The translations under genes and the position numbers were made by a program. This document shows positions 1-64,000 of a stretch of DNA of 64,000 nucleotides, piece after piece. The notes under the pieces were generated by a model. That model was given only the letters and a program-made list of their open reading frames with translations, was not told the origin of the DNA and ran no database searches. The stretch is from Convolutriloba macropyga (Eukaryota), in assembly GCF_964194025.1 (NCBI RefSeq), contig NW_027450122.1, positions 1 through 64,000 on the forward strand, in the 5' to 3' direction. The stretch's first letter is position 1; each line of letters opens with the position of its first letter.

Positions 1-153
1 TAGCTCGAGCTTGAGCTTGAGCTAGCTGGCTTGAGCTTGCTAGCTTGAGCTTGAGCTTGCTAGCTTGAGCTTGCTAGCTTGAGCTTGCCAGCTTGAGCTT
101 GAGCCTGCTGGCTTGAGCTTGAGCTTGCTAGCTGCAGTTAGAGCTAACTTGAG
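1..153 (+). repeat. Compound GAGCTT/AGCT microsatellite in histone spacer (downstream-of-H2B type spacer)
   Basis: Matches spacer sequence at ~2116-2270 and ~5709-5863 that follows H2B. Confidence 0.9.
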
Positions 154-206
154 CTCTCTGCCAATCAGAGTGCGAGAAAAGCGCTCCCAAATAGCCTAAC
201 AGTGGC

Positions 207-498
207 AGCCAATCAGAGTGCGAGAAAAGCGCTCCCAAATAGCCTAACAGTGGCAGCCAATCAGAGAGCTAGAAAATCAAAATTGCATAGAATATAAGTA
301 CCTGCAGCTCTGAGCAGAGGTGAAGGTCCGAGCAGGCTTGCTCGGGCATAGGCGAAGGTCCGAGCAAGCCTGCTCGGACCTTCACCGCTGCTCAGAGCTG
401 CAGGTACTTATATTCTATGCAGTTTTGATTTTCTAGCTCTCTGATTGGCTGCCACTGTTAGGCTATTTGGGAGCGCTTTTCTCGCACTCTGATTGGCT
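207..498. repeat. Long near-perfect inverted repeat (~139-bp arms) made of CCAAT 48-mer plus fold-back element
   Basis: agccaatcagagtgcgagaaaagcgctcc...gaaggtccgagcaggcttgctcgg is mirrored by ccgagcaagcctgctcggaccttc...ggagcgcttttctcgcactctgattggct. Confidence 0.9.
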
Positions 499-600
499 TA
501 GCAACATAAGGGTTTTTGGAACGCATTTTTAACTTAGGTAGCCATATGTGAGTCTGGGTAACAACCATTTACAACAGACGAAGAAACAAGACGAAGAGAG

Positions 601-1002
601 ATGTCAGGCAAAGGAGGCAAATCGAAGAGCGGCAAGGTGGGAGCTAAGGCCAAGACCCGATCAAGCCGAGCTGGACTGCAGTTCCCCGTGGGCAGAATCC
701 ACCGATTCATCCGCAAGGGCAACTACGCTGAGAGGGTGGGAGCTGGAGCCCCAGTGTACCTTGCTGCTGTGCTTGAGTACTTGACTGCTGAGATCTTGGA
801 GCTTGCTGGCAACGCTGCTAAGGACAACAAGAAGTCGAGAATCATCCCCCGACACTTGCAGCTCGCTATCAGAAACGACGAGGAGCTGAACAAGCTGCTG
901 CAAGGAGTGACCATTGCTCAAGGTGGTGTGCTACCCAACATCCAAGCAGTGCTCTTGCCCAAGAAACAGTCTTCCTCTCAGCCCAAGTCTGACAAGAAGT
1001 AA
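601..1002 (+). CDS. H2A: Histone H2A (replication-dependent type)
   Basis: Translation contains [16 protein letters not shown]...[26 protein letters not shown]...[20 protein letters not shown]; intronless; 3' stem-loop. Confidence 0.99.
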
Positions 1003-1031
1003 AGAAGCTTCTAGCTTGCTACTTCAACACC

Positions 1032-1047
1032 GGCCTTTTTAAAGGCC
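1032..1047 (+). promoter_or_regulatory. Histone mRNA 3' stem-loop (SLBP site)
   Basis: GGCCTT-TTTA-AAGGCC followed by ACCA: 6-bp stem, 4-nt loop. Confidence 0.95.
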
Positions 1048-1151
1048 ACCAAACCTTCGAAGTTACCTTACTGGCTTCAGCTTACTACCTAGCAAGCTCA
1101 AATTAAGCTAAATGTCTTATTTTAAGCTCGAATTGAGGTATTTGAACTTCA

Positions 1152-1402
1152 TTCAAAAACCCTTATTTGGTTCAGCCAATCAGATTGCGAGAAAGTGTTA
1201 GGCTATTTGGGAGCTCTTTTCTCGCACTCTGATTGGCTGAGAGCTCAATATACTGTTAGGCTACTTTGGGAGCTCTTTTCTCGCACTGTGATTGGCTGAA
1301 AAAGTGACGTGGAAGCCGGCGTGCCTGCGTGGCTGTTTTCTCACACTGTGGTTGGCTAAGCTCGAATATGGGCTTTTGAACGACTTTTTATATTTAGGTA
1401 GC
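1152..1402. promoter_or_regulatory. H2B promoter region with multiple CCAAT/ATTGG boxes and flanking inverted TTCAAAAACCCTTAT / ATATGGGCTTTTGAA motifs
   Basis: agccaatcag and ctgattggct copies; same motifs recur upstream of the other histone genes. Confidence 0.65.
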
Positions 1403-1486
1403 AAAAAAGTTGGGTGCCCCAACCCAACCCAACACAACTACAACTACAACTAGTAAAAGAGGAGCAGCAGAGGACAGCAAGAGGAA

Positions 1487-1855
1487 ATGGCACCCAAAGT
1501 GAGCGGCAAAGCAGTGAAGAAGGCAGGCAAGGCACAGAAGAAGCCCTCTGGTGACAAGAAGAAGAAAAAGAAGAGGAGAGAGACCTACTCCCTCTACATC
1601 TACAAGGTGCTGAAGCAGGTCCACCCCGACACTGGCATCTCCTCCAAAGCTATGTCGATCATGAACTCGTTCGTGAACGATATCTTTGAGAGGATAGCTG
1701 GAGAAGCTTCGAGACTGGCCCACTACAACAAGCGATCAACCATCTCAAGCCGGGAGATCCAGACTGCAGTGAGGCTCTTGCTACCAGGAGAGTTGGCCAA
1801 GCACGCTGTGAGCGAGGGAACCAAAGCTGTGACCAAATACACCAGCTCCAAGTAA
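1487..1855 (+). CDS. H2B: Histone H2B
   Basis: [86 protein letters not shown]. Confidence 0.99.
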
Positions 1856-1885
1856 AGTCCGTTGCTACTTAAGCAACAACACACA

Positions 1886-1901
1886 GGCCTTTTTAAAGGC
1901 C
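1886..1901 (+). promoter_or_regulatory. Histone mRNA 3' stem-loop
   Basis: GGCCTTTTTAAAGGCC-ACCA. Confidence 0.95.
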
Positions 1902-2013
1902 ACCAAACCTTTTGAAGTTAACTTAATAGCTGCAATGAAGCTCAAAACAAGCTAACTTGAAGCTAAAAACCTTATTTTCAAAGTTGCCGGTACCCTTATT
2001 CTATGTATTTTCG

Positions 2014-2272
2014 AGCTATAGCTAGCTCGAGCTCAACTTAGCTAGCTTGAGCTAGCTAGTTTGAGCTTGAGCTAGCTAGTGTGAGCTTCAGCTAGCTAGT
2101 GTGAGCTTGAGCTAGCTAGCTCGAGCTTGAGCTTGAGCTAGCTGGCTTGAGCTTGCTAGCTTGAGCTTGAGCTTGCTAGCTTGAGCTTGCTAGCTTGAGC
2201 TTGCCAGCTTGAGCTTGAGCCTGCTGGCTTGAGCTTGAGCTTGCTAGCTGCAGTTAGAGCTAACTTGAGCTC
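2014..2272 (+). repeat. Compound GAGCTT/AGCT microsatellite in H2B-H3 spacer
   Basis: Runs of ttgagc and tagc units. Confidence 0.9.
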
Positions 2273-2275
2273 TCT

Positions 2276-2416
2276 GCCAATCAGAGTGCGAGAAAAGCGC
2301 TCCCAAATAGCCTAACAGTGACAGCCAATCAGAGTGCGAGAAAAGCGCTCCCAAATAGCCTAACAGTGGCAGCCAATCAGAGTGCGAGAAAAGAGCTCTA
2401 AAATATCCTAACAGTT
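2276..2416 (+). promoter_or_regulatory. Three tandem 48-bp CCAAT modules upstream of H3
   Basis: gccaatcagagtgcgagaaaagcgctcccaaatagcctaacagtg(g/a)ca x~3; NF-Y-like RRCCAATCAG. Confidence 0.75.
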
Positions 2417-2459
2417 GATTCAAGCTCTAAGCCAATGAGAGATCACTAGTTCGGGGTAG

Positions 2460-2942
<483 letters not shown>

Positions 2943-2969
2943 AAAGCTATCAGCTCTCCAACCCAAAAC

Positions 2970-2985
2970 GGCCTTTTTAAAGGCC
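2970..2985 (+). promoter_or_regulatory. Histone mRNA 3' stem-loop
   Basis: GGCCTTTTTAAAGGCC-ACCA. Confidence 0.95.
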
Positions 2986-3087
2986 ACCAAACCTTGCAAG
3001 TTAACTAACTAGCTTCAAGCTAGCTTATAATAAGCTCAAAACAGCTTAAAACTCTTATTTTGAGCTGGAGTTGAGGTATGCCAACAT

Positions 3088-3326
3088 TTTCAAAAACCCA
3101 TATTTAATTCAGCCAATCAGAAAGCGAGAAAATCAAAAGTGAATAGAATAAGTGTTTATGCAGCTTCTAGCAGCTGTAAGGTACGAGCAAGCTACCTCGG
3201 AGCCTGAGTAATGTACGAGTAAGTTACCTCGGCCTTCGGAAGCTCCCTAGCTGCAGAAACACTTATTCTATGCATTCTTGATTTTCTCGCTCTCTGATTG
3301 GCTGAGCGAAATATGGGTTCTTGAAA
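3088..3326. repeat. Imperfect inverted repeat (fold-back element) in H3-H4 spacer
   Basis: tttcaaaaacccatattt..cagccaatcagaaagcgagaaaatcaa..atagaataagtgtttatgcagct mirrored by agctgcagaaacacttattctat..ttgattttctcgctctctgattggctg..aaatatgggttcttgaaa. Confidence 0.85.
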
Positions 3327-3413
3327 GGTATCTCTATGGCTCGTTTCAAGTTGAAATATGGGTTTTTGAAGGTGTCAGCTCTCGACCAATCACATTGCGA
3401 GAAAATACAGTGA

Positions 3414-3797
<384 letters not shown>

Positions 3798-3827
3798 GCT
3801 CTGAGCAGCTCTACCTCAACACAAACA

Positions 3828-3843
3828 GGCCTTTTTAAAGGCC
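3828..3843 (+). promoter_or_regulatory. Histone mRNA 3' stem-loop
   Basis: GGCCTTTTTAAAGGCC-ACCA. Confidence 0.95.
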
Positions 3844-4193
3844 ACCAAACCTTCTAAAGTTACCTTACTAGCTAGTAAGCTCAAGCTATGTAGCTAGCAA
3901 GCTCAAAACAAGCTAATTGTCTTAATTTAAGCTTGAGTTGAGGTATCTGAACTTTGTTCAAAAACTCTTATTTCTTTCAGCTAATCAGAGTTCGAGAAAC
4001 TGTTAGGCTATTTGGGAGCTCTTTTCTCGCACTCTGATTGGCTGCCACTGTTAGGCTATTTGGGAGCGCTTTTCTCGCACTCTGATTGGCTTAGCAACAT
4101 AAGGGTTTTTGGAACGCATTTTTAACTTAGGTAGCCATATGTGAGTCTGGGTAACAACCATTTACAACAGACGAAGAAACAAGACGAAGAGAG

Positions 4194-4595
4194 ATGTCAG
4201 GCAAAGGAGGCAAATCGAAGAGCGGCAAGGTGGGAGCTAAGGCCAAGACCCGATCAAGCCGAGCTGGACTGCAGTTCCCCGTGGGCAGAATCCACCGATT
4301 CATCCGCAAGGGCAACTACGCTGAGAGGGTGGGAGCTGGAGCCCCAGTGTACCTTGCTGCTGTGCTTGAGTACTTGACTGCTGAGATCTTGGAGCTTGCT
4401 GGCAACGCTGCTAAGGACAACAAGAAGTCGAGAATCATCCCCCGACACTTGCAGCTCGCTATCAGAAACGACGAGGAGCTGAACAAGCTGCTGCAAGGAG
4501 TGACCATTGCTCAAGGTGGTGTGCTACCCAACATCCAAGCAGTGCTCTTGCCCAAGAAACAGTCTTCCTCTCAGCCCAAGTCTGACAAGAAGTAA
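4194..4595 (+). CDS. H2A: Histone H2A, second copy
   Basis: Same protein as 601..1002, offset 3593 bp. Confidence 0.99.
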
Positions 4596-4624
4596 AGAAG
4601 CTTCTAGCTTGCTACTTCAACACC

Positions 4625-4640
4625 GGCCTTTTTAAAGGCC
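4625..4640 (+). promoter_or_regulatory. Histone mRNA 3' stem-loop
   Basis: GGCCTTTTTAAAGGCC-ACCA. Confidence 0.95.
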
Positions 4641-5079
4641 ACCAAACCTTCGAAGTTACCTTACTGGCTTCAGCTTACTACCTAGCAAGCTCAAATTAAG
4701 CTAAATGTCTTATTTTAAGCTCGAATTGAGGTATTTGAACTTCATTCAAAAACCCTTATTTGGTTCAGCCAATCAGATTGCGAGAAAGTGTTAGGCTATT
4801 TGGGAGCTCTTTTCTCGCACTCTGATTGGCTGAGAGCTCAATATACTGTTAGGCTACTTTGGGAGCTCTTTTCTCGCACTGTGATTGGCTGAAAAAGTGA
4901 CGTGGAAGCCGGCGTGCCTGCGTGGCTGTTTTCTCACACTGTGGTTGGCTAAGCTCGAATATGGGCTTTTGAACGACTTTTTATATTTAGGTAGCAAAAA
5001 AGTTGGGTGCCCCAACCCAACCCAACACAACTACAACTACAACTAGTAAAAGAGGAGCAGCAGAGGACAGCAAGAGGAA

Positions 5080-5448
5080 ATGGCACCCAAAGTGAGCGGC
5101 AAAGCAGTGAAGAAGGCAGGCAAGGCACAGAAGAAGCCCTCTGGTGACAAGAAGAAGAAAAAGAAGAGGAGAGAGACCTACTCCCTCTACATCTACAAGG
5201 TGCTGAAGCAGGTCCACCCCGACACTGGCATCTCCTCCAAAGCTATGTCGATCATGAACTCGTTCGTGAACGATATCTTTGAGAGGATAGCTGGAGAAGC
5301 TTCGAGACTGGCCCACTACAACAAGCGATCAACCATCTCAAGCCGGGAGATCCAGACTGCAGTGAGGCTCTTGCTACCAGGAGAGTTGGCCAAGCACGCT
5401 GTGAGCGAGGGAACCAAAGCTGTGACCAAATACACCAGCTCCAAGTAA
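5080..5448 (+). CDS. H2B: Histone H2B, second copy
   Basis: Same protein as 1487..1855, offset 3593 bp. Confidence 0.99.
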
Positions 5449-5478
5449 AGTCCGTTGCTACTTAAGCAACAACACACA

Positions 5479-5494
5479 GGCCTTTTTAAAGGCC
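5479..5494 (+). promoter_or_regulatory. Histone mRNA 3' stem-loop
   Basis: GGCCTTTTTAAAGGCC-ACCA. Confidence 0.95.
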
Positions 5495-6030
5495 ACCAAA
5501 CCTTTTGAAGTTAACTTAATAGCTGCAATGAAGCTCAAAACAAGCTAACTTGAAGCTAAAAACCTTATTTTCAAAGTTGCCGGTACCCTTATTCTATGTA
5601 TTTTCGAGCTATAGCTAGCTCGAGCTCAACTTAGCTAGCTTGAGCTAGCTAGTTTGAGCTTGAGCTAGCTAGTGTGAGCTTCAGCTAGCTAGTGTGAGCT
5701 TGAGCTAGCTAGCTCGAGCTTGAGCTTGAGCTAGCTGGCTTGAGCTTGCTAGCTTGAGCTTGAGCTTGCTAGCTTGAGCTTGCTAGCTTGAGCTTGCCAG
5801 CTTGAGCTTGAGCCTGCTGGCTTGAGCTTGAGCTTGCTAGCTGCAGTTAGAGCTAACTTGAGCTCTCTGCCAATCAGAGTGCGAGAAAAGCGCTCCCAAA
5901 TAGCCTAACAGTGGCAGCCAATCAGAGTGCGAGAAAAGCGCTCCCAAATAGCCTAACAGTGGCAGCCAATCAGAGAGCTAGAAAATCAAAATTGCATAGA
6001 ATATAAGTACCTGCAGCTCTGAGCAGAGGT

Positions 6031-6179
6031 GAAGGTCCGAGCAGGCTTGCTCGGGCATAGGCGAAGGTCCGAGCAAGCTTGCTCGGGCAAAGGCCAAGGT
6101 CCGAGCAAGCTTGCTCGGGCAAAGGCGAAGGTCCGAGCAAGCTTGCTCGGGCATAGGCGATGGTCCGAGCAAGCTTGCT
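6031..6179 (+). repeat. 30-bp minisatellite (gaaggtccgagcaagcttgctcgggcawaggc), ~5 copies, each with an internal palindrome
   Basis: Direct reading; ccgagcaagcttgctcgg is self-complementary. Confidence 0.85.
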
Positions 6180-6197
6180 GCTGTGCTTGAGTACTCA

Positions 6198-9100
6198 AGC
6201 TTGAACTAGCTTGAGTTAGCTTGAGCTAGCTTGAGTTAGCTTGAGTTAGCTTGAGTTAGCTTTAGCTAGCTTGAGTTAGCTTGAACTAGCTTGAGTTAGC
6301 TTGAGTTAGCTTGAGTTAGCTTGTCTTAGCTTTAGCTAGCTTGAGCTAGCTTGAACTAGCTTTAGCTACCTTGAGTTAGCTTGAGTTAGCTCGGGTTAGC
6401 TTGAGTTAGCTTGAGTTAGCTTGAGTTAGCTTTAGCTAGCTTGAGTTAGCTTGAGTTAGCTTGAGTTAGCTTGAACTAGCTTGAGTTAGCTTGAGTTAGC
6501 TTGAGTTAGCTTGAGTTAGCTTGAGTTAGCTTGTCTTAGCTTTAGCTAGCTTGAGTTAGCTTGAACTAGCTTTAGCTACCTTGAGTTAGCTTGAGTTAGC
6601 TCGGGTTAGCTTGAGTTAGCTTGAGTTAGCTTGAGTTAGCTTTAGCTAGCTTGAGTTAGCTTGAGTTAGCTTGAGTTAGCTTGAGTTAGCTTGAATTAGC
6701 TTGAGTTAGCTTGAGTTAGCTTTAGCTAGCTTGGGTTAGCTTGAGCTAGCTTGAGTTAGCTCGGGTTAGCTTGAGTTAGCTTGAGTTAGCTTTAGCTAGC
6801 TTGAGTTAGCTTGAGTTAGCTTGAGTTAGCTTGAGTTAGCTTTAGCTAGCTTGAGTTAGCTTGAACTAGCTTGAGTTAGCTTGAGCTAGCTTGAGTTAGC
6901 TTGAGTTAGCTTGAGTTAGCTTTAGCTAGCTTGAGTTAGCTTGAACTAGCTTGAGTTAGCTTGAGCTAGCTTGAGTTAGCTTGAGTTAGCTTGAGTTAGC
7001 TTTAGCTAGCTTGAGTTAGCTTGAACTAGCTTGAGTTAGCTTGAGTTAGCTTGAGTTAGCTTGAGTTAGCTTGTCTTAGCTTTAGCTAGCTTGAGCTAGC
7101 TTGAACTAGCTTTAGCTACCTTGAGTTAGCTTGAGTTAGCTCGGGTTAGCTTGAGTTAGCTTGAGTTAGCTTGAGTTAGCTTGAGCTAGCTTGAGTTAGC
7201 TTGAGTTAGCTTGAGTTAGCTTTAGCTAGCTTGAGTTAGCTTGAACTAGCTTGAGTTAGCTTGAGCTAGCTTGAGTTAGCTTGAGTTAGCTTGAGTTAGC
7301 TTTAGCTAGCTTGAGTTAGCTTGAACTAGCTTGAGTTAGCTTGAGTTAGCTTGAGTTAGCTTGAGTTAGCTTGTCTTAGCTTTAGCTAGCTTGAGCTAGC
7401 TTGAACTAGCTTTAGCTACCTTGAGTTAGCTTGAGTTAGCTCGGGTTAGCTTGAGTTAGCTTGAGTTAGCTTGAGTTAGCTTTAGCTAGCTTGAGTTAGC
7501 TTGAGTTAGCTTGAGTTAGCTTGAACTAGCTTGAGTTAGCTTGAGTTAGCTTGAGTTAGCTTGAGTTAGCTTGAGTTAGCTTGAGTTAGCTTGTCTTAGC
7601 TTTAGCTAGCTTGAGTTAGCTTGAACTAGCTTTAGCTACCTTGAGTTAGCTTGAGTTAGCTCGGGTTAGCTTGAGTTAGCTTGAGTTAGCTTGAGTTAGC
7701 TTTAGCTAGCTTGAGTTAGCTTGAGTTAGCTTGAGTTAGCTTGAGTTAGCTTGAATTAGCTTGAGTTAGCTTGAGTTAGCTTTAGCTAGCTTGGGTTAGC
7801 TTGAGCTAGCTTGAGTTAGCTCGGGTTAGCTTGAGTTAGCTTGAGTTAGCTTTAGCTAGCTTGAGTTAGCTTGAGTTAGCTTGAGTTAGCTTGAGTTAGC
7901 TTTAGCTAGCTTGAGTTAGCTTGAACTAGCTTGAGTTAGCTTGAGCTAGCTTGAGTTAGCTTGAGTTAGCTTGAGTTAGCTTTAGCTAGCTTGAGTTAGC
8001 TTGAACTAGCTTTAGTTAGCTTGAGTTAGCTTGAGTTAGCTTGAGTTAGCTTGAGTTAGCTTGTCTTAGCTTTAGCTAGCTTGAGTTAGCTTGAACTAGC
8101 TTTAGCTACCTTGAGTTAGCTTGAGTTAGCTCGGGTTAGCTTGAGTTAGCTTGAGTTAGCTTGAGTTAGCTTTAGCTAGCTTGAGTTAGCTTGAGTTAGC
8201 TTGAGTTAGCTTGAGTTAGCTTGAATTAGCTTGAGTTAGCTTGAGTTAGCTTTAGCTAGCTTGGGTTAGCTTGAGCTAGCTTGAGTTAGCTCGGGTTAGC
8301 TTGAGTTAGCTTGAGTTAGCTTTAGCTAGCTTGAGTTAGCTTGAGTTAGCTTGAGTTAGCTTGAGTTAGCTTTAGCTAGCTTGAGTTAGCTTGAACTAGC
8401 TTGAGTTAGCTTGAGCTAGCTTGAGTTAGCTTGAGTTAGCTTGAGTTAGCTTTAGCTAGCTTGAGTTAGCTTGAACTAGCTTGAGTTAGCTTGAGCTAGC
8501 TTGAGTTAGCTTGAGTTAGCTTGAGTTAGCTTTAGCTAGCTTGAGTTAGCTTGAACTAGCTTGAGTTAGCTTGAGTTAGCTTGAGTTAGCTTGAGTTAGC
8601 TTGTCTTAGCTTTAGCTAGCTTGAGCTAGCTTGAACTAGCTTTAGCTACCTTGAGTTAGCTTGAGTTAGCTCGGGTTAGCTTGAGTTAGCTTGAGTTAGC
8701 TTGAGTTAGCTTTAGCTAGCTTGAGTTAGCTTGAGTTAGCTTGAGTTAGCTTGAACTAGCTTGAGTTAGCTTGAGTTAGCTTGAGTTAGCTTGAGTTAGC
8801 TTGAGTTAGCTTGAGTTAGCTTGTCTTAGCTTTAGCTAGCTTGAGTTAGCTTGAACTAGCTTTAGCTACCTTGAGTTAGCTTGAGTTAGCTCGGGTTAGC
8901 TTGAGTTAGCTTGAGTTAGCTTGAGTTAGCTTTAGCTAGCTTGAGTTAGCTTGAGTTAGCTTGAGTTAGCTTGAGTTAGCTTGAATTAGCTTGAGTTAGC
9001 TTGAGTTAGCTTTAGCTAGCTTGGGTTAGCTTGAGCTAGCTTGGGTTAGCTCGGGTTAGCTTGAGTTAGCTTGAGTTAGCTTTAGCTAGCTTGAGTTAGC

Positions 9101-12100
9101 TTGAGTTAGCTTGAGTTAGCTTGAGTTAGCTTTAGCTAGCTTGAGTTAGCTTGAACTAGCTTGAGTTAGCTTGAGCTAGCTTGAGTTAGCTTGAGTTAGC
9201 TTGAGTTAGCTTTAGCTAGCTTGAGTTAGCTTGAACTAGCTTGAGTTAGCTTGAGCTAGCTTGAGTTAGCTTGAGTTAGCTTGAGTTAGCTTTAGCTAGC
9301 TTGAGTTAGCTTGAACTAGCTTGAGTTAGCTTGAGTTAGCTTGAGTTAGCTTGAGTTAGCTTGTCTTAGCTTTAGCTAGCTTGAGCTAGCTTGAACTAGC
9401 TTTAGCTACCTTGAGTTAGCTTGAGTTAGCTCGGGTTAGCTTGAGTTAGCTTGAGTTAGCTTGAGTTAGCTTGAGCTAGCTTGAGTTAGCTTGAGTTAGC
9501 TTGAGTTAGCTTTAGCTAGCTTGAGTTAGCTTGAACTAGCTTGAGTTAGCTTGAGCTAGCTTGAGTTAGCTTGAGTTAGCTTGAGTTAGCTTTAGCTAGC
9601 TTGAGTTAGCTTGAACTAGCTTGAGTTAGCTTGAGTTAGCTTGAGTTAGCTTGAGTTAGCTTGTCTTAGCTTTAGCTAGCTTGAGCTAGCTTGAACTAGC
9701 TTTAGCTACCTTGAGTTAGCTTGAGTTAGCTCGGGTTAGCTTGAGTTAGCTTGAGTTAGCTTGAGTTAGCTTTAGCTAGCTTGAGTTAGCTTGAGTTAGC
9801 TTGAGTTAGCTTGAACTAGCTTGAGTTAGCTTGAGTTAGCTTGAGTTAGCTTGAGTTAGCTTGAGTTAGCTTGAGTTAGCTTGTCTTAGCTTTAGCTAGC
9901 TTGAGTTAGCTTGAACTAGCTTTAGCTACCTTGAGTTAGCTTGAGTTAGCTCGGGTTAGCTTGAGTTAGCTTGAGTTAGCTTGAGTTAGCTTTAGCTAGC
10001 TTGAGTTAGCTTGAGTTAGCTTGAGTTAGCTTGAGTTAGCTTGAATTAGCTTGAGTTAGCTTGAGTTAGCTTTAGCTAGCTTGGGTTAGCTTGAGCTAGC
10101 TTGAGTTAGCTCGGGTTAGCTTGAGTTAGCTTGAGTTAGCTTTAGCTAGCTTGAGTTAGCTTGAGTTAGCTTGAGTTAGCTTGAGTTAGCTTTAGCTAGC
10201 TTGAGTTAGCTTGAACTAGCTTGAGTTAGCTTGAGCTAGCTTGAGTTAGCTTGAGTTAGCTTGAGTTAGCTTTAGCTAGCTTGAGTTAGCTTGAACTAGC
10301 TTTAGTTAGCTTGAGTTAGCTTGAGTTAGCTTGAGTTAGCTTGAGTTAGCTTGTCTTAGCTTTAGCTAGCTTGAGTTAGCTTGAACTAGCTTTAGCTACC
10401 TTGAGTTAGCTTGAGTTAGCTCGGGTTAGCTTGAGTTAGCTTGAGTTAGCTTGAGTTAGCTTTAGCTAGCTTGAGTTAGCTTGAGTTAGCTTGAGTTAGC
10501 TTGAGTTAGCTTGAATTAGCTTGAGTTAGCTTGAGTTAGCTTTAGCTAGCTTGGGTTAGCTTGAGCTAGCTTGAGTTAGCTCGGGTTAGCTTGAGTTAGC
10601 TTGAGTTAGCTTTAGCTAGCTTGAGTTAGCTTGAGTTAGCTTGAGTTAGCTTGAGTTAGCTTTAGCTAGCTTGAGTTAGCTTGAACTAGCTTGAGTTAGC
10701 TTGAGCTAGCTTGAGTTAGCTTGAGTTAGCTTGAGTTAGCTTTAGCTAGCTTGAGTTAGCTTGAACTAGCTTGAGTTAGCTTGAGCTAGCTTGAGTTAGC
10801 TTGAGTTAGCTTGAGTTAGCTTTAGCTAGCTTGAGTTAGCTTGAACTAGCTTGAGTTAGCTTGAGTTAGCTTGAGTTAGCTTGAGTTAGCTTGTCTTAGC
10901 TTTAGCTAGCTTGAGCTAGCTTGAACTAGCTTTAGCTACCTTGAGTTAGCTTGAGTTAGCTCGGGTTAGCTTGAGTTAGCTTGAGTTAGCTTGAGTTAGC
11001 TTTAGCTAGCTTGAGTTAGCTTGAGTTAGCTTGAGTTAGCTTGAACTAGCTTGAGTTAGCTTGAGTTAGCTTGAGTTAGCTTGAGTTAGCTTGAGTTAGC
11101 TTGAGTTAGCTTGTCTTAGCTTTAGCTAGCTTGAGTTAGCTTGAACTAGCTTTAGCTACCTTGAGTTAGCTTGAGTTAGCTCGGGTTAGCTTGAGTTAGC
11201 TTGAGTTAGCTTGAGTTAGCTTTAGCTAGCTTGAGTTAGCTTGAGTTAGCTTGAGTTAGCTTGAGTTAGCTTGAATTAGCTTGAGTTAGCTTGAGTTAGC
11301 TTTAGCTAGCTTGGGTTAGCTTGAGCTAGCTTGAGTTAGCTCGGGTTAGCTTGAGTTAGCTTGAGTTAGCTTTAGCTAGCTTGAGTTAGCTTGAGTTAGC
11401 TTGAGTTAGCTTGAGTTAGCTTTAGCTAGCTTGAGTTAGCTTGAACTAGCTTGAGTTAGCTTGAGCTAGCTTGAGTTAGCTTGAGTTAGCTTGAGTTAGC
11501 TTTAGCTAGCTTGAGTTAGCTTGAACTAGCTTTAGTTAGCTTGAGTTAGCTTGAGTTAGCTTGAGTTAGCTTGTCTTAGCTTTAGCTAGCTTGAGTTAGC
11601 TTGAACTAGCTTTAGCTACCTTGAGTTAGCTTGAGTTAGCTCGGGTTAGCTTGAGTTAGCTTGAGTTAGCTTGAGTTAGCTTTAGCTAGCTTGAGTTAGC
11701 TTGAGTTAGCTTGAGTTAGCTTGAACTAGCTTGAGTTAGCTTGAGTTAGCTTGAGTTAGCTTGAGTTAGCTTGAGTTAGCTTGAGTTAGCTTGTCTTAGC
11801 TTTAGCTAGCTTGAGTTAGCTTGAACTAGCTTTAGCTACCTTGAGTTAGCTTGAGTTAGCTCGGGTTAGCTTGAGTTAGCTTGAGTTAGCTTGAGTTAGC
11901 TTTAGCTAGCTTGAGTTAGCTTGAGTTAGCTTGAGTTAGCTTGAGTTAGCTTGAATTAGCTTGAGTTAGCTTGAGTTAGCTTTAGCTAGCTTGGGTTAGC
12001 TTGAGCTAGCTTGAGTTAGCTCGGGTTAGCTTGAGTTAGCTTGAGTTAGCTTTAGCTAGCTTGAGTTAGCTTGAGTTAGCTTGAGTTAGCTTGAGTTAGC

Positions 12101-15100
12101 TTTAGCTAGCTTGAGTTAGCTTGAACTAGCTTGAGTTAGCTTGAGCTAGCTTGAGTTAGCTTGAGTTAGCTTGAGTTAGCTTTGGCTAGCTTGAGTTAGC
12201 TTGAACTAGCTTGAGTTAGCTTGAGTTAGCTTGAGTTAGCTTGTCTTAGCTTTAGCTAGCTTGAGCTAGCTTGAACTAGCTTTAGCTACCTTGAGTTAGC
12301 TTGAGTTAGCTCGGGTTAGCTTGAGTTAGCTTGAGTTAGCTTGAGTTAGCTTTAGCTAGCTTGAGTTAGCTTGAGTTAGCTTGAGTTAGCTTGAACTAGC
12401 TTGAGTTAGCTTGAGTTAGCTTGAGTTAGCTTGAGTTAGCTTGAGTTAGCTTGTCGTAGCTTTAGCTAGATTGAGTTAGCTTGAACTAGCTTTAGCTACC
12501 TTGAGTTAGCTTGAGTTAGCTCGGGTTAGCTTGAGTTAGCTTGAGTTAGCTTGAGTTAGCTTTAGCTAGCTTGAGTTAGCTTGAGTTAGCTTGAGTTAGC
12601 TTGAGTTAGCTTGAATTAGCTTGAGTTAGCTTGAGTTAGCTTTAGCTAGCTTGGGTTAGCTTGAGCTAGCTTGAGTTAGCTCGGGTTAGCTTGAGTTAGC
12701 TTGAGTTAGCTTTAGCTAGCTTGAGTTAGCTTGAGTTAGCTTGAGTTAGCTTGAGTTAGCTTTAGCTAGCTTGAGTTAGCTTGAACTAGCTTGAGTTAGC
12801 TTGAGCTAGCTTGAGTTAGCTTGAGTTAGCTTGAGTTAGCTTTAGCTAGCTTGAGTTAGCTTGAACTAGCTTGAGTTAGCTTGAGTTAGCTTGAGTTAGC
12901 TTGAGTTAGCTTGTCTTAGCTTTAGCTAGCTTGAGCTAGCTTGAACTAGCTTTAGCTACCTTGAGTTAGCTTGAGTTAGCTCGGGTTAGCTTGAGTTAGC
13001 TTGAGTTAGCTTGAGTTAGCTTTAGCTAGCTTGAGTTAGCTTGAGTTAGCTTGAGTTAGCTTGAACTAGCTTGAGTTAGCTTGAGTTAGCTTGAGTTAGC
13101 TTGAGTTAGCTTGAGTTAGCTTGTCTTAGCTTTAGCTAGCTTGAGTTAGCTTGAACTAGCTTTAGCTACCTTGAGTTAGCTTGAGTTAGCTCGGGTTAGC
13201 TTGAGTTAGCTTGAGTTAGCTTGAGTTAGCTTTAGCTAGCTTGAGTTAGCTTGAGTTAGCTTGAGTTAGCTTGAGTTAGCTTGAATTAGCTTGAGTTAGC
13301 TTGAGTTAGCTTTAGCTAGCTTGGGTTAGCTTGAGCTAGCTTGAGTTAGCTCGGGTTAGCTTGAGTTAGCTTGAGTTAGCTTTAGCTAGCTTGAGTTAGC
13401 TTGAGTTAGCTTGAGTTAGCTTGAGTTAGCTTTAGCTAGCTTGAGTTAGCTTGAACTAGCTTGAGTTAGCTTGAGCTAGCTTGAGTTAGCTTGAGTTAGC
13501 TTGAGTTAGCTTTAGCTAGCTTGAGTTAGCTTGAACTAGCTTTAGTTAGCTTGAGTTAGCTTGAGTTAGCTTGAGTTAGCTTGAGTTAGCTTGTCTTAGC
13601 TTTAGCTAGCTTGAGTTAGCTTGAACTAGCTTTAGCTACCTTGAGTTAGCTTGAGTTAGCTCGGGTTAGCTTGAGTTAGCTTGAGTTAGCTTGAGTTAGC
13701 TTTAGCTAGCTTGAGTTAGCTTGAGTTAGCTTGAGTTAGCTTGAACTAGCTTGAGTTAGCTTGAGTTAGCTTGAGTTAGCTTGAGTTAGCTTGAGTTAGC
13801 TTGAGTTAGCTTGTCTTAGCTTTAGCTAGCTTGAGTTAGCTTGAACTAGCTTTAGCTACCTTGAGTTAGCTTGAGTTAGCTCGGGTTAGCTTGAGTTAGC
13901 TTGAGTTAGCTTGAGTTAGCTTTAGCTAGCTTGAGTTAGCTTGAGTTAGCTTGAGTTAGCTTGAGTTAGCTTGAATTAGCTTGAGTTAGCTTGAGTTAGC
14001 TTTAGCTAGCTTGGGTTAGCTTGAGCTAGCTTGAGTTAGCTCGGGTTAGCTTGAGTTAGCTTGAGTTAGCTTTAGCTAGCTTGAGTTAGCTTGAGTTAGC
14101 TTGAGTTAGCTTGAGTTAGCTTTAGCTAGCTTGAGTTAGCTTGAACTAGCTTGAGTTAGCTTGAGCTAGCTTGAGTTAGCTTGAGTTAGCTTGAGTTAGC
14201 TTTAGCTAGCTTGAGTTAGCTTGAACTAGCTTGAGTTAGCTTGAGTTAGCTTGAGTTAGCTTGTCTTAGCTTTAGCTAGCTTGAGCTAGCTTGAACTAGC
14301 TTTAGCTACCTTGAGTTAGCTTGAGTTAGCTCGGGTTAGCTTGAGTTAGCTTGAGTTAGCTTGAGTTAGCTTTAGCTAGCTTGAGTTAGCTTGAGTTAGC
14401 TTGAGTTAGCTTGAACTAGCTTGAGTTAGCTTGAGTTAGCTTGAGTTAGCTTGAGTTAGCTTGAGTTAGCTTGTCTTAGCTTTAGCTAGCTTGAGTTAGC
14501 TTGAACTAGCTTTAGCTACCTTGAGTTAGCTTGAGTTAGCTCGGGTTAGCTTGAGTTAGCTTGAGTTAGCTTGAGTTAGCTTTAGCTAGCTTGAGTTAGC
14601 TTGAGTTAGCTTGAGTTAGCTTGAGTTAGCTTGAATTAGCTTGAGTTAGCTTGAGTTAGCTTTAGCTAGCTTGGGTTAGCTTGAGCTAGCTTGAGTTAGC
14701 TCGGGTTAGCTTGAGTTAGCTTGAGTTAGCTTTAGCTAGCTTGAGTTAGCTTGAGTTAGCTTGAGTTAGCTTGAGTTAGCTTTAGCTAGCTTGAGTTAGC
14801 TTGAACTAGCTTGAGTTAGCTTGAGCTAGCTTGAGTTAGCTTGAGTTAGCTTGAGTTAGCTTTAGCTAGCTTGAGTTAGCTTGAACTAGCTTTAGTTAGC
14901 TTGAGTTAGCTTGAGTTAGCTTGAGTTAGCTTGAGTTAGCTTGTCTTAGCTTTAGCTAGCTTGAGTTAGCTTGAACTAGCTTTAGCTACCTTGAGTTAGC
15001 TTGAGTTAGCTCGGGTTAGCTTGAGTTAGCTTGAGTTAGCTTGAGTTAGCTTTAGCTAGCTTGAGTTAGCTTGAGTTAGCTTGAGTTAGCTTGAACTAGC

Positions 15101-18100
15101 TTGAGTTAGCTTTAGCTAGCTTGAGTTAGCTTGAACTAGCTTTAGCTACCTTGAGTTAGCTTGAGTTAGCTCGGGTTAGCTTGAGTTAGCTTGAGTTAGC
15201 TTGAGTTAGCTTTAGCTAGCTTGAGTTAGCTTGAGTTAGCTTGAGTTAGCTTGAACTAGCTTGAGTTAGCTTGAGTTAGCTTGAATTAGCTTGAGTTAGC
15301 TTGAGTTAGCTTTAGCTAGCTTGGGTTAGCTTGAGCTAGCTTGAGTTAGCTCGGGTTAGCTTGAGTTAGCTTGAGTTAGCTTTAGCTAGCTTGAGTTAGC
15401 TTGAGTTAGCTTGAGTTAGCTTGAGTTAGCTTTAGCTAGCTTGAGTTAGCTTGAACTAGCTTGAGTTAGCTTGAGCTAGCTTGAGTTAGCTTGAGTTAGC
15501 TTGAGTTAGCTTTAGCTAGCTTGAGTTAGCTTGAACTAGCTTTAGTTAGCTTGAGTTAGCTTGAGTTAGCTTGAGTTAGCTTGAGTTAGCTTGTCTTAGC
15601 TTTAGCTAGCTTGAGTTAGCTTGAACTAGCTTTAGCTACCTTGAGTTAGCTTGAGTTAGCTCGGGTTAGCTTGAGTTAGCTTGAGTTAGCTTGAGTTAGC
15701 TTTAGCTAGCTTGAGTTAGCTTGAGTTAGCTTGAGTTAGCTTGAACTAGCTTGAGTTAGCTTGAGTTAGCTTGAGTTAGCTTGAGTTAGCTTGAGTTAGC
15801 TTGAGTTAGCTTGTCTTAGCTTTAGCTAGCTTGAGTTAGCTTGAACTAGCTTTAGCTACCTTGAGTTAGCTTGAGTTAGCTCGGGTTAGCTTGAGTTAGC
15901 TTGAGTTAGCTTGAGTTAGCTTTAGCTAGCTTGAGTTAGCTTGAGTTAGCTTGAGTTAGCTTGAGTTAGCTTGAATTAGCTTGAGTTAGCTTGAGTTAGC
16001 TTTAGCTAGCTTGGGTTAGCTTGAGCTAGCTTGAGTTAGCTCGGGTTAGCTTGAGTTAGCTTGAGTTAGCTTTAGCTAGCTTGAGTTAGCTTGAGTTAGC
16101 TTGAGTTAGCTTGAGTTAGCTTTAGCCAGCTTGAGTTAGCTTGAACTAGCTTGAGTTAGCTTGAGCTAGCTTGAGTTAGCTTGAGTTAGCTTGAGTTAGC
16201 TTTAGCTAGCTTGAGTTAGCTTGAACTAGCTTGAGTTAGCTTGAGTTAGCTTGAGTTAGCTTGTCTTAGCTTTAGCTAGCTTGAGCTAGCTTGAACTAGC
16301 TTTAGCTACCTTGAGTTAGCTTGAGTTAGCTCGGGTTAGCTTGAGTTAGCTTGAGTTAGCTTGAGTTAGCTTTAGCTAGCTTGAGTTAGCTTGAGTTAGC
16401 TTGAGTTAGCTTGAACTAGCTTGAGTTAGCTTGAGTTAGCTTTAGCTAGCTTGAGTTAGCTTGAGTTAGCTTGAGTTAGCTTGAACTAGCTTGAGTTAGC
16501 TTGTCTTAGCTTTAGCTAGCTTGAGTTAGCTTGAACTAGCTTTAGCTACCTTGAGTTAGCTTGAGTTAGCTCGGGTTAGCTTGAGTTAGCTTGAGTTAGC
16601 TTGAGTTAGCTTTAGCTAGCTTGAGTTAGCTTGAGTTAGCTTGAGTTAGCTTGAGTTAGCTTGAATTAGCTTGAGTTAGCTTGAGTTAGCTTTAGCTAGC
16701 TTGGGTTAGCTTGAGCTAGCTTGAGTTAGCTCGGGTTAGCTTGAGTTAGCTTGAGTTAGCTTTAGCTAGCTTGAGTTAGCTTGAGTTAGCTTGAGTTAGC
16801 TTGAGTTAGCTTTAGCTAGCTTGAGTTAGCTTGAACTAGCTTGAGTTAGCTTGAGCTAGCTTGAGTTAGCTTGAGTTAGCTTGAGTTAGCTTTAGCTAGC
16901 TTGAGTTAGCTTGAACTAGCTTTAGTTAGCTTGAGTTAGCTTGAGTTAGCTTGAGTTAGCTTGAGTTAGCTTGTCTTAGCTTTAGCTAGCTTGAGTTAGC
17001 TTGAACTAGCTTTAGCTACCTTGAGTTAGCTTGAGTTAGCTCGGGTTAGCTTGAGTTAGCTTGAGTTAGCTTGAGTTAGCTTTAGCTAGCTTGAGTTAGC
17101 TTGAGTTAGCTTGAGTTAGCTTGAACTAGCTTGAGTTAGCTTGAGTTAGCTTGAGTTAGCTTGAGTTAGCTTGAGTTAGCTTGAGTTAGCTTGTCTTAGC
17201 TTTAGCTAGCTTGAGTTAGCTTGAACTAGCTTTAGCTACCTTGAGTTAGCTTGAGTTAGCTCGGGTTAGCTTGAGTTAGCTTGAGTTAGCTTGAGTTAGC
17301 TTTAGCTAGCTTGAGTTAGCTTGAGTTAGCTTGAGTTAGCTTGAGTTAGCTTGAATTAGCTTGAGTTAGCTTGAGTTAGCTTTAGCTAGCTTGGGTTAGC
17401 TTGAGCTAGCTTGAGTTAGCTCGGGTTAGCTTGAGTTAGCTTGAGTTAGCTTTAGCTAGCTTGAGTTAGCTTGAGTTAGCTTGAGTTAGCTTGAGTTAGC
17501 TTTAGCTAGCTTGAGTTAGCTTGAACTAGCTTGAGTTAGCTTGAGCTAGCTTGAGTTAGCTTGAGTTAGCTTGAGTTAGCTTTAGCTAGCTTGAGTTAGC
17601 TTGAACTAGCTTGAGTTAGCTTGAGCTAGCTTGAGTTAGCTTGAGTTAGCTTGAGTTAGCTTTAGCTAGCTTGAGTTAGCTTGAACTAGCTTGAGTTAGC
17701 TTGAGTTAGCTTGAGTTAGCTTGAGTTAGCTTGTCTTAGCTTTAGCTAGCTTGAGCTAGCTTGAACTAGCTTTAGCTACCTTGAGTTAGCTTGAGTTAGC
17801 TCGGGTTAGCTTGAGTTAGCTTGAGTTAGCTTGAGTTAGCTTGAGCTAGCTTGAGTTAGCTTGAGTTAGCTTGAGTTAGCTTTAGCTAGCTTGAGTTAGC
17901 TTGAACTAGCTTGAGTTAGCTTGAGCTAGCTTGAGTTAGCTTGAGTTAGCTTGAGTTAGCTTTAGCTAGCTTGAGTTAGCTTGAACTAGCTTGAGTTAGC
18001 TTGAGTTAGCTTGAGTTAGCTTGAGTTAGCTTGTCTTAGCTTTAGCTAGCTTGAGCTAGCTTGAACTAGCTTTAGCTACCTTGAGTTAGCTTGAGTTAGC

Positions 18101-21100
18101 TCGGGTTAGCTTGAGTTAGCTTGAGTTAGCTTGAGTTAGCTTTAGCTAGCTTGAGTTAGCTTGAGTTAGCTTGAGTTAGCTTGAACTAGCTTGAGTTAGC
18201 TTGAGTTAGCTTGAGTTAGCTTGAGTTAGCTTGAGTTAGCTTGAGTTAGCTTGTCTTAGCTTTAGCTAGCTTGAGTTAGCTTGAACTAGCTTTAGCTACC
18301 TTGAGTTAGCTTGAGTTAGCTCGGGTTAGCTTGAGTTAGCTTGAGTTAGCTTGAGTTAGCTTTAGCTAGCTTGAGTTAGCTTGAGTTAGCTTGAGTTAGC
18401 TTGAGTTAGCTTGAATTAGCTTGAGTTAGCTTGAGTTAGCTTTAGCTAGCTTGGGTTAGCTTGAGCTAGCTTGAGTTAGCTCGGGTTAGCTTGAGTTAGC
18501 TTGAGTTAGCTTTAGCTAGCTTGAGTTAGCTTGAGTTAGCTTGAGTTAGCTTGAGTTAGCTTTAGCTAGCTTGAGTTAGCTTGAACTAGCTTGAGTTAGC
18601 TTGAGCTAGCTTGAGTTAGCTTGAGTTAGCTTGAGTTAGCTTTAGCTAGCTTGAGTTAGCTTGAACTAGCTTTAGTTAGCTTGAGTTAGCTTGAGTTAGC
18701 TTGAGTTAGCTTGAGTTAGCTTGTCTTAGCTTTAGCTAGCTTGAGTTAGCTTGAACTAGCTTTAGCTACCTTGAGTTAGCTTGAGTTAGCTCGGGTTAGC
18801 TTGAGTTAGCTTGAGTTAGCTTGAGTTAGCTTTAGCTAGCTTGAGTTAGCTTGAGTTAGCTTGAGTTAGCTTGAGTTAGCTTGAATTAGCTTGAGTTAGC
18901 TTGAGTTAGCTTTAGCTAGCTTGGGTTAGCTTGAGCTAGCTTGAGTTAGCTCGGGTTAGCTTGAGTTAGCTTGAGTTAGCTTTAGCTAGCTTGAGTTAGC
19001 TTGAGTTAGCTTGAGTTAGCTTGAGTTAGCTTTAGCTAGCTTGAGTTAGCTTGAACTAGCTTGAGTTAGCTTGAGCTAGCTTGAGCTAGCTTGAGTTAGC
19101 TTGAGTTAGCTTTAGCTAGCTTGAGTTAGCTTGAACTAGCTTGAGTTAGCTTGAGCTAGCTTGAGTTAGCTTGAGTTAGCTTGAGTTAGCTTTAGCTAGC
19201 TTGAGTTAGCTTGAACTAGCTTGAGTTAGCTTGAGTTAGCTTGAGTTAGCTTGAGTTAGCTTGTCTTAGCTTTAGCTAGCTTGAGCTAGCTTGAACTAGC
19301 TTTAGCTACCTTGAGTTAGCTTGAGTTAGCTCGGGTTAGCTTGAGTTAGCTTGAGTTAGCTTGAGTTAGCTTTAGCTAGCTTGAGTTAGCTTGAGTTAGC
19401 TTGAGTTAGCTTGAACTAGCTTGAGTTAGCTTGAGTTAGCTTGAGTTAGCTTGAGTTAGCTTGAGTTAGCTTGAGTTAGCTTGTCTTAGCTTTAGCTAGC
19501 TTGAGTTAGCTTGAACTAGCTTTAGCTACCTTGAGTTAGCTTGAGTTAGCTCGGGTTAGCTTGAGTTAGCTTGAGTTAGCTTGAGTTAGCTTTAGCTAGC
19601 TTGAGTTAGCTTGAGTTAGCTTGAGTTAGCTTGAGTTAGCTTGAATTAGCTTGAGTTAGCTTGAGTTAGCTTTAGCTAGCTTGGGTTAGCTTGAGCTAGC
19701 TTGAGTTAGCTCGGGTTAGCTTGAGTTAGCTTGAGTTAGCTTTAGCTAGCTTGAGTTAGCTTGAGTTAGCTTGAGTTAGCTTGAGTTAGCTTTAGCTAGC
19801 TTGAGTTAGCTTGAACTAGCTTGAGTTAGCTTGAGCTAGCTTGAGTTAGCTTGAGTTAGCTTGAGTTAGCTTTAGCTAGCTTGAGTTAGCTTGAACTAGC
19901 TTTAGTTAGCTTGAGTTAGCTTGAGTTAGCTTGAGTTAGCTTGAGTTAGCTTGTCTTAGCTTTAGCTAGCTTGAGTTAGCTTGAACTAGCTTTAGCTACC
20001 TTGAGTTAGCTTGAGTTAGCTCGGGTTAGCTTGAGTTAGCTTGAGTTAGCTTGAGTTAGCTTTAGCTAGCTTGAGTTAGCTTGAGTTAGCTTGAGTTAGC
20101 TTGAACTAGCTTGAGTTAGCTTGAGTTAGCTTGAGTTAGCTTGAGTTAGCTTGAGTTAGCTTGAGTTAGCTTGTCTTAGCTTTAGCTAGCTTGAGTTAGC
20201 TTGAACTAGCTTTAGCTACCTTGAGTTAGCTTGAGTTAGCTCGGGTTAGCTTGAGTTAGCTTGAGTTAGCTTGAGTTAGCTTTAGCTAGCTTGAGTTAGC
20301 TTGAGTTAGCTTGAGTTAGCTTGAGTTAGCTTGAATTAGCTTGAGTTAGCTTGAGTTAGCTTTAGCTAGCTTGGGTTAGCTTGAGCTAGCTTGAGTTAGC
20401 TCGGGTTAGCTTGAGTTAGCTTGAGTTAGCTTTAGCTAGCTTGAGTTAGCTTGAGTTAGCTTGAGTTAGCTTGAGTTAGCTTTAGCTAGCTTGAGTTAGC
20501 TTGAACTAGCTTGAGTTAGCTTGAGCTAGCTTGAGTTAGCTTGAGTTAGCTTGAGTTAGCTTTGGCTAGCTTGAGTTAGCTTGAACTAGCTTGAGTTAGC
20601 TTGAGTTAGCTTGAGTTAGCTTGTCTTAGCTTTAGCTAGCTTGAGCTAGCTTGAACTAGCTTTAGCTACCTTGAGTTAGCTTGAGTTAGCTCGGGTTAGC
20701 TTGAGTTAGCTTGAGTTAGCTTGAGTTAGCTTTAGCTAGCTTGAGTTAGCTTGAGTTAGCTTGAGTTAGCTTGAACTAGCTTGAGTTAGCTTGAGTTAGC
20801 TTGAGTTAGCTTGAGTTAGCTTGAGTTAGCTTGTCTTAGCTTTAGCTAGCTTGAGTTAGCTTGAACTAGCTTTAGCTACCTTGAGTTAGCTTGAGTTAGC
20901 TCGGGTTAGCTTGAGTTAGCTTGAGTTAGCTTGAGTTAGCTTTAGCTAGCTTGAGTTAGCTTGAGTTAGCTTGAGTTAGCTTGAGTTAGCTTGAATTAGC
21001 TTGAGTTAGCTTGAGTTAGCTTTAGCTAGCTTGGGTTAGCTTGAGCTAGCTTGAGTTAGCTCGGGTTAGCTTGAGTTAGCTTGAGTTAGCTTTAGCTAGC

Positions 21101-24100
21101 TTGAGTTAGCTTGAGTTAGCTTGAGTTAGCTTGAGTTAGCTTTAGCTAGCTTGAGTTAGCTTGAACTAGCTTGAGTTAGCTTGAGCTAGCTTGAGTTAGC
21201 TTGAGTTAGCTTGAGTTAGCTTTAGCTAGCTTGAGTTAGCTTGAACTAGCTTGAGTTAGCTTGAGTTAGCTTGAGTTAGCTTGAGTTAGCTTGTCTTAGC
21301 TTTAGCTAGCTTGAGCTAGCTTGAACTAGCTTTAGCTACCTTGAGTTAGCTTGAGTTAGCTCGGGTTAGCTTGAGTTAGCTTGAGTTAGCTTGAGTTAGC
21401 TTTAGCTAGCTTGAGTTAGCTTGAGTTAGCTTGAGTTAGCTTGAACTAGCTTGAGTTAGCTTGAGTTAGCTTGAGTTAGCTTGAGTTAGCTTGAGTTAGC
21501 TTGTCTTAGCTTTAGCTAGCTTGAGTTAGCTTGAACTAGCTTTAGCTACCTTGAGTTAGCTTGAGTTAGCTCGGGTTAGCTTGAGTTAGCTTGAGTTAGC
21601 TTGAGTTAGCTTTAGCTAGCTTGAGTTAGCTTGAGTTAGCTTGAGTTAGCTTGAGTTAGCTTGAATTAGCTTGAGTTAGCTTGAGTTAGCTTTAGCTAGC
21701 TTGGGTTAGCTTGAGCTAGCTTGAGTTAGCTCGGGTTAGCTTGAGTTAGCTTGAGTTAGCTTTAGCTAGCTTGAGTTAGCTTGAGTTAGCTTGAGTTAGC
21801 TTGAGTTAGCTTTAGCTAGCTTGAGTTAGCTTGAACTAGCTTGAGTTAGCTTGAGCTAGCTTGAGTTAGCTTGAGTTAGCTTGAGTTAGCTTTAGCTAGC
21901 TTGAGTTAGCTTGAACTAGCTTTAGTTAGCTTGAGTTAGCTTGAGTTAGCTTGAGTTAGCTTGAGTTAGCTTGTCTTAGCTTTAGCTAGCTTGAGTTAGC
22001 TTGAACTAGCTTTAGCTACCTTGAGTTAGCTTGAGTTAGCTCGGGTTAGCTTGAGTTAGCTTGAGTTAGCTTGAGTTAGCTTTAGCTAGCTTGAGTTAGC
22101 TTGAGTTAGCTTGAGTTAGCTTGAACTAGCTTGAGTTAGCTTGAGTTAGCTTGAGTTAGCTTGAGTTAGCTTGAGTTAGCTTGAGTTAGCTTGTCTTAGC
22201 TTTAGCTAGCTTGAGTTAGCTTGAACTAGCTTTAGCTACCTTGAGTTAGCTTGAGTTAGCTCGGGTTAGCTTGAGTTAGCTTGAGTTAGCTTGAGTTAGC
22301 TTTAGCTAGCTTGAGTTAGCTTGAGTTAGCTTGAGTTAGCTTGAGTTAGCTTGAATTAGCTTGAGTTAGCTTGAGTTAGCTTTAGCTAGCTTGGGTTAGC
22401 TTGAGCTAGCTTGAGTTAGCTCGGGTTAGCTTGAGTTAGCTTGAGTTAGCTTTAGCTAGCTTGAGTTAGCTTGAGTTAGCTTGAGTTAGCTTGAGTTAGC
22501 TTTAGCTAGCTTGAGTTAGCTTGAACTAGCTTGAGTTAGCTTGAGCTAGCTTGAGTTAGCTTGAGTTAGCTTGAGTTAGCTTTAGCTAGCTTGAGTTAGC
22601 TTGAACTAGCTTGAGTTAGCTTGAGTTAGCTTGAGTTAGCTTGTCTTAGCTTTAGCTAGCTTGAGCTAGCTTGAACTAGCTTTAGCTACCTTGAGTTAGC
22701 TTGAGTTAGCTCGGGTTAGCTTGAGTTAGCTTGAGTTAGCTTGAGTTAGCTTTAGCTAGCTTGAGTTAGCTTGAGTTAGCTTGAGTTAGCTTGAACTAGC
22801 TTGAGTTAGCTTGAGTTAGCTTGAGTTAGCTTGTCTTAGCTTTAGCTAGCTTGAGTTAGCTTGAACTAGCTTTAGCTACCTTGAGTTAGCTTGAGTTAGC
22901 TCGGGTTAGCTTGAGTTAGCTTGAGTTAGCTTGAGTTAGCTTTAGCTAGCTTGAGTTAGCTTGAGTTAGCTTGAGTTAGCTTGAGTTAGCTTGAATTAGC
23001 TTGAGTTAGCTTGAGTTAGCTTTAGCTAGCTTGGGTTAGCTTGAGCTAGCTTGAGTTAGCTCGGGTTAGCTTGAGTTAGCTTGAGTTAGCTTTAGCTAGC
23101 TTGAGTTAGCTTGAGTTAGCTTGAGTTAGCTTGAGTTAGCTTTAGCTAGCTTGAGTTAGCTTGAACTAGCTTGAGTTAGCTTGAGCTAGCTTGAGTTAGC
23201 TTGAGTTAGCTTGAGTTAGCTTTAGCTAGCTTGAGTTAGCTTGAACTAGCTTTAGTTAGCTTGAGTTAGCTTGAGTTAGCTTGAGTTAGCTTGAGTTAGC
23301 TTGTCTTAGCTTTAGCTAGCTTGAGTTAGCTTGAACTAGCTTTAGCTACCTTGAGTTAGCTTGAGTTAGCTCGGGTTAGCTTGAGTTAGCTTGAGTTAGC
23401 TTGAGTTAGCTTTAGCTAGCTTGAGTTAGCTTGAGTTAGCTTGAGTTAGCTTGAACTAGCTTGAGTTAGCTTTAGCTAGCTTGAGTTAGCTTGAACTAGC
23501 TTTAGCTACCTTGAGTTAGCTTGAGTTAGCTCGGGTTAGCTTGAGTTAGCTTGAGTTAGCTTGAGTTAGCTTTAGCTAGCTTGAGTTAGCTTGAGTTAGC
23601 TTGAGTTAGCTTGAACTAGCTTGAGTTAGCTTGAGTTAGCTTGAATTAGCTTGAGTTAGCTTGAGTTAGCTTTAGCTAGCTTGGGTTAGCTTGAGCTAGC
23701 TTGAGTTAGCTCGGGTTAGCTTGAGTTAGCTTGAGTTAGCTTTAGCTAGCTTGAGTTAGCTTGAGTTAGCTTGAGTTAGCTTGAGTTAGCTTTAGCTAGC
23801 TTGAGTTAGCTTGAACTAGCTTGAGTTAGCTTGAGCTAGCTTGAGTTAGCTTGAGTTAGCTTGAGTTAGCTTTAGCTAGCTTGAGTTAGCTTGAACTAGC
23901 TTTAGTTAGCTTGAGTTAGCTTGAGTTAGCTTGAGTTAGCTTGAGTTAGCTTGTCTTAGCTTTAGCTAGCTTGAGTTAGCTTGAACTAGCTTTAGCTACC
24001 TTGAGTTAGCTTGAGTTAGCTCGGGTTAGCTTGAGTTAGCTTGAGTTAGCTTGAGTTAGCTTTAGCTAGCTTGAGTTAGCTTGAGTTAGCTTGAGTTAGC

Positions 24101-27100
24101 TTGAACTAGCTTGAGTTAGCTTGAGTTAGCTTGAGTTAGCTTGAGTTAGCTTGAGTTAGCTTGAGTTAGCTTGTCTTAGCTTTAGCTAGCTTGAGTTAGC
24201 TTGAACTAGCTTTAGCTACCTTGAGTTAGCTTGAGTTAGCTCGGGTTAGCTTGAGTTAGCTTGAGTTAGCTTGAGTTAGCTTTAGCTAGCTTGAGTTAGC
24301 TTGAGTTAGCTTGAGTTAGCTTGAGTTAGCTTGAATTAGCTTGAGTTAGCTTGAGTTAGCTTTAGCTAGCTTGGGTTAGCTTGAGCTAGCTTGAGTTAGC
24401 TCGGGTTAGCTTGAGTTAGCTTGAGTTAGCTTTAGCTAGCTTGAGTTAGCTTGAGTTAGCTTGAGTTAGCTTGAGTTAGCTTTAGCTAGCTTGAGTTAGC
24501 TTGAACTAGCTTGAGTTAGCTTGAGCTAGCTTGAGTTAGCTTGAGTTAGCTTGAGTTAGCTTTAGCTAGCTTGAGTTAGCTTGAACTAGCTTGAGTTAGC
24601 TTGAGTTAGCTTGAGTTAGCTTGTCTTAGCTTTAGCTAGCTTGAGCTAGCTTGAACTAGCTTTAGCTACCTTGAGTTAGCTTGAGTTAGCTCGGGTTAGC
24701 TTGAGTTAGCTTGAGTTAGCTTGAGTTAGCTTTAGCTAGCTTGAGTTAGCTTGAGTTAGCTTGAGTTAGCTTGAACTAGCTTGAGTTAGCTTGAGTTAGC
24801 TTTAGCTAGCTTGAGTTAGCTTGAGTTAGCTTGAGTTAGCTTGAACTAGCTTGAGTTAGCTTGTCTTAGCTTTAGCTAGCTTGAGTTAGCTTGAACTAGC
24901 TTTAGCTACCTTGAGTTAGCTTGAGTTAGCTCGGGTTAGCTTGAGTTAGCTTGAGTTAGCTTGAGTTAGCTTTAGCTAGCTTGAGTTAGCTTGAGTTAGC
25001 TTGAGTTAGCTTGAGTTAGCTTGAATTAGCTTGAGTTAGCTTGAGTTAGCTTTAGCTAGCTTGGGTTAGCTTGAGCTAGCTTGAGTTAGCTCGGGTTAGC
25101 TTGAGTTAGCTTGAGTTAGCTTTAGCTAGCTTGAGTTAGCTTGAGTTAGCTTGAGTTAGCTTGAGTTAGCTTTAGCTAGCTTGAGTTAGCTTGAACTAGC
25201 TTGAGTTAGCTTGAGCTAGCTTGAGTTAGCTTGAGTTAGCTTGAGTTAGCTTTAGCTAGCTTGAGTTAGCTTGAACTAGCTTTAGTTAGCTTGAGTTAGC
25301 TTGAGTTAGCTTGAGTTAGCTTGAGTTAGCTTGTCTTAGCTTTAGCTAGCTTGAGTTAGCTTGAACTAGCTTTAGCTACCTTGAGTTAGCTTGAGTTAGC
25401 TCGGGTTAGCTTGAGTTAGCTTGAGTTAGCTTGAGTTAGCTTTAGCTAGCTTGAGTTAGCTTGAGTTAGCTTGAGTTAGCTTGAATTAGCTTGAGTTAGC
25501 TTGAGTTAGCTTGAGTTAGCTTGAGTTAGCTTGAGTTAGCTTGAGTTAGCTTGTCTTAGCTTTAGCTAGCTTGAGTTAGCTTGAACTAGCTTTAGCTACC
25601 TTGAGTTAGCTTGAGTTAGCTCGGGTTAGCTTGAGTTAGCTTGAGTTAGCTTGAGTTAGCTTTAGCTAGCTTGAGTTAGCTTGAGTTAGCTTGAGTTAGC
25701 TTGAGTTAGCTTGAATTAGCTTGAGTTAGCTTGAGTTAGCTTTAGCTAGCTTGGGTTAGCTTGAGCTAGCTTGAGTTAGCTCGGGTTAGCTTGAGTTAGC
25801 TTGAGTTAGCTTTAGCTAGCTTGAGTTAGCTTGAGTTAGCTTGAGTTAGCTTGAGTTAGCTTTAGCTAGCTTGAGTTAGCTTGAACTAGCTTGAGTTAGC
25901 TTGAGCTAGCTTGAGTTAGCTTGAGTTAGCTTGAGTTAGCTTTAGCTAGCTTGAGTTAGCTTGAACTAGCTTGAGTTAGCTTGAGTTAGCTTGAGTTAGC
26001 TTGAGTTAGCTTGAGTTAGCTTGTCTTAGCTTTAGCTAGCTTGAGTTAGCTTGAACTAGCTTTAGCTACCTTGAGTTAGCTTGAGTTAGCTCGGGTTAGC
26101 TTGAGTTAGCTTGAGTTAGCTTGAGTTAGCTTTAGCTAGCTTGAGTTAGCTTGAGTTAGCTTGAGTTAGCTTGAACTAGCTTGAGTTAGCTTGAGTTAGC
26201 TTGAGTTAGCTTGAGTTAGCTTGAGTTAGCTTGTCTTAGCTTTAGCTAGCTTGAGTTAGCTTGAACTAGCTTTAGCTACCTTCAGTTAGCTTGAGTTAGC
26301 TCGGGTTAGCTTGAGTTAGCTTGAGTTAGCTTGAGTTAGCTTTAGCTAGCTTGAGTTAGCTTGAGTTAGCTTGAGTTAGCTTGAGTTAGCTTGAATTAGC
26401 TTGAGTTAGCTTGAGTTAGCTTTAGCTAGCTTGGGTTAGCTTGAGCTAGCTTGAGTTAGCTCGGGTTAGCTTGAGTTAGCTTGAGTTAGCTTTAGCTAGC
26501 TTGAGTTAGCTTGAGTTAGCTTGAGTTAGCTTGAGTTAGCTTTAGCTAGCTTGAGTTAGCTTGAACTAGCTTGAGTTAGCTTGAGCTAGCTTGAGTTAGC
26601 TTGAGTTAGCTTTAGCTAGCTTGAGTTAGCTTGAACTAGCTTGAGTTAGCTTGAGTTAGCTTGAGTTAGCTTGTCTTAGCTTTAGCTAGCTTGAGCTAGC
26701 TTGAACTAGCTTTAGCTACCTTGAGTTAGCTTGAGTTAGCTCGGGTTAGCTTGAGTTAGCTTGAGTTAGCTTGAGTTAGCTTTAGCTAGCTTGAGTTAGC
26801 TTGAGTTAGCTTGAGTTAGCTTGAACTAGCTTGAGTTAGCTTGAGTTAGCTTGAGTTAGCTTGAGTTAGCTTGAGTTAGCTTGTCTTAGCTTTAGCTAGC
26901 TTGAGTTAGCTTGAACTAGCTTTAGCTACCTTGAGTTAGCTTGAGTTAGCTCGGGTTAGCTTGAGTTAGCTTGAGTTAGCTTGAGTTAGCTTTAGCTAGC
27001 TTGAGTTAGCTTGAGTTAGCTTGAGTTAGCTTGAGTTAGCTTGAATTAGCTTGAGTTAGCTTGAGTTAGCTTTAGCTAGCTTGGGTTAGCTTGAGCTAGC

Positions 27101-30100
27101 TTGAGTTAGCTCGGGTTAGCTTGAGTTAGCTTGAGTTAGCTTTAGCTAGCTTGAGTTAGCTTGAGTTAGCTTGAGTTAGCTTGAGTTAGCTTTAGCTAGC
27201 TTGAGTTAGCTTGAACTAGCTTGAGTTAGCTTGAGCTAGCTTGAGTTAGCTTGAGTTAGCTTGAGTTAGCTTTAGCTAGCTTGAGTTAGCTTGAACTAGC
27301 TTGAGTTAGCTTGAGCTAGCTTGAGTTAGCTTGAGTTAGCTTGAGTTAGCTTTAGCTAGCTTGAGTTAGCTTGAACTAGCTTGAGTTAGCTTGAGTTAGC
27401 TTGAGTTAGCTTGAGTTAGCTTGTCTTAGCTTTAGCTAGCTTGAGCTAGCTTGAACTAGCTTTAGCTACCTTGAGTTAGCTTGAGTTAGCTCGGGTTAGC
27501 TTGAGTTAGCTTGAGTTAGCTTGAGTTAGCTTGAGCTAGCTTGAGTTAGCTTGAGTTAGCTTGAGTTAGCTTTAGCTAGCTTGAGTTAGCTTGAACTAGC
27601 TTGAGTTAGCTTGAGCTAGCTTGAGTTAGCTTGAGTTAGCTTGAGTTAGCTTTAGCTAGCTTGAGTTAGCTTGAACTAGCTTGAGTTAGCTTGAGTTAGC
27701 TTGAGTTAGCTTGAGTTAGCTTGTCTTAGCTTTAGCTAGCTTGAGCTAGCTTGAACTAGCTTTAGCTACCTTGAGTTAGCTTGAGTTAGCTCGGGTTAGC
27801 TTGAGTTAGCTTGAGTTAGCTTGAGTTAGCTTTAGCTAGCTTGAGTTAGCTTGAGTTAGCTTGAGTTAGCTTGAACTAGCTTGAGTTAGCTTGAGTTAGC
27901 TTGAGTTAGCTTGAGTTAGCTTGAGTTAGCTTGAGTTAGCTTGTCTTAGCTTTAGCTAGCTTGAGTTAGCTTGAACTAGCTTTAGCTACCTTGAGTTAGC
28001 TTGAGTTAGCTCGGGTTAGCTTGAGTTAGCTTGAGTTAGCTTGAGTTAGCTTTAGCTAGCTTGAGTTAGCTTGAGTTAGCTTGAGTTAGCTTGAGTTAGC
28101 TTGAATTAGCTTGAGTTAGCTTGAGTTAGCTTTAGCTAGCTTGGGTTAGCTTGAGCTAGCTTGAGTTAGCTCGGGTTAGCTTGAGTTAGCTTGAGTTAGC
28201 TTTAGCTAGCTTGAGTTAGCTTGAGTTAGCTTGAGTTAGCTTGAGTTAGCTTTAGCTAGCTTGAGTTAGCTTGAACTAGCTTGAGTTAGCTTGAGCTAGC
28301 TTGAGTTAGCTTGAGTTAGCTTGAGTTAGCTTTAGCTAGCTTGAGTTAGCTTGAACTAGCTTTAGTTAGCTTGAGTTAGCTTGAGTTAGCTTGAGTTAGC
28401 TTGAGTTAGCTTGTCTTAGCTTTAGCTAGCTTGAGTTAGCTTGAACTAGCTTTAGCTACCTTGAGTTAGCTTGAGTTAGCTCGGGTTAGCTTGAGTTAGC
28501 TTGAGTTAGCTTGAGTTAGCTTTAGCTAGCTTGAGTTAGCTTGAGTTAGCTTGAGTTAGCTTGAGTTAGCTTGAATTAGCTTGAGTTAGCTTGAGTTAGC
28601 TTTAGCTAGCTTGGGTTAGCTTGAGCTAGCTTGAGTTAGCTCGGGTTAGCTTGAGTTAGCTTGAGTTAGCTTTAGCTAGCTTGAGTTAGCTTGAGTTAGC
28701 TTGAGTTAGCTTTAGTTAGCTTTAGCTAGCTTGAGTTAGCTTGAACTAGCTTGAGTTAGCTTGAGCTAGCTTGAGTTAGCTTGAGTTAGCTTGAGTTAGC
28801 TTTAGCTAGCTTGAGTTAGCTTGAACTAGCTTGAGTTAGCTTGAGCTAGCTTGAGTTAGCTTGAGTTAGCTTGAGTTAGCTTTAGCTAGCTTGAGTTAGC
28901 TTGAACTAGCTTGAGTTAGCTTGAGTTAGCTTGAGTTAGCTTGAGTTAGCTTGTCTTAGCTTTAGCTAGCTTGAGCTAGCTTGAACTAGCTTTAGCTACC
29001 TTGAGTTAGCTTGAGTTAGCTCGGGTTAGCTTGAGTTAGCTTGAGTTAGCTTGAGTTAGCTTTAGCTAGCTTGAGTTAGCTTGAGTTAGCTTGAGTTAGC
29101 TTGAACTAGCTTGAGTTAGCTTGAGTTAGCTTGAGTTAGCTTGAGTTAGCTTGAGTTAGCTTGAGTTAGCTTGTCTTAGCTTTAGCTAGCTTGAGTTAGC
29201 TTGAACTAGCTTTAGCTACCTTGAGTTAGCTTGAGTTAGCTCGGGTTAGCTTGAGTTAGCTTGAGTTAGCTTGAGTTAGCTTTAGCTAGCTTGAGTTAGC
29301 TTGAGTTAGCTTGAGTTAGCTTGAGTTAGCTTGAATTAGCTTGAGTTAGCTTGAGTTAGCTTTAGCTAGCTTGGGTTAGCTTGAGCTAGCTTGAGTTAGC
29401 TCGGGTTAGCTTGAGTTAGCTTGAGTTAGCTTTAGCTAGCTTGAGTTAGCTTGAGTTAGCTTGAGTTAGCTTTAGCTAGCTTGAGTTAGCTTGAACTAGC
29501 TTGAGTTAGCTTGAGCTAGCTTGAGTTAGCTTGAGTTAGCTTGAGTTAGCTTTAGCTAGCTTGAGTTAGCTTGAACTAGCTTTAGTTAGCTTGAGTTAGC
29601 TTGAGTTAGCTTGAGTTAGCTTGAGTTAGCTTGTCTTAGCTTTAGCTAGCTTGAGTTAGCTTGAACTAGCTTTAGCTACCTTGAGTTAGCTTGAGTTAGC
29701 TCGGGTTAGCTTGAGTTAGCTTGAGTTAGCTTGAGTTAGCTTTAGCTAGCTTGAGTTAGCTTGAGTTAGCTTGAGTTAGCTTGAACTAGCTTGAGTTAGC
29801 TTGAGTTAGCTTGAGTTAGCTTGAGTTAGCTTGAGTTAGCTTGAGTTAGCTTGTCTTAGCTTTAGCTAGCTTGAGTTAGCTTGAACTAGCTTTAGCTACC
29901 TTGAGTTAGCTTGAGTTAGCTCGGGTTAGCTTGAGTTAGCTTGAGTTAGCTTGAGTTAGCTTTAGCTAGCTTGAGTTAGCTTGAGTTAGCTTGAGTTAGC
30001 TTGAGTTAGCTTGAATTAGCTTGAGTTAGCTTGAGTTAGCTTTAGCTAGCTTGGGTTAGCTTGAGCTAGCTTGAGTTAGCTCGGGTTAGCTTGAGTTAGC

Positions 30101-33100
30101 TTGAGTTAGCTTTAGCTAGCTTGAGTTAGCTTGAGTTAGCTTGAGTTAGCTTGAGTTAGCTTTAGCTAGCTTGAGTTAGCTTGAACTAGCTTGAGTTAGC
30201 TTGAGCTAGCTTGAGTTAGCTTGAGTTAGCTTGAGTTAGCTTTGGCTAGCTTGAGTTAGCTTGAACTAGCTTGAGTTAGCTTGAGTTAGCTTGAGTTAGC
30301 TTGTCTTAGCTTTAGCTAGCTTGAGCTAGCTTGAACTAGCTTTAGCTACCTTGAGTTAGCTTGAGTTAGCTCGGGTTAGCTTGAGTTAGCTTGAGTTAGC
30401 TTGAGTTAGCTTTAGCTAGCTTGAGTTAGCTTGAGTTAGCTTGAGTTAGCTTGAACTAGCTTGAGTTAGCTTGAGTTAGCTTGAGTTAGCTTGAGTTAGC
30501 TTGAGTTAGCTTGTCTTAGCTTTAGCTAGCTTGAGTTAGCTTGAACTAGCTTTAGCTACCTTGAGTTAGCTTGAGTTAGCTCGGGTTAGCTTGAGTTAGC
30601 TTGAGTTAGCTTGAGTTAGCTTTAGCTAGCTTGAGTTAGCTTGAGTTAGCTTGAGTTAGCTTGAGTTAGCTTGAATTAGCTTGAGTTAGCTTGAGTTAGC
30701 TTTAGCTAGCTTGGGTTAGCTTGAGCTAGCTTGAGTTAGCTCGGGTTAGCTTGAGTTAGCTTGAGTTAGCTTTAGCTAGCTTGAGTTAGCTTGAGTTAGC
30801 TTGAGTTAGCTTGAGTTAGCTTTAGCTAGCTTGAGTTAGCTTGAACTAGCTTGAGTTAGCTTGAGCTAGCTTGAGTTAGCTTGAGTTAGCTTGAGTTAGC
30901 TTTAGCTAGCTTGAGTTAGCTTGAACTAGCTTGAGTTAGCTTGAGTTAGCTTGAGTTAGCTTGAGTTAGCTTGTCTTAGCTTTAGCTAGCTTGAGCTAGC
31001 TTGAACTAGCTTTAGCTACCTTGAGTTAGCTTGAGTTAGCTCGGGTTAGCTTGAGTTAGCTTGAGTTAGCTTGAGTTAGCTTTAGCTAGCTTGAGTTAGC
31101 TTGAGTTAGCTTGAGTTAGCTTGAACTAGCTTGAGTTAGCTTGAGTTAGCTTGAGTTAGCTTGAGTTAGCTTGAGTTAGCTTGTGTTAGCTTTAGCTAGC
31201 TTGAGTTAGCTTGAACTAGCTTTAGCTACCTTGAGTTAGCTTGAGTTAGCTCGGGTTAGCTTGAGTTAGCTTGAGTTAGCTTGAGTTAGCTTTAGCTAGC
31301 TTGAGTTAGCTTGAGTTAGCTTGAGTTAGCTTGAGTTAGCTTGAATTAGCTTGAGTTAGCTTGAGTTAGCTTTAGCTAGCTTGGGTTAGCTTGAGCTAGC
31401 TTGAGTTAGCTCGGGTTAGCTTGAGTTAGCTTGAGTTAGCTTTAGCTAGCTTGAGTTAGCTTGAGTTAGCTTGAGTTAGCTTGAGTTAGCTTTAGCTAGC
31501 TTGAGTTAGCTTGAACTAGCTTGAGTTAGCTTGAGCTAGCTTGAGTTAGCTTGAGTTAGCTTGAGTTAGCTTTAGCTAGCTTGAGTTAGCTTGAACTAGC
31601 TTTAGTTAGCTTGAGTTAGCTTGAGTTAGCTTGAGTTAGCTTGAGTTAGCTTGTCTTAGCTTTAGCTAGCTTGAGTTAGCTTGAACTAGCTTTAGCTACC
31701 TTGAGTTAGCTTGAGTTAGCTCGGGTTAGCTTGAGTTAGCTTGAGTTAGCTTGAGTTAGCTTTAGCTAGCTTGAGTTAGCTTGAGTTAGCTTGAGTTAGC
31801 TTGAACTAGCTTGAGTTAGCTTGAGTTAGCTTGAGTTAGCTTGAGTTAGCTTGAGTTAGCTTGAGTTAGCTTGTCTTAGCTTTAGCTAGCTTGAGTTAGC
31901 TTGAACTAGCTTTAGCTACCTTGAGTTAGCTTGAGTTAGCTCGGGTTAGCTTGAGTTAGCTTGAGTTAGCTTGAGTTAGCTTTAGCTAGCTTGAGTTAGC
32001 TTGAGTTAGCTTGAGTTAGCTTGAGTTAGCTTGAATTAGCTTGAGTTAGCTTGAGTTAGCTTTAGCTAGCTTGGGTTAGCTTGAGCTAGCTTGAGTTAGC
32101 TCGGGTTAGCTTGAGTTAGCTTGAGTTAGCTTTAGCTAGCTTGAGTTAGCTTGAGTTAGCTTGAGTTAGCTTGAGTTAGCTTTAGCTAGCTTGAGTTAAC
32201 TTGAACTAGCTTGAGTTAGCTTGAGCTAGCTTGAGTTAGCTTGAGTTAGCTTGAGTTAGCTTTAGCTAGCTTGAGTTAGCTTGAACTAGCTTGAGTTAGC
32301 TTGAGTTAGCTTGAGTTAGCTTGTCTTAGCTTTAGCTAGCTTGAGCTAGCTTGAACTAGCTTTAGCTACCTTGAGTTAGCTTGAGTTAGCTCGGGTTAGC
32401 TTGAGTTAGCTTGAGTTAGCTTGAGTTAGCTTTAGCTAGCTTGAGTTAGCTTGAGTTAGCTTGAGTTAGCTTGAACTAGCTTGAGTTAGCTTGAGTTAGC
32501 TTGAGTTAGCTTGAGTTAGCTTGAGTTAGCTTGTCTTAGCTTTAGCTAGCTTGAGTTAGCTTGAACTAGCTTTAGCTACCTTGAGTTAGCTTGAGTTAGC
32601 TCGGGTTAGCTTGAGTTAGCTTGAGTTAGCTTGAGTTAGCTTTAGCTAGCTTGAGTTAGCTTGAGTTAGCTTGAGTTAGCTTGAGTTAGCTTGAATTAGC
32701 TTGAGTTAGCTTGAGTTAGCTTTAGCTAGCTTGGGTTAGCTTGAGCTAGCTTGAGTTAGCTCGGGTTAGCTTGAGTTAGCTTGAGTTAGCTTTAGCTAGC
32801 TTGAGTTAGCTTGAGTTAGCTTGAGTTAGCTTGAGTTAGCTTTAGCTAGCTTGAGTTAGCTTGAACTAGCTTGAGTTAGCTTGAGCTAGCTTGAGTTAGC
32901 TTGAGTTAGCTTGAGTTAGCTTTAGCTAGCTTGAGTTAGCTTGAACTAGCTTTAGTTAGCTTGAGTTAGCTTGAGTTAGCTTGAGTTAGCTTGAGTTAGC
33001 TTGTCTTAGCTTTAGCTAGCTTGAGTTAGCTTGAACTAGCTTTAGCTACCTTGAGTTAGCTTGAGTTAGCTCGGGTTAGCTTGAGTTAGCTTGAGTTAGC

Positions 33101-36100
33101 TTGAGTTAGCTTTAGCTAGCTTGAGTTAGCTTGAGTTAGCTTGAGTTAGCTTGAACTAGCTTGAGTTAGCTTTAGCTAGCTTGAGTTAGCTTGAACTAGC
33201 TTTAGCTACCTTGAGTTAGCTTGAGTTAGCTCGGGTTAGCTTGAGTTAGCTTGAGTTAGCTTGAGTTAGCTTTAGCTAGCTTGAGTTAGCTTGAGTTAGC
33301 TTGAGTTAGCTTGAACTAGCTTGAGTTAGCTTGAGTTAGCTTGAATTAGCTTGAGTTAGCTTGAGTTAGCTTTAGCTAGCTTGGGTTAGCTTGAGCTAGC
33401 TTGAGTTAGCTCGGGTTAGCTTGAGTTAGCTTGAGTTAGCTTTAGCTAGCTTGAGTTAGCTTGAGTTAGCTTGAGTTAGCTTGAGTTAGCTTTAGCTAGC
33501 TTGAGTTAGCTTGAACTAGCTTGAGTTAGCTTGAGCTAGCTTGAGTTAGCTTGAGTTAGCTTGAGTTAGCTTTAGCTAGCTTGAGTTAGCTTGAACTAGC
33601 TTTAGTTAGCTTGAGTTAGCTTGAGTTAGCTTGAGTTAGCTTGAGTTAGCTTGTCTTAGCTTTAGCTAGCTTGAGTTAGCTTGAACTAGCTTTAGCTACC
33701 TTGAGTTAGCTTGAGTTAGCTCGGGTTAGCTTGAGTTAGCTTGAGTTAGCTTGAGTTAGCTTTAGCTAGCTTGAGTTAGCTTGAGTTAGCTTGAGTTAGC
33801 TTGAACTAGCTTGAGTTAGCTTGAGTTAGCTTGAGTTAGCTTGAGTTAGCTTGAGTTAGCTTGAGTTAGCTTGTCTTAGCTTTAGCTAGCTTGAGTTAGC
33901 TTGAACTAGCTTTAGCTACCTTGAGTTAGCTTGAGTTAGCTCGGGTTAGCTTGAGTTAGCTTGAGTTAGCTTGAGTTAGCTTTAGCTAGCTTGAGTTAGC
34001 TTGAGTTAGCTTGAGTTAGCTTGAGTTAGCTTGAATTAGCTTGAGTTAGCTTGAGTTAGCTTTAGCTAGCTTGGGTTAGCTTGAGCTAGCTTGAGTTAGC
34101 TCGGGTTAGCTTGAGTTAGCTTGAGTTAGCTTTAGCTAGCTTGAGTTAGCTTGAGTTAGCTTGAGTTAGCTTGAGTTAGCTTTAGCTAGCTTGAGTTAGC
34201 TTGAACTAGCTTGAGTTAGCTTGAGCTAGCTTGAGTTAGCTTGAGTTAGCTTGAGTTAGCTTTAGCTAGCTTGAGTTAGCTTGAACTAGCTTGAGTTAGC
34301 TTGAGTTAGCTTGAGTTAGCTTGTCTTAGCTTTAGCTAGCTTGAGCTAGCTTGAACTAGCTTTAGCTACCTTGAGTTAGCTTGAGTTAGCTCGGGTTAGC
34401 TTGAGTTAGCTTGAGTTAGCTTGAGTTAGCTTTAGCTAGCTTGAGTTAGCTTGAGTTAGCTTGAGTTAGCTTGAACTAGCTTGAGTTAGCTTGAGTTAGC
34501 TTTAGCTAGCTTGAGTTAGCTTGAGTTAGCTTGAGTTAGCTTGAACTAGCTTGAGTTAGCTTGTCTTAGCTTTAGCTAGCTTGAGTTAGCTTGAACTAGC
34601 TTTAGCTACCTTGAGTTAGCTTGAGTTAGCTCGGGTTAGCTTGAGTTAGCTTGAGTTAGCTTGAGTTAGCTTTAGCTAGCTTGAGTTAGCTTGAGTTAGC
34701 TTGAGTTAGCTTGAGTTAGCTTGAATTAGCTTGAGTTAGCTTGAGTTAGCTTTAGCTAGCTTGGGTTAGCTTGAGCTAGCTTGAATTAGCTCGGGTTAGC
34801 TTGAGTTAGCTTGAGTTAGCTTTAGCTAGCTTGAGTTAGCTTGAGTTAGCTTGAGTTAGCTTGAGTTAGCTTTAGCTAGCTTGAGTTAGCTTGAACTAGC
34901 TTGAGTTAGCTTGAGCTAGCTTGAGTTAGCTTGAGTTAGCTTGAGTTAGCTTTAGCTAGCTTGAGTTAGCTTGAACTAGCTTTAGTTAGCTTGAGTTAGC
35001 TTGAGTTAGCTTGAGTTAGCTTGAGTTAGCTTGTCTTAGCTTTAGCTAGCTTGAGTTAGCTTGAACTAGCTTTAGCTACCTTGAGTTAGCTTGAGTTAGC
35101 TCGGGTTAGCTTGAGTTAGCTTGAGTTAGCTTGAGTTAGCTTTAGCTAGCTTGAGTTAGCTTGAGTTAGCTTGAGTTAGCTTGAACTAGCTTGAGTTAGC
35201 TTGAGTTAGCTTGAGTTAGCTTGAGTTAGCTTGAGTTAGCTTGAGTTAGCTTGTCTTAGCTTTAGCTAGCTTGAGTTAGCTTGAACTAGCTTTAGCTACC
35301 TTGAGTTAGCTTGAGTTAGCTCGGGTTAGCTTGAGTTAGCTTGAGTTAGCTTGAGTTAGCTTTAGCTAGCTTGAGTTAGCTTGAGTTAGCTTGAGTTAGC
35401 TTGAGTTAGCTTGAATTAGCTTGAGTTAGCTTGAGTTAGCTTTAGCTAGCTTGGGTTAGCTTGAGCTAGCTTGAGTTAGCTCGGGTTAGCTTGAGTTAGC
35501 TTGAGTTAGCTTTAGCTAGCTTGAGTTAGCTTGAGTTAGCTTGAGTTAGCTTGAGTTAGCTTTAGCTAGCTTGAGTTAGCTTGAACTAGCTTGAGTTAGC
35601 TTGAGCTAGCTTGAGTTAGCTTGAGTTAGCTTGAGTTAGCTTTAGCTAGCTTGAGTTAGCTTGAACTAGCTTGAGTTAGCTTGAGTTAGCTTGAGTTAGC
35701 TTGAGTTAGCTTGAGTTAGCTTGTCTTAGCTTTAGCTAGCTTGAGTTAGCTTGAACTAGCTTTAGCTACCTTGAGTTAGCTTGAGTTAGCTCGGGTTAGC
35801 TTGAGTTAGCTTGAGTTAGCTTGAGTTAGCTTTAGCTAGCTTGAGTTAGCTTGAGTTAGCTTGAGTTAGCTTGAACTAGCTTGAGTTAGCTTGAGTTAGC
35901 TTGAGTTAGCTTGAGTTAGCTTGAGTTAGCTTGTCTTAGCTTTAGCTAGCTTGAGTTAGCTTGAACTAGCTTTAGCTACCTTCAGTTAGCTTGAGTTAGC
36001 TCGGGTTAGCTTGAGTTAGCTTGAGTTAGCTTGAGTTAGCTTTAGCTAGCTTGAGTTAGCTTGAGTTAGCTTGAGTTAGCTTGAGTTAGCTTGAATTAGC

Positions 36101-36280
36101 TTGAGTTAGCTTGAGTTAGCTTTAGCTAGCTTGGGTTAGCTTGAGCTAGCTTGAGTTAGCTCGGGTTAGCTTGAGTTAGCTTGAGTTAGCTTTAGCTAGC
36201 TTGAGTTAGCTTGAGTTAGCTTGAGTTAGCTTGAGTTAGCTTTAGCTAGCTTGAGTTAGCTTGAGCTAGCTGAGTTAGCT
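6198..36280 (+). repeat. 10-bp satellite (TTGAGTTAGC)n, ~3000 monomers with higher-order structure
   Basis: Uninterrupted 10-bp phase; recurring variants tttagctagc, ttgaactagc, ttgtcttagc, tttagctacc, tcgggttagc, ttgggttagc, ttgaattagc. Confidence 0.99.
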
Positions 36281-39200
36281 TGAGTTAGCTAGCTTGAGCT
36301 TGAGCTAGCTAGCTAGCTTGAGCTTGAGCTAGCTAGCTCGCTTGAGCTTGAGCTTGAGCTAGCTAGCTTGAGCTTGAGCTAGCTAGCTAGCTTGAGCTTG
36401 AGCTTGAGCTAGCTGGCTTGAGCTTGAGCTAGCTAGCTTGAGCTTGAGCTAGCTAGCTAGCTAGCTTGAGCTTGAGCTTGAGCTAGCTAGCTAGCTTGAG
36501 CTAGCTATCTAGCTTGAGCTTGAGCTAGCTAGCTAGCTTGAGCTTGAGCTTGAGCTTGAGCTAGCTGGCTTGAGCTTGAGCTAGCTAGCTTGAGCTTGAG
36601 CTAGCTAGCTAGCTTGAGCTTGAGCTTGAGCTAGCTGGCTTGAGCTTGAGCTAGCTAGCTTGAGCTTGAGCTAGCTAGCTAGCTTGAGCTTGAGCTTGAG
36701 CTAGCTAGCTAGCTAGCTTGAGCTTGAGCTTGAGCTTGAGCTAGCTAGCTTGAGCTTGAGCTAGCTAGCTAGCTTGAGCTTGAGCTTGAGCTAGCTAGCT
36801 TGAGCTTGAGCTTGAGCTAGCTAGCTTGAGCTTGAGCTTGAGCTAGCTAGCTTGAGCTTGAGCTTGAGCTAGCTAGCTTGAGCTTGAGCTTGAGCTAGCT
36901 AGCTAGCTAGCTTGAGCTTGAGCTAGCTAGCTTGAGCTTGAGCTAGCTAGCTAGCTTGAGATTGAGCTTGAGCTAGCTGGCTTGAGCTTGAGCTAGCTAG
37001 CTTGAGCTTGAGCTAGCTAGCTTGAGCTTGAGCTAGCTAGCTAGCTTGAACTTGAGCTAGCTAGCTAGCTTGAGCTTGAGCTTGAGCTAGCTAGCTAGCT
37101 TGAGCTTGAGCTTGAGCTAGCTGGCTTGAGCTTGAGCTAGCTAGCTTGAGCTTGAGCTAGCTAGCTTGAGCTTGAGCTAGCTAGCTAGCTTGAACTTGAG
37201 CTAGCTAGCTAGCTTGAGCTTGAGCTAGCTAGCTAGCTTGAGCTTGAGCTAGCTAGCTAGCTTGAGCTTGAGCTTGAGCTAGCTAGCTTGAGCTTGAGCT
37301 TGAGCTAGCTAGCTAGCTTGAGCTTGAGCTAGCTAGCTTGAGCTTGAGCTAGCTAGCTTGAGCTTGAGCTAGCTAGCTAGCTTGAGCTTGAGCTAGCTAG
37401 CTAGCTTGAACTTGAGCTAGCTAGCTAGCTTGAGCTTGAGCTAGCTAGCTAGCTTGAGCTAGCTAGCTAGCTTGAGCTTGAGCTTGAGCTAGCTAGCTTG
37501 AGCTTGAGCTAGCTAGCTAGCTTGAGCTTGAGCTAGCTAGCTAGCTTGAGCTTGAGCTAGCTAGCTAGCTTGAGCTTGAGCTTGAGCTAGCTAGCTTGAG
37601 CTTGAGCTTGAGCTAGCTAGCTAGCTTGAGCTTGAGCTAGCTAGCTTGAGCTTGAGCTAGCTAGCTTGAGCTTGAGCTAGCTAGCAAGCTTGTGCTTGAG
37701 CTAGCTAGCTAGCTTGAGCTTGAGCTTGAGCTAGCTAGCTTGAGCTTGAGCTAGCTAGCTTGAGCTTGAGCTAGCTAGCTTGAGCTTGAGCTAGCTAGCA
37801 AGCTTGTGCTTGAGCTAGCTAGCTAGCTTGAGCTTGAGCTTGAGCTAGCTGGCTTGAGCTTGAGCTAGCTAGCTTGAGCTTGAGCTAGCTAGCTTGAGCT
37901 TGACCTAGCTAGCTAGCTTGAACTTGAGCTAGCTAGCTAGCTTGAGCTTGAGCTAGCTAGCTAGCTTGAGCTTGAGCTAGCTAGCTAGCTTGAGCTTGAG
38001 CTTGAGCTAGCTAGCTTGAGCTTGAGCTTGAGTTAGCTAGCTAGCTTGAGCTTGAGCTAGCTAGCTTGAGCTTGAGCTAGCTAGCTTGAGCTTGAGCTAG
38101 CTAGCTAGCTTGAGCTTGAGCTAGCTAGCTAGCTTGAACTTGAGCTAGCTAGCTAGCTTGAGTTTGAGCTAGCTAGCTTGAGCTTGAGCTAGCTAGCTTG
38201 AGCTTGAGCTAGCTAGCTAGCTTGAACTTGAGCTAGCTAGCTAGCTTGAGCTTGAGCTAGCTAGCTAGCTTGAGCTTGAGCTAGCTAGCTAGCTTGAGCT
38301 TGAGCTTGAGCTAGCTAGCTTGAGCTTGAGCTTGAGCTAGCTAGCTAGCTTGAGCTTGAGCTAGCTAGCTTGAGCTTGAGCTAGCTAGCTTGAGCTTGAG
38401 CTAGCTAGCTAGCTTGAGCTTGAGCTAGCTAGCTAGCTTGAACTTGAGCTAGCTAGCTAGCTTGAGCTTGAGCTAGCTAGCTTGAGCTTGAGCTAGCTAG
38501 CTAGCTTGAGCTTGAGCTTGAGCTAGCTAGCTAGCTAGCTTGAGCTTGAGCTTGAGCTTGAGCTAGCTAGCTTGAGCTTGAGCTAGCTAGCTAGCTTGAG
38601 CTTGGGCTTGAGCTAGCTAGCTTGAGCTTGAGCTTGAGCTAGCTAGCTTGAGCTTGAGCTTGAGCTAGCTAGCTTGAGCTTGAGCTTGAGCTAGCTAGCT
38701 TGAGCTTGAGCTTGAGCTAGCTAGCTAGCTAGCTTGAGCTTGAGCTAGCTAGCTTGAGCTTGAGCTAGCTAGCTAGCTTGAGCTTGAGCTTGAGCTAGCT
38801 GGCTTGAGCTTGAGCTAGCTAGCTTGAGCTTGAGCTAGCTAGCTTGAGCTTGAGCTAGCTAGCTAGCTTGAACTTGAGCTAGCTAGCTAGCTTGAGCTTG
38901 AGCTTGAGCTTGAGCTAGCTAGCTAGCTTGAGCTTGAGCTTGAGCTAGCTGGCTTGAGCTTGAGCTAGCTAGCTTGAGCTTGAGCTAGCTAGCTTGAGCT
39001 TGAGCTAGCTAGCTAGCTTGAACTTGAGCTAGCTAGCTAGCTTGAGCTTGAGCTAGCTAGCTAGCTTGAGCTTGAGCTAGCTAGCTAGCTTGAGCTTGAG
39101 CTTGAGCTAGCTAGCTTGAGCTTGAGCTTGAGCTAGCTAGCTAGCTTGAGCTTGAGCTAGCTAGCTTGAGCTTGAGCTAGATAGCTTGAGCTTGAGCTAG

Positions 39201-42200
39201 CTAGCTAGCTTGAGCTTGAGCTAGCTAGCTAGCTTGAACTTGAGCTAGCTAGCTAGCTTGAGCTTGAGCTAGCTAGCTAGCTTGAGCTAGCTAGCTAGCT
39301 TGAGCTTGAGCTTGAGCTAGCTAGCTTGAGCTTGAGCTAGCTAGCTAGCTTGAGCTTGAGCTAGCTAGCTAGCTTGAGCTTGAGCTAGCTAGCTAGCTTG
39401 AGCTTGAGCTTGAGCTAGCTAGCTTGAGCTTGAGCTTGAGCTAGCTAGCTAGCTTGAGCTTGAGCTAGCTAGCTTGAGCTTGAGCTAGCTAGCTTGAGCT
39501 TGAGCTAGCTAGCAAGCTTGTGCTTGAGCTAGCTAGCTAGCTTGAGCTTGAGCTTGAGCTAGCTAGCTTGAGCTTGAGCTAGCTAGCTTGAGCTTGAGCT
39601 AGCTAGCTTGAGCTTGAGCTAGCTAGCAAGCTTGTGCTTGAGCTAGCTAGCTAGCTTGAGCTTGAGCTTGAGCTAGCTGGCTTGAGCTTGAGCTAGCTAG
39701 CTTGAGCTTGAGCTAGCTAGCTTGAGCTTGAGCTAGCTAGCTAGCTTGAACTTGAGCTAGCTAGCTAGCTTGAGCTTGAGCTAGCTAGCTAGCTTGAGCT
39801 TGAGCTAGCTAGCTAGCTTGAGCTTGAGCTTGAGCTAGCTAGCTTGAGCTTGAGCTTGAGCTAGCTAGCTAGCTTGAGCTTGAGCTAGCTAGCTTGAGCT
39901 TGAGCTAGATAGCTTGAGCTTGAGCTAGCTAGCTAGCTTGAGCTTGAGCTAGCTAGCTAGCTTGAACTTGAGCTAGCTAGCTAGCTTGAGTTTGAGCTAG
40001 CTAGCTTGAGCTTGAGCTAGCTAGCTTGAGCTTGAGCTAGCTAGCTAGCTTGAACTTGAGCTAGCTAGCTAGCTTGAGCTTGAGCTAGCTAGCTAGCTTG
40101 AGCTTGAGCTAGCTAGCTAGCTTGAGCTTGAGCTTGAGCTAGCTAGCTTGAGCTTGAGCTTGAGCTAGCTAGCTAGCTTGAGCTTGAGCTAGCTAGCTTG
40201 AGCTTGAGCTAGCTAGCTTGAGCTTGAGCTAGCTAGCTAGCTTGAGCTTGAGCTAGCTAGCTAGCTTGAACTTGAGCTAGCTAGCTAGCTTGAGCTTGAG
40301 CTAGCTAGCTAGCTTGAGCTAGCTAGCTAGCTTGAGCTTGAGCTTGAGCTTGAGCTTGCTAGCTTGAGCTTGAGCTAGCTAGCTAGCTTGAGCTTGAGCT
40401 AGCTAGCTAGCTTGAGCTTGAGCTAGCTAGCTAGCTTGAGCTTGAGCTTGAGCTAGCTAGCTTGAGCTTGAGCTTGAGCTAGCTAGCTAGCTTGAGCTTG
40501 AGCTAGCTAGCTAGCTTGAGCTTGAGCTTGAGCTAGCTAGCTTGAGCTTGAGCTTGAGCTAGCTAGCTAGCTTGAGCTTGAGCTAGCTAGCTTGAGCTTG
40601 AGCTAGCTAGCTTGAGCTTGAGCTAGCTAGCTAGCTTGTGCTTGAGCTAGCTAGCTAGCTTGAGCTTGAGCTTGAGCTAGCTGGCTTGAGCTTGAGCTAG
40701 CTAGCTTGAGCTTGAGCTAGCTAGCTTGAGCTTGAGCTAGCTAGCTAGCTTGAACTTGAGCTAGCTAGCTAGCTTGAGCTTGAGCTAGCTAGCTAGCTTG
40801 AGCTTGAGCTAGCTAGCTAGCTTGAGCTTGAGCTTGAGCTAGCTAGCTTGAGCTTGAGCTTGAGCTAGCTAGCTAGCTTGAGCTTGAGCTAGCTAGCTTG
40901 AGCTTGAGCTAGCTAGCTTGAGCTTGAGCTAGCTAGCTAGCTTGAGCTTGAGCTAGCTAGCTAGCTTGAACTTGAGCTAGCTAGCTAGCTTGAGCTTGAG
41001 CTAGCTAGCTAGCTTGAGCTAGCTAGCTAGCTTGAGCTTGAGCTTGAGCTAGCTAGCTTGAGCTTGAGCTAGCTAGCTAGCTTGAGCTTGAGCTAGCTAG
41101 CTAGCTTGAGCTTGAGCTAGCTAGCTAGCTTGAGCTTGAGCTTGAGCTAGCTAGCTTGAGCTTGAGCTTGAGCTAGCTAGCTAGCTTGAGCTTGAGCTAG
41201 CTAGCTTGAGCTTGAGCTAGCTAGCTTGAGCTTGAGCTAGCTAGCAAGCTTGTGCTTGAGCTAGCTAGCTAGCTTGAGCTTGAGCTTGAGCTAGCTAGCT
41301 TGAGCTTGAGCTAGCTAGCTTGAGCTTGAGCTAGCTAGCTTGAGCTTGAGCTAGCTAGCAAGCTTGTGCTTGAGCTAGCTAGCTAGCTTGAGCTTGAGCT
41401 TGAGCTAGCTGGCTTGAGCTTGAGCTAGCTAGCTTGAGCTTGAGCTAGCTAGCTTGAGCTTGAGCTAGCTAGCTAGCTTGAACTTGAGCTAGCTAGCTAG
41501 CTTGAGCTTGAGCTAGCTAGCTAGCTTGAGCTTGAGCTAGCTAGCTAGCTTGAGCTTGAGCTTGAGCTAGCTAGCTTGAGCTTGAGCTTGAGCTAGCTAG
41601 CTAGCTGGAGCTTGAGCTAGCTAGCTTGAGCTTGAGCTAGCTAGCTTGAGCTTGAGCTAGCTAGCTAGCTTGAGCTTGAGCTAGCTAGCTAGCTTGAACT
41701 TGAGCTAGCTAGCTAGCTTGAGTTTGAGCTAGCTAGCTTGAGCTTGAGCTAGCTAGCTTGAGCTTGAGCTAGCTAGCTAGCTTGAACTTGAGCTAGCTAG
41801 CTAGCTTGAGCTTGAGCTAGCTAGCTAGCTTGAGCTTGAGCTAGCTAGCTAGCTTGAGCTTGAGCTTGAGCTAGCTAGCTTGAGCTTGAGCTTGAGCTAG
41901 CTAGCTAGCTTGAGCTTGAGCTAGCTAGCTTGAGCTTGAGCTAGCTAGCTTGAGCTTGAGCTAGCTAGCTAGCTTGAGCTTGAGCTAGCTAGCTAGCTTG
42001 AACTTGAGCTAGCTAGCTAGCTTGAGCTTGAGCTAGCTAGCTAGCTTGAGCTAGCTAGCTAGCTTGAGCTTGAGCTTGAGCTTGAGCTTGAGCTAGCTAG
42101 CTTGAGCTTGAGCTAGCTAGCTAGCTTGAGCTTGAGCTAGCTAGCCAGCTTGAGCTTGAGCTAGCTAGCTAGCTTGAGCTTGAGCTTGAGCTAGCTAGCT

Positions 42201-43105
42201 TGAGCTTGAGCTTGAGCTAGCTAGCTAGCTTGAGCTTGAGCTAGCTAGCTAGCTTGAGCTTGAGCTTGAGCTAGCTAGCTTGAGCTTGAGCTTGAGCTAG
42301 CTAGCTAGCTTGAGCTTGAGCTAGCTAGCTTGAGCTTGAGCTAGCTAGCTTGAGATTGAGCTAGCTAGCTAGCTTGTGCTTGAGCTAGCTAGCTAGCTTG
42401 AGCTTGAGCTTGAGCTAGCTGGCTTGAGCTTGAGCTAGCTAGCTTGAGCTTGAGCTAGCTAGCTTGAGCTTGAGCTAGCTAGCTAGCTTGAACTTGAGCT
42501 AGCTAGCTAGCTTGAGCTTGAGCTTGAGCTAGCTAGCTAGCTTGAGCTTGAGCTAGCTAGCTAGCTTGAGCTTGAGCTTGAGCTAGCTAGCTTGAGCTTG
42601 AGCTTGAGCTAGCTAGCTAGCTTGAGCTTGAGCTAGCTAGCTTGAGCTTGAGCTAGCTAGCTTGAGCTTGAGCTAGCTAGCTAGCTTGAGCTTGAGCTAG
42701 CTAGCTAGCTTGAACTTGAGCTAGCTAGCTAGCTTGAGCTTGAGCTAGCTAGCTAGCTTGAGCTAGCTAGCTAGCTTGAGCTTGAGCTTGAGCTTGAGCT
42801 AGCTAGCTTGAGCTTGAGCTAGCTAGCTAGCTTGAGCTTGAGCTAGCTAGCTAGCTTGAGCTTGAGCTAGCTAGCTAGCTTGAGCTTGAGCTTGAGCTAG
42901 CTAGCTTGAGCTTGAGCTTGAGCTAGCTAGCTAGCTTGAGCTTGAGCTAGCTAGCTTGAGCTTGAGCTAGCTAGCTTGAGCTTGAGCTAGCTAGCTAGCT
43001 TGAGCTTGAGCTAGCTAGCTAGCTTGAGCTTGAGCTAGCTGGCTTGAGCTTGAGCTAGATAGCTTGAGCTTGAGCTAGCTAGCTAGCTTGAGCTAGCTAG
43101 CTAGA
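36281..43105 (+). repeat. Compound microsatellite (TTGAGC)1-4(TAGC)1-4, ~6.8 kb
   Basis: Direct reading; only 6-mer and 4-mer AGCT-based units with rare variants (ttgaac, ttgtgc, tggc). Confidence 0.97.
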
Positions 43106-43120
43106 GCTCGACCTATGAAA

Positions 43121-43230
43121 AGCTGCGCAAACACTTATTCTATAATAATTGCGAAAATTAAAAATTTCACAAGTGAAAAGCTGCATAAACAGTAATTCTA
43201 TGTGTGGGGCATTATTAGGGGGAGGTGTCT
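43121..43230 (+). promoter_or_regulatory. Putative Pol I spacer promoter 1 (ttctatgtgtggggc-ATTATTAGGGGG); copies at ~44355-44415 and ~45543-45605
   Basis: Repeated upstream of subrepeat blocks; resembles TATA(T)AGGG-type rDNA initiation sequences of plants and crustaceans; homologous to the 46720-46820 block. Confidence 0.45.
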
Positions 43231-46065
43231 TGTCAAAATATGGCTGGACTAAAGACCTCAACCCAGATAGGGTGGAAGGCCCTATGATCGGTCTGTTACT
43301 AATCGGTGACCGATAAAGACCTGACCAAGGCCTGTAGTAAGCTTGGTTAGGCATTACAGGAGATAACACTAAGACCGAGGGGTCTTAGAGAGCCCTCTAG
43401 CGGGGCGAATAGAGCTAGATCGAGCCTTGGGAAAGCTAGATCGAGCAGGACTGAAGCTAAAGGATAGACCGAGAGGTCTGTCTGGTCCTCCTAGAGAGGC
43501 CAAGAGAAAGTACGAGAAGCCAACTAAAGCTTGATCGGGCCTTCAGCAAGCACGACCGAGCTGTACCGGAGCTAACACTAAGACCGAGGGGTCTTAGAGA
43601 GCCCTCTAGCGGGGCGAATAGAGCTAGATCGAGCCTTGGGAAAGCTAGATCGAGCAGGACTGAAGCTAAACGATAGACCGAGAGGTCTGTCTGGTCCTCC
43701 TAGAGAGGCCAAGAGAAAAAACGAGAAGCTAACTAAAGCTTGATCGGGCCTTCAGCAAGCACGACCGAGCTGTACCGGAGCTAACACTAAGACCGAGGGG
43801 TCTTAGAGAGCCCTCTAGCTGGGCGAATAGAGCTTGATCAAGCCTTGGGCAAGCTAGATCGAGCAGGACTGAAGCTAAGCAAGAGACCGAGAGGTCTGTC
43901 TGGTCCTCCTAGAGAGGCCAAGAGAAAGTACGAGAAGCCAACTAAAGCTTGATCGGGCCTTCAGCAAGCACGACCGAGCTGTACCGGAGCTAACACTAAG
44001 ACCGAGGGGTCTTAGAGAGCCCTCTAGCGGGGCGAATAGAGCTAGATCGAGCCTTGGGAAAGCTAGATCGAGCAGGACTGAAGCTAAACGATAGACCGAG
44101 AGGTCTGTCTGGTCCTCCTAGAGAGGCCAAGAGAAAGTACGAGAAGCTAACTAAAGCTTGATCGCGCCTTCAGCAAGCACGATTGAGCAAGACCGGAGCT
44201 AACACTAAGACCGAAGTGTCTTAGAGAGCCCTCTGGTGGGGCGAATAGAGCTAGATCGAGCCTTGGGAAAGCTAGATCGAGTAAGATTGAAGCTGAAAGA
44301 GTGTCAGAGGAGCAAATGAACCTCCAAAAAGTGAAAATCAAATTTTAGAAAAAACACAAGTTAAATACTGCATGGACAGTATTTCTATGTGTGGGGCATT
44401 ATTAGGGGGAGGTGTCTTGTCAAAATATGGCTGGACTAAAGACCTCAACCCGGATAGGGTGGAAGGCCCCATGATCGGTCTGTTACTAATCGGTGACCGA
44501 TAAAGACCTGACCAAGGCCTGTAGTAAGCTTGGTTAGGCATTACAGGAGTTAACACTAAGACCGAGGGGTCTTAGAGAGCCCTCTAGCGGGGCGAATAGA
44601 GCTAGATCGAGCCTTGGGAAAGCTAGATCGAGCAGGACTGAAGCTAAGCAAGAGACCGAAAGGTCTGTCTGGTCCTCCTAGAGAGGCCAAGAGAAAGTAC
44701 GAGAAGCTAACTAAAGCTTGATCAGGCCTTCAGCAAGCACGACCGAGCTGTACCGGAGCTAACACTAAGACCGAGGGGTCTTAGAGAGCCCTCTAGCAGG
44801 GCGAATAGATCTAGATCGAGCCTTGGGAAAGCTAGATCGAGCAGGACTGAAGCTAAACGATAGACCGAGAGGTCTGTCTGGTCCTCCTAGAGAGGCCAAG
44901 AGAAAGTACGAGAAGCTAACTAAAGCTTGATCGGGCCTTCAGCAAGCACGACCGAGCTGTACCGGAGCTAACACTAAGACCGAGGGGTCTTAGAGAGCCC
45001 TCTAGCAGGGCGAATAGAGCTAGATCGAGACTTGGGAAAGCTAGATCAAGCAGGACTGAAGCTAAACGATAGACCGAGAGGTCTGTCTGGTCCTCCTAGA
45101 GAGGCCAAGAGAAAGTACGAGAATCTAACTAAAGCTTGATCGGGCCTTCAGCAAGCACGACCGAGCTGTACCGGAGCTAACACTAAGACCGAGGGGTCTT
45201 AGAGAGCCCTCTAGCAGGGCGAATAGAGCTAGATCGAGCCTTGGGAAAGCTAGATCGAGCAGGACTGAAGCTAAACGATAGACCGAGAGGTCTGTCTGGT
45301 CCTCCTAGAGAGGCCAAGAGGAAGTACGAGAAGCTAACTAAAGCTTGATCGCGCCTTCAGCAAGCACGATTGAGCAAGACCGGAGCTAACACTAAGACCG
45401 AAGTGTCTTAGAGAGCCCTCTAGTGGGGCGAATAGAGCTAGATCGAGCCTTGGGAAAGCTAGATCGAGTAAGATTGAAGCTGAAAGAGTGTCAGAGGAGC
45501 AAATGAACCTCCAAAAAGTGAAAATCAAATTTTAGAAAAAAACACAAGTTAAATACTGCATGGACAGTAATTCTATGTGTGGGGCATTATTAGGGAGAGG
45601 TGTCTTGTCAAAATATGGCTGGACTAAAGACCTCAACCCGGATAGGGTGGAAGGCCCTATGATTGGTCTGTTACTAATCGGTGACCGATAAAGACCTGAC
45701 CAAGGCCTGTAGTAAGCTTGGTTAGGCATTACAGAAGATAACACTAAGACCGAGGGGTCTTAGAGAGCCCTCTAGCGGGGCGAATAGAGCTTGATCAAGC
45801 CTTGGGCAAGCTAGATCGAGCAGGACTGAAGCTAAACGATAGACCGAGAGGTCTGTCTGGTCCTCCTAGAGAGGCCAAGAGAAAGTACGAGAATCTAACT
45901 AAAGCTGGGTCGGGCCTTCAGCAAGCACGACCGAGCAGTACCGGAGCTAACACTAAGACCGAGGGGTCTTAGAGAGCCCTCTAGTGGGGCGAATAGAGCT
46001 AGATCGAGCCTTGGGAAAGCTAGATCGAGCAGGACTGAAGCTAAACGATAAACCGAAAGGTCTGA
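43165..46065 (+). repeat. ~1187-bp higher-order repeat (~2.4 copies), each with a promoter-like block and ~4.5 copies of a 209-bp subrepeat; rDNA intergenic spacer-like
   Basis: taacactaagaccg starts at 43364, 43573, 43782, 43991, 44200 (209 bp apart), then 44551 and 45739 (1187/1188 apart). Confidence 0.92.
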
Positions 46066-46721
46066 CGGGTCCTCATAAGAGGCATGGAGAAAGATCTGAT
46101 ACTAAAGTACCTCTCGGAAGTAATAAAATATGCCTGATGAAGCCGGGTATGATGTTTGTTGTTTGATGGCATTCATCGATTAGGTCTGGTGGATTCCCCA
46201 TTACTCCGAGTGGTACTAGTAGAGGCTCCTACAGGGGTGAGCAAAGCGAGATCAAGCCTTAGGCAAGCTAGATCGAGCAGAACTGAAGCTGAAAAGCAAA
46301 ATAAATGACAGGTCTGTCCAAATCAATAAACTTGAAATCCAGTGTGGTCACCACGGGTCACGAGGTGAATTCCTAGCGATTGTCTGCTGAACGTATAGGA
46401 AGGCCCGAAACGAACGATAATTTCATTGCACAGTGGAGATACTATACGTTCAGGAGTAGCATACATCGGGTTTGATCTATGATCATGTCTGGTCTCCGAG
46501 GATCCACCGGGTTACCAACTGGCACCGCTGTACTGGGTGTAAAACTGGGCCACCTGAAGTCCCGGGTGTAAAACTAGGTGCCTCTGTGCCAAAGTAGCGG
46601 CTTGCGTAGTGCATTATGCCTCCGGCTTGCGAAATGGTTATAAGCAATAACAACAGGACGCCGCGGGGTGTTCACTTAAAGGAGTAACGTTCTCTCAAGG
46701 GAGGGGATCTAAAAATCTTGA

Positions 46722-46820
46722 TAAAACATTTATTCTATGCAAAATTTGTGCGCAAATTTTGCAAAGTAAAAAGCTGCACTGTAGCAAATTCTATGTGTGT
46801 AGCATTATTAGGGAAGTGTT
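46722..46820 (+). promoter_or_regulatory. Putative main Pol I promoter (aaacatttattctat...aagctgca...ttctatgtgtgtagc-ATTATTAGGGAAG)
   Basis: Diverged fourth copy of the promoter-like block, lying between the spacer repeats and the rRNA segment. Confidence 0.45.
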
Positions 46821-47571
46821 GTTTGATGGCACCTCTCTACTTGATGCACCAAAGAACTACCTTGATGGCTCATGACCGCTGGTAATCTGTCGTCGCTAGT
46901 AGTTCGGAACTGAGAACAAATATGTTCGCAAATTACAACAATTATACAGCATATTGCTGAATAAAGCAGAACCGAATAATACTCAGTGACTTTACACCAA
47001 GACTGACTAATGTCTGGATTGTATCGTCCTACTCGAGTAAGGCGAAGAAAAGCTAGAAAGATACGCTTTTCACAAAGCAGGCTTAATGCATGCAAACCAA
47101 GGAGGAAGGAGTGATGCCCCTCCTTATAATAAGCAGAACCAAATAAAGAACAGACAGCATCATCTGTACAGTGACCAAGAAGAGGTGAAACTTCTGTATG
47201 TGAAAAGGCAATTTGAGCGAGATTTATTAGCAGACTAGTATTATGTTGTTTCTAGTAGGCGAAAGCCGAAACATCAACATGTGAAAATCTGATATTAAAT
47301 CCTCAATCATTTTCCCTAGTATTATACAGCTATGAGTAACCTTAATTGGACACGGCAATTATTGCTGACCGGTGAAACTTTCGCATGGGAAAGACACACA
47401 CACTTCTTGACAAAGCAATAAGTATTATGCTGTTTCTAGTACGCGAAAGCAGAAACATCAGCATGTGAAAGTTGTGAAGTTGAAGAATTTTTGTGTTGAG
47501 TACGATGTTGTTACTAGTAACCATGTCGACAGGACATGTTGAAACTAAATAGAGGTCTATGACTTCTATAT
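46810..47571 (+). other. Putative external transcribed leader (5' ETS-like) with duplicated hairpins
   Basis: Unique sequence between promoter-like motif and rRNA segment; no credible ORF. Confidence 0.35.
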
Positions 47572-47935
47572 TTGATCTATGCTACAGTAATCACACTTAG
47601 TACGAGAGGAACCGTGTGTTCAAGCCTCTGGTGTCAACGTCTGACTGAAAAGTCGGGTGTGAAGCTACGCTTGTTGGATTATGACTGAACGCCTCTAAGT
47701 CAGGACCCATACTGTGTGAGCATAGATTATGACTCTATCTGCACCTTGCAATCAACTCATACTTTTGAGTTCTTCACTAGCCAACAAGCACCGTAACATA
47801 CTTCGGAGCGTACGGCAAATGGTGTCAGATAGTAAGTCGACCCCCCATAGATGATGGGTATGCCTGGGCATGCTGTAAGTAACCGAGTGGCTTACGCTAC
47901 GAGGTGCTGAGGCATTGTCCGCAGGTGGGGGTTGG
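47572..47935 (+). rRNA. Large-subunit (28S) rRNA domain VI only (H94-H101, with sarcin-ricin loop)
   Basis: SRL AGTACGAGAGGAAC at 47599-47612 closed by CACAC/GTGTG; GAAGCTAC; GGATTATGACTGAACGCCTCTAAGTCAG (47676-47703); H94 pairing tgatctatgct-acagta with tactgt..agcatagatta; H100/101-like atagatga...tgtaagtaaccgagtggcttacgctacgaggtgctgag. Confidence 0.93.
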
Positions 47936-47989
47936 GTGTCCTTACCCAAATCCCCTAGTGTCTCCGCCCTCTGGGTTGGAGATGCTAAA

Positions 47990-48557
47990 CGGTGGTGCAT
48001 GATATAGATATTGCTAGCCTTCGGGTTGGTGATATAGATAGACTAGAAGATAGTCTCTCGGTGGTGCATGATATAAATATTGCTAGCCTTCGGGTTGGTG
48101 ATATAGATAGACTAGAAGATAGTCTCTCGGTGGTGCATGATATAAATATTGCTAGCCTTCGGGCTGGTGATATAGATAGACTAGAAGATAGTCTCTCGGT
48201 GGTGCATGATATAAATATTGCTAGCCTTCGGGTTGGTGATATAGATAGACTAGAAGATAGTCTCTCGGTGGTGCATGATATAAATATTGCTAGCCTTCGG
48301 GCTGGTGATATAGATAGACTAGAAGATAGTCTCTCGGTGGTGCATGATATAAATATTGCTAGCCTTCGGGCTGGTGATATAGATAGACTAGAAGATAGTC
48401 TCTCGGTGGTGCATGATGTAAATATTGCTAGCCTTCGGGCTGGTGATATAGATAGACTAGAAGATAGTCTCTCGGTGGTGCATGATATAAATATTGCTAG
48501 CCTTCGGGCTGGTGGTATAGATAGACTAGAAGATAGTCTCTCGGTGGTGCATGATAT
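47990..48557 (+). repeat. 69-bp tandem repeat, ~8.2 copies, each with a cUUCGg hairpin (3' ETS/terminator-like)
   Basis: ggtggtgcatgatataaatattgctagccttcggg(t/c)tggtgatatagatagactagaagatagtctctc. Confidence 0.95.
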
Positions 48558-48656
48558 GGACCTCGCTACTCATTTGAGTTAGGAAGAAGGAAGATCAAAA
48601 TTCTGCAGAGAGTTTTATTCTATGTTGATCTATGCTGTGCGAAACCATGTCTACTG

Positions 48657-48737
48657 CCTTGCAATCAACTCATACTTTTGAGTTCTTCTCTAGCCAATAA
48701 GCACCGTAACATAATTCGGAGTGTACGGCAAACGGTG
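48657..48737 (+). repeat. 81-bp direct copy of 47744-47824 (LSU expansion-segment region)
   Basis: ccttgcaatcaactcatacttttgagttcttc...ggcaaa(t/c)ggtg; ungapped, 5 mismatches by eye. Confidence 0.9.
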
Positions 48738-48922
48738 GTTGACATTTGGTGAAAATTCCAGTGTCGTGTTACGGCACTGGGAAAGAACTTGAACTTGTGC
48801 TCAGGCAACCAAGCAGCCAAGGTTGTGCGGTGTCTTGCTACAAATGTTCGGTTGTGTTCTAAATTAGCTGAAGTAAGCTGAAGCATCGCTTTGCTGTCTG
48901 AAAGTGTTGCCTCGTCATCTAT

Positions 48923-49865
48923 GCGCTCCCAAATGGCCTAACACTGGCAGCCAATCAGAGTGCGAGAAAAGCGCTCCCAAATGGCCTAACACTGGCAGCC
49001 AATCAGAGTGCGAGAAAAGCGCTCCCAAATGGCCTAACACTGGCAGCCAATCAGAGTGCGAGAAAAGCGCTCCCAAATGGCCTAACAGTGGCAGCCAATC
49101 AGAGTGCGAGAAAAGCGCTCCCAAATGGCCTAACAGTGGCAGCCAATCAGAGTGCGAGAAAAGCGCTCCCAAATGGCCTAACAGTGGCAGCCAATCAGAG
49201 TGCGAGAAAAGCGCTCCCAAATGGCCTAACAGTGGCAGCCAATCAGAGTGCGAGAAAAGCGCTCCCAAATGGCCTAACAGTGGCAGCCAATCAGAGTGCG
49301 AGAAAAGCGCTCCCAAATGGCCTAACAGTGGCAGCCAATCAGAGTGCGAGAAAAGCGCTCCCAAATGGCCTAACAGTGGCAGCCAATCAGAGTGCGAGAA
49401 AAGCGCTCCCAAATGGCCTAACAGTGGCAGCCAATCAGAGTGCGAGAAAAGCGCTCCCAAATGGCCTAACAGTGGCAGCCAATCAGAGTGCGAGAAAAGC
49501 GCTCCCAAATGGCCTAACAGTGGCAGCCAATCAGAGTGCGAGAAAAGCGCTCCCAAATGGCCTAACAGTGGCAGCCAATCAGAGTGCGAGAAAAGCGCTC
49601 CCAAATGGCCTAACAGTGGCAGCCAATCAGAGTGCGAGAAAAGCGCTCCCAAATGGCCTAACAGTGGCAGCCAATCAGAGTGCGAGAAAAGCGCTCCCAA
49701 ATGGCCTAACAGTGGCAGCCAATCAGAGTGCGAGAAAAGCGCTCCCAAATGGCCTAACAGTGGCAGCCAATCAGAGTGCGAGAAAAGCGCTCCCAAATGG
49801 CCTAACAGTGGCAGCCAATCAGAGTGCGAGAAAAGCGCTCCCAAATGGCCTAACAGTGGCAGCCA
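48923..49865 (+). repeat. 48-bp tandem repeat, ~19.6 copies, of the histone-promoter CCAAT module
   Basis: gcgctcccaaatggcctaacagtggcagccaatcagagtgcgagaaaa; one substitution from the histone spacer unit (aaatAgcc vs aaatGgcc). Confidence 0.98.
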
Positions 49866-52800
49866 GCTAGAGCTAGCTTAAGTTAGCTTGGGTTAGCTTG
49901 AGTTAGCTTTAATTAGCTTTAATTAGCTTAAGCTAGCTTAAGTTAGCTTGGGTTAGCTTGAGTTAGCTTGAGCTAGCTTGAGTTAGCTTGAATTAGCTTG
50001 AGTTAGCTTGAATTAGCTTGAGTTAGCTTGAGTTAGCTTGAATTAGCTTGAGTTAGCTTGAGTTAGCTCGGGTTAGCTTGAGTTTGACTTCATTAACCCA
50101 AGTTAGCTTGGGTTAACTTCATTAAGTTAGCTTGAACTAGCTTGAGTTAGCTTGAGTTAGCTTGAGTTAGCTTGAGTTAGCTTGAGTTAGCTTGTCTTAG
50201 CTTTAGCTAGCTTGAGTTAGCTTGAACTAGCTTTAGCTACCTTGAGTTAGCTTGAGTTAGCTCGGGTTAGCTTGAGTTAGCTTGAGTTAGCTTGAGTTAG
50301 CTTTAGCTAGCTTGAGTTAGCTTGAGTTAGCTTGAGTTAGCTTGAGTTAGCTTGAATTAGCTTGAGTTAGCTTGAGTTAGCTTTAGCTAGCTTGGGTTAG
50401 CTTGAGCTAGCTTGAGTTAGCTCGGGTTAGCTTGAGTTAGCTTGAGTTAGCTTTAGCTAGCTTGAGTTAGCTTGAGTTAGCTTGAGTTAGCTTGAGTTAG
50501 CTTTAGCTAGCTTGAGTTAGCTTGAACTAGCTTGAGTTAGCTTGAGCTAGCTTGAGTTAGCTTGAGTTAGCTTGAGTTAGCTTGAGTTAGCTTTAGCTAG
50601 CTTGAGTTAGCTTGAACTAGCTTTAGTTAGCTTGAGTTAGCTTGAGTTAGCTTGAGTTAGCTTGAGTTAGCTTGTCTTAGCTTTAGCTAGCTTGAGTTAG
50701 CTTGAACTAGCTTTAGCTACCTTGAGTTAGCTTGAGTTAGCTCGGGTTAGCTTGAGTTAGCTTGAGTTAGCTTGAGTTAGCTTTAGCTAGCTTGAGTTAG
50801 CTTGAGTTAGCTTGAGTTAGCTTGAACTAGCTTGAGTTAGCTTGAGTTAGCTTGAGTTAGCTTGAGTTAGCTTGAGTTAGCTTGAGTTAGCTTGTCTTAG
50901 CTTTAGCTAGCTTGAGTTAGCTTGAACTAGCTTTAGCTACCTTGAGTTAGCTTGAGTTAGCTCGGGTTAGCTTGAGTTAGCTTGAGTTAGCTTGAGTTAG
51001 CTTTAGCTAGCTTGAGTTAGCTTGAGTTAGCTTGAGTTAGCTTGAGTTAGCTTTAGCTAGCTTGGGTTAGCTTGAGCTAGCTTGAGTTAGCTCGGGTTAG
51101 CTTGAGTTAGCTTGAGTTAGCTTTAGCTAGCTTGAGTTAGCTTGAGTTAGCTTGAGTTAGCTTGAGTTAGCTTTAGCTAGCTTGAGTTAGCTTGAACTAG
51201 CTTGAGTTAGCTTGAGCTAGCTTGAGTTAGCTTGAGTTAGCTTGAGTTAGCTTTAGCTAGCTTGAGTTAGCTTGAACTAGCTTGAGTTAGCTTGAGTTAG
51301 CTTGAGTTAGCTTGAGTTAGCTTGAGTTAGCTTGAATTAGCTTGAGTTAGCTTGAGTTAGCTTTAGCTAGCTTGGGTTAGCTTGAGCTAGCTTGAGTTAG
51401 CTCGGGTTAGCTTGAGTTAGCTTGAGTTAGCTTTAGCTAGCTTGAGTTAGCTTGAGTTAGCTTGAGTTAGCTTGAGTTAGCTTTAGCTAGCTTGAGTTAG
51501 CTTGAACTAGCTTGAGTTAGCTTGAGCTAGCTTGAGTTAGCTTGAGTTAGCTTGAGTTAGCTTGAGTTAGCTTTAGCTAGCTTGAGTTAGCTTGAACTAG
51601 CTTTAGTTAGCTTGAGTTAGCTTGAGTTAGCTTGAGTTAGCTTGAGTTAGCTTGTCTTAGCTTTAGCTAGCTTGAGTTAGCTTGAACTAGCTTTAGCTAC
51701 CTTGAGTTAGCTTGAGTTAGCTCGGGTTAGCTTGAGTTAGCTTGAGTTAGCTTGAGTTAGCTTTAGCTAGCTTGAGTTAGCTTGAGTTAGCTTGAGTTAG
51801 CTTGAACTAGCTTGAGTTAGCTTGAGTTAGCTTGAGTTAGCTTGAGTTAGCTTGAGTTAGCTTGAGTTAGCTTGTCTTAGCTTTAGCTAGCTTGAGTTAG
51901 CTTGAACTAGCTTTAGCTACCTTGAGTTAGCTTGAGTTAGCTCGGGTTAGCTTGAGTTAGCTTGAGTTAGCTTGAGTTAGCTTTAGCTAGCTTGAGTTAG
52001 CTTGAGTTAGCTTGAGTTAGCTTGAGTTAGCTTTAGCTAGCTTGGGTTAGCTTGAGCTAGCTTGAGTTAGCTCGGGTTAGCTTGAGTTAGCTTGAGTTAG
52101 CTTTAGCTAGCTTGAGTTAGCTTGAGTTAGCTTGAGTTAGCTTGAGTTAGCTTTAGCTAGCTTGAGTTAGCTTGAACTAGCTTGAGTTAGCTTGAGCTAG
52201 CTTGAGTTAGCTTGAGTTAGCTTGAGTTAGCTTTAGCTAGCTTGAGTTAGCTTGAACTAGCTTGAGTTAGCTTGAGTTAGCTTGAGTTAGCTTGTCTTAG
52301 CTTTAGCTAGCTTGAGCTAGCTTGAACTAGCTTTAGCTACCTTGAGTTAGCTTGAGTTAGCTCGGGTTAGCTTGAGTTAGCTTGAGTTAGCTTGAGTTAG
52401 CTTTAGCTAGCTTGAGTTAGCTTGAGTTAGCTTGAGTTAGCTTGAACTAGCTTGAGTTAGCTTGAGTTAGCTTGAGTTAGCTTTAGCTAGCTTGGGTTAG
52501 CTTGAGCTAGCTTGAGTTAGCTCGGGTTAGCTTGAGTTAGCTTGAGTTAGCTTTAGCTAGCTTGAGTTAGCTTGAGTTAGCTTGAGTTAGCTTGAGTTAG
52601 CTTTAGCTAGCTTGAGTTAGCTTGAACTAGCTTGAGTTAGCTTGAGCTAGCTTGAGTTAGCTTGAGTTAGCTTGAGTTAGCTTTAGCTAGCTTGAGTTAG
52701 CTTGAACTAGCTTGAGTTAGCTTGAGTTAGCTTGAGTTAGCTTGTCTTAGCTTTAGCTAGCTTGAGCTAGCTTGAACTAGCTTTAGCTACCTTGAGTTAG

Positions 52801-55800
52801 CTTGAGTTAGCTCGGGTTAGCTTGAGTTAGCTTGAGTTAGCTTGAGTTAGCTTTAGCTAGCTTGAGTTAGCTTGAGTTAGCTTGAGTTAGCTTGAACTAG
52901 CTTGAGTTAGCTTGAGTTAGCTTGAGTTAGCTTGAGTTAGCTTGAGTTAGCTTGTCTTAGCTTTAGCTAGCTTGAGTTAGCTTGAACTAGCTTTAGCTAC
53001 CTTGAGTTACCTTGAGTTAGCTCGGGTTAGCTTGAGTTAGCTTGAGTTAGCTTGAGTTAGCTTTAGCTAGCTTGAGTTAGCTTGAGTTAGCTTGAGTTAG
53101 CTTGAGTTAGCTTGAATTAGCTTGAGTTAGCTTGAGTTAGCTTTAGCTAGCTTGGGTTAGCTTGAGCTAGCTTGAGTTAGCTCGGGTTAGCTTGAGTTAG
53201 CTTGAGTTAGCTTTAGCTAGCTTGAGTTAGCTTGAGTTAGCTTGAGTTAGCTTGAGTTAGCTTTAGCTAGCTTGAGTTAGCTTGAACTAGCTTGAGTTAG
53301 CTTGAGCTAGCTTGAGTTAGCTTGAGTTAGCTTGAGTTAGCTTTAGCTAGCTTGAGTTAGCTTGAACTAGCTTGAGTTAGCTTGAGCTAGCTTGAGTTAG
53401 CTTGAGTTAGCTTGAGTTAGCTTTAGCTAGCTTGAGTTAGCTTGAACTAGCTTGAGTTAGCTTGAGTTAGCTTGAGTTAGCTTGAGTTAGCTTGTCTTAG
53501 CTTTAGCTAGCTTGAGCTAGCTTGAACTAGCTTTAGCTACCTTGAGTTAGCTTGAGTTAGCTCGGGTTAGCTTGAGTTAGCTTGAGTTAGCTTGAGTTAG
53601 CTTGAGCTAGCTTGAGTTAGCTTGAGTTAGCTTGAGTTAGCTTTAGCTAGCTTGAGTTAGCTTGAACTAGCTTGAGTTAGCTTGAGCTAGCTTGAGTTAG
53701 CTTGAGTTAGCTTGAGTTAGCTTTAGCTAGCTTGAGTTAGCTTGAACTAGCTTGAGTTAGCTTGAGTTAGCTTGAGTTAGCTTGAGTTAGCTTGTCTTAG
53801 CTTTAGCTAGCTTGAGCTAGCTTGAACTAGCTTTAGCTACCTTGAGTTAGCTTGAGTTAGCTCGGGTTAGCTTGAGTTAGCTTGAGTTAGCTTGAGTTAG
53901 CTTTAGCTAGCTTGAGTTAGCTTGAGTTAGCTTGAGTTAGCTTGAACTAGCTTGAGTTAGCTTGAGTTAGCTTGAGTTAGCTTGAGTTAGCTTGAGTTAG
54001 CTTGAGTTAGCTTGTCTTAGCTTTAGCTAGCTTGAGTTAGCTTGAACTAGCTTTAGCTACCTTGAGTTAGCTTGAGTTAGCTCGGGTTAGCTTGAGTTAG
54101 CTTGAGTTAGCTTGAGTTAGCTTTAGCTAGCTTGAGTTAGCTTGAGTTAGCTTGAGTTAGCTTGAGTTAGCTTGAATTAGCTTGAGTTAGCTTGAGTTAG
54201 CTTTAGCTAGCTTGGGTTAGCTTGAGCTAGCTTGAGTTAGCTCGGGTTAGCTTGAGTTAGCTTGAGTTAGCTTTAGCTAGCTTGAGTTAGCTTGAGTTAG
54301 CTTGAGTTAGCTTGAGTTAGCTTTAGCTAGCTTGAGTTAGCTTGAACTAGCTTGAGTTAGCTTGAGCTAGCTTGAGTTAGCTTGAGTTAGCTTGAGTTAG
54401 CTTTAGCTAGCTTGAGTTAGCTTGAACTAGCTTTAGTTAGCTTGAGTTAGCTTGAGTTAGCTTGAGTTAGCTTGAGTTAGCTTGTCTTAGCTTTAGCTAG
54501 CTTGAGTTAGCTTGAACTAGCTTTAGATACCTTGAGTTAGCTTGAGTTAGCTCGGGTTAGCTTGAGTTAGCTTGAGTTAGCTTGAGTTAGCTTTAGCTAG
54601 CTTGAGTTAGCTTGAGTTAGCTTGAGTTAGCTTGAGTTAGCTTGAATTAGCTTGAGTTAGCTTGAGTTAGCTTTAGCTAGCTTGGGTTAGCTTGAGCTAG
54701 CTTGAGTTAGCTCGGGTTAGCTTGAGTTAGCTTGAGTTAGCTTTAGCTAGCTTGAGTTAGCTTGAGTTAGCTTGAGTTAGCTTGAGTTAGCTTTAGCTAG
54801 CTTGAGTTAGCTTGAACTAGCTTGAGTTAGCTTGAGCTAGCTTGAGTTAGCTTGAGTTAGCTTGAGTTAGCTTTAGCTAGCTTGAGTTAGCTTGAACTAG
54901 CTTGAGTTAGCTTGAGCTAGCTTGAGTTAGCTTGAGTTAGCTTGAGTTAGCTTTAGCTAGCTTGAGTTAGCTTGAACTAGCTTGAGTTAGCTTGAGTTAG
55001 CTTGAGTTAGCTTGAGTTAGCTTGTCTTAGCTTTAGCTAGCTTGAGCTAGCTTGAACTAGCTTTAGCTACCTTGAGTTAGCTTGAGTTAGCTCGGGTTAG
55101 CTTGAGTTAGCTTGAGTTAGCTTGAGTTAGCTTTAGCTAGCTTGAGTTAGCTTGAGTTAGCTTGAGTTAGCTTGAACTAGCTTGAGTTAGCTTGAGTTAG
55201 CTTGAGTTAGCTTGAGTTAGCTTGAGTTAGCTTGAGTTAGCTTGTCTTAGCTTTAGCTAGCTTGAGTTAGCTTGAACTAGCTTTTGCTACCTTGAGTTAG
55301 CTTGAGTTAGCTCGGGTTAGCTTGAGTTAGCTTGAGTTAGCTTGAGTTAGCTTTAGCTAGCTTGAGTTAGCTTGAGTTAGCTTGAGTTAGCTTGAGTTAG
55401 CTTGAATTAGCTTGAGTTAGCTTGAGTTAGCTTTAGCTAGCTTGGGTTAGCTTGAGCTAGCTTGAGTTAGCTCGGGTTAGCTTGAGTTAGCTTGAGTTAG
55501 CTTTAGCTAGCTTGAGTTAGCTTGAGTTAGCTTGAGTTAGCTTTAGCTAGCTTGAGTTAGCTTGAACTAGCTTGAGTTAGCTTGAGCTAGCTTGAGTTAG
55601 CTTGAGTTAGCTTGAGTTAGCTTTAGCTAGCTTGAGTTAGCTTGAACTAGCTTTAGTTAGCTTGAGTTAGCTTGAGTTAGCTTGAGTTAGCTTGAGTTAG
55701 CTTGTCTTAGCTTTAGCTAGCTTGAGTTAGCTTGAACTAGCTTTAGCTACCTTGAGTTAGCTTGAGTTAGCTCGGGTTAGCTTGAGTTAGCTTGAGTTAG

Positions 55801-58800
55801 CTTGAGTTAGCTTTAGCTAGCTTGAGTTAGCTTGAGTTAGCTTGAGTTAGCTTGAACTAGCTTGAGTTAGCTTGAGTTAGCTTGAGTTAGCTTGAGTTAG
55901 CTTGAGTTAGCTTGAGTTAGCTTGTCTTAGCTTTAGCTAGCTTGAGTTAGCTTGAACTAGCTTTAGCTACCTTGAGTTAGCTTGAGTTAGCTCGGGTTAG
56001 CTTGAGTTAGCTTGAGTTAGCTTGAGTTAGCTTTAGCTAGCTTGAGTTAGCTTGAGTTAGCTTGAGTTAGCTTGAGTTAGCTTGAATTAGCTTGAGTTAG
56101 CTTGAGTTAGCTTTAGCTAGCTTGGGTTAGCTTGAGCTAGCTTGAGTTAGCTCGGGTTAGCTTGAGTTAGCTTGAGTTAGCTTTAGCTAGCTTGAGTTAG
56201 CTTGAGTTAGCTTGAGTTAGCTTGAGTTAGCTTTAGCTAGCTTGAGTTAGCTTGAACTAGCTTGAGTTAGCTTGAGCTAGCTTGAGTTAGCTTGAGTTAG
56301 CTTGAGTTAGCTTTGGCTAGCTTGAGTTAGCTTGAACTAGCTTGAGTTAGCTTGAGTTAGCTTGAGTTAGCTTGTCTTAGCTTTAGCTAGCTTGAGCTAG
56401 CTTGAACTAGCTTTAGCTACCTTGAGTTAGCTTGAGTTAGCTCGGGTTAGCTTGAGTTAGCTTGAGTTAGCTTGAGTTAGCTTTAGCTAGCTTGAGTTAG
56501 CTTGAGTTAGCTTGAGTTAGCTTGAACTAGCTTGAGTTAGCTTGAGTTAGCTTGAGTTAGCTTGAGTTAGCTTGAGTTAGCTTGTCTTAGCTTTAGCTAG
56601 CTTGAGTTAGCTTGAACTAGCTTTAGCTACCTTGAGTTAGCTTGAGTTAGCTCGGGTTAGCTTGAGTTAGCTTGAGTTAGCTTGAGTTAGCTTTAGCTAG
56701 CTTGAGTTAGCTTGAGTTAGCTTGAGTTAGCTTGAGTTAGCTTGAATTAGCTTGAGTTAGCTTGAGTTAGCTTTAGCTAGCTTGGGTTAGCTTGAGCTAG
56801 CTTGAGTTAGCTCGGGTTAGCTTGAGTTAGCTTGAGTTAGCTTTAGCTAGCTTGAGTTAGCTTGAGTTAGCTTGAGTTAGCTTGAGTTAGCTTTAGCTAG
56901 CTTGAGTTAGCTTGAACTAGCTTGAGTTAGCTTGAGCTAGCTTGAGTTAGCTTGAGTTAGCTTGAGTTAGCTTTAGCTAGCTTGAGTTAGCTTGAACTAG
57001 CTTGAGTTAGCTTGAGTTAGCTTGAGTTAGCTTGAGTTAGCTTGTCTTAGCTTTAGCTAGCTTGAGCTAGCTTGAACTAGCTTTAGCTACCTTGAGTTAG
57101 CTTGAGTTAGCTCGGGTTAGCTTGAGTTAGCTTGAGTTAGCTTGAGTTAGCTTTAGCTAGCTTGAGTTAGCTTGAGTTAGCTTGAGTTAGCTTGAACTAG
57201 CTTGAGTTAGCTTGAGTTAGCTTGAGTTAGCTTGAGTTAGCTTGAGTTAGCTTGTCTTAGCTTTAGCTAGCTTGAGTTAGCTTGAACTAGCTTTAGCTAC
57301 CTTGAGTTAGCTTGAGTTAGCTCGGGTTAGCTTGAGTTAGCTTGAGTTAGCTTGAGTTAGCTTTAGCTAGCTTGAGTTAGCTTGAGTTAGCTTGAGTTAG
57401 CTTGAACTAGCTTGAGTTAGCTTGAGTTAGCTTGAGTTAGCTTGAGTTAGCTTGAGTTAGCTTGAGTTAGCTTGTCTTAGCTTTAGCTAGCTTGAGTTAG
57501 CTTGAACTAGCTTTAGCTACCTTGAGTTAGCTTGAGTTAGCTCGGGTTAGCTTGAGTTAGCTTGAGTTAGCTTGAGTTAGCTTTAGCTAGCTTGAGTTAG
57601 CTTGAGTTAGCTTGAGTTAGCTTGAGTTAGCTTGAATTAGCTTGAGTTAGCTTGAGTTAGCTTTAGCTAGCTTGGGTTAGCTTGAGCTAGCTTGAGTTAG
57701 CTCGGGTTAGCTTGAGTTAGCTTGAGTTAGCTTTAGCTAGCTTGAGTTAGCTTGAGTTAGCTTGAGTTAGCTTGAGTTAGCTTTAGCTAGCTTGAGTTAG
57801 CTTGAACTAGCTTGAGTTAGCTTGAGCTAGCTTGAGTTAGCTTGAGTTAGCTTGAGTTAGCTTTAGCTAGCTTGAGTTAGCTTGAACTAGCTTGAGTTAG
57901 CTTGAGTTAGCTTGAGTTAGCTTGTCTTAGCTTTAGCTAGCTTGAGCTAGCTTGAACTAGCTTTAGCTACCTTGAGTTAGCTTGAGTTAGCTCGGGTTAG
58001 CTTGAGTTAGCTTGAGTTAGCTTGAGTTAGCTTTAGCTAGCTTGAGTTAGCTTGAGTTAGCTTGAGTTAGCTTGAACTAGCTTGAGTTAGCTTGAGTTAG
58101 CTTGAGTTAGCTTGAGTTAGCTTGAGTTAGCTTGTCTTAGCTTTAGCTAGCTTGAGTTAGCTTGAACTAGCTTTAGCTACCTTGAGTTAGCTTGAGTTAG
58201 CTCGGGTTAGCTTGAGTTAGCTTGAGTTAGCTTGAGTTAGCTTTAGCTAGCTTGAGTTAGCTTGAGTTAGCTTGAGTTAGCTTGAGTTAGCTTGAATTAG
58301 CTTGAGTTAGCTTGAGTTAGCTTTAGCTAGCTTGGGTTAGCTTGAGCTAGCTTGAGTTAGCTCGGGTTAGCTTGAGTTAGCTTGAGTTAGCTTTAGCTAG
58401 CTTGAGTTAGCTTGAGTTAGCTTGAGTTAGCTTGAGTTAGCTTTAGCTAGCTTGAGTTAGCTTGAACTAGCTTGAGTTAGCTTGAGCTAGCTTGAGTTAG
58501 CTTGAGTTAGCTTGAGTTAGCTTTAGCTAGCTTGAGTTAGCTTGAACTAGCTTGAGTTAGCTTGAGCTAGCTTGAGTTAGCTTGAGTTAGCTTGAGTTAG
58601 CTTTAGCTAGCTTGAGTTAGCTTGAACTAGCTTGAGTTAGCTTGAGTTAGCTTGAGTTAGCTTGAGTTAGCTTGTCTTAGCTTTAGCTAGCTTGAGCTAG
58701 CTTGAACTAGCTTTAGCTACCTTGAGTTAGCTTGAGTTAGCTCGGGTTAGCTTGAGTTAGCTTGAGTTAGCTTGAGTTAGCTTGAGCTAGCTTGAGTTAG

Positions 58801-61800
58801 CTTGAGTTAGCTTGAGTTAGCTTTAGCTAGCTTGAGTTAGCTTGAACTAGCTTGAGTTAGCTTGAGCTAGCTTGAGTTAGCTTGAGTTAGCTTGAGTTAG
58901 CTTTAGCTAGCTTGAGTTAGCTTGAACTAGCTTGAGTTAGCTTGAGTTAGCTTGAGTTAGCTTGAGTTAGCTTGTCTTAGCTTTAGCTAGCTTGAGCTAG
59001 CTTGAACTAGCTTTAGCTACCTTGAGTTAGCTTGAGTTAGCTCGGGTTAGCTTGAGTTAGCTTGAGTTAGCTTGAGTTAGCTTTAGCTAGCTTGAGTTAG
59101 CTTGAGTTAGCTTGAGTTAGCTTGAACTAGCTTGAGTTAGCTTGAGTTAGCTTGAGTTAGCTTGAGTTAGCTTGAGTTAGCTTGAGTTAGCTTGTCTTAG
59201 CTTTAGCTAGCTTGAGTTAGCTTGAACTAGCTTTAGCTACCTTGAGTTAGCTTGAGTTAGCTCGGGTTAGCTTGAGTTAGCTTGAGTTAGCTTGAGTTAG
59301 CTTTAGCTAGCTTGAGTTAGCTTGAGTTAGCTTGAGTTAGCTTGAGTTAGCTTGAATTAGCTTGAGTTAGCTTGAGTTAGCTTTAGCTAGCTTGGGTTAG
59401 CTTGAGCTAGCTTGAGTTAGCTCGGGTTAGCTTGAGTTAGCTTGAGTTAGCTTTAGCTAGCTTGAGTTAGCTTGAGTTAGCTTGAGTTAGCTTGAGTTAG
59501 CTTTAGCTAGCTTGAGTTAGCTTGAACTAGCTTGAGTTAGCTTGAGCTAGCTTGAGTTAGCTTGAGTTAGCTTGAGTTAGCTTTAGCTAGCTTGAGTTAG
59601 CTTGAACTAGCTTTAGTTAGCTTGAGTTAGCTTGAGTTAGCTTGAGTTAGCTTGAGTTAGCTTGTCTTAGCTTTAGCTAGCTTGAGTTAGCTTGAACTAG
59701 CTTTAGCTACCTTGAGTTAGCTTGAGTTAGCTCGGGTTAGCTTGAGTTAGCTTGAGTTAGCTTGAGTTAGCTTTAGCTAGCTTGAGTTAGCTTGAGTTAG
59801 CTTGAGTTAGCTTGAGTTAGCTTGAATTAGCTTGAGTTAGCTTGAGTTAGCTTTAGCTAGCTTGGGTTAGCTTGAGCTAGCTTGAGTTAGCTCGGGTTAG
59901 CTTGAGTTAGCTTGAGTTAGCTTTAGCTAGCTTGAGTTAGCTTGAGTTAGCTTGAGTTAGCTTGAGTTAGCTTTAGCTAGCTTGAGTTAGCTTGAACTAG
60001 CTTGAGTTAGCTTGAGCTAGCTTGAGTTAGCTTGAGTTAGCTTGAGTTAGCTTTAGCTAGCTTGAGTTAGCTTGAACTAGCTTGAGTTAGCTTGAGCTAG
60101 CTTGAGTTAGCTTGAGTTAGCTTGAGTTAGCTTTAGCTAGCTTGAGTTAGCTTGAACTAGCTTGAGTTAGCTTGAGTTAGCTTGAGTTAGCTTGAGTTAG
60201 CTTGTCTTAGCTTTAGCTAGCTTGAGCTAGCTTGAACTAGCTTTAGCTACCTTGAGTTAGCTTGAGTTAGCTCGGGTTAGCTTGAGTTAGCTTGAGTTAG
60301 CTTGAGTTAGCTTTAGCTAGCTTGAGTTAGCTTGAGTTAGCTTGAGTTAGCTTGAACTAGCTTGAGTTAGCTTGAGTTAGCTTGAGTTAGCTTGAGTTAG
60401 CTTGAGTTAGCTTGAGTTAGCTTGTCTTAGCTTTAGCTAGCTTGAGTTAGCTTGAACTAGCTTTAGCTACCTTGAGTTAGCTTGAGTTAGCTCGGGTTAG
60501 CTTGAGTTAGCTTGAGTTAGCTTGAGTTAGCTTTAGCTAGCTTGAGTTAGCTTGAGTTAGCTTGAGTTAGCTTGAGTTAGCTTGAATTAGCTTGAGTTAG
60601 CTTGAGTTAGCTTTAGCTAGCTTGGGTTAGCTTGAGCTAGCTTGAGTTAGCTCGGGTTAGCTTGAGTTAGCTTGAGTTAGCTTTAGCTAGCTTGAGTTAG
60701 CTTGAGTTAGCTTGAGTTAGCTTTAGCTAGCTTGAGTTAGCTTGAACTAGCTTGAGTTAGCTTGAACTAGCTTGAGTTAGCTTGAGTTAGCTTGAGTTAG
60801 CTTTAGCTAGCTTGAGTTAGCTTGAACTAGCTTTAGTTAGCTTGAGTTAGCTTGAGTTAGCTTGAGTTAGCTTGAGTTAGCTTGTCTTAGCTTTAGCTAG
60901 CTTGAGTTAGCTTGAACTAGCTTTAGCTACCTTGAGTTAGCTTGAGTTAGCTCGGGTTAGCTTGAGTTAGCTTGAGTTAGCTTGAGTTAGCTTTAGCTAG
61001 CTTGAGTTAGCTTGAGTTAGCTTGAGTTAGCTTGAACTAGCTTGAGTTAGCTTGAGTTAGCTTGAGTTAGCTTGAGTTAGCTTGAGTTAGCTTGAGTTAG
61101 CTTGTCTTAGCTTTAGCTAGCTTGAGTTAGCTTGAACTAGCTTTAGCTACCTTGAGTTAGCTTGAGTTAGCTCGGGTTAGCTTGAGTTAGCTTGAGTTAG
61201 CTTGAGTTAGCTTTAGCTAGCTTGAGTTAGCTTGAGTTAGCTTGAGTTAGCTTGAGTTAGCTTGAATTAGCTTGAGTTAGCTTGAGTTAGCTTTAGCTAG
61301 CTTGGGTTAGCTTGAGCTAGCTTGAGTTAGCTCGGGTTAGCTTGAGTTAGCTTGAGTTAGCTTTAGCTAGCTTGAGTTAGCTTGAGTTAGCTTGAGTTAG
61401 CTTGAGTTAGCTTTAGCTAGCTTGAGTTAGCTTGAACTAGCTTGAGTTAGCTTGAGCTAGCTTGAGTTAGCTTGAGTTAGCTTGAGTTAGCTTTGGCTAG
61501 CTTGAGTTAGCTTGAACTAGCTTGAGTTAGCTTGAGTTAGCTTGAGTTAGCTTGTCTTAGCTTTAGCTAGCTTGAGCTAGCTTGAACTAGCTTTAGCTAC
61601 CTTGAGTTAGCTTGAGTTAGCTCGGGTTAGCTTGAGTTAGCTTGAGTTAGCTTGAGTTAGCTTTAGCTAGCTTGAGTTAGCTTGAGTTAGCTTGAGTTAG
61701 CTTGAACTAGCTTGAGTTAGCTTGAGTTAGCTTGAGTTAGCTTGAGTTAGCTTGAGTTAGCTTGTCTTAGCTTTAGCTAGCTTGAGTTAGCTTGAACTAG

Positions 61801-64000
61801 CTTTAGCTACCTTGAGTTAGCTTGAGTTAGCTCGGGTTAGCTTGAGTTAGCTTGAGTTAGCTTGAGTTAGCTTTAGCTAGCTTGAGTTAGCTTGAGTTAG
61901 CTTGAGTTAGCTTGAGTTAGCTTGAATTAGCTTGAGTTAGCTTGAGTTAGCTTTAGCTAGCTTGGGTTAGCTTGAGCTAGCTTGAGTTAGCTCGGGTTAG
62001 CTTGAGTTAGCTTGAGTTAGCTTTAGCTAGCTTGAGTTAGCTTGAGTTAGCTTGAGTTAGCTTGAGTTAGCTTTAGCTAGCTTGAGTTAGCTTGAACTAG
62101 CTTGAGTTAGCTTGAGCTAGCTTGAGTTAGCTTGAGTTAGCTTGAGTTAGCTTTAGCTAGCTTGAGTTAGCTTGAACTAGCTTGAGTTAGCTTGAGTTAG
62201 CTTGAGTTAGCTTGAGTTAGCTTGTCTTAGCTTTAGCTAGCTTGAGCTAGCTTGAACTAGCTTTAGCTACCTTGAGTTAGCTTGAGTTAGCTCGGGTTAG
62301 CTTGAGTTAGCTTGAGTTAGCTTGAGTTAGCTTTAGCTAGCTTGAGTTAGCTTGAGTTAGCTTGAGTTAGCTTGAACTAGCTTGAGTTAGCTTGAGTTAG
62401 CTTGAGTTAGCTTGAGTTAGCTTGAGTTAGCTTGTCTTAGCTTTAGCTAGCTTGAGTTAGCTTGAACTAGCTTTAGCTACCTTGAGTTAGCTTGAGTTAG
62501 CTCGGGTTAGCTTGAGTTAGCTTGAGTTAGCTTGAGTTAGCTTTAGCTAGCTTGAGTTAGCTTGAGTTAGCTTGAGTTAGCTTGAGTTAGCTTGAATTAG
62601 CTTGAGTTAGCTTGAGTTAGCTTTAGCTAGCTTGGGTTAGCTTGAGCTAGCTTGAGTTAGCTCGGGTTAGCTTGAGTTAGCTTGAGTTAGCTTTAGCTAG
62701 CTTGAGTTAGCTTGAGTTAGCTTGAGTTAGCTTGAGTTAGCTTTAGCTAGCTTGAGTTAGCTTGAACTAGCTTGAGTTAGCTTGAGCTAGCTTGAGTTAG
62801 CTTGAGTTAGCTTGAGTTAGCTTTAGCTAGCTTGAGTTAGCTTGAACTAGCTTTAGTTAGCTTGAGTTAGCTTGAGTTAGCTTGAGTTAGCTTGAGTTAG
62901 CTTGTCTTAGCTTTAGCTAGCTTGAGTTAGCTTGAACTAGCTTTAGCTACCTTGAGTTAGCTTGAGTTAGCTCGGGTTAGCTTGAGTTAGCTTGAGTTAG
63001 CTTGAGTTAGCTTTAGCTAGCTTGAGTTAGCTTGAGTTAGCTTGAGTTAGCTTGAACTAGCTTGAGTTAGCTTGAGTTAGCTTGAGTTAGCTTGAGTTAG
63101 CTTGAGTTAGCTTGAGTTAGCTTGTCTTAGCTTTAGCTAGCTTGAGTTAGCTTGAACTAGCTTTAGCTACCTTGAGTTAGCTTGAGTTAGCTCGGGTTAG
63201 CTTGAGTTAGCTTGAGTTAGCTTGAGTTAGCTTTAGCTAGCTTGAGTTAGCTTGAGTTAGCTTGAGTTAGCTTGAGTTAGCTTGAATTAGCTTGAGTTAG
63301 CTTGAGTTAGCTTTAGCTAGCTTGGGTTAGCTTGAGCTAGCTTGAGTTAGCTCGGGTTAGCTTGAGTTAGCTTGAGTTAGCTTTAGCTAGCTTGAGTTAG
63401 CTTGAGTTAGCTTGAGTTAGCTTGAGTTAGCTTTAGCTAGCTTGAGTTAGCTTGAACTAGCTTGAGTTAGCTTGAGCTAGCTTGAGTTAGCTTGAGTTAG
63501 CTTGAGTTAGCTTTAGCTAGCTTGAGTTAGCTTGAACTAGCTTGAGTTAGCTTGAGTTAGCTTGAGTTAGCTTGTCTTAGCTTTAGCTAGCTTGAGCTAG
63601 CTTGAACTAGCTTTAGCTACCTTGAGTTAGCTTGAGTTAGCTCGGGTTAGCTTGAGTTAGCTTGAGTTAGCTTGAGTTAGCTTTAGCTAGCTTGAGTTAG
63701 CTTGAGTTAGCTTGAGTTAGCTTGAACTAGCTTGAGTTAGCTTGAGTTAGCTTGAGTTAGCTTGAGTTAGCTTGAGTTAGCTTGTCTTAGCTTTAGCTAG
63801 CTTGAGTTAGCTTGAACTAGCTTTAGCTACCTTGAGTTAGCTTGAGTTAGCTCGGGTTAGCTTGAGTTAGCTTGAGTTAGCTTGAGTTAGCTTTAGCTAG
63901 CTTGAGTTAGCTTGAGTTAGCTTGAGTTAGCTTGAGTTAGCTTGAATTAGCTTGAGTTAGCTTGAGTTAGCTTTAGCTAGCTTGGGTTAGCTTGAGCTAG
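49866..64000 (+). repeat. Second 10-bp satellite array (TTGAGTTAGC)n, same orientation and variant code as the first; runs off the window end
   Basis: Same monomer variants and higher-order order; degenerate first ~260 bp. Confidence 0.99.

What the first reader, a model, noticed from the sequence alone, without database searches (positions are those of the whole stretch)
43105..48900. Complete rDNA-like transcription unit architecture around only ~360 nt of rRNA
Seen: order is [promoter-like block + 209-bp subrepeats] x~2.4, unique spacer, a diverged fourth promoter-like block (ATTATTAGGG at 43211, 44398, 45586, 46804), ~760-nt leader, domain VI, then hairpin repeats. Known: spacer promoters alternating with enhancer subrepeats ahead of the gene promoter is the IGS plan in Xenopus, Drosophila, Daphnia and Arabidopsis. 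Inference: this is a Pol I mini-unit that keeps both initiation and 3'-end elements, so it could be expressed.
Basis: partly seen in the sequence, partly recalled or inferred. Interest (0 to 1): 0.8.

Follow-up and report, generated by a model that had tools for sequence, protein, structure and literature searches.

The report
Ribosomal gene copy with middle deleted
This is a genuine ribosomal RNA gene repeat, the first one beside a histone gene cluster, that has lost about 11 kb of its middle (18S, 5.8S and most of 28S) but keeps its normal promoter, enhancer repeats and terminator region. Broken copies like this are a known by-product of DNA repair in ribosomal gene arrays, so it is ordinary, and whether it is transcribed is untested.

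Summary
ATTATTAGGG occurs exactly four times, three promoter-like blocks alternate with 209-bp subrepeats, and a fourth block precedes a roughly 730-nt leader. After the leader come a 28S 3' piece and 69-bp hairpin repeats.

It is not merely "rDNA-like". Window 42500-47532 is 99.94% identical to the sequence upstream of this genome's 18S genes, that is, the intergenic spacer (IGS), the gene promoter and 5'ETS nt 1-725. Window 47539-48655 is 100% identical to the last 398 nt of canonical 28S plus the downstream spacer.

The two halves are joined by a 6-nt filler, GACATG. It is the reverse complement of CATGTC, which lies 5 nt before the break. The join removes 10.6-11.4 kb: the rest of the ETS, 18S, ITS1, 5.8S, ITS2 and 28S nt 1-3124.

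The junction occurs once in the 1.18-Gb assembly. The unit is the first one after a histone cluster, and a complete unit follows 25 kb downstream on the same contig.

Best reading: a recent, single internal deletion made by end-joining in an edge rDNA unit. It has every element needed for Pol I initiation and termination, but expression is untested. No public contig set bridges the junction, so an assembly or library chimera is not excluded (about 0.13).

This is a known kind of thing and of low interest.

The parts
36178..43104 (+). Satellite B (24-bp unit, GCTTGAGCTAGCTAGCTAGCTTGA type). It is part of the variable-length IGS of this species' rDNA.
   Evidence: TRF. The same satellite precedes the IGS right half in canonical units on contig C426.
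43105..43354 (+). Spacer-promoter block 1 (ATTATTAGGG at 43211).
   Evidence: 100% identical to a canonical IGS copy on C8.
43355..44294 (+). 209-bp subrepeats x4.5 (candidate enhancer repeats).
   Evidence: TRF, 94% matches.
44295..44541 (+). Spacer-promoter block 2 (ATTATTAGGG at 44398).
44542..45481 (+). 209-bp subrepeats x4.5.
   Evidence: TRF, 95% matches.
45482..45729 (+). Spacer-promoter block 3 (ATTATTAGGG at 45586).
45730..46093 (+). 209-bp subrepeats, about 1.7 copies.
   Evidence: Sequence and BLAST against the canonical IGS.
46094..46697 (+). Non-repetitive spacer upstream of the gene promoter.
   Evidence: 100% identical to at least 14 canonical copies.
46698..46813 (+). Gene promoter block (ATTATTAGGG at 46804-46813; presumed +1 near 46808-46810).
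   Evidence: Alignment with the spacer promoters. Identical in all canonical units. RNA contigs start at 46834 and there are none upstream.
46808..47532 (+). 5'ETS nt 1-725 of 1592.
   Evidence: 100% identical to the full ETS of the neighbouring complete unit and of C426.
47533..47538 (+). Deletion junction: a 6-nt filler, GACATG, matching neither parent sequence at that place. It is the reverse complement of CATGTC at 47522-47527.
   Evidence: Three-way comparison. Chance of such a match within +-15 nt is about 0.02. The 36-mer across the junction occurs once in the genome.
47539..47936 (+). Last 398 nt of 28S rRNA (nt 3125-3522; domain VI including the sarcin-ricin loop).
   Evidence: 100% identical to canonical 28S. 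Rfam LSU match at 47575-47934.
47937..48557 (+). Start of the downstream spacer, with 69-bp double-hairpin repeats x8.2 (47990-48557). Candidate terminator region.
   Evidence: TRF, fold, 100% identical to the canonical IGS.
48558..48922 (+). Non-repetitive spacer. It contains a decayed copy of a 28S domain VI segment at about 48653-48738.
   Evidence: Alignment. Also present in canonical units.
48923..49865 (+). 48-bp CCAAT-box repeats x19.6, part of the canonical IGS.
   Evidence: TRF. The same repeats follow the complete unit's 28S. 46-47 of 48 positions match the module upstream of histone H3.
49865..64000 (+). Satellite A, (AGCTTGAGTT)n. It continues to about 75150 on the contig, where the next, complete rDNA unit begins.
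   Evidence: TRF and contig map.

Best explanation
The region is one repeat of this animal's ordinary 18S-5.8S-28S rDNA. It is the first unit after a histone H2A-H2B-H3-H4 cluster.

It has suffered a single internal deletion of about 10.6-11.4 kb, running from 5'ETS nt 726 to 28S nt 3124. What remains is the whole IGS right half (three spacer-promoter duplicates with 209-bp subrepeats, the unique spacer and the gene promoter), 725 nt of ETS, the last 398 nt of 28S, and the whole IGS left half (69-bp hairpin repeats, the pseudo-28S piece and the 48-bp repeats).

The two break ends share no homology. They are joined through a 6-nt insert copied in reverse complement from 5 nt upstream of the break. 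Inference: that is the kind of scar left by alternative (polymerase-theta-type) end-joining or by replicative template switching.

There is not one private substitution in 2.8 kb of non-repetitive sequence. The event is therefore very recent, or the unit is still being homogenised with its neighbours.

Inference: because the promoter, upstream repeats and post-28S region are letter-for-letter canonical, Pol I could initiate and terminate on it. The product would be a pre-rRNA-like RNA of about 1.13 kb with no 18S or 5.8S and only domain VI of 28S. Such an RNA could not build a ribosome and would most likely be degraded.

The unit is best seen as a neutral by-product of rDNA instability, not an evolved gene.
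For: - Window 42500-47532 matches two C426 units at 99.94% over 5033 bp, and 47539-48655 matches at 100% over 1117 bp.
- In those units Rfam places 18S about 1.6 kb downstream of the promoter block and puts the 28S end exactly where the window's piece ends.
- Contig map: deleted unit, then satellite, then a complete unit at 75156-94066 with full ETS, 18S, ITS and 28S.
- Window 46094-47532 is 100% identical to at least 14 copies, and 47539-48922 is 100% identical to the neighbouring unit.
- Junction anatomy and the 11,365-bp gap relative to the neighbouring unit. The filler is the reverse complement of nearby sequence, P about 0.02.
- The junction 36-mer occurs once in 1.18 Gb, with 0 in the control. 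At least 39 other copies match only the ETS half of the junction query.
- A graph assembler joins sequences at shared repeats. It cannot invent a 6-nt filler between unrelated sequences, so the junction must exist in reads (inference).
- Large deletions inside the 45S region are a documented class of rDNA structural variant in humans (bioRxiv 10.1101/2021.06.02.446762; PMC7909238).
- Another truncated unit, starting at ETS nt 462, abuts sequence matching none of the rDNA, satellite or histone probes at about C3:24,320,408.
Against: - No independent data set shows the junction. In four public runs every contig that reaches 47532 runs on into canonical ETS, and every contig that reaches 47539 comes from canonical 28S.
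- The sampled junction words are missing from all listed runs. These are contigs, which drop rare variants, so this is absence of confirmation and not refutation.
- The contig is a 99-kb unplaced piece made largely of satellite.
- The templated-filler reading rests on 6 nt.
- Transcription of this particular copy has not been observed.
Confidence: 0.8

Rival explanations
1. Assembly or library artefact. A chimeric long read joined an ETS fragment to a 28S fragment of the very abundant rDNA, and the assembler threaded a contig through it.
For: The junction is unique in the assembly and no public contig set bridges it. The contig is small, unplaced and satellite-rich. rDNA tangles are a classic source of odd contigs.
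Against: Both sides are collinear and in the same orientation, as a simple deletion predicts. The 6-nt filler looks templated from 5 nt away, which is a repair signature and not a ligation signature. Assemblers normally discard reads whose junction has no support from other reads (established practice, not checked here).
Confidence: 0.13
2. An evolved, maintained mini-gene: either a separately encoded domain VI of a split 28S rRNA, or a dedicated Pol I unit producing a functional ETS-domain VI RNA.
For: The architecture is complete, with canonical promoter, enhancer repeats and post-28S region. The break falls close to the domain V/VI boundary, so domain VI is whole.
Against: Canonical units encode domain VI contiguous with the rest of 28S and 100% identical to this piece. 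There is only one such junction in the genome. There are no private substitutions or other signs of independent evolution. A single copy among many full units (about 1,500 first-look candidates, a lower-bound-type tally and not a copy number) could contribute almost nothing.
Confidence: 0.03
3. A deletion caused by an rDNA-specific mobile element (R2 or R1 type) cutting 28S.
For: An R2-site insertion exists in this genome's rDNA. It is 2163 bp, 5'-truncated, with a reverse-transcriptase domain and a poly(A) tail, inserted at TTAAGG|TAGCC.
Against: That target is 28S nt 2355/2356, about 770 nt upstream of the deletion breakpoint at 3124/3125. No element sequence lies at the junction.
Confidence: 0.02

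Closest known systems
Non-canonical or incomplete rDNA units inside human rDNA arrays (Caburet et al. 2005 as cited in, and re-measured by, bioRxiv 10.1101/2021.06.02.446762; review PMC7909238)
   Same: A unit within an otherwise regular tandem array has lost a large part of the transcribed 45S region while its spacer is intact. It is rare relative to normal units.
   Different: This is a marine invertebrate-type genome, not human. The unit is the edge unit next to a histone cluster. The junction is resolved to the base and carries a 6-nt filler that looks templated. The deletion happens to keep both promoter and terminator.
IGS plan with spacer promoters alternating with enhancer subrepeats (Xenopus, Drosophila, Arabidopsis, Daphnia; PMC3036644 and references in it)
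   Same: Duplicates of the gene-promoter core lie upstream of the gene promoter and alternate with arrays of short subrepeats.
   Different: Here the super-repeat is 1187-1188 bp, made of a 250-bp promoter block plus 4.5 x 209 bp. The same IGS also carries 5 to more than 37 kb of 10-bp and 24-bp satellites and a 48-bp CCAAT repeat shared with histone spacers. Enhancer and promoter activity is untested.
Laboratory Pol I minigenes (promoter + short insert + terminator); from my own knowledge, not checked in a paper here
   Same: The same logical layout: Pol I promoter, short transcribed body, terminator region.
   Different: This one arose naturally in the chromosome by deletion. No evidence that it is transcribed.
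rDNA orphons and degraded rDNA pseudogenes outside the arrays (PMC5381670)
   Same: Partial rDNA units.
   Different: This copy is inside or at the edge of an array, shows no decay at all, and is flanked by the normal IGS on both sides.

Membership tests
Nuclear 18S-5.8S-28S rDNA repeat unit of this genome | Sequence upstream of the leader equals the sequence upstream of the species' 18S genes. | tested here: met
   99.94% over 5033 bp to two units on C426, where Rfam finds 18S about 1.6 kb downstream. 100% over 1439 bp to at least 14 copies.
Nuclear 18S-5.8S-28S rDNA repeat unit of this genome | The rRNA piece and the downstream repeats equal the 28S 3' end and post-28S spacer of canonical units. 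| tested here: met
   100% over 1117-1384 bp.
Nuclear 18S-5.8S-28S rDNA repeat unit of this genome | Contains 18S, 5.8S and complete 28S. | tested here: not met
   Only 28S nt 3125-3522 is present. It is a deletion derivative and not a functional unit.
IGS with spacer promoters and enhancer repeats | Duplicates of the gene-promoter core in the spacer, alternating with subrepeats. | tested here: met
   Alignment of the four blocks, the motif count and TRF.
IGS with spacer promoters and enhancer repeats | Pol I initiation at the gene promoter and spacer promoters. | tested here: inconclusive
   RNA-seq contigs of one run cover 46834-47532 and nothing at 46100-46803.
Internally deleted (non-canonical) rDNA unit | Both flanks are collinear with one canonical unit, the interior is missing, and there is a novel junction. 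| tested here: met
   ETS nt 725 | GACATG | 28S nt 3125, a gap of 10.6-11.4 kb. The junction is unique.
Internally deleted (non-canonical) rDNA unit | The junction is present in the organism's DNA, independent of the assembly. | tested here: inconclusive
   No bridging contig in 4 runs and the junction words are absent from all listed runs. Contigs drop rare variants and no raw reads were available.
Split or fragmented cytosolic rRNA gene piece | The domain is encoded apart from the rest of the LSU rRNA in the functional genes. | tested here: not met
   Full-length 28S genes (3522 nt, Rfam model 1-3401) contain the identical domain VI contiguously.
Alternative end-joining scar with templated insertion | Filler copied from sequence near the break. 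| tested here: inconclusive
   The 6-nt filler is the reverse complement of nt -10 to -5 from the break. Chance is about 0.02 within +-15 nt. It is only 6 nt, and the enzyme cannot be inferred.

The most novel reading that the evidence does not exclude
The edge mini-unit is an active Pol I unit. Either its roughly 1.1-kb ETS-domain VI transcript or its promoter occupancy has a role. Possible roles are marking the boundary between the histone cluster and the nucleolar organiser, or acting as a decoy for early processing factors. It would then be retained rather than accidental.
Probability: 0.04. Interest if true: 0.5.

Novelty: new member of a known kind. Interest (0 to 1): 0.2.

Why it matters
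There is little biological surprise here. rDNA arrays are unstable, and units with large internal deletions are documented.

It has three modest uses:
- It shows that this species' IGS has the classic layout of spacer promoters plus subrepeats, and it fixes the likely start site at the ATTATTAGGG motif.
- It gives a base-resolved repair scar in rDNA.
- Its unique junction is a natural tag. Junction-spanning long reads or RNA reads would report the methylation and transcription state of one identifiable rDNA unit at an array edge, which is normally impossible because the units are identical.

It also removes the more exotic readings, a split rRNA or an independent mini-gene.

Tried and rejected
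- The genome search with the Rfam SSU family failed. I located 18S, 5.8S and 28S by running Rfam on fetched loci instead.
The stretch 46100-48000 was laid instead.
- No listed run is on record as RNA for the junction. All runs are kept as contigs, so neither the reality of the junction nor its expression could be settled.
- The split-rRNA reading is rejected: canonical 28S contains the same domain contiguously.
- An R2-mediated deletion is rejected: the R2 site is about 770 nt away from the breakpoint.
- A homology-driven (unequal crossover) deletion is rejected: there is no shared sequence at the two breakpoints.
- miRNA-family hits in the flanking satellites are far below their gathering scores and are treated as chance. 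The only ORF of 100 aa or more lies inside the 69-bp repeats.
- A literature search for the satellite and promoter strings found only unrelated primer matches, so I found no published description of this IGS.
- The organism was not identified. Earlier notes call it an animal, and the runs point to a marine source.
- I first estimated the deletion at 12.8 kb. That wrongly included an R2 insertion, and the figure is corrected to 10.6-11.4 kb.
Full report
**What is there**

The window is the first 64 kb of a 99,201-bp contig, C1026, from a 1.18-Gb eukaryotic (animal) assembly.

- Rfam finds two histone 3' stem-loops near the left end and one fragment of eukaryotic LSU rRNA at 47575-47934, model positions 3007-3399 of 3401.
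- The first 6 kb hold a 3593-bp histone repeat with H2A, H2B, H3 and H4, all on the + strand.
- About 30 kb of (AGCTTGAGTT)n satellite A follows, and then 7 kb of a 24-bp satellite B from 36178 to 43104.
- Next comes the region of the finding, and after it more satellite A.

**Check of the observation**

- ATTATTAGGG occurs four times, at exactly the stated positions, against none expected.
- 209-bp subrepeats form two 4.5-copy arrays and a shorter third run.
- The four promoter-like blocks share a conserved core of about 50 bp ending in the motif. The fourth block differs on both sides of that core.
- The rRNA piece is followed by 8.2 copies of a 69-bp unit, each folding into two hairpins.

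**What it is**

A BLAST of the presumed leader against the whole genome returned dozens of 100% matches that all stop at window 47532. I fetched one such contig, C426, and ran Rfam on it.

- C426 carries ordinary rDNA units: promoter block, 1592-nt 5'ETS, 18S (1824 nt), 5.8S and 28S (3522 nt).
- Window 42500-47532 aligns to two of these units at 99.94% over 5033 bp.
- Window 47539-48655 aligns at 100% to the last 398 nt of 28S plus the spacer behind it.
- Satellites A and B and the 48-bp repeat also belong to the canonical IGS. IGS length ranges from about 5 kb to more than 37 kb between units.

Mapping canonical modules onto the whole contig gives this order:

1. histone cluster
2. satellite A, then satellite B
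3. IGS right half
4. ETS nt 1-725
5. 28S nt 3125-3522
6. IGS left half
7. 25 kb of satellite
8. a complete unit at 75156-94066
9. satellite to the contig end

The "mini-unit" is therefore the first rDNA unit next to the histone flank, and it is a normal unit with its middle missing.

**The junction**

Compared with the neighbouring complete unit, the missing stretch is 11,365 bp. Compared with a C426 unit that has fewer ITS repeats, it is 10,609 bp (and my arithmetic).

- The ETS sequence ends at 47532 and the 28S sequence starts at 47539.
- The six letters between them, GACATG, belong to neither parent at that place.
- They are the reverse complement of CATGTC, which lies 5 nt before the break. 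A random 6-mer has such a match within 15 nt about 2% of the time.
- The two breakpoints share no homology, which rules out unequal crossover.

This fits end-joining with a short snap-back templated insert, or replicative template switching. That is inference.

The canonical ETS sequence just past the break is a small palindrome, GAGAAC-T-GTTCTC. This is read directly. Whether it provoked the break is speculation.

The 28S breakpoint is about 770 nt from the R2 target, where another unit of this genome carries a 5'-truncated reverse-transcriptase element. That element is therefore not implicated.

**Age and uniqueness**

- The 36-mer across the junction occurs once in the assembly.
- The 1439 bp of non-repetitive spacer, promoter and ETS are 100% identical to at least 14 other copies.
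- The 1384 bp of 28S end plus spacer are 100% identical to the neighbouring unit.

With no private change, the deletion is very recent, or the unit still takes part in homogenisation.

**Is it real?**

The only direct evidence is the assembly itself.

- In four public runs, all kept as contigs, everything that reaches 47532 continues into the normal ETS, and everything that reaches 47539 comes from normal 28S.
- The sampled junction words are absent from all listed runs.
- Contig sets discard low-coverage branches between very high-coverage nodes, so this neither confirms nor refutes the junction.

In favour of a real junction:

- A graph assembler joins at shared sequence and cannot create a 6-nt filler between unrelated sequences.
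- The arrangement is a clean same-strand deletion.
- The filler looks like a repair product.

I put a real deletion at about 0.8 and a chimera at about 0.13.

**How it would work**

Shown: the promoter block, upstream repeats and post-28S region are letter-identical to those of the functional units.

Shown for the rDNA family, not for this copy: an RNA-seq contig set covers the ETS from 46834 and nothing in the 700 bp upstream. That is consistent with initiation at the ATTATTAGGG motif.

Inferred:

- Pol I could transcribe this copy into an RNA of about 1.13 kb (725 + 6 + 398 nt) ending in the normal 3' region.
- That RNA lacks 18S and most of 28S, cannot yield ribosomal subunits, and would be turned over.
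- One copy among many full units (about 1,500 first-look candidates, a lower-bound-type tally and not a copy number) would be functionally negligible.

**Comparison with what is known**

- Spacer promoters alternating with subrepeats are the classic IGS plan (PMC3036644 and references there).
- Units with a large part of the 45S region deleted are a described class of rDNA structural variant, at under 1% of human units in long reads (bioRxiv 10.1101/2021.06.02.446762; PMC7909238).
- Another truncated unit, starting at ETS nt 462, abuts sequence that matches none of the rDNA, satellite or histone probes at about C3:24,320,408 in this genome. Damaged units at array edges may therefore not be exceptional here.
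- The split-rRNA idea noted by the scan on the same stretch (s1-229293) is contradicted, because full 28S genes contain the identical domain.

**Verdict**

This is a new member of a known kind, of low interest. Its main practical value is as a uniquely tagged rDNA unit.

Noticed in passing
window 2270-2392 and 5860-5970 versus 48923-49865: The 48-bp CCAAT-box unit repeated 19.6 times in the rDNA IGS is 46-47/48 identical to a module present 2-3 times upstream of histone H3. A satellite-B-like tract also sits in the H2B-H3 spacer (2010-2260). The rDNA spacer and the histone spacers therefore share building blocks, perhaps because the flank was drawn into the repeat.
   Followed up: partly
G000:C426:24515-26677 (L013 about 6516-8678): A 2163-bp insertion in one 28S gene at the classic R2 target (TTAAGG|TAGCCAAATGCCTC), with a 14-bp duplication, a 649-aa ORF carrying a reverse-transcriptase domain (Pfam RVT_1, E = 7e-32) and a long poly(A) tail. 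It is a 5'-truncated R2-site retrotransposon copy.
   Followed up: partly
window 48653-48738: A roughly 90% identical copy of an 85-nt segment of 28S domain VI (47740-47825) sits in the spacer 0.7 kb behind the 28S end. It is present in canonical units too.
   Followed up: partly
about G000:C3:24,320,408 (L031 position 9409): An rDNA unit that begins abruptly at 5'ETS nt 462, without promoter or IGS. The sequence before it matches none of the rDNA, satellite or histone probes. Full 18S, ITS and 28S follow. It is a second truncated array-edge unit.
   Followed up: no
window 6200-43104 and 49865-64000; C426:1-10100: The IGS of this species holds satellites of 10-bp and 24-bp units. Their length varies between neighbouring units from under 1 kb to more than 37 kb, so rDNA unit length ranges from about 19 kb to more than 45 kb.
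   Followed up: partly
C1026:79776-80885 (the full ETS) and window 47174-47532: The 5'ETS contains three diverged copies of a roughly 375-nt unit (93%, 85% and 77% identity), and the ITS region varies by extra repeats of about 378 bp between units.
   Followed up: no
window 1-6200: The histone quartet H2A-H2B-H3-H4 lies on one strand in a 3593-bp tandem repeat with no H1. The array ends after an H2B gene, where the spacer runs into satellite A. Other copies of this histone repeat lie on scaffold C12 near 11.36-11.41 Mb and at its very start.
   Followed up: partly
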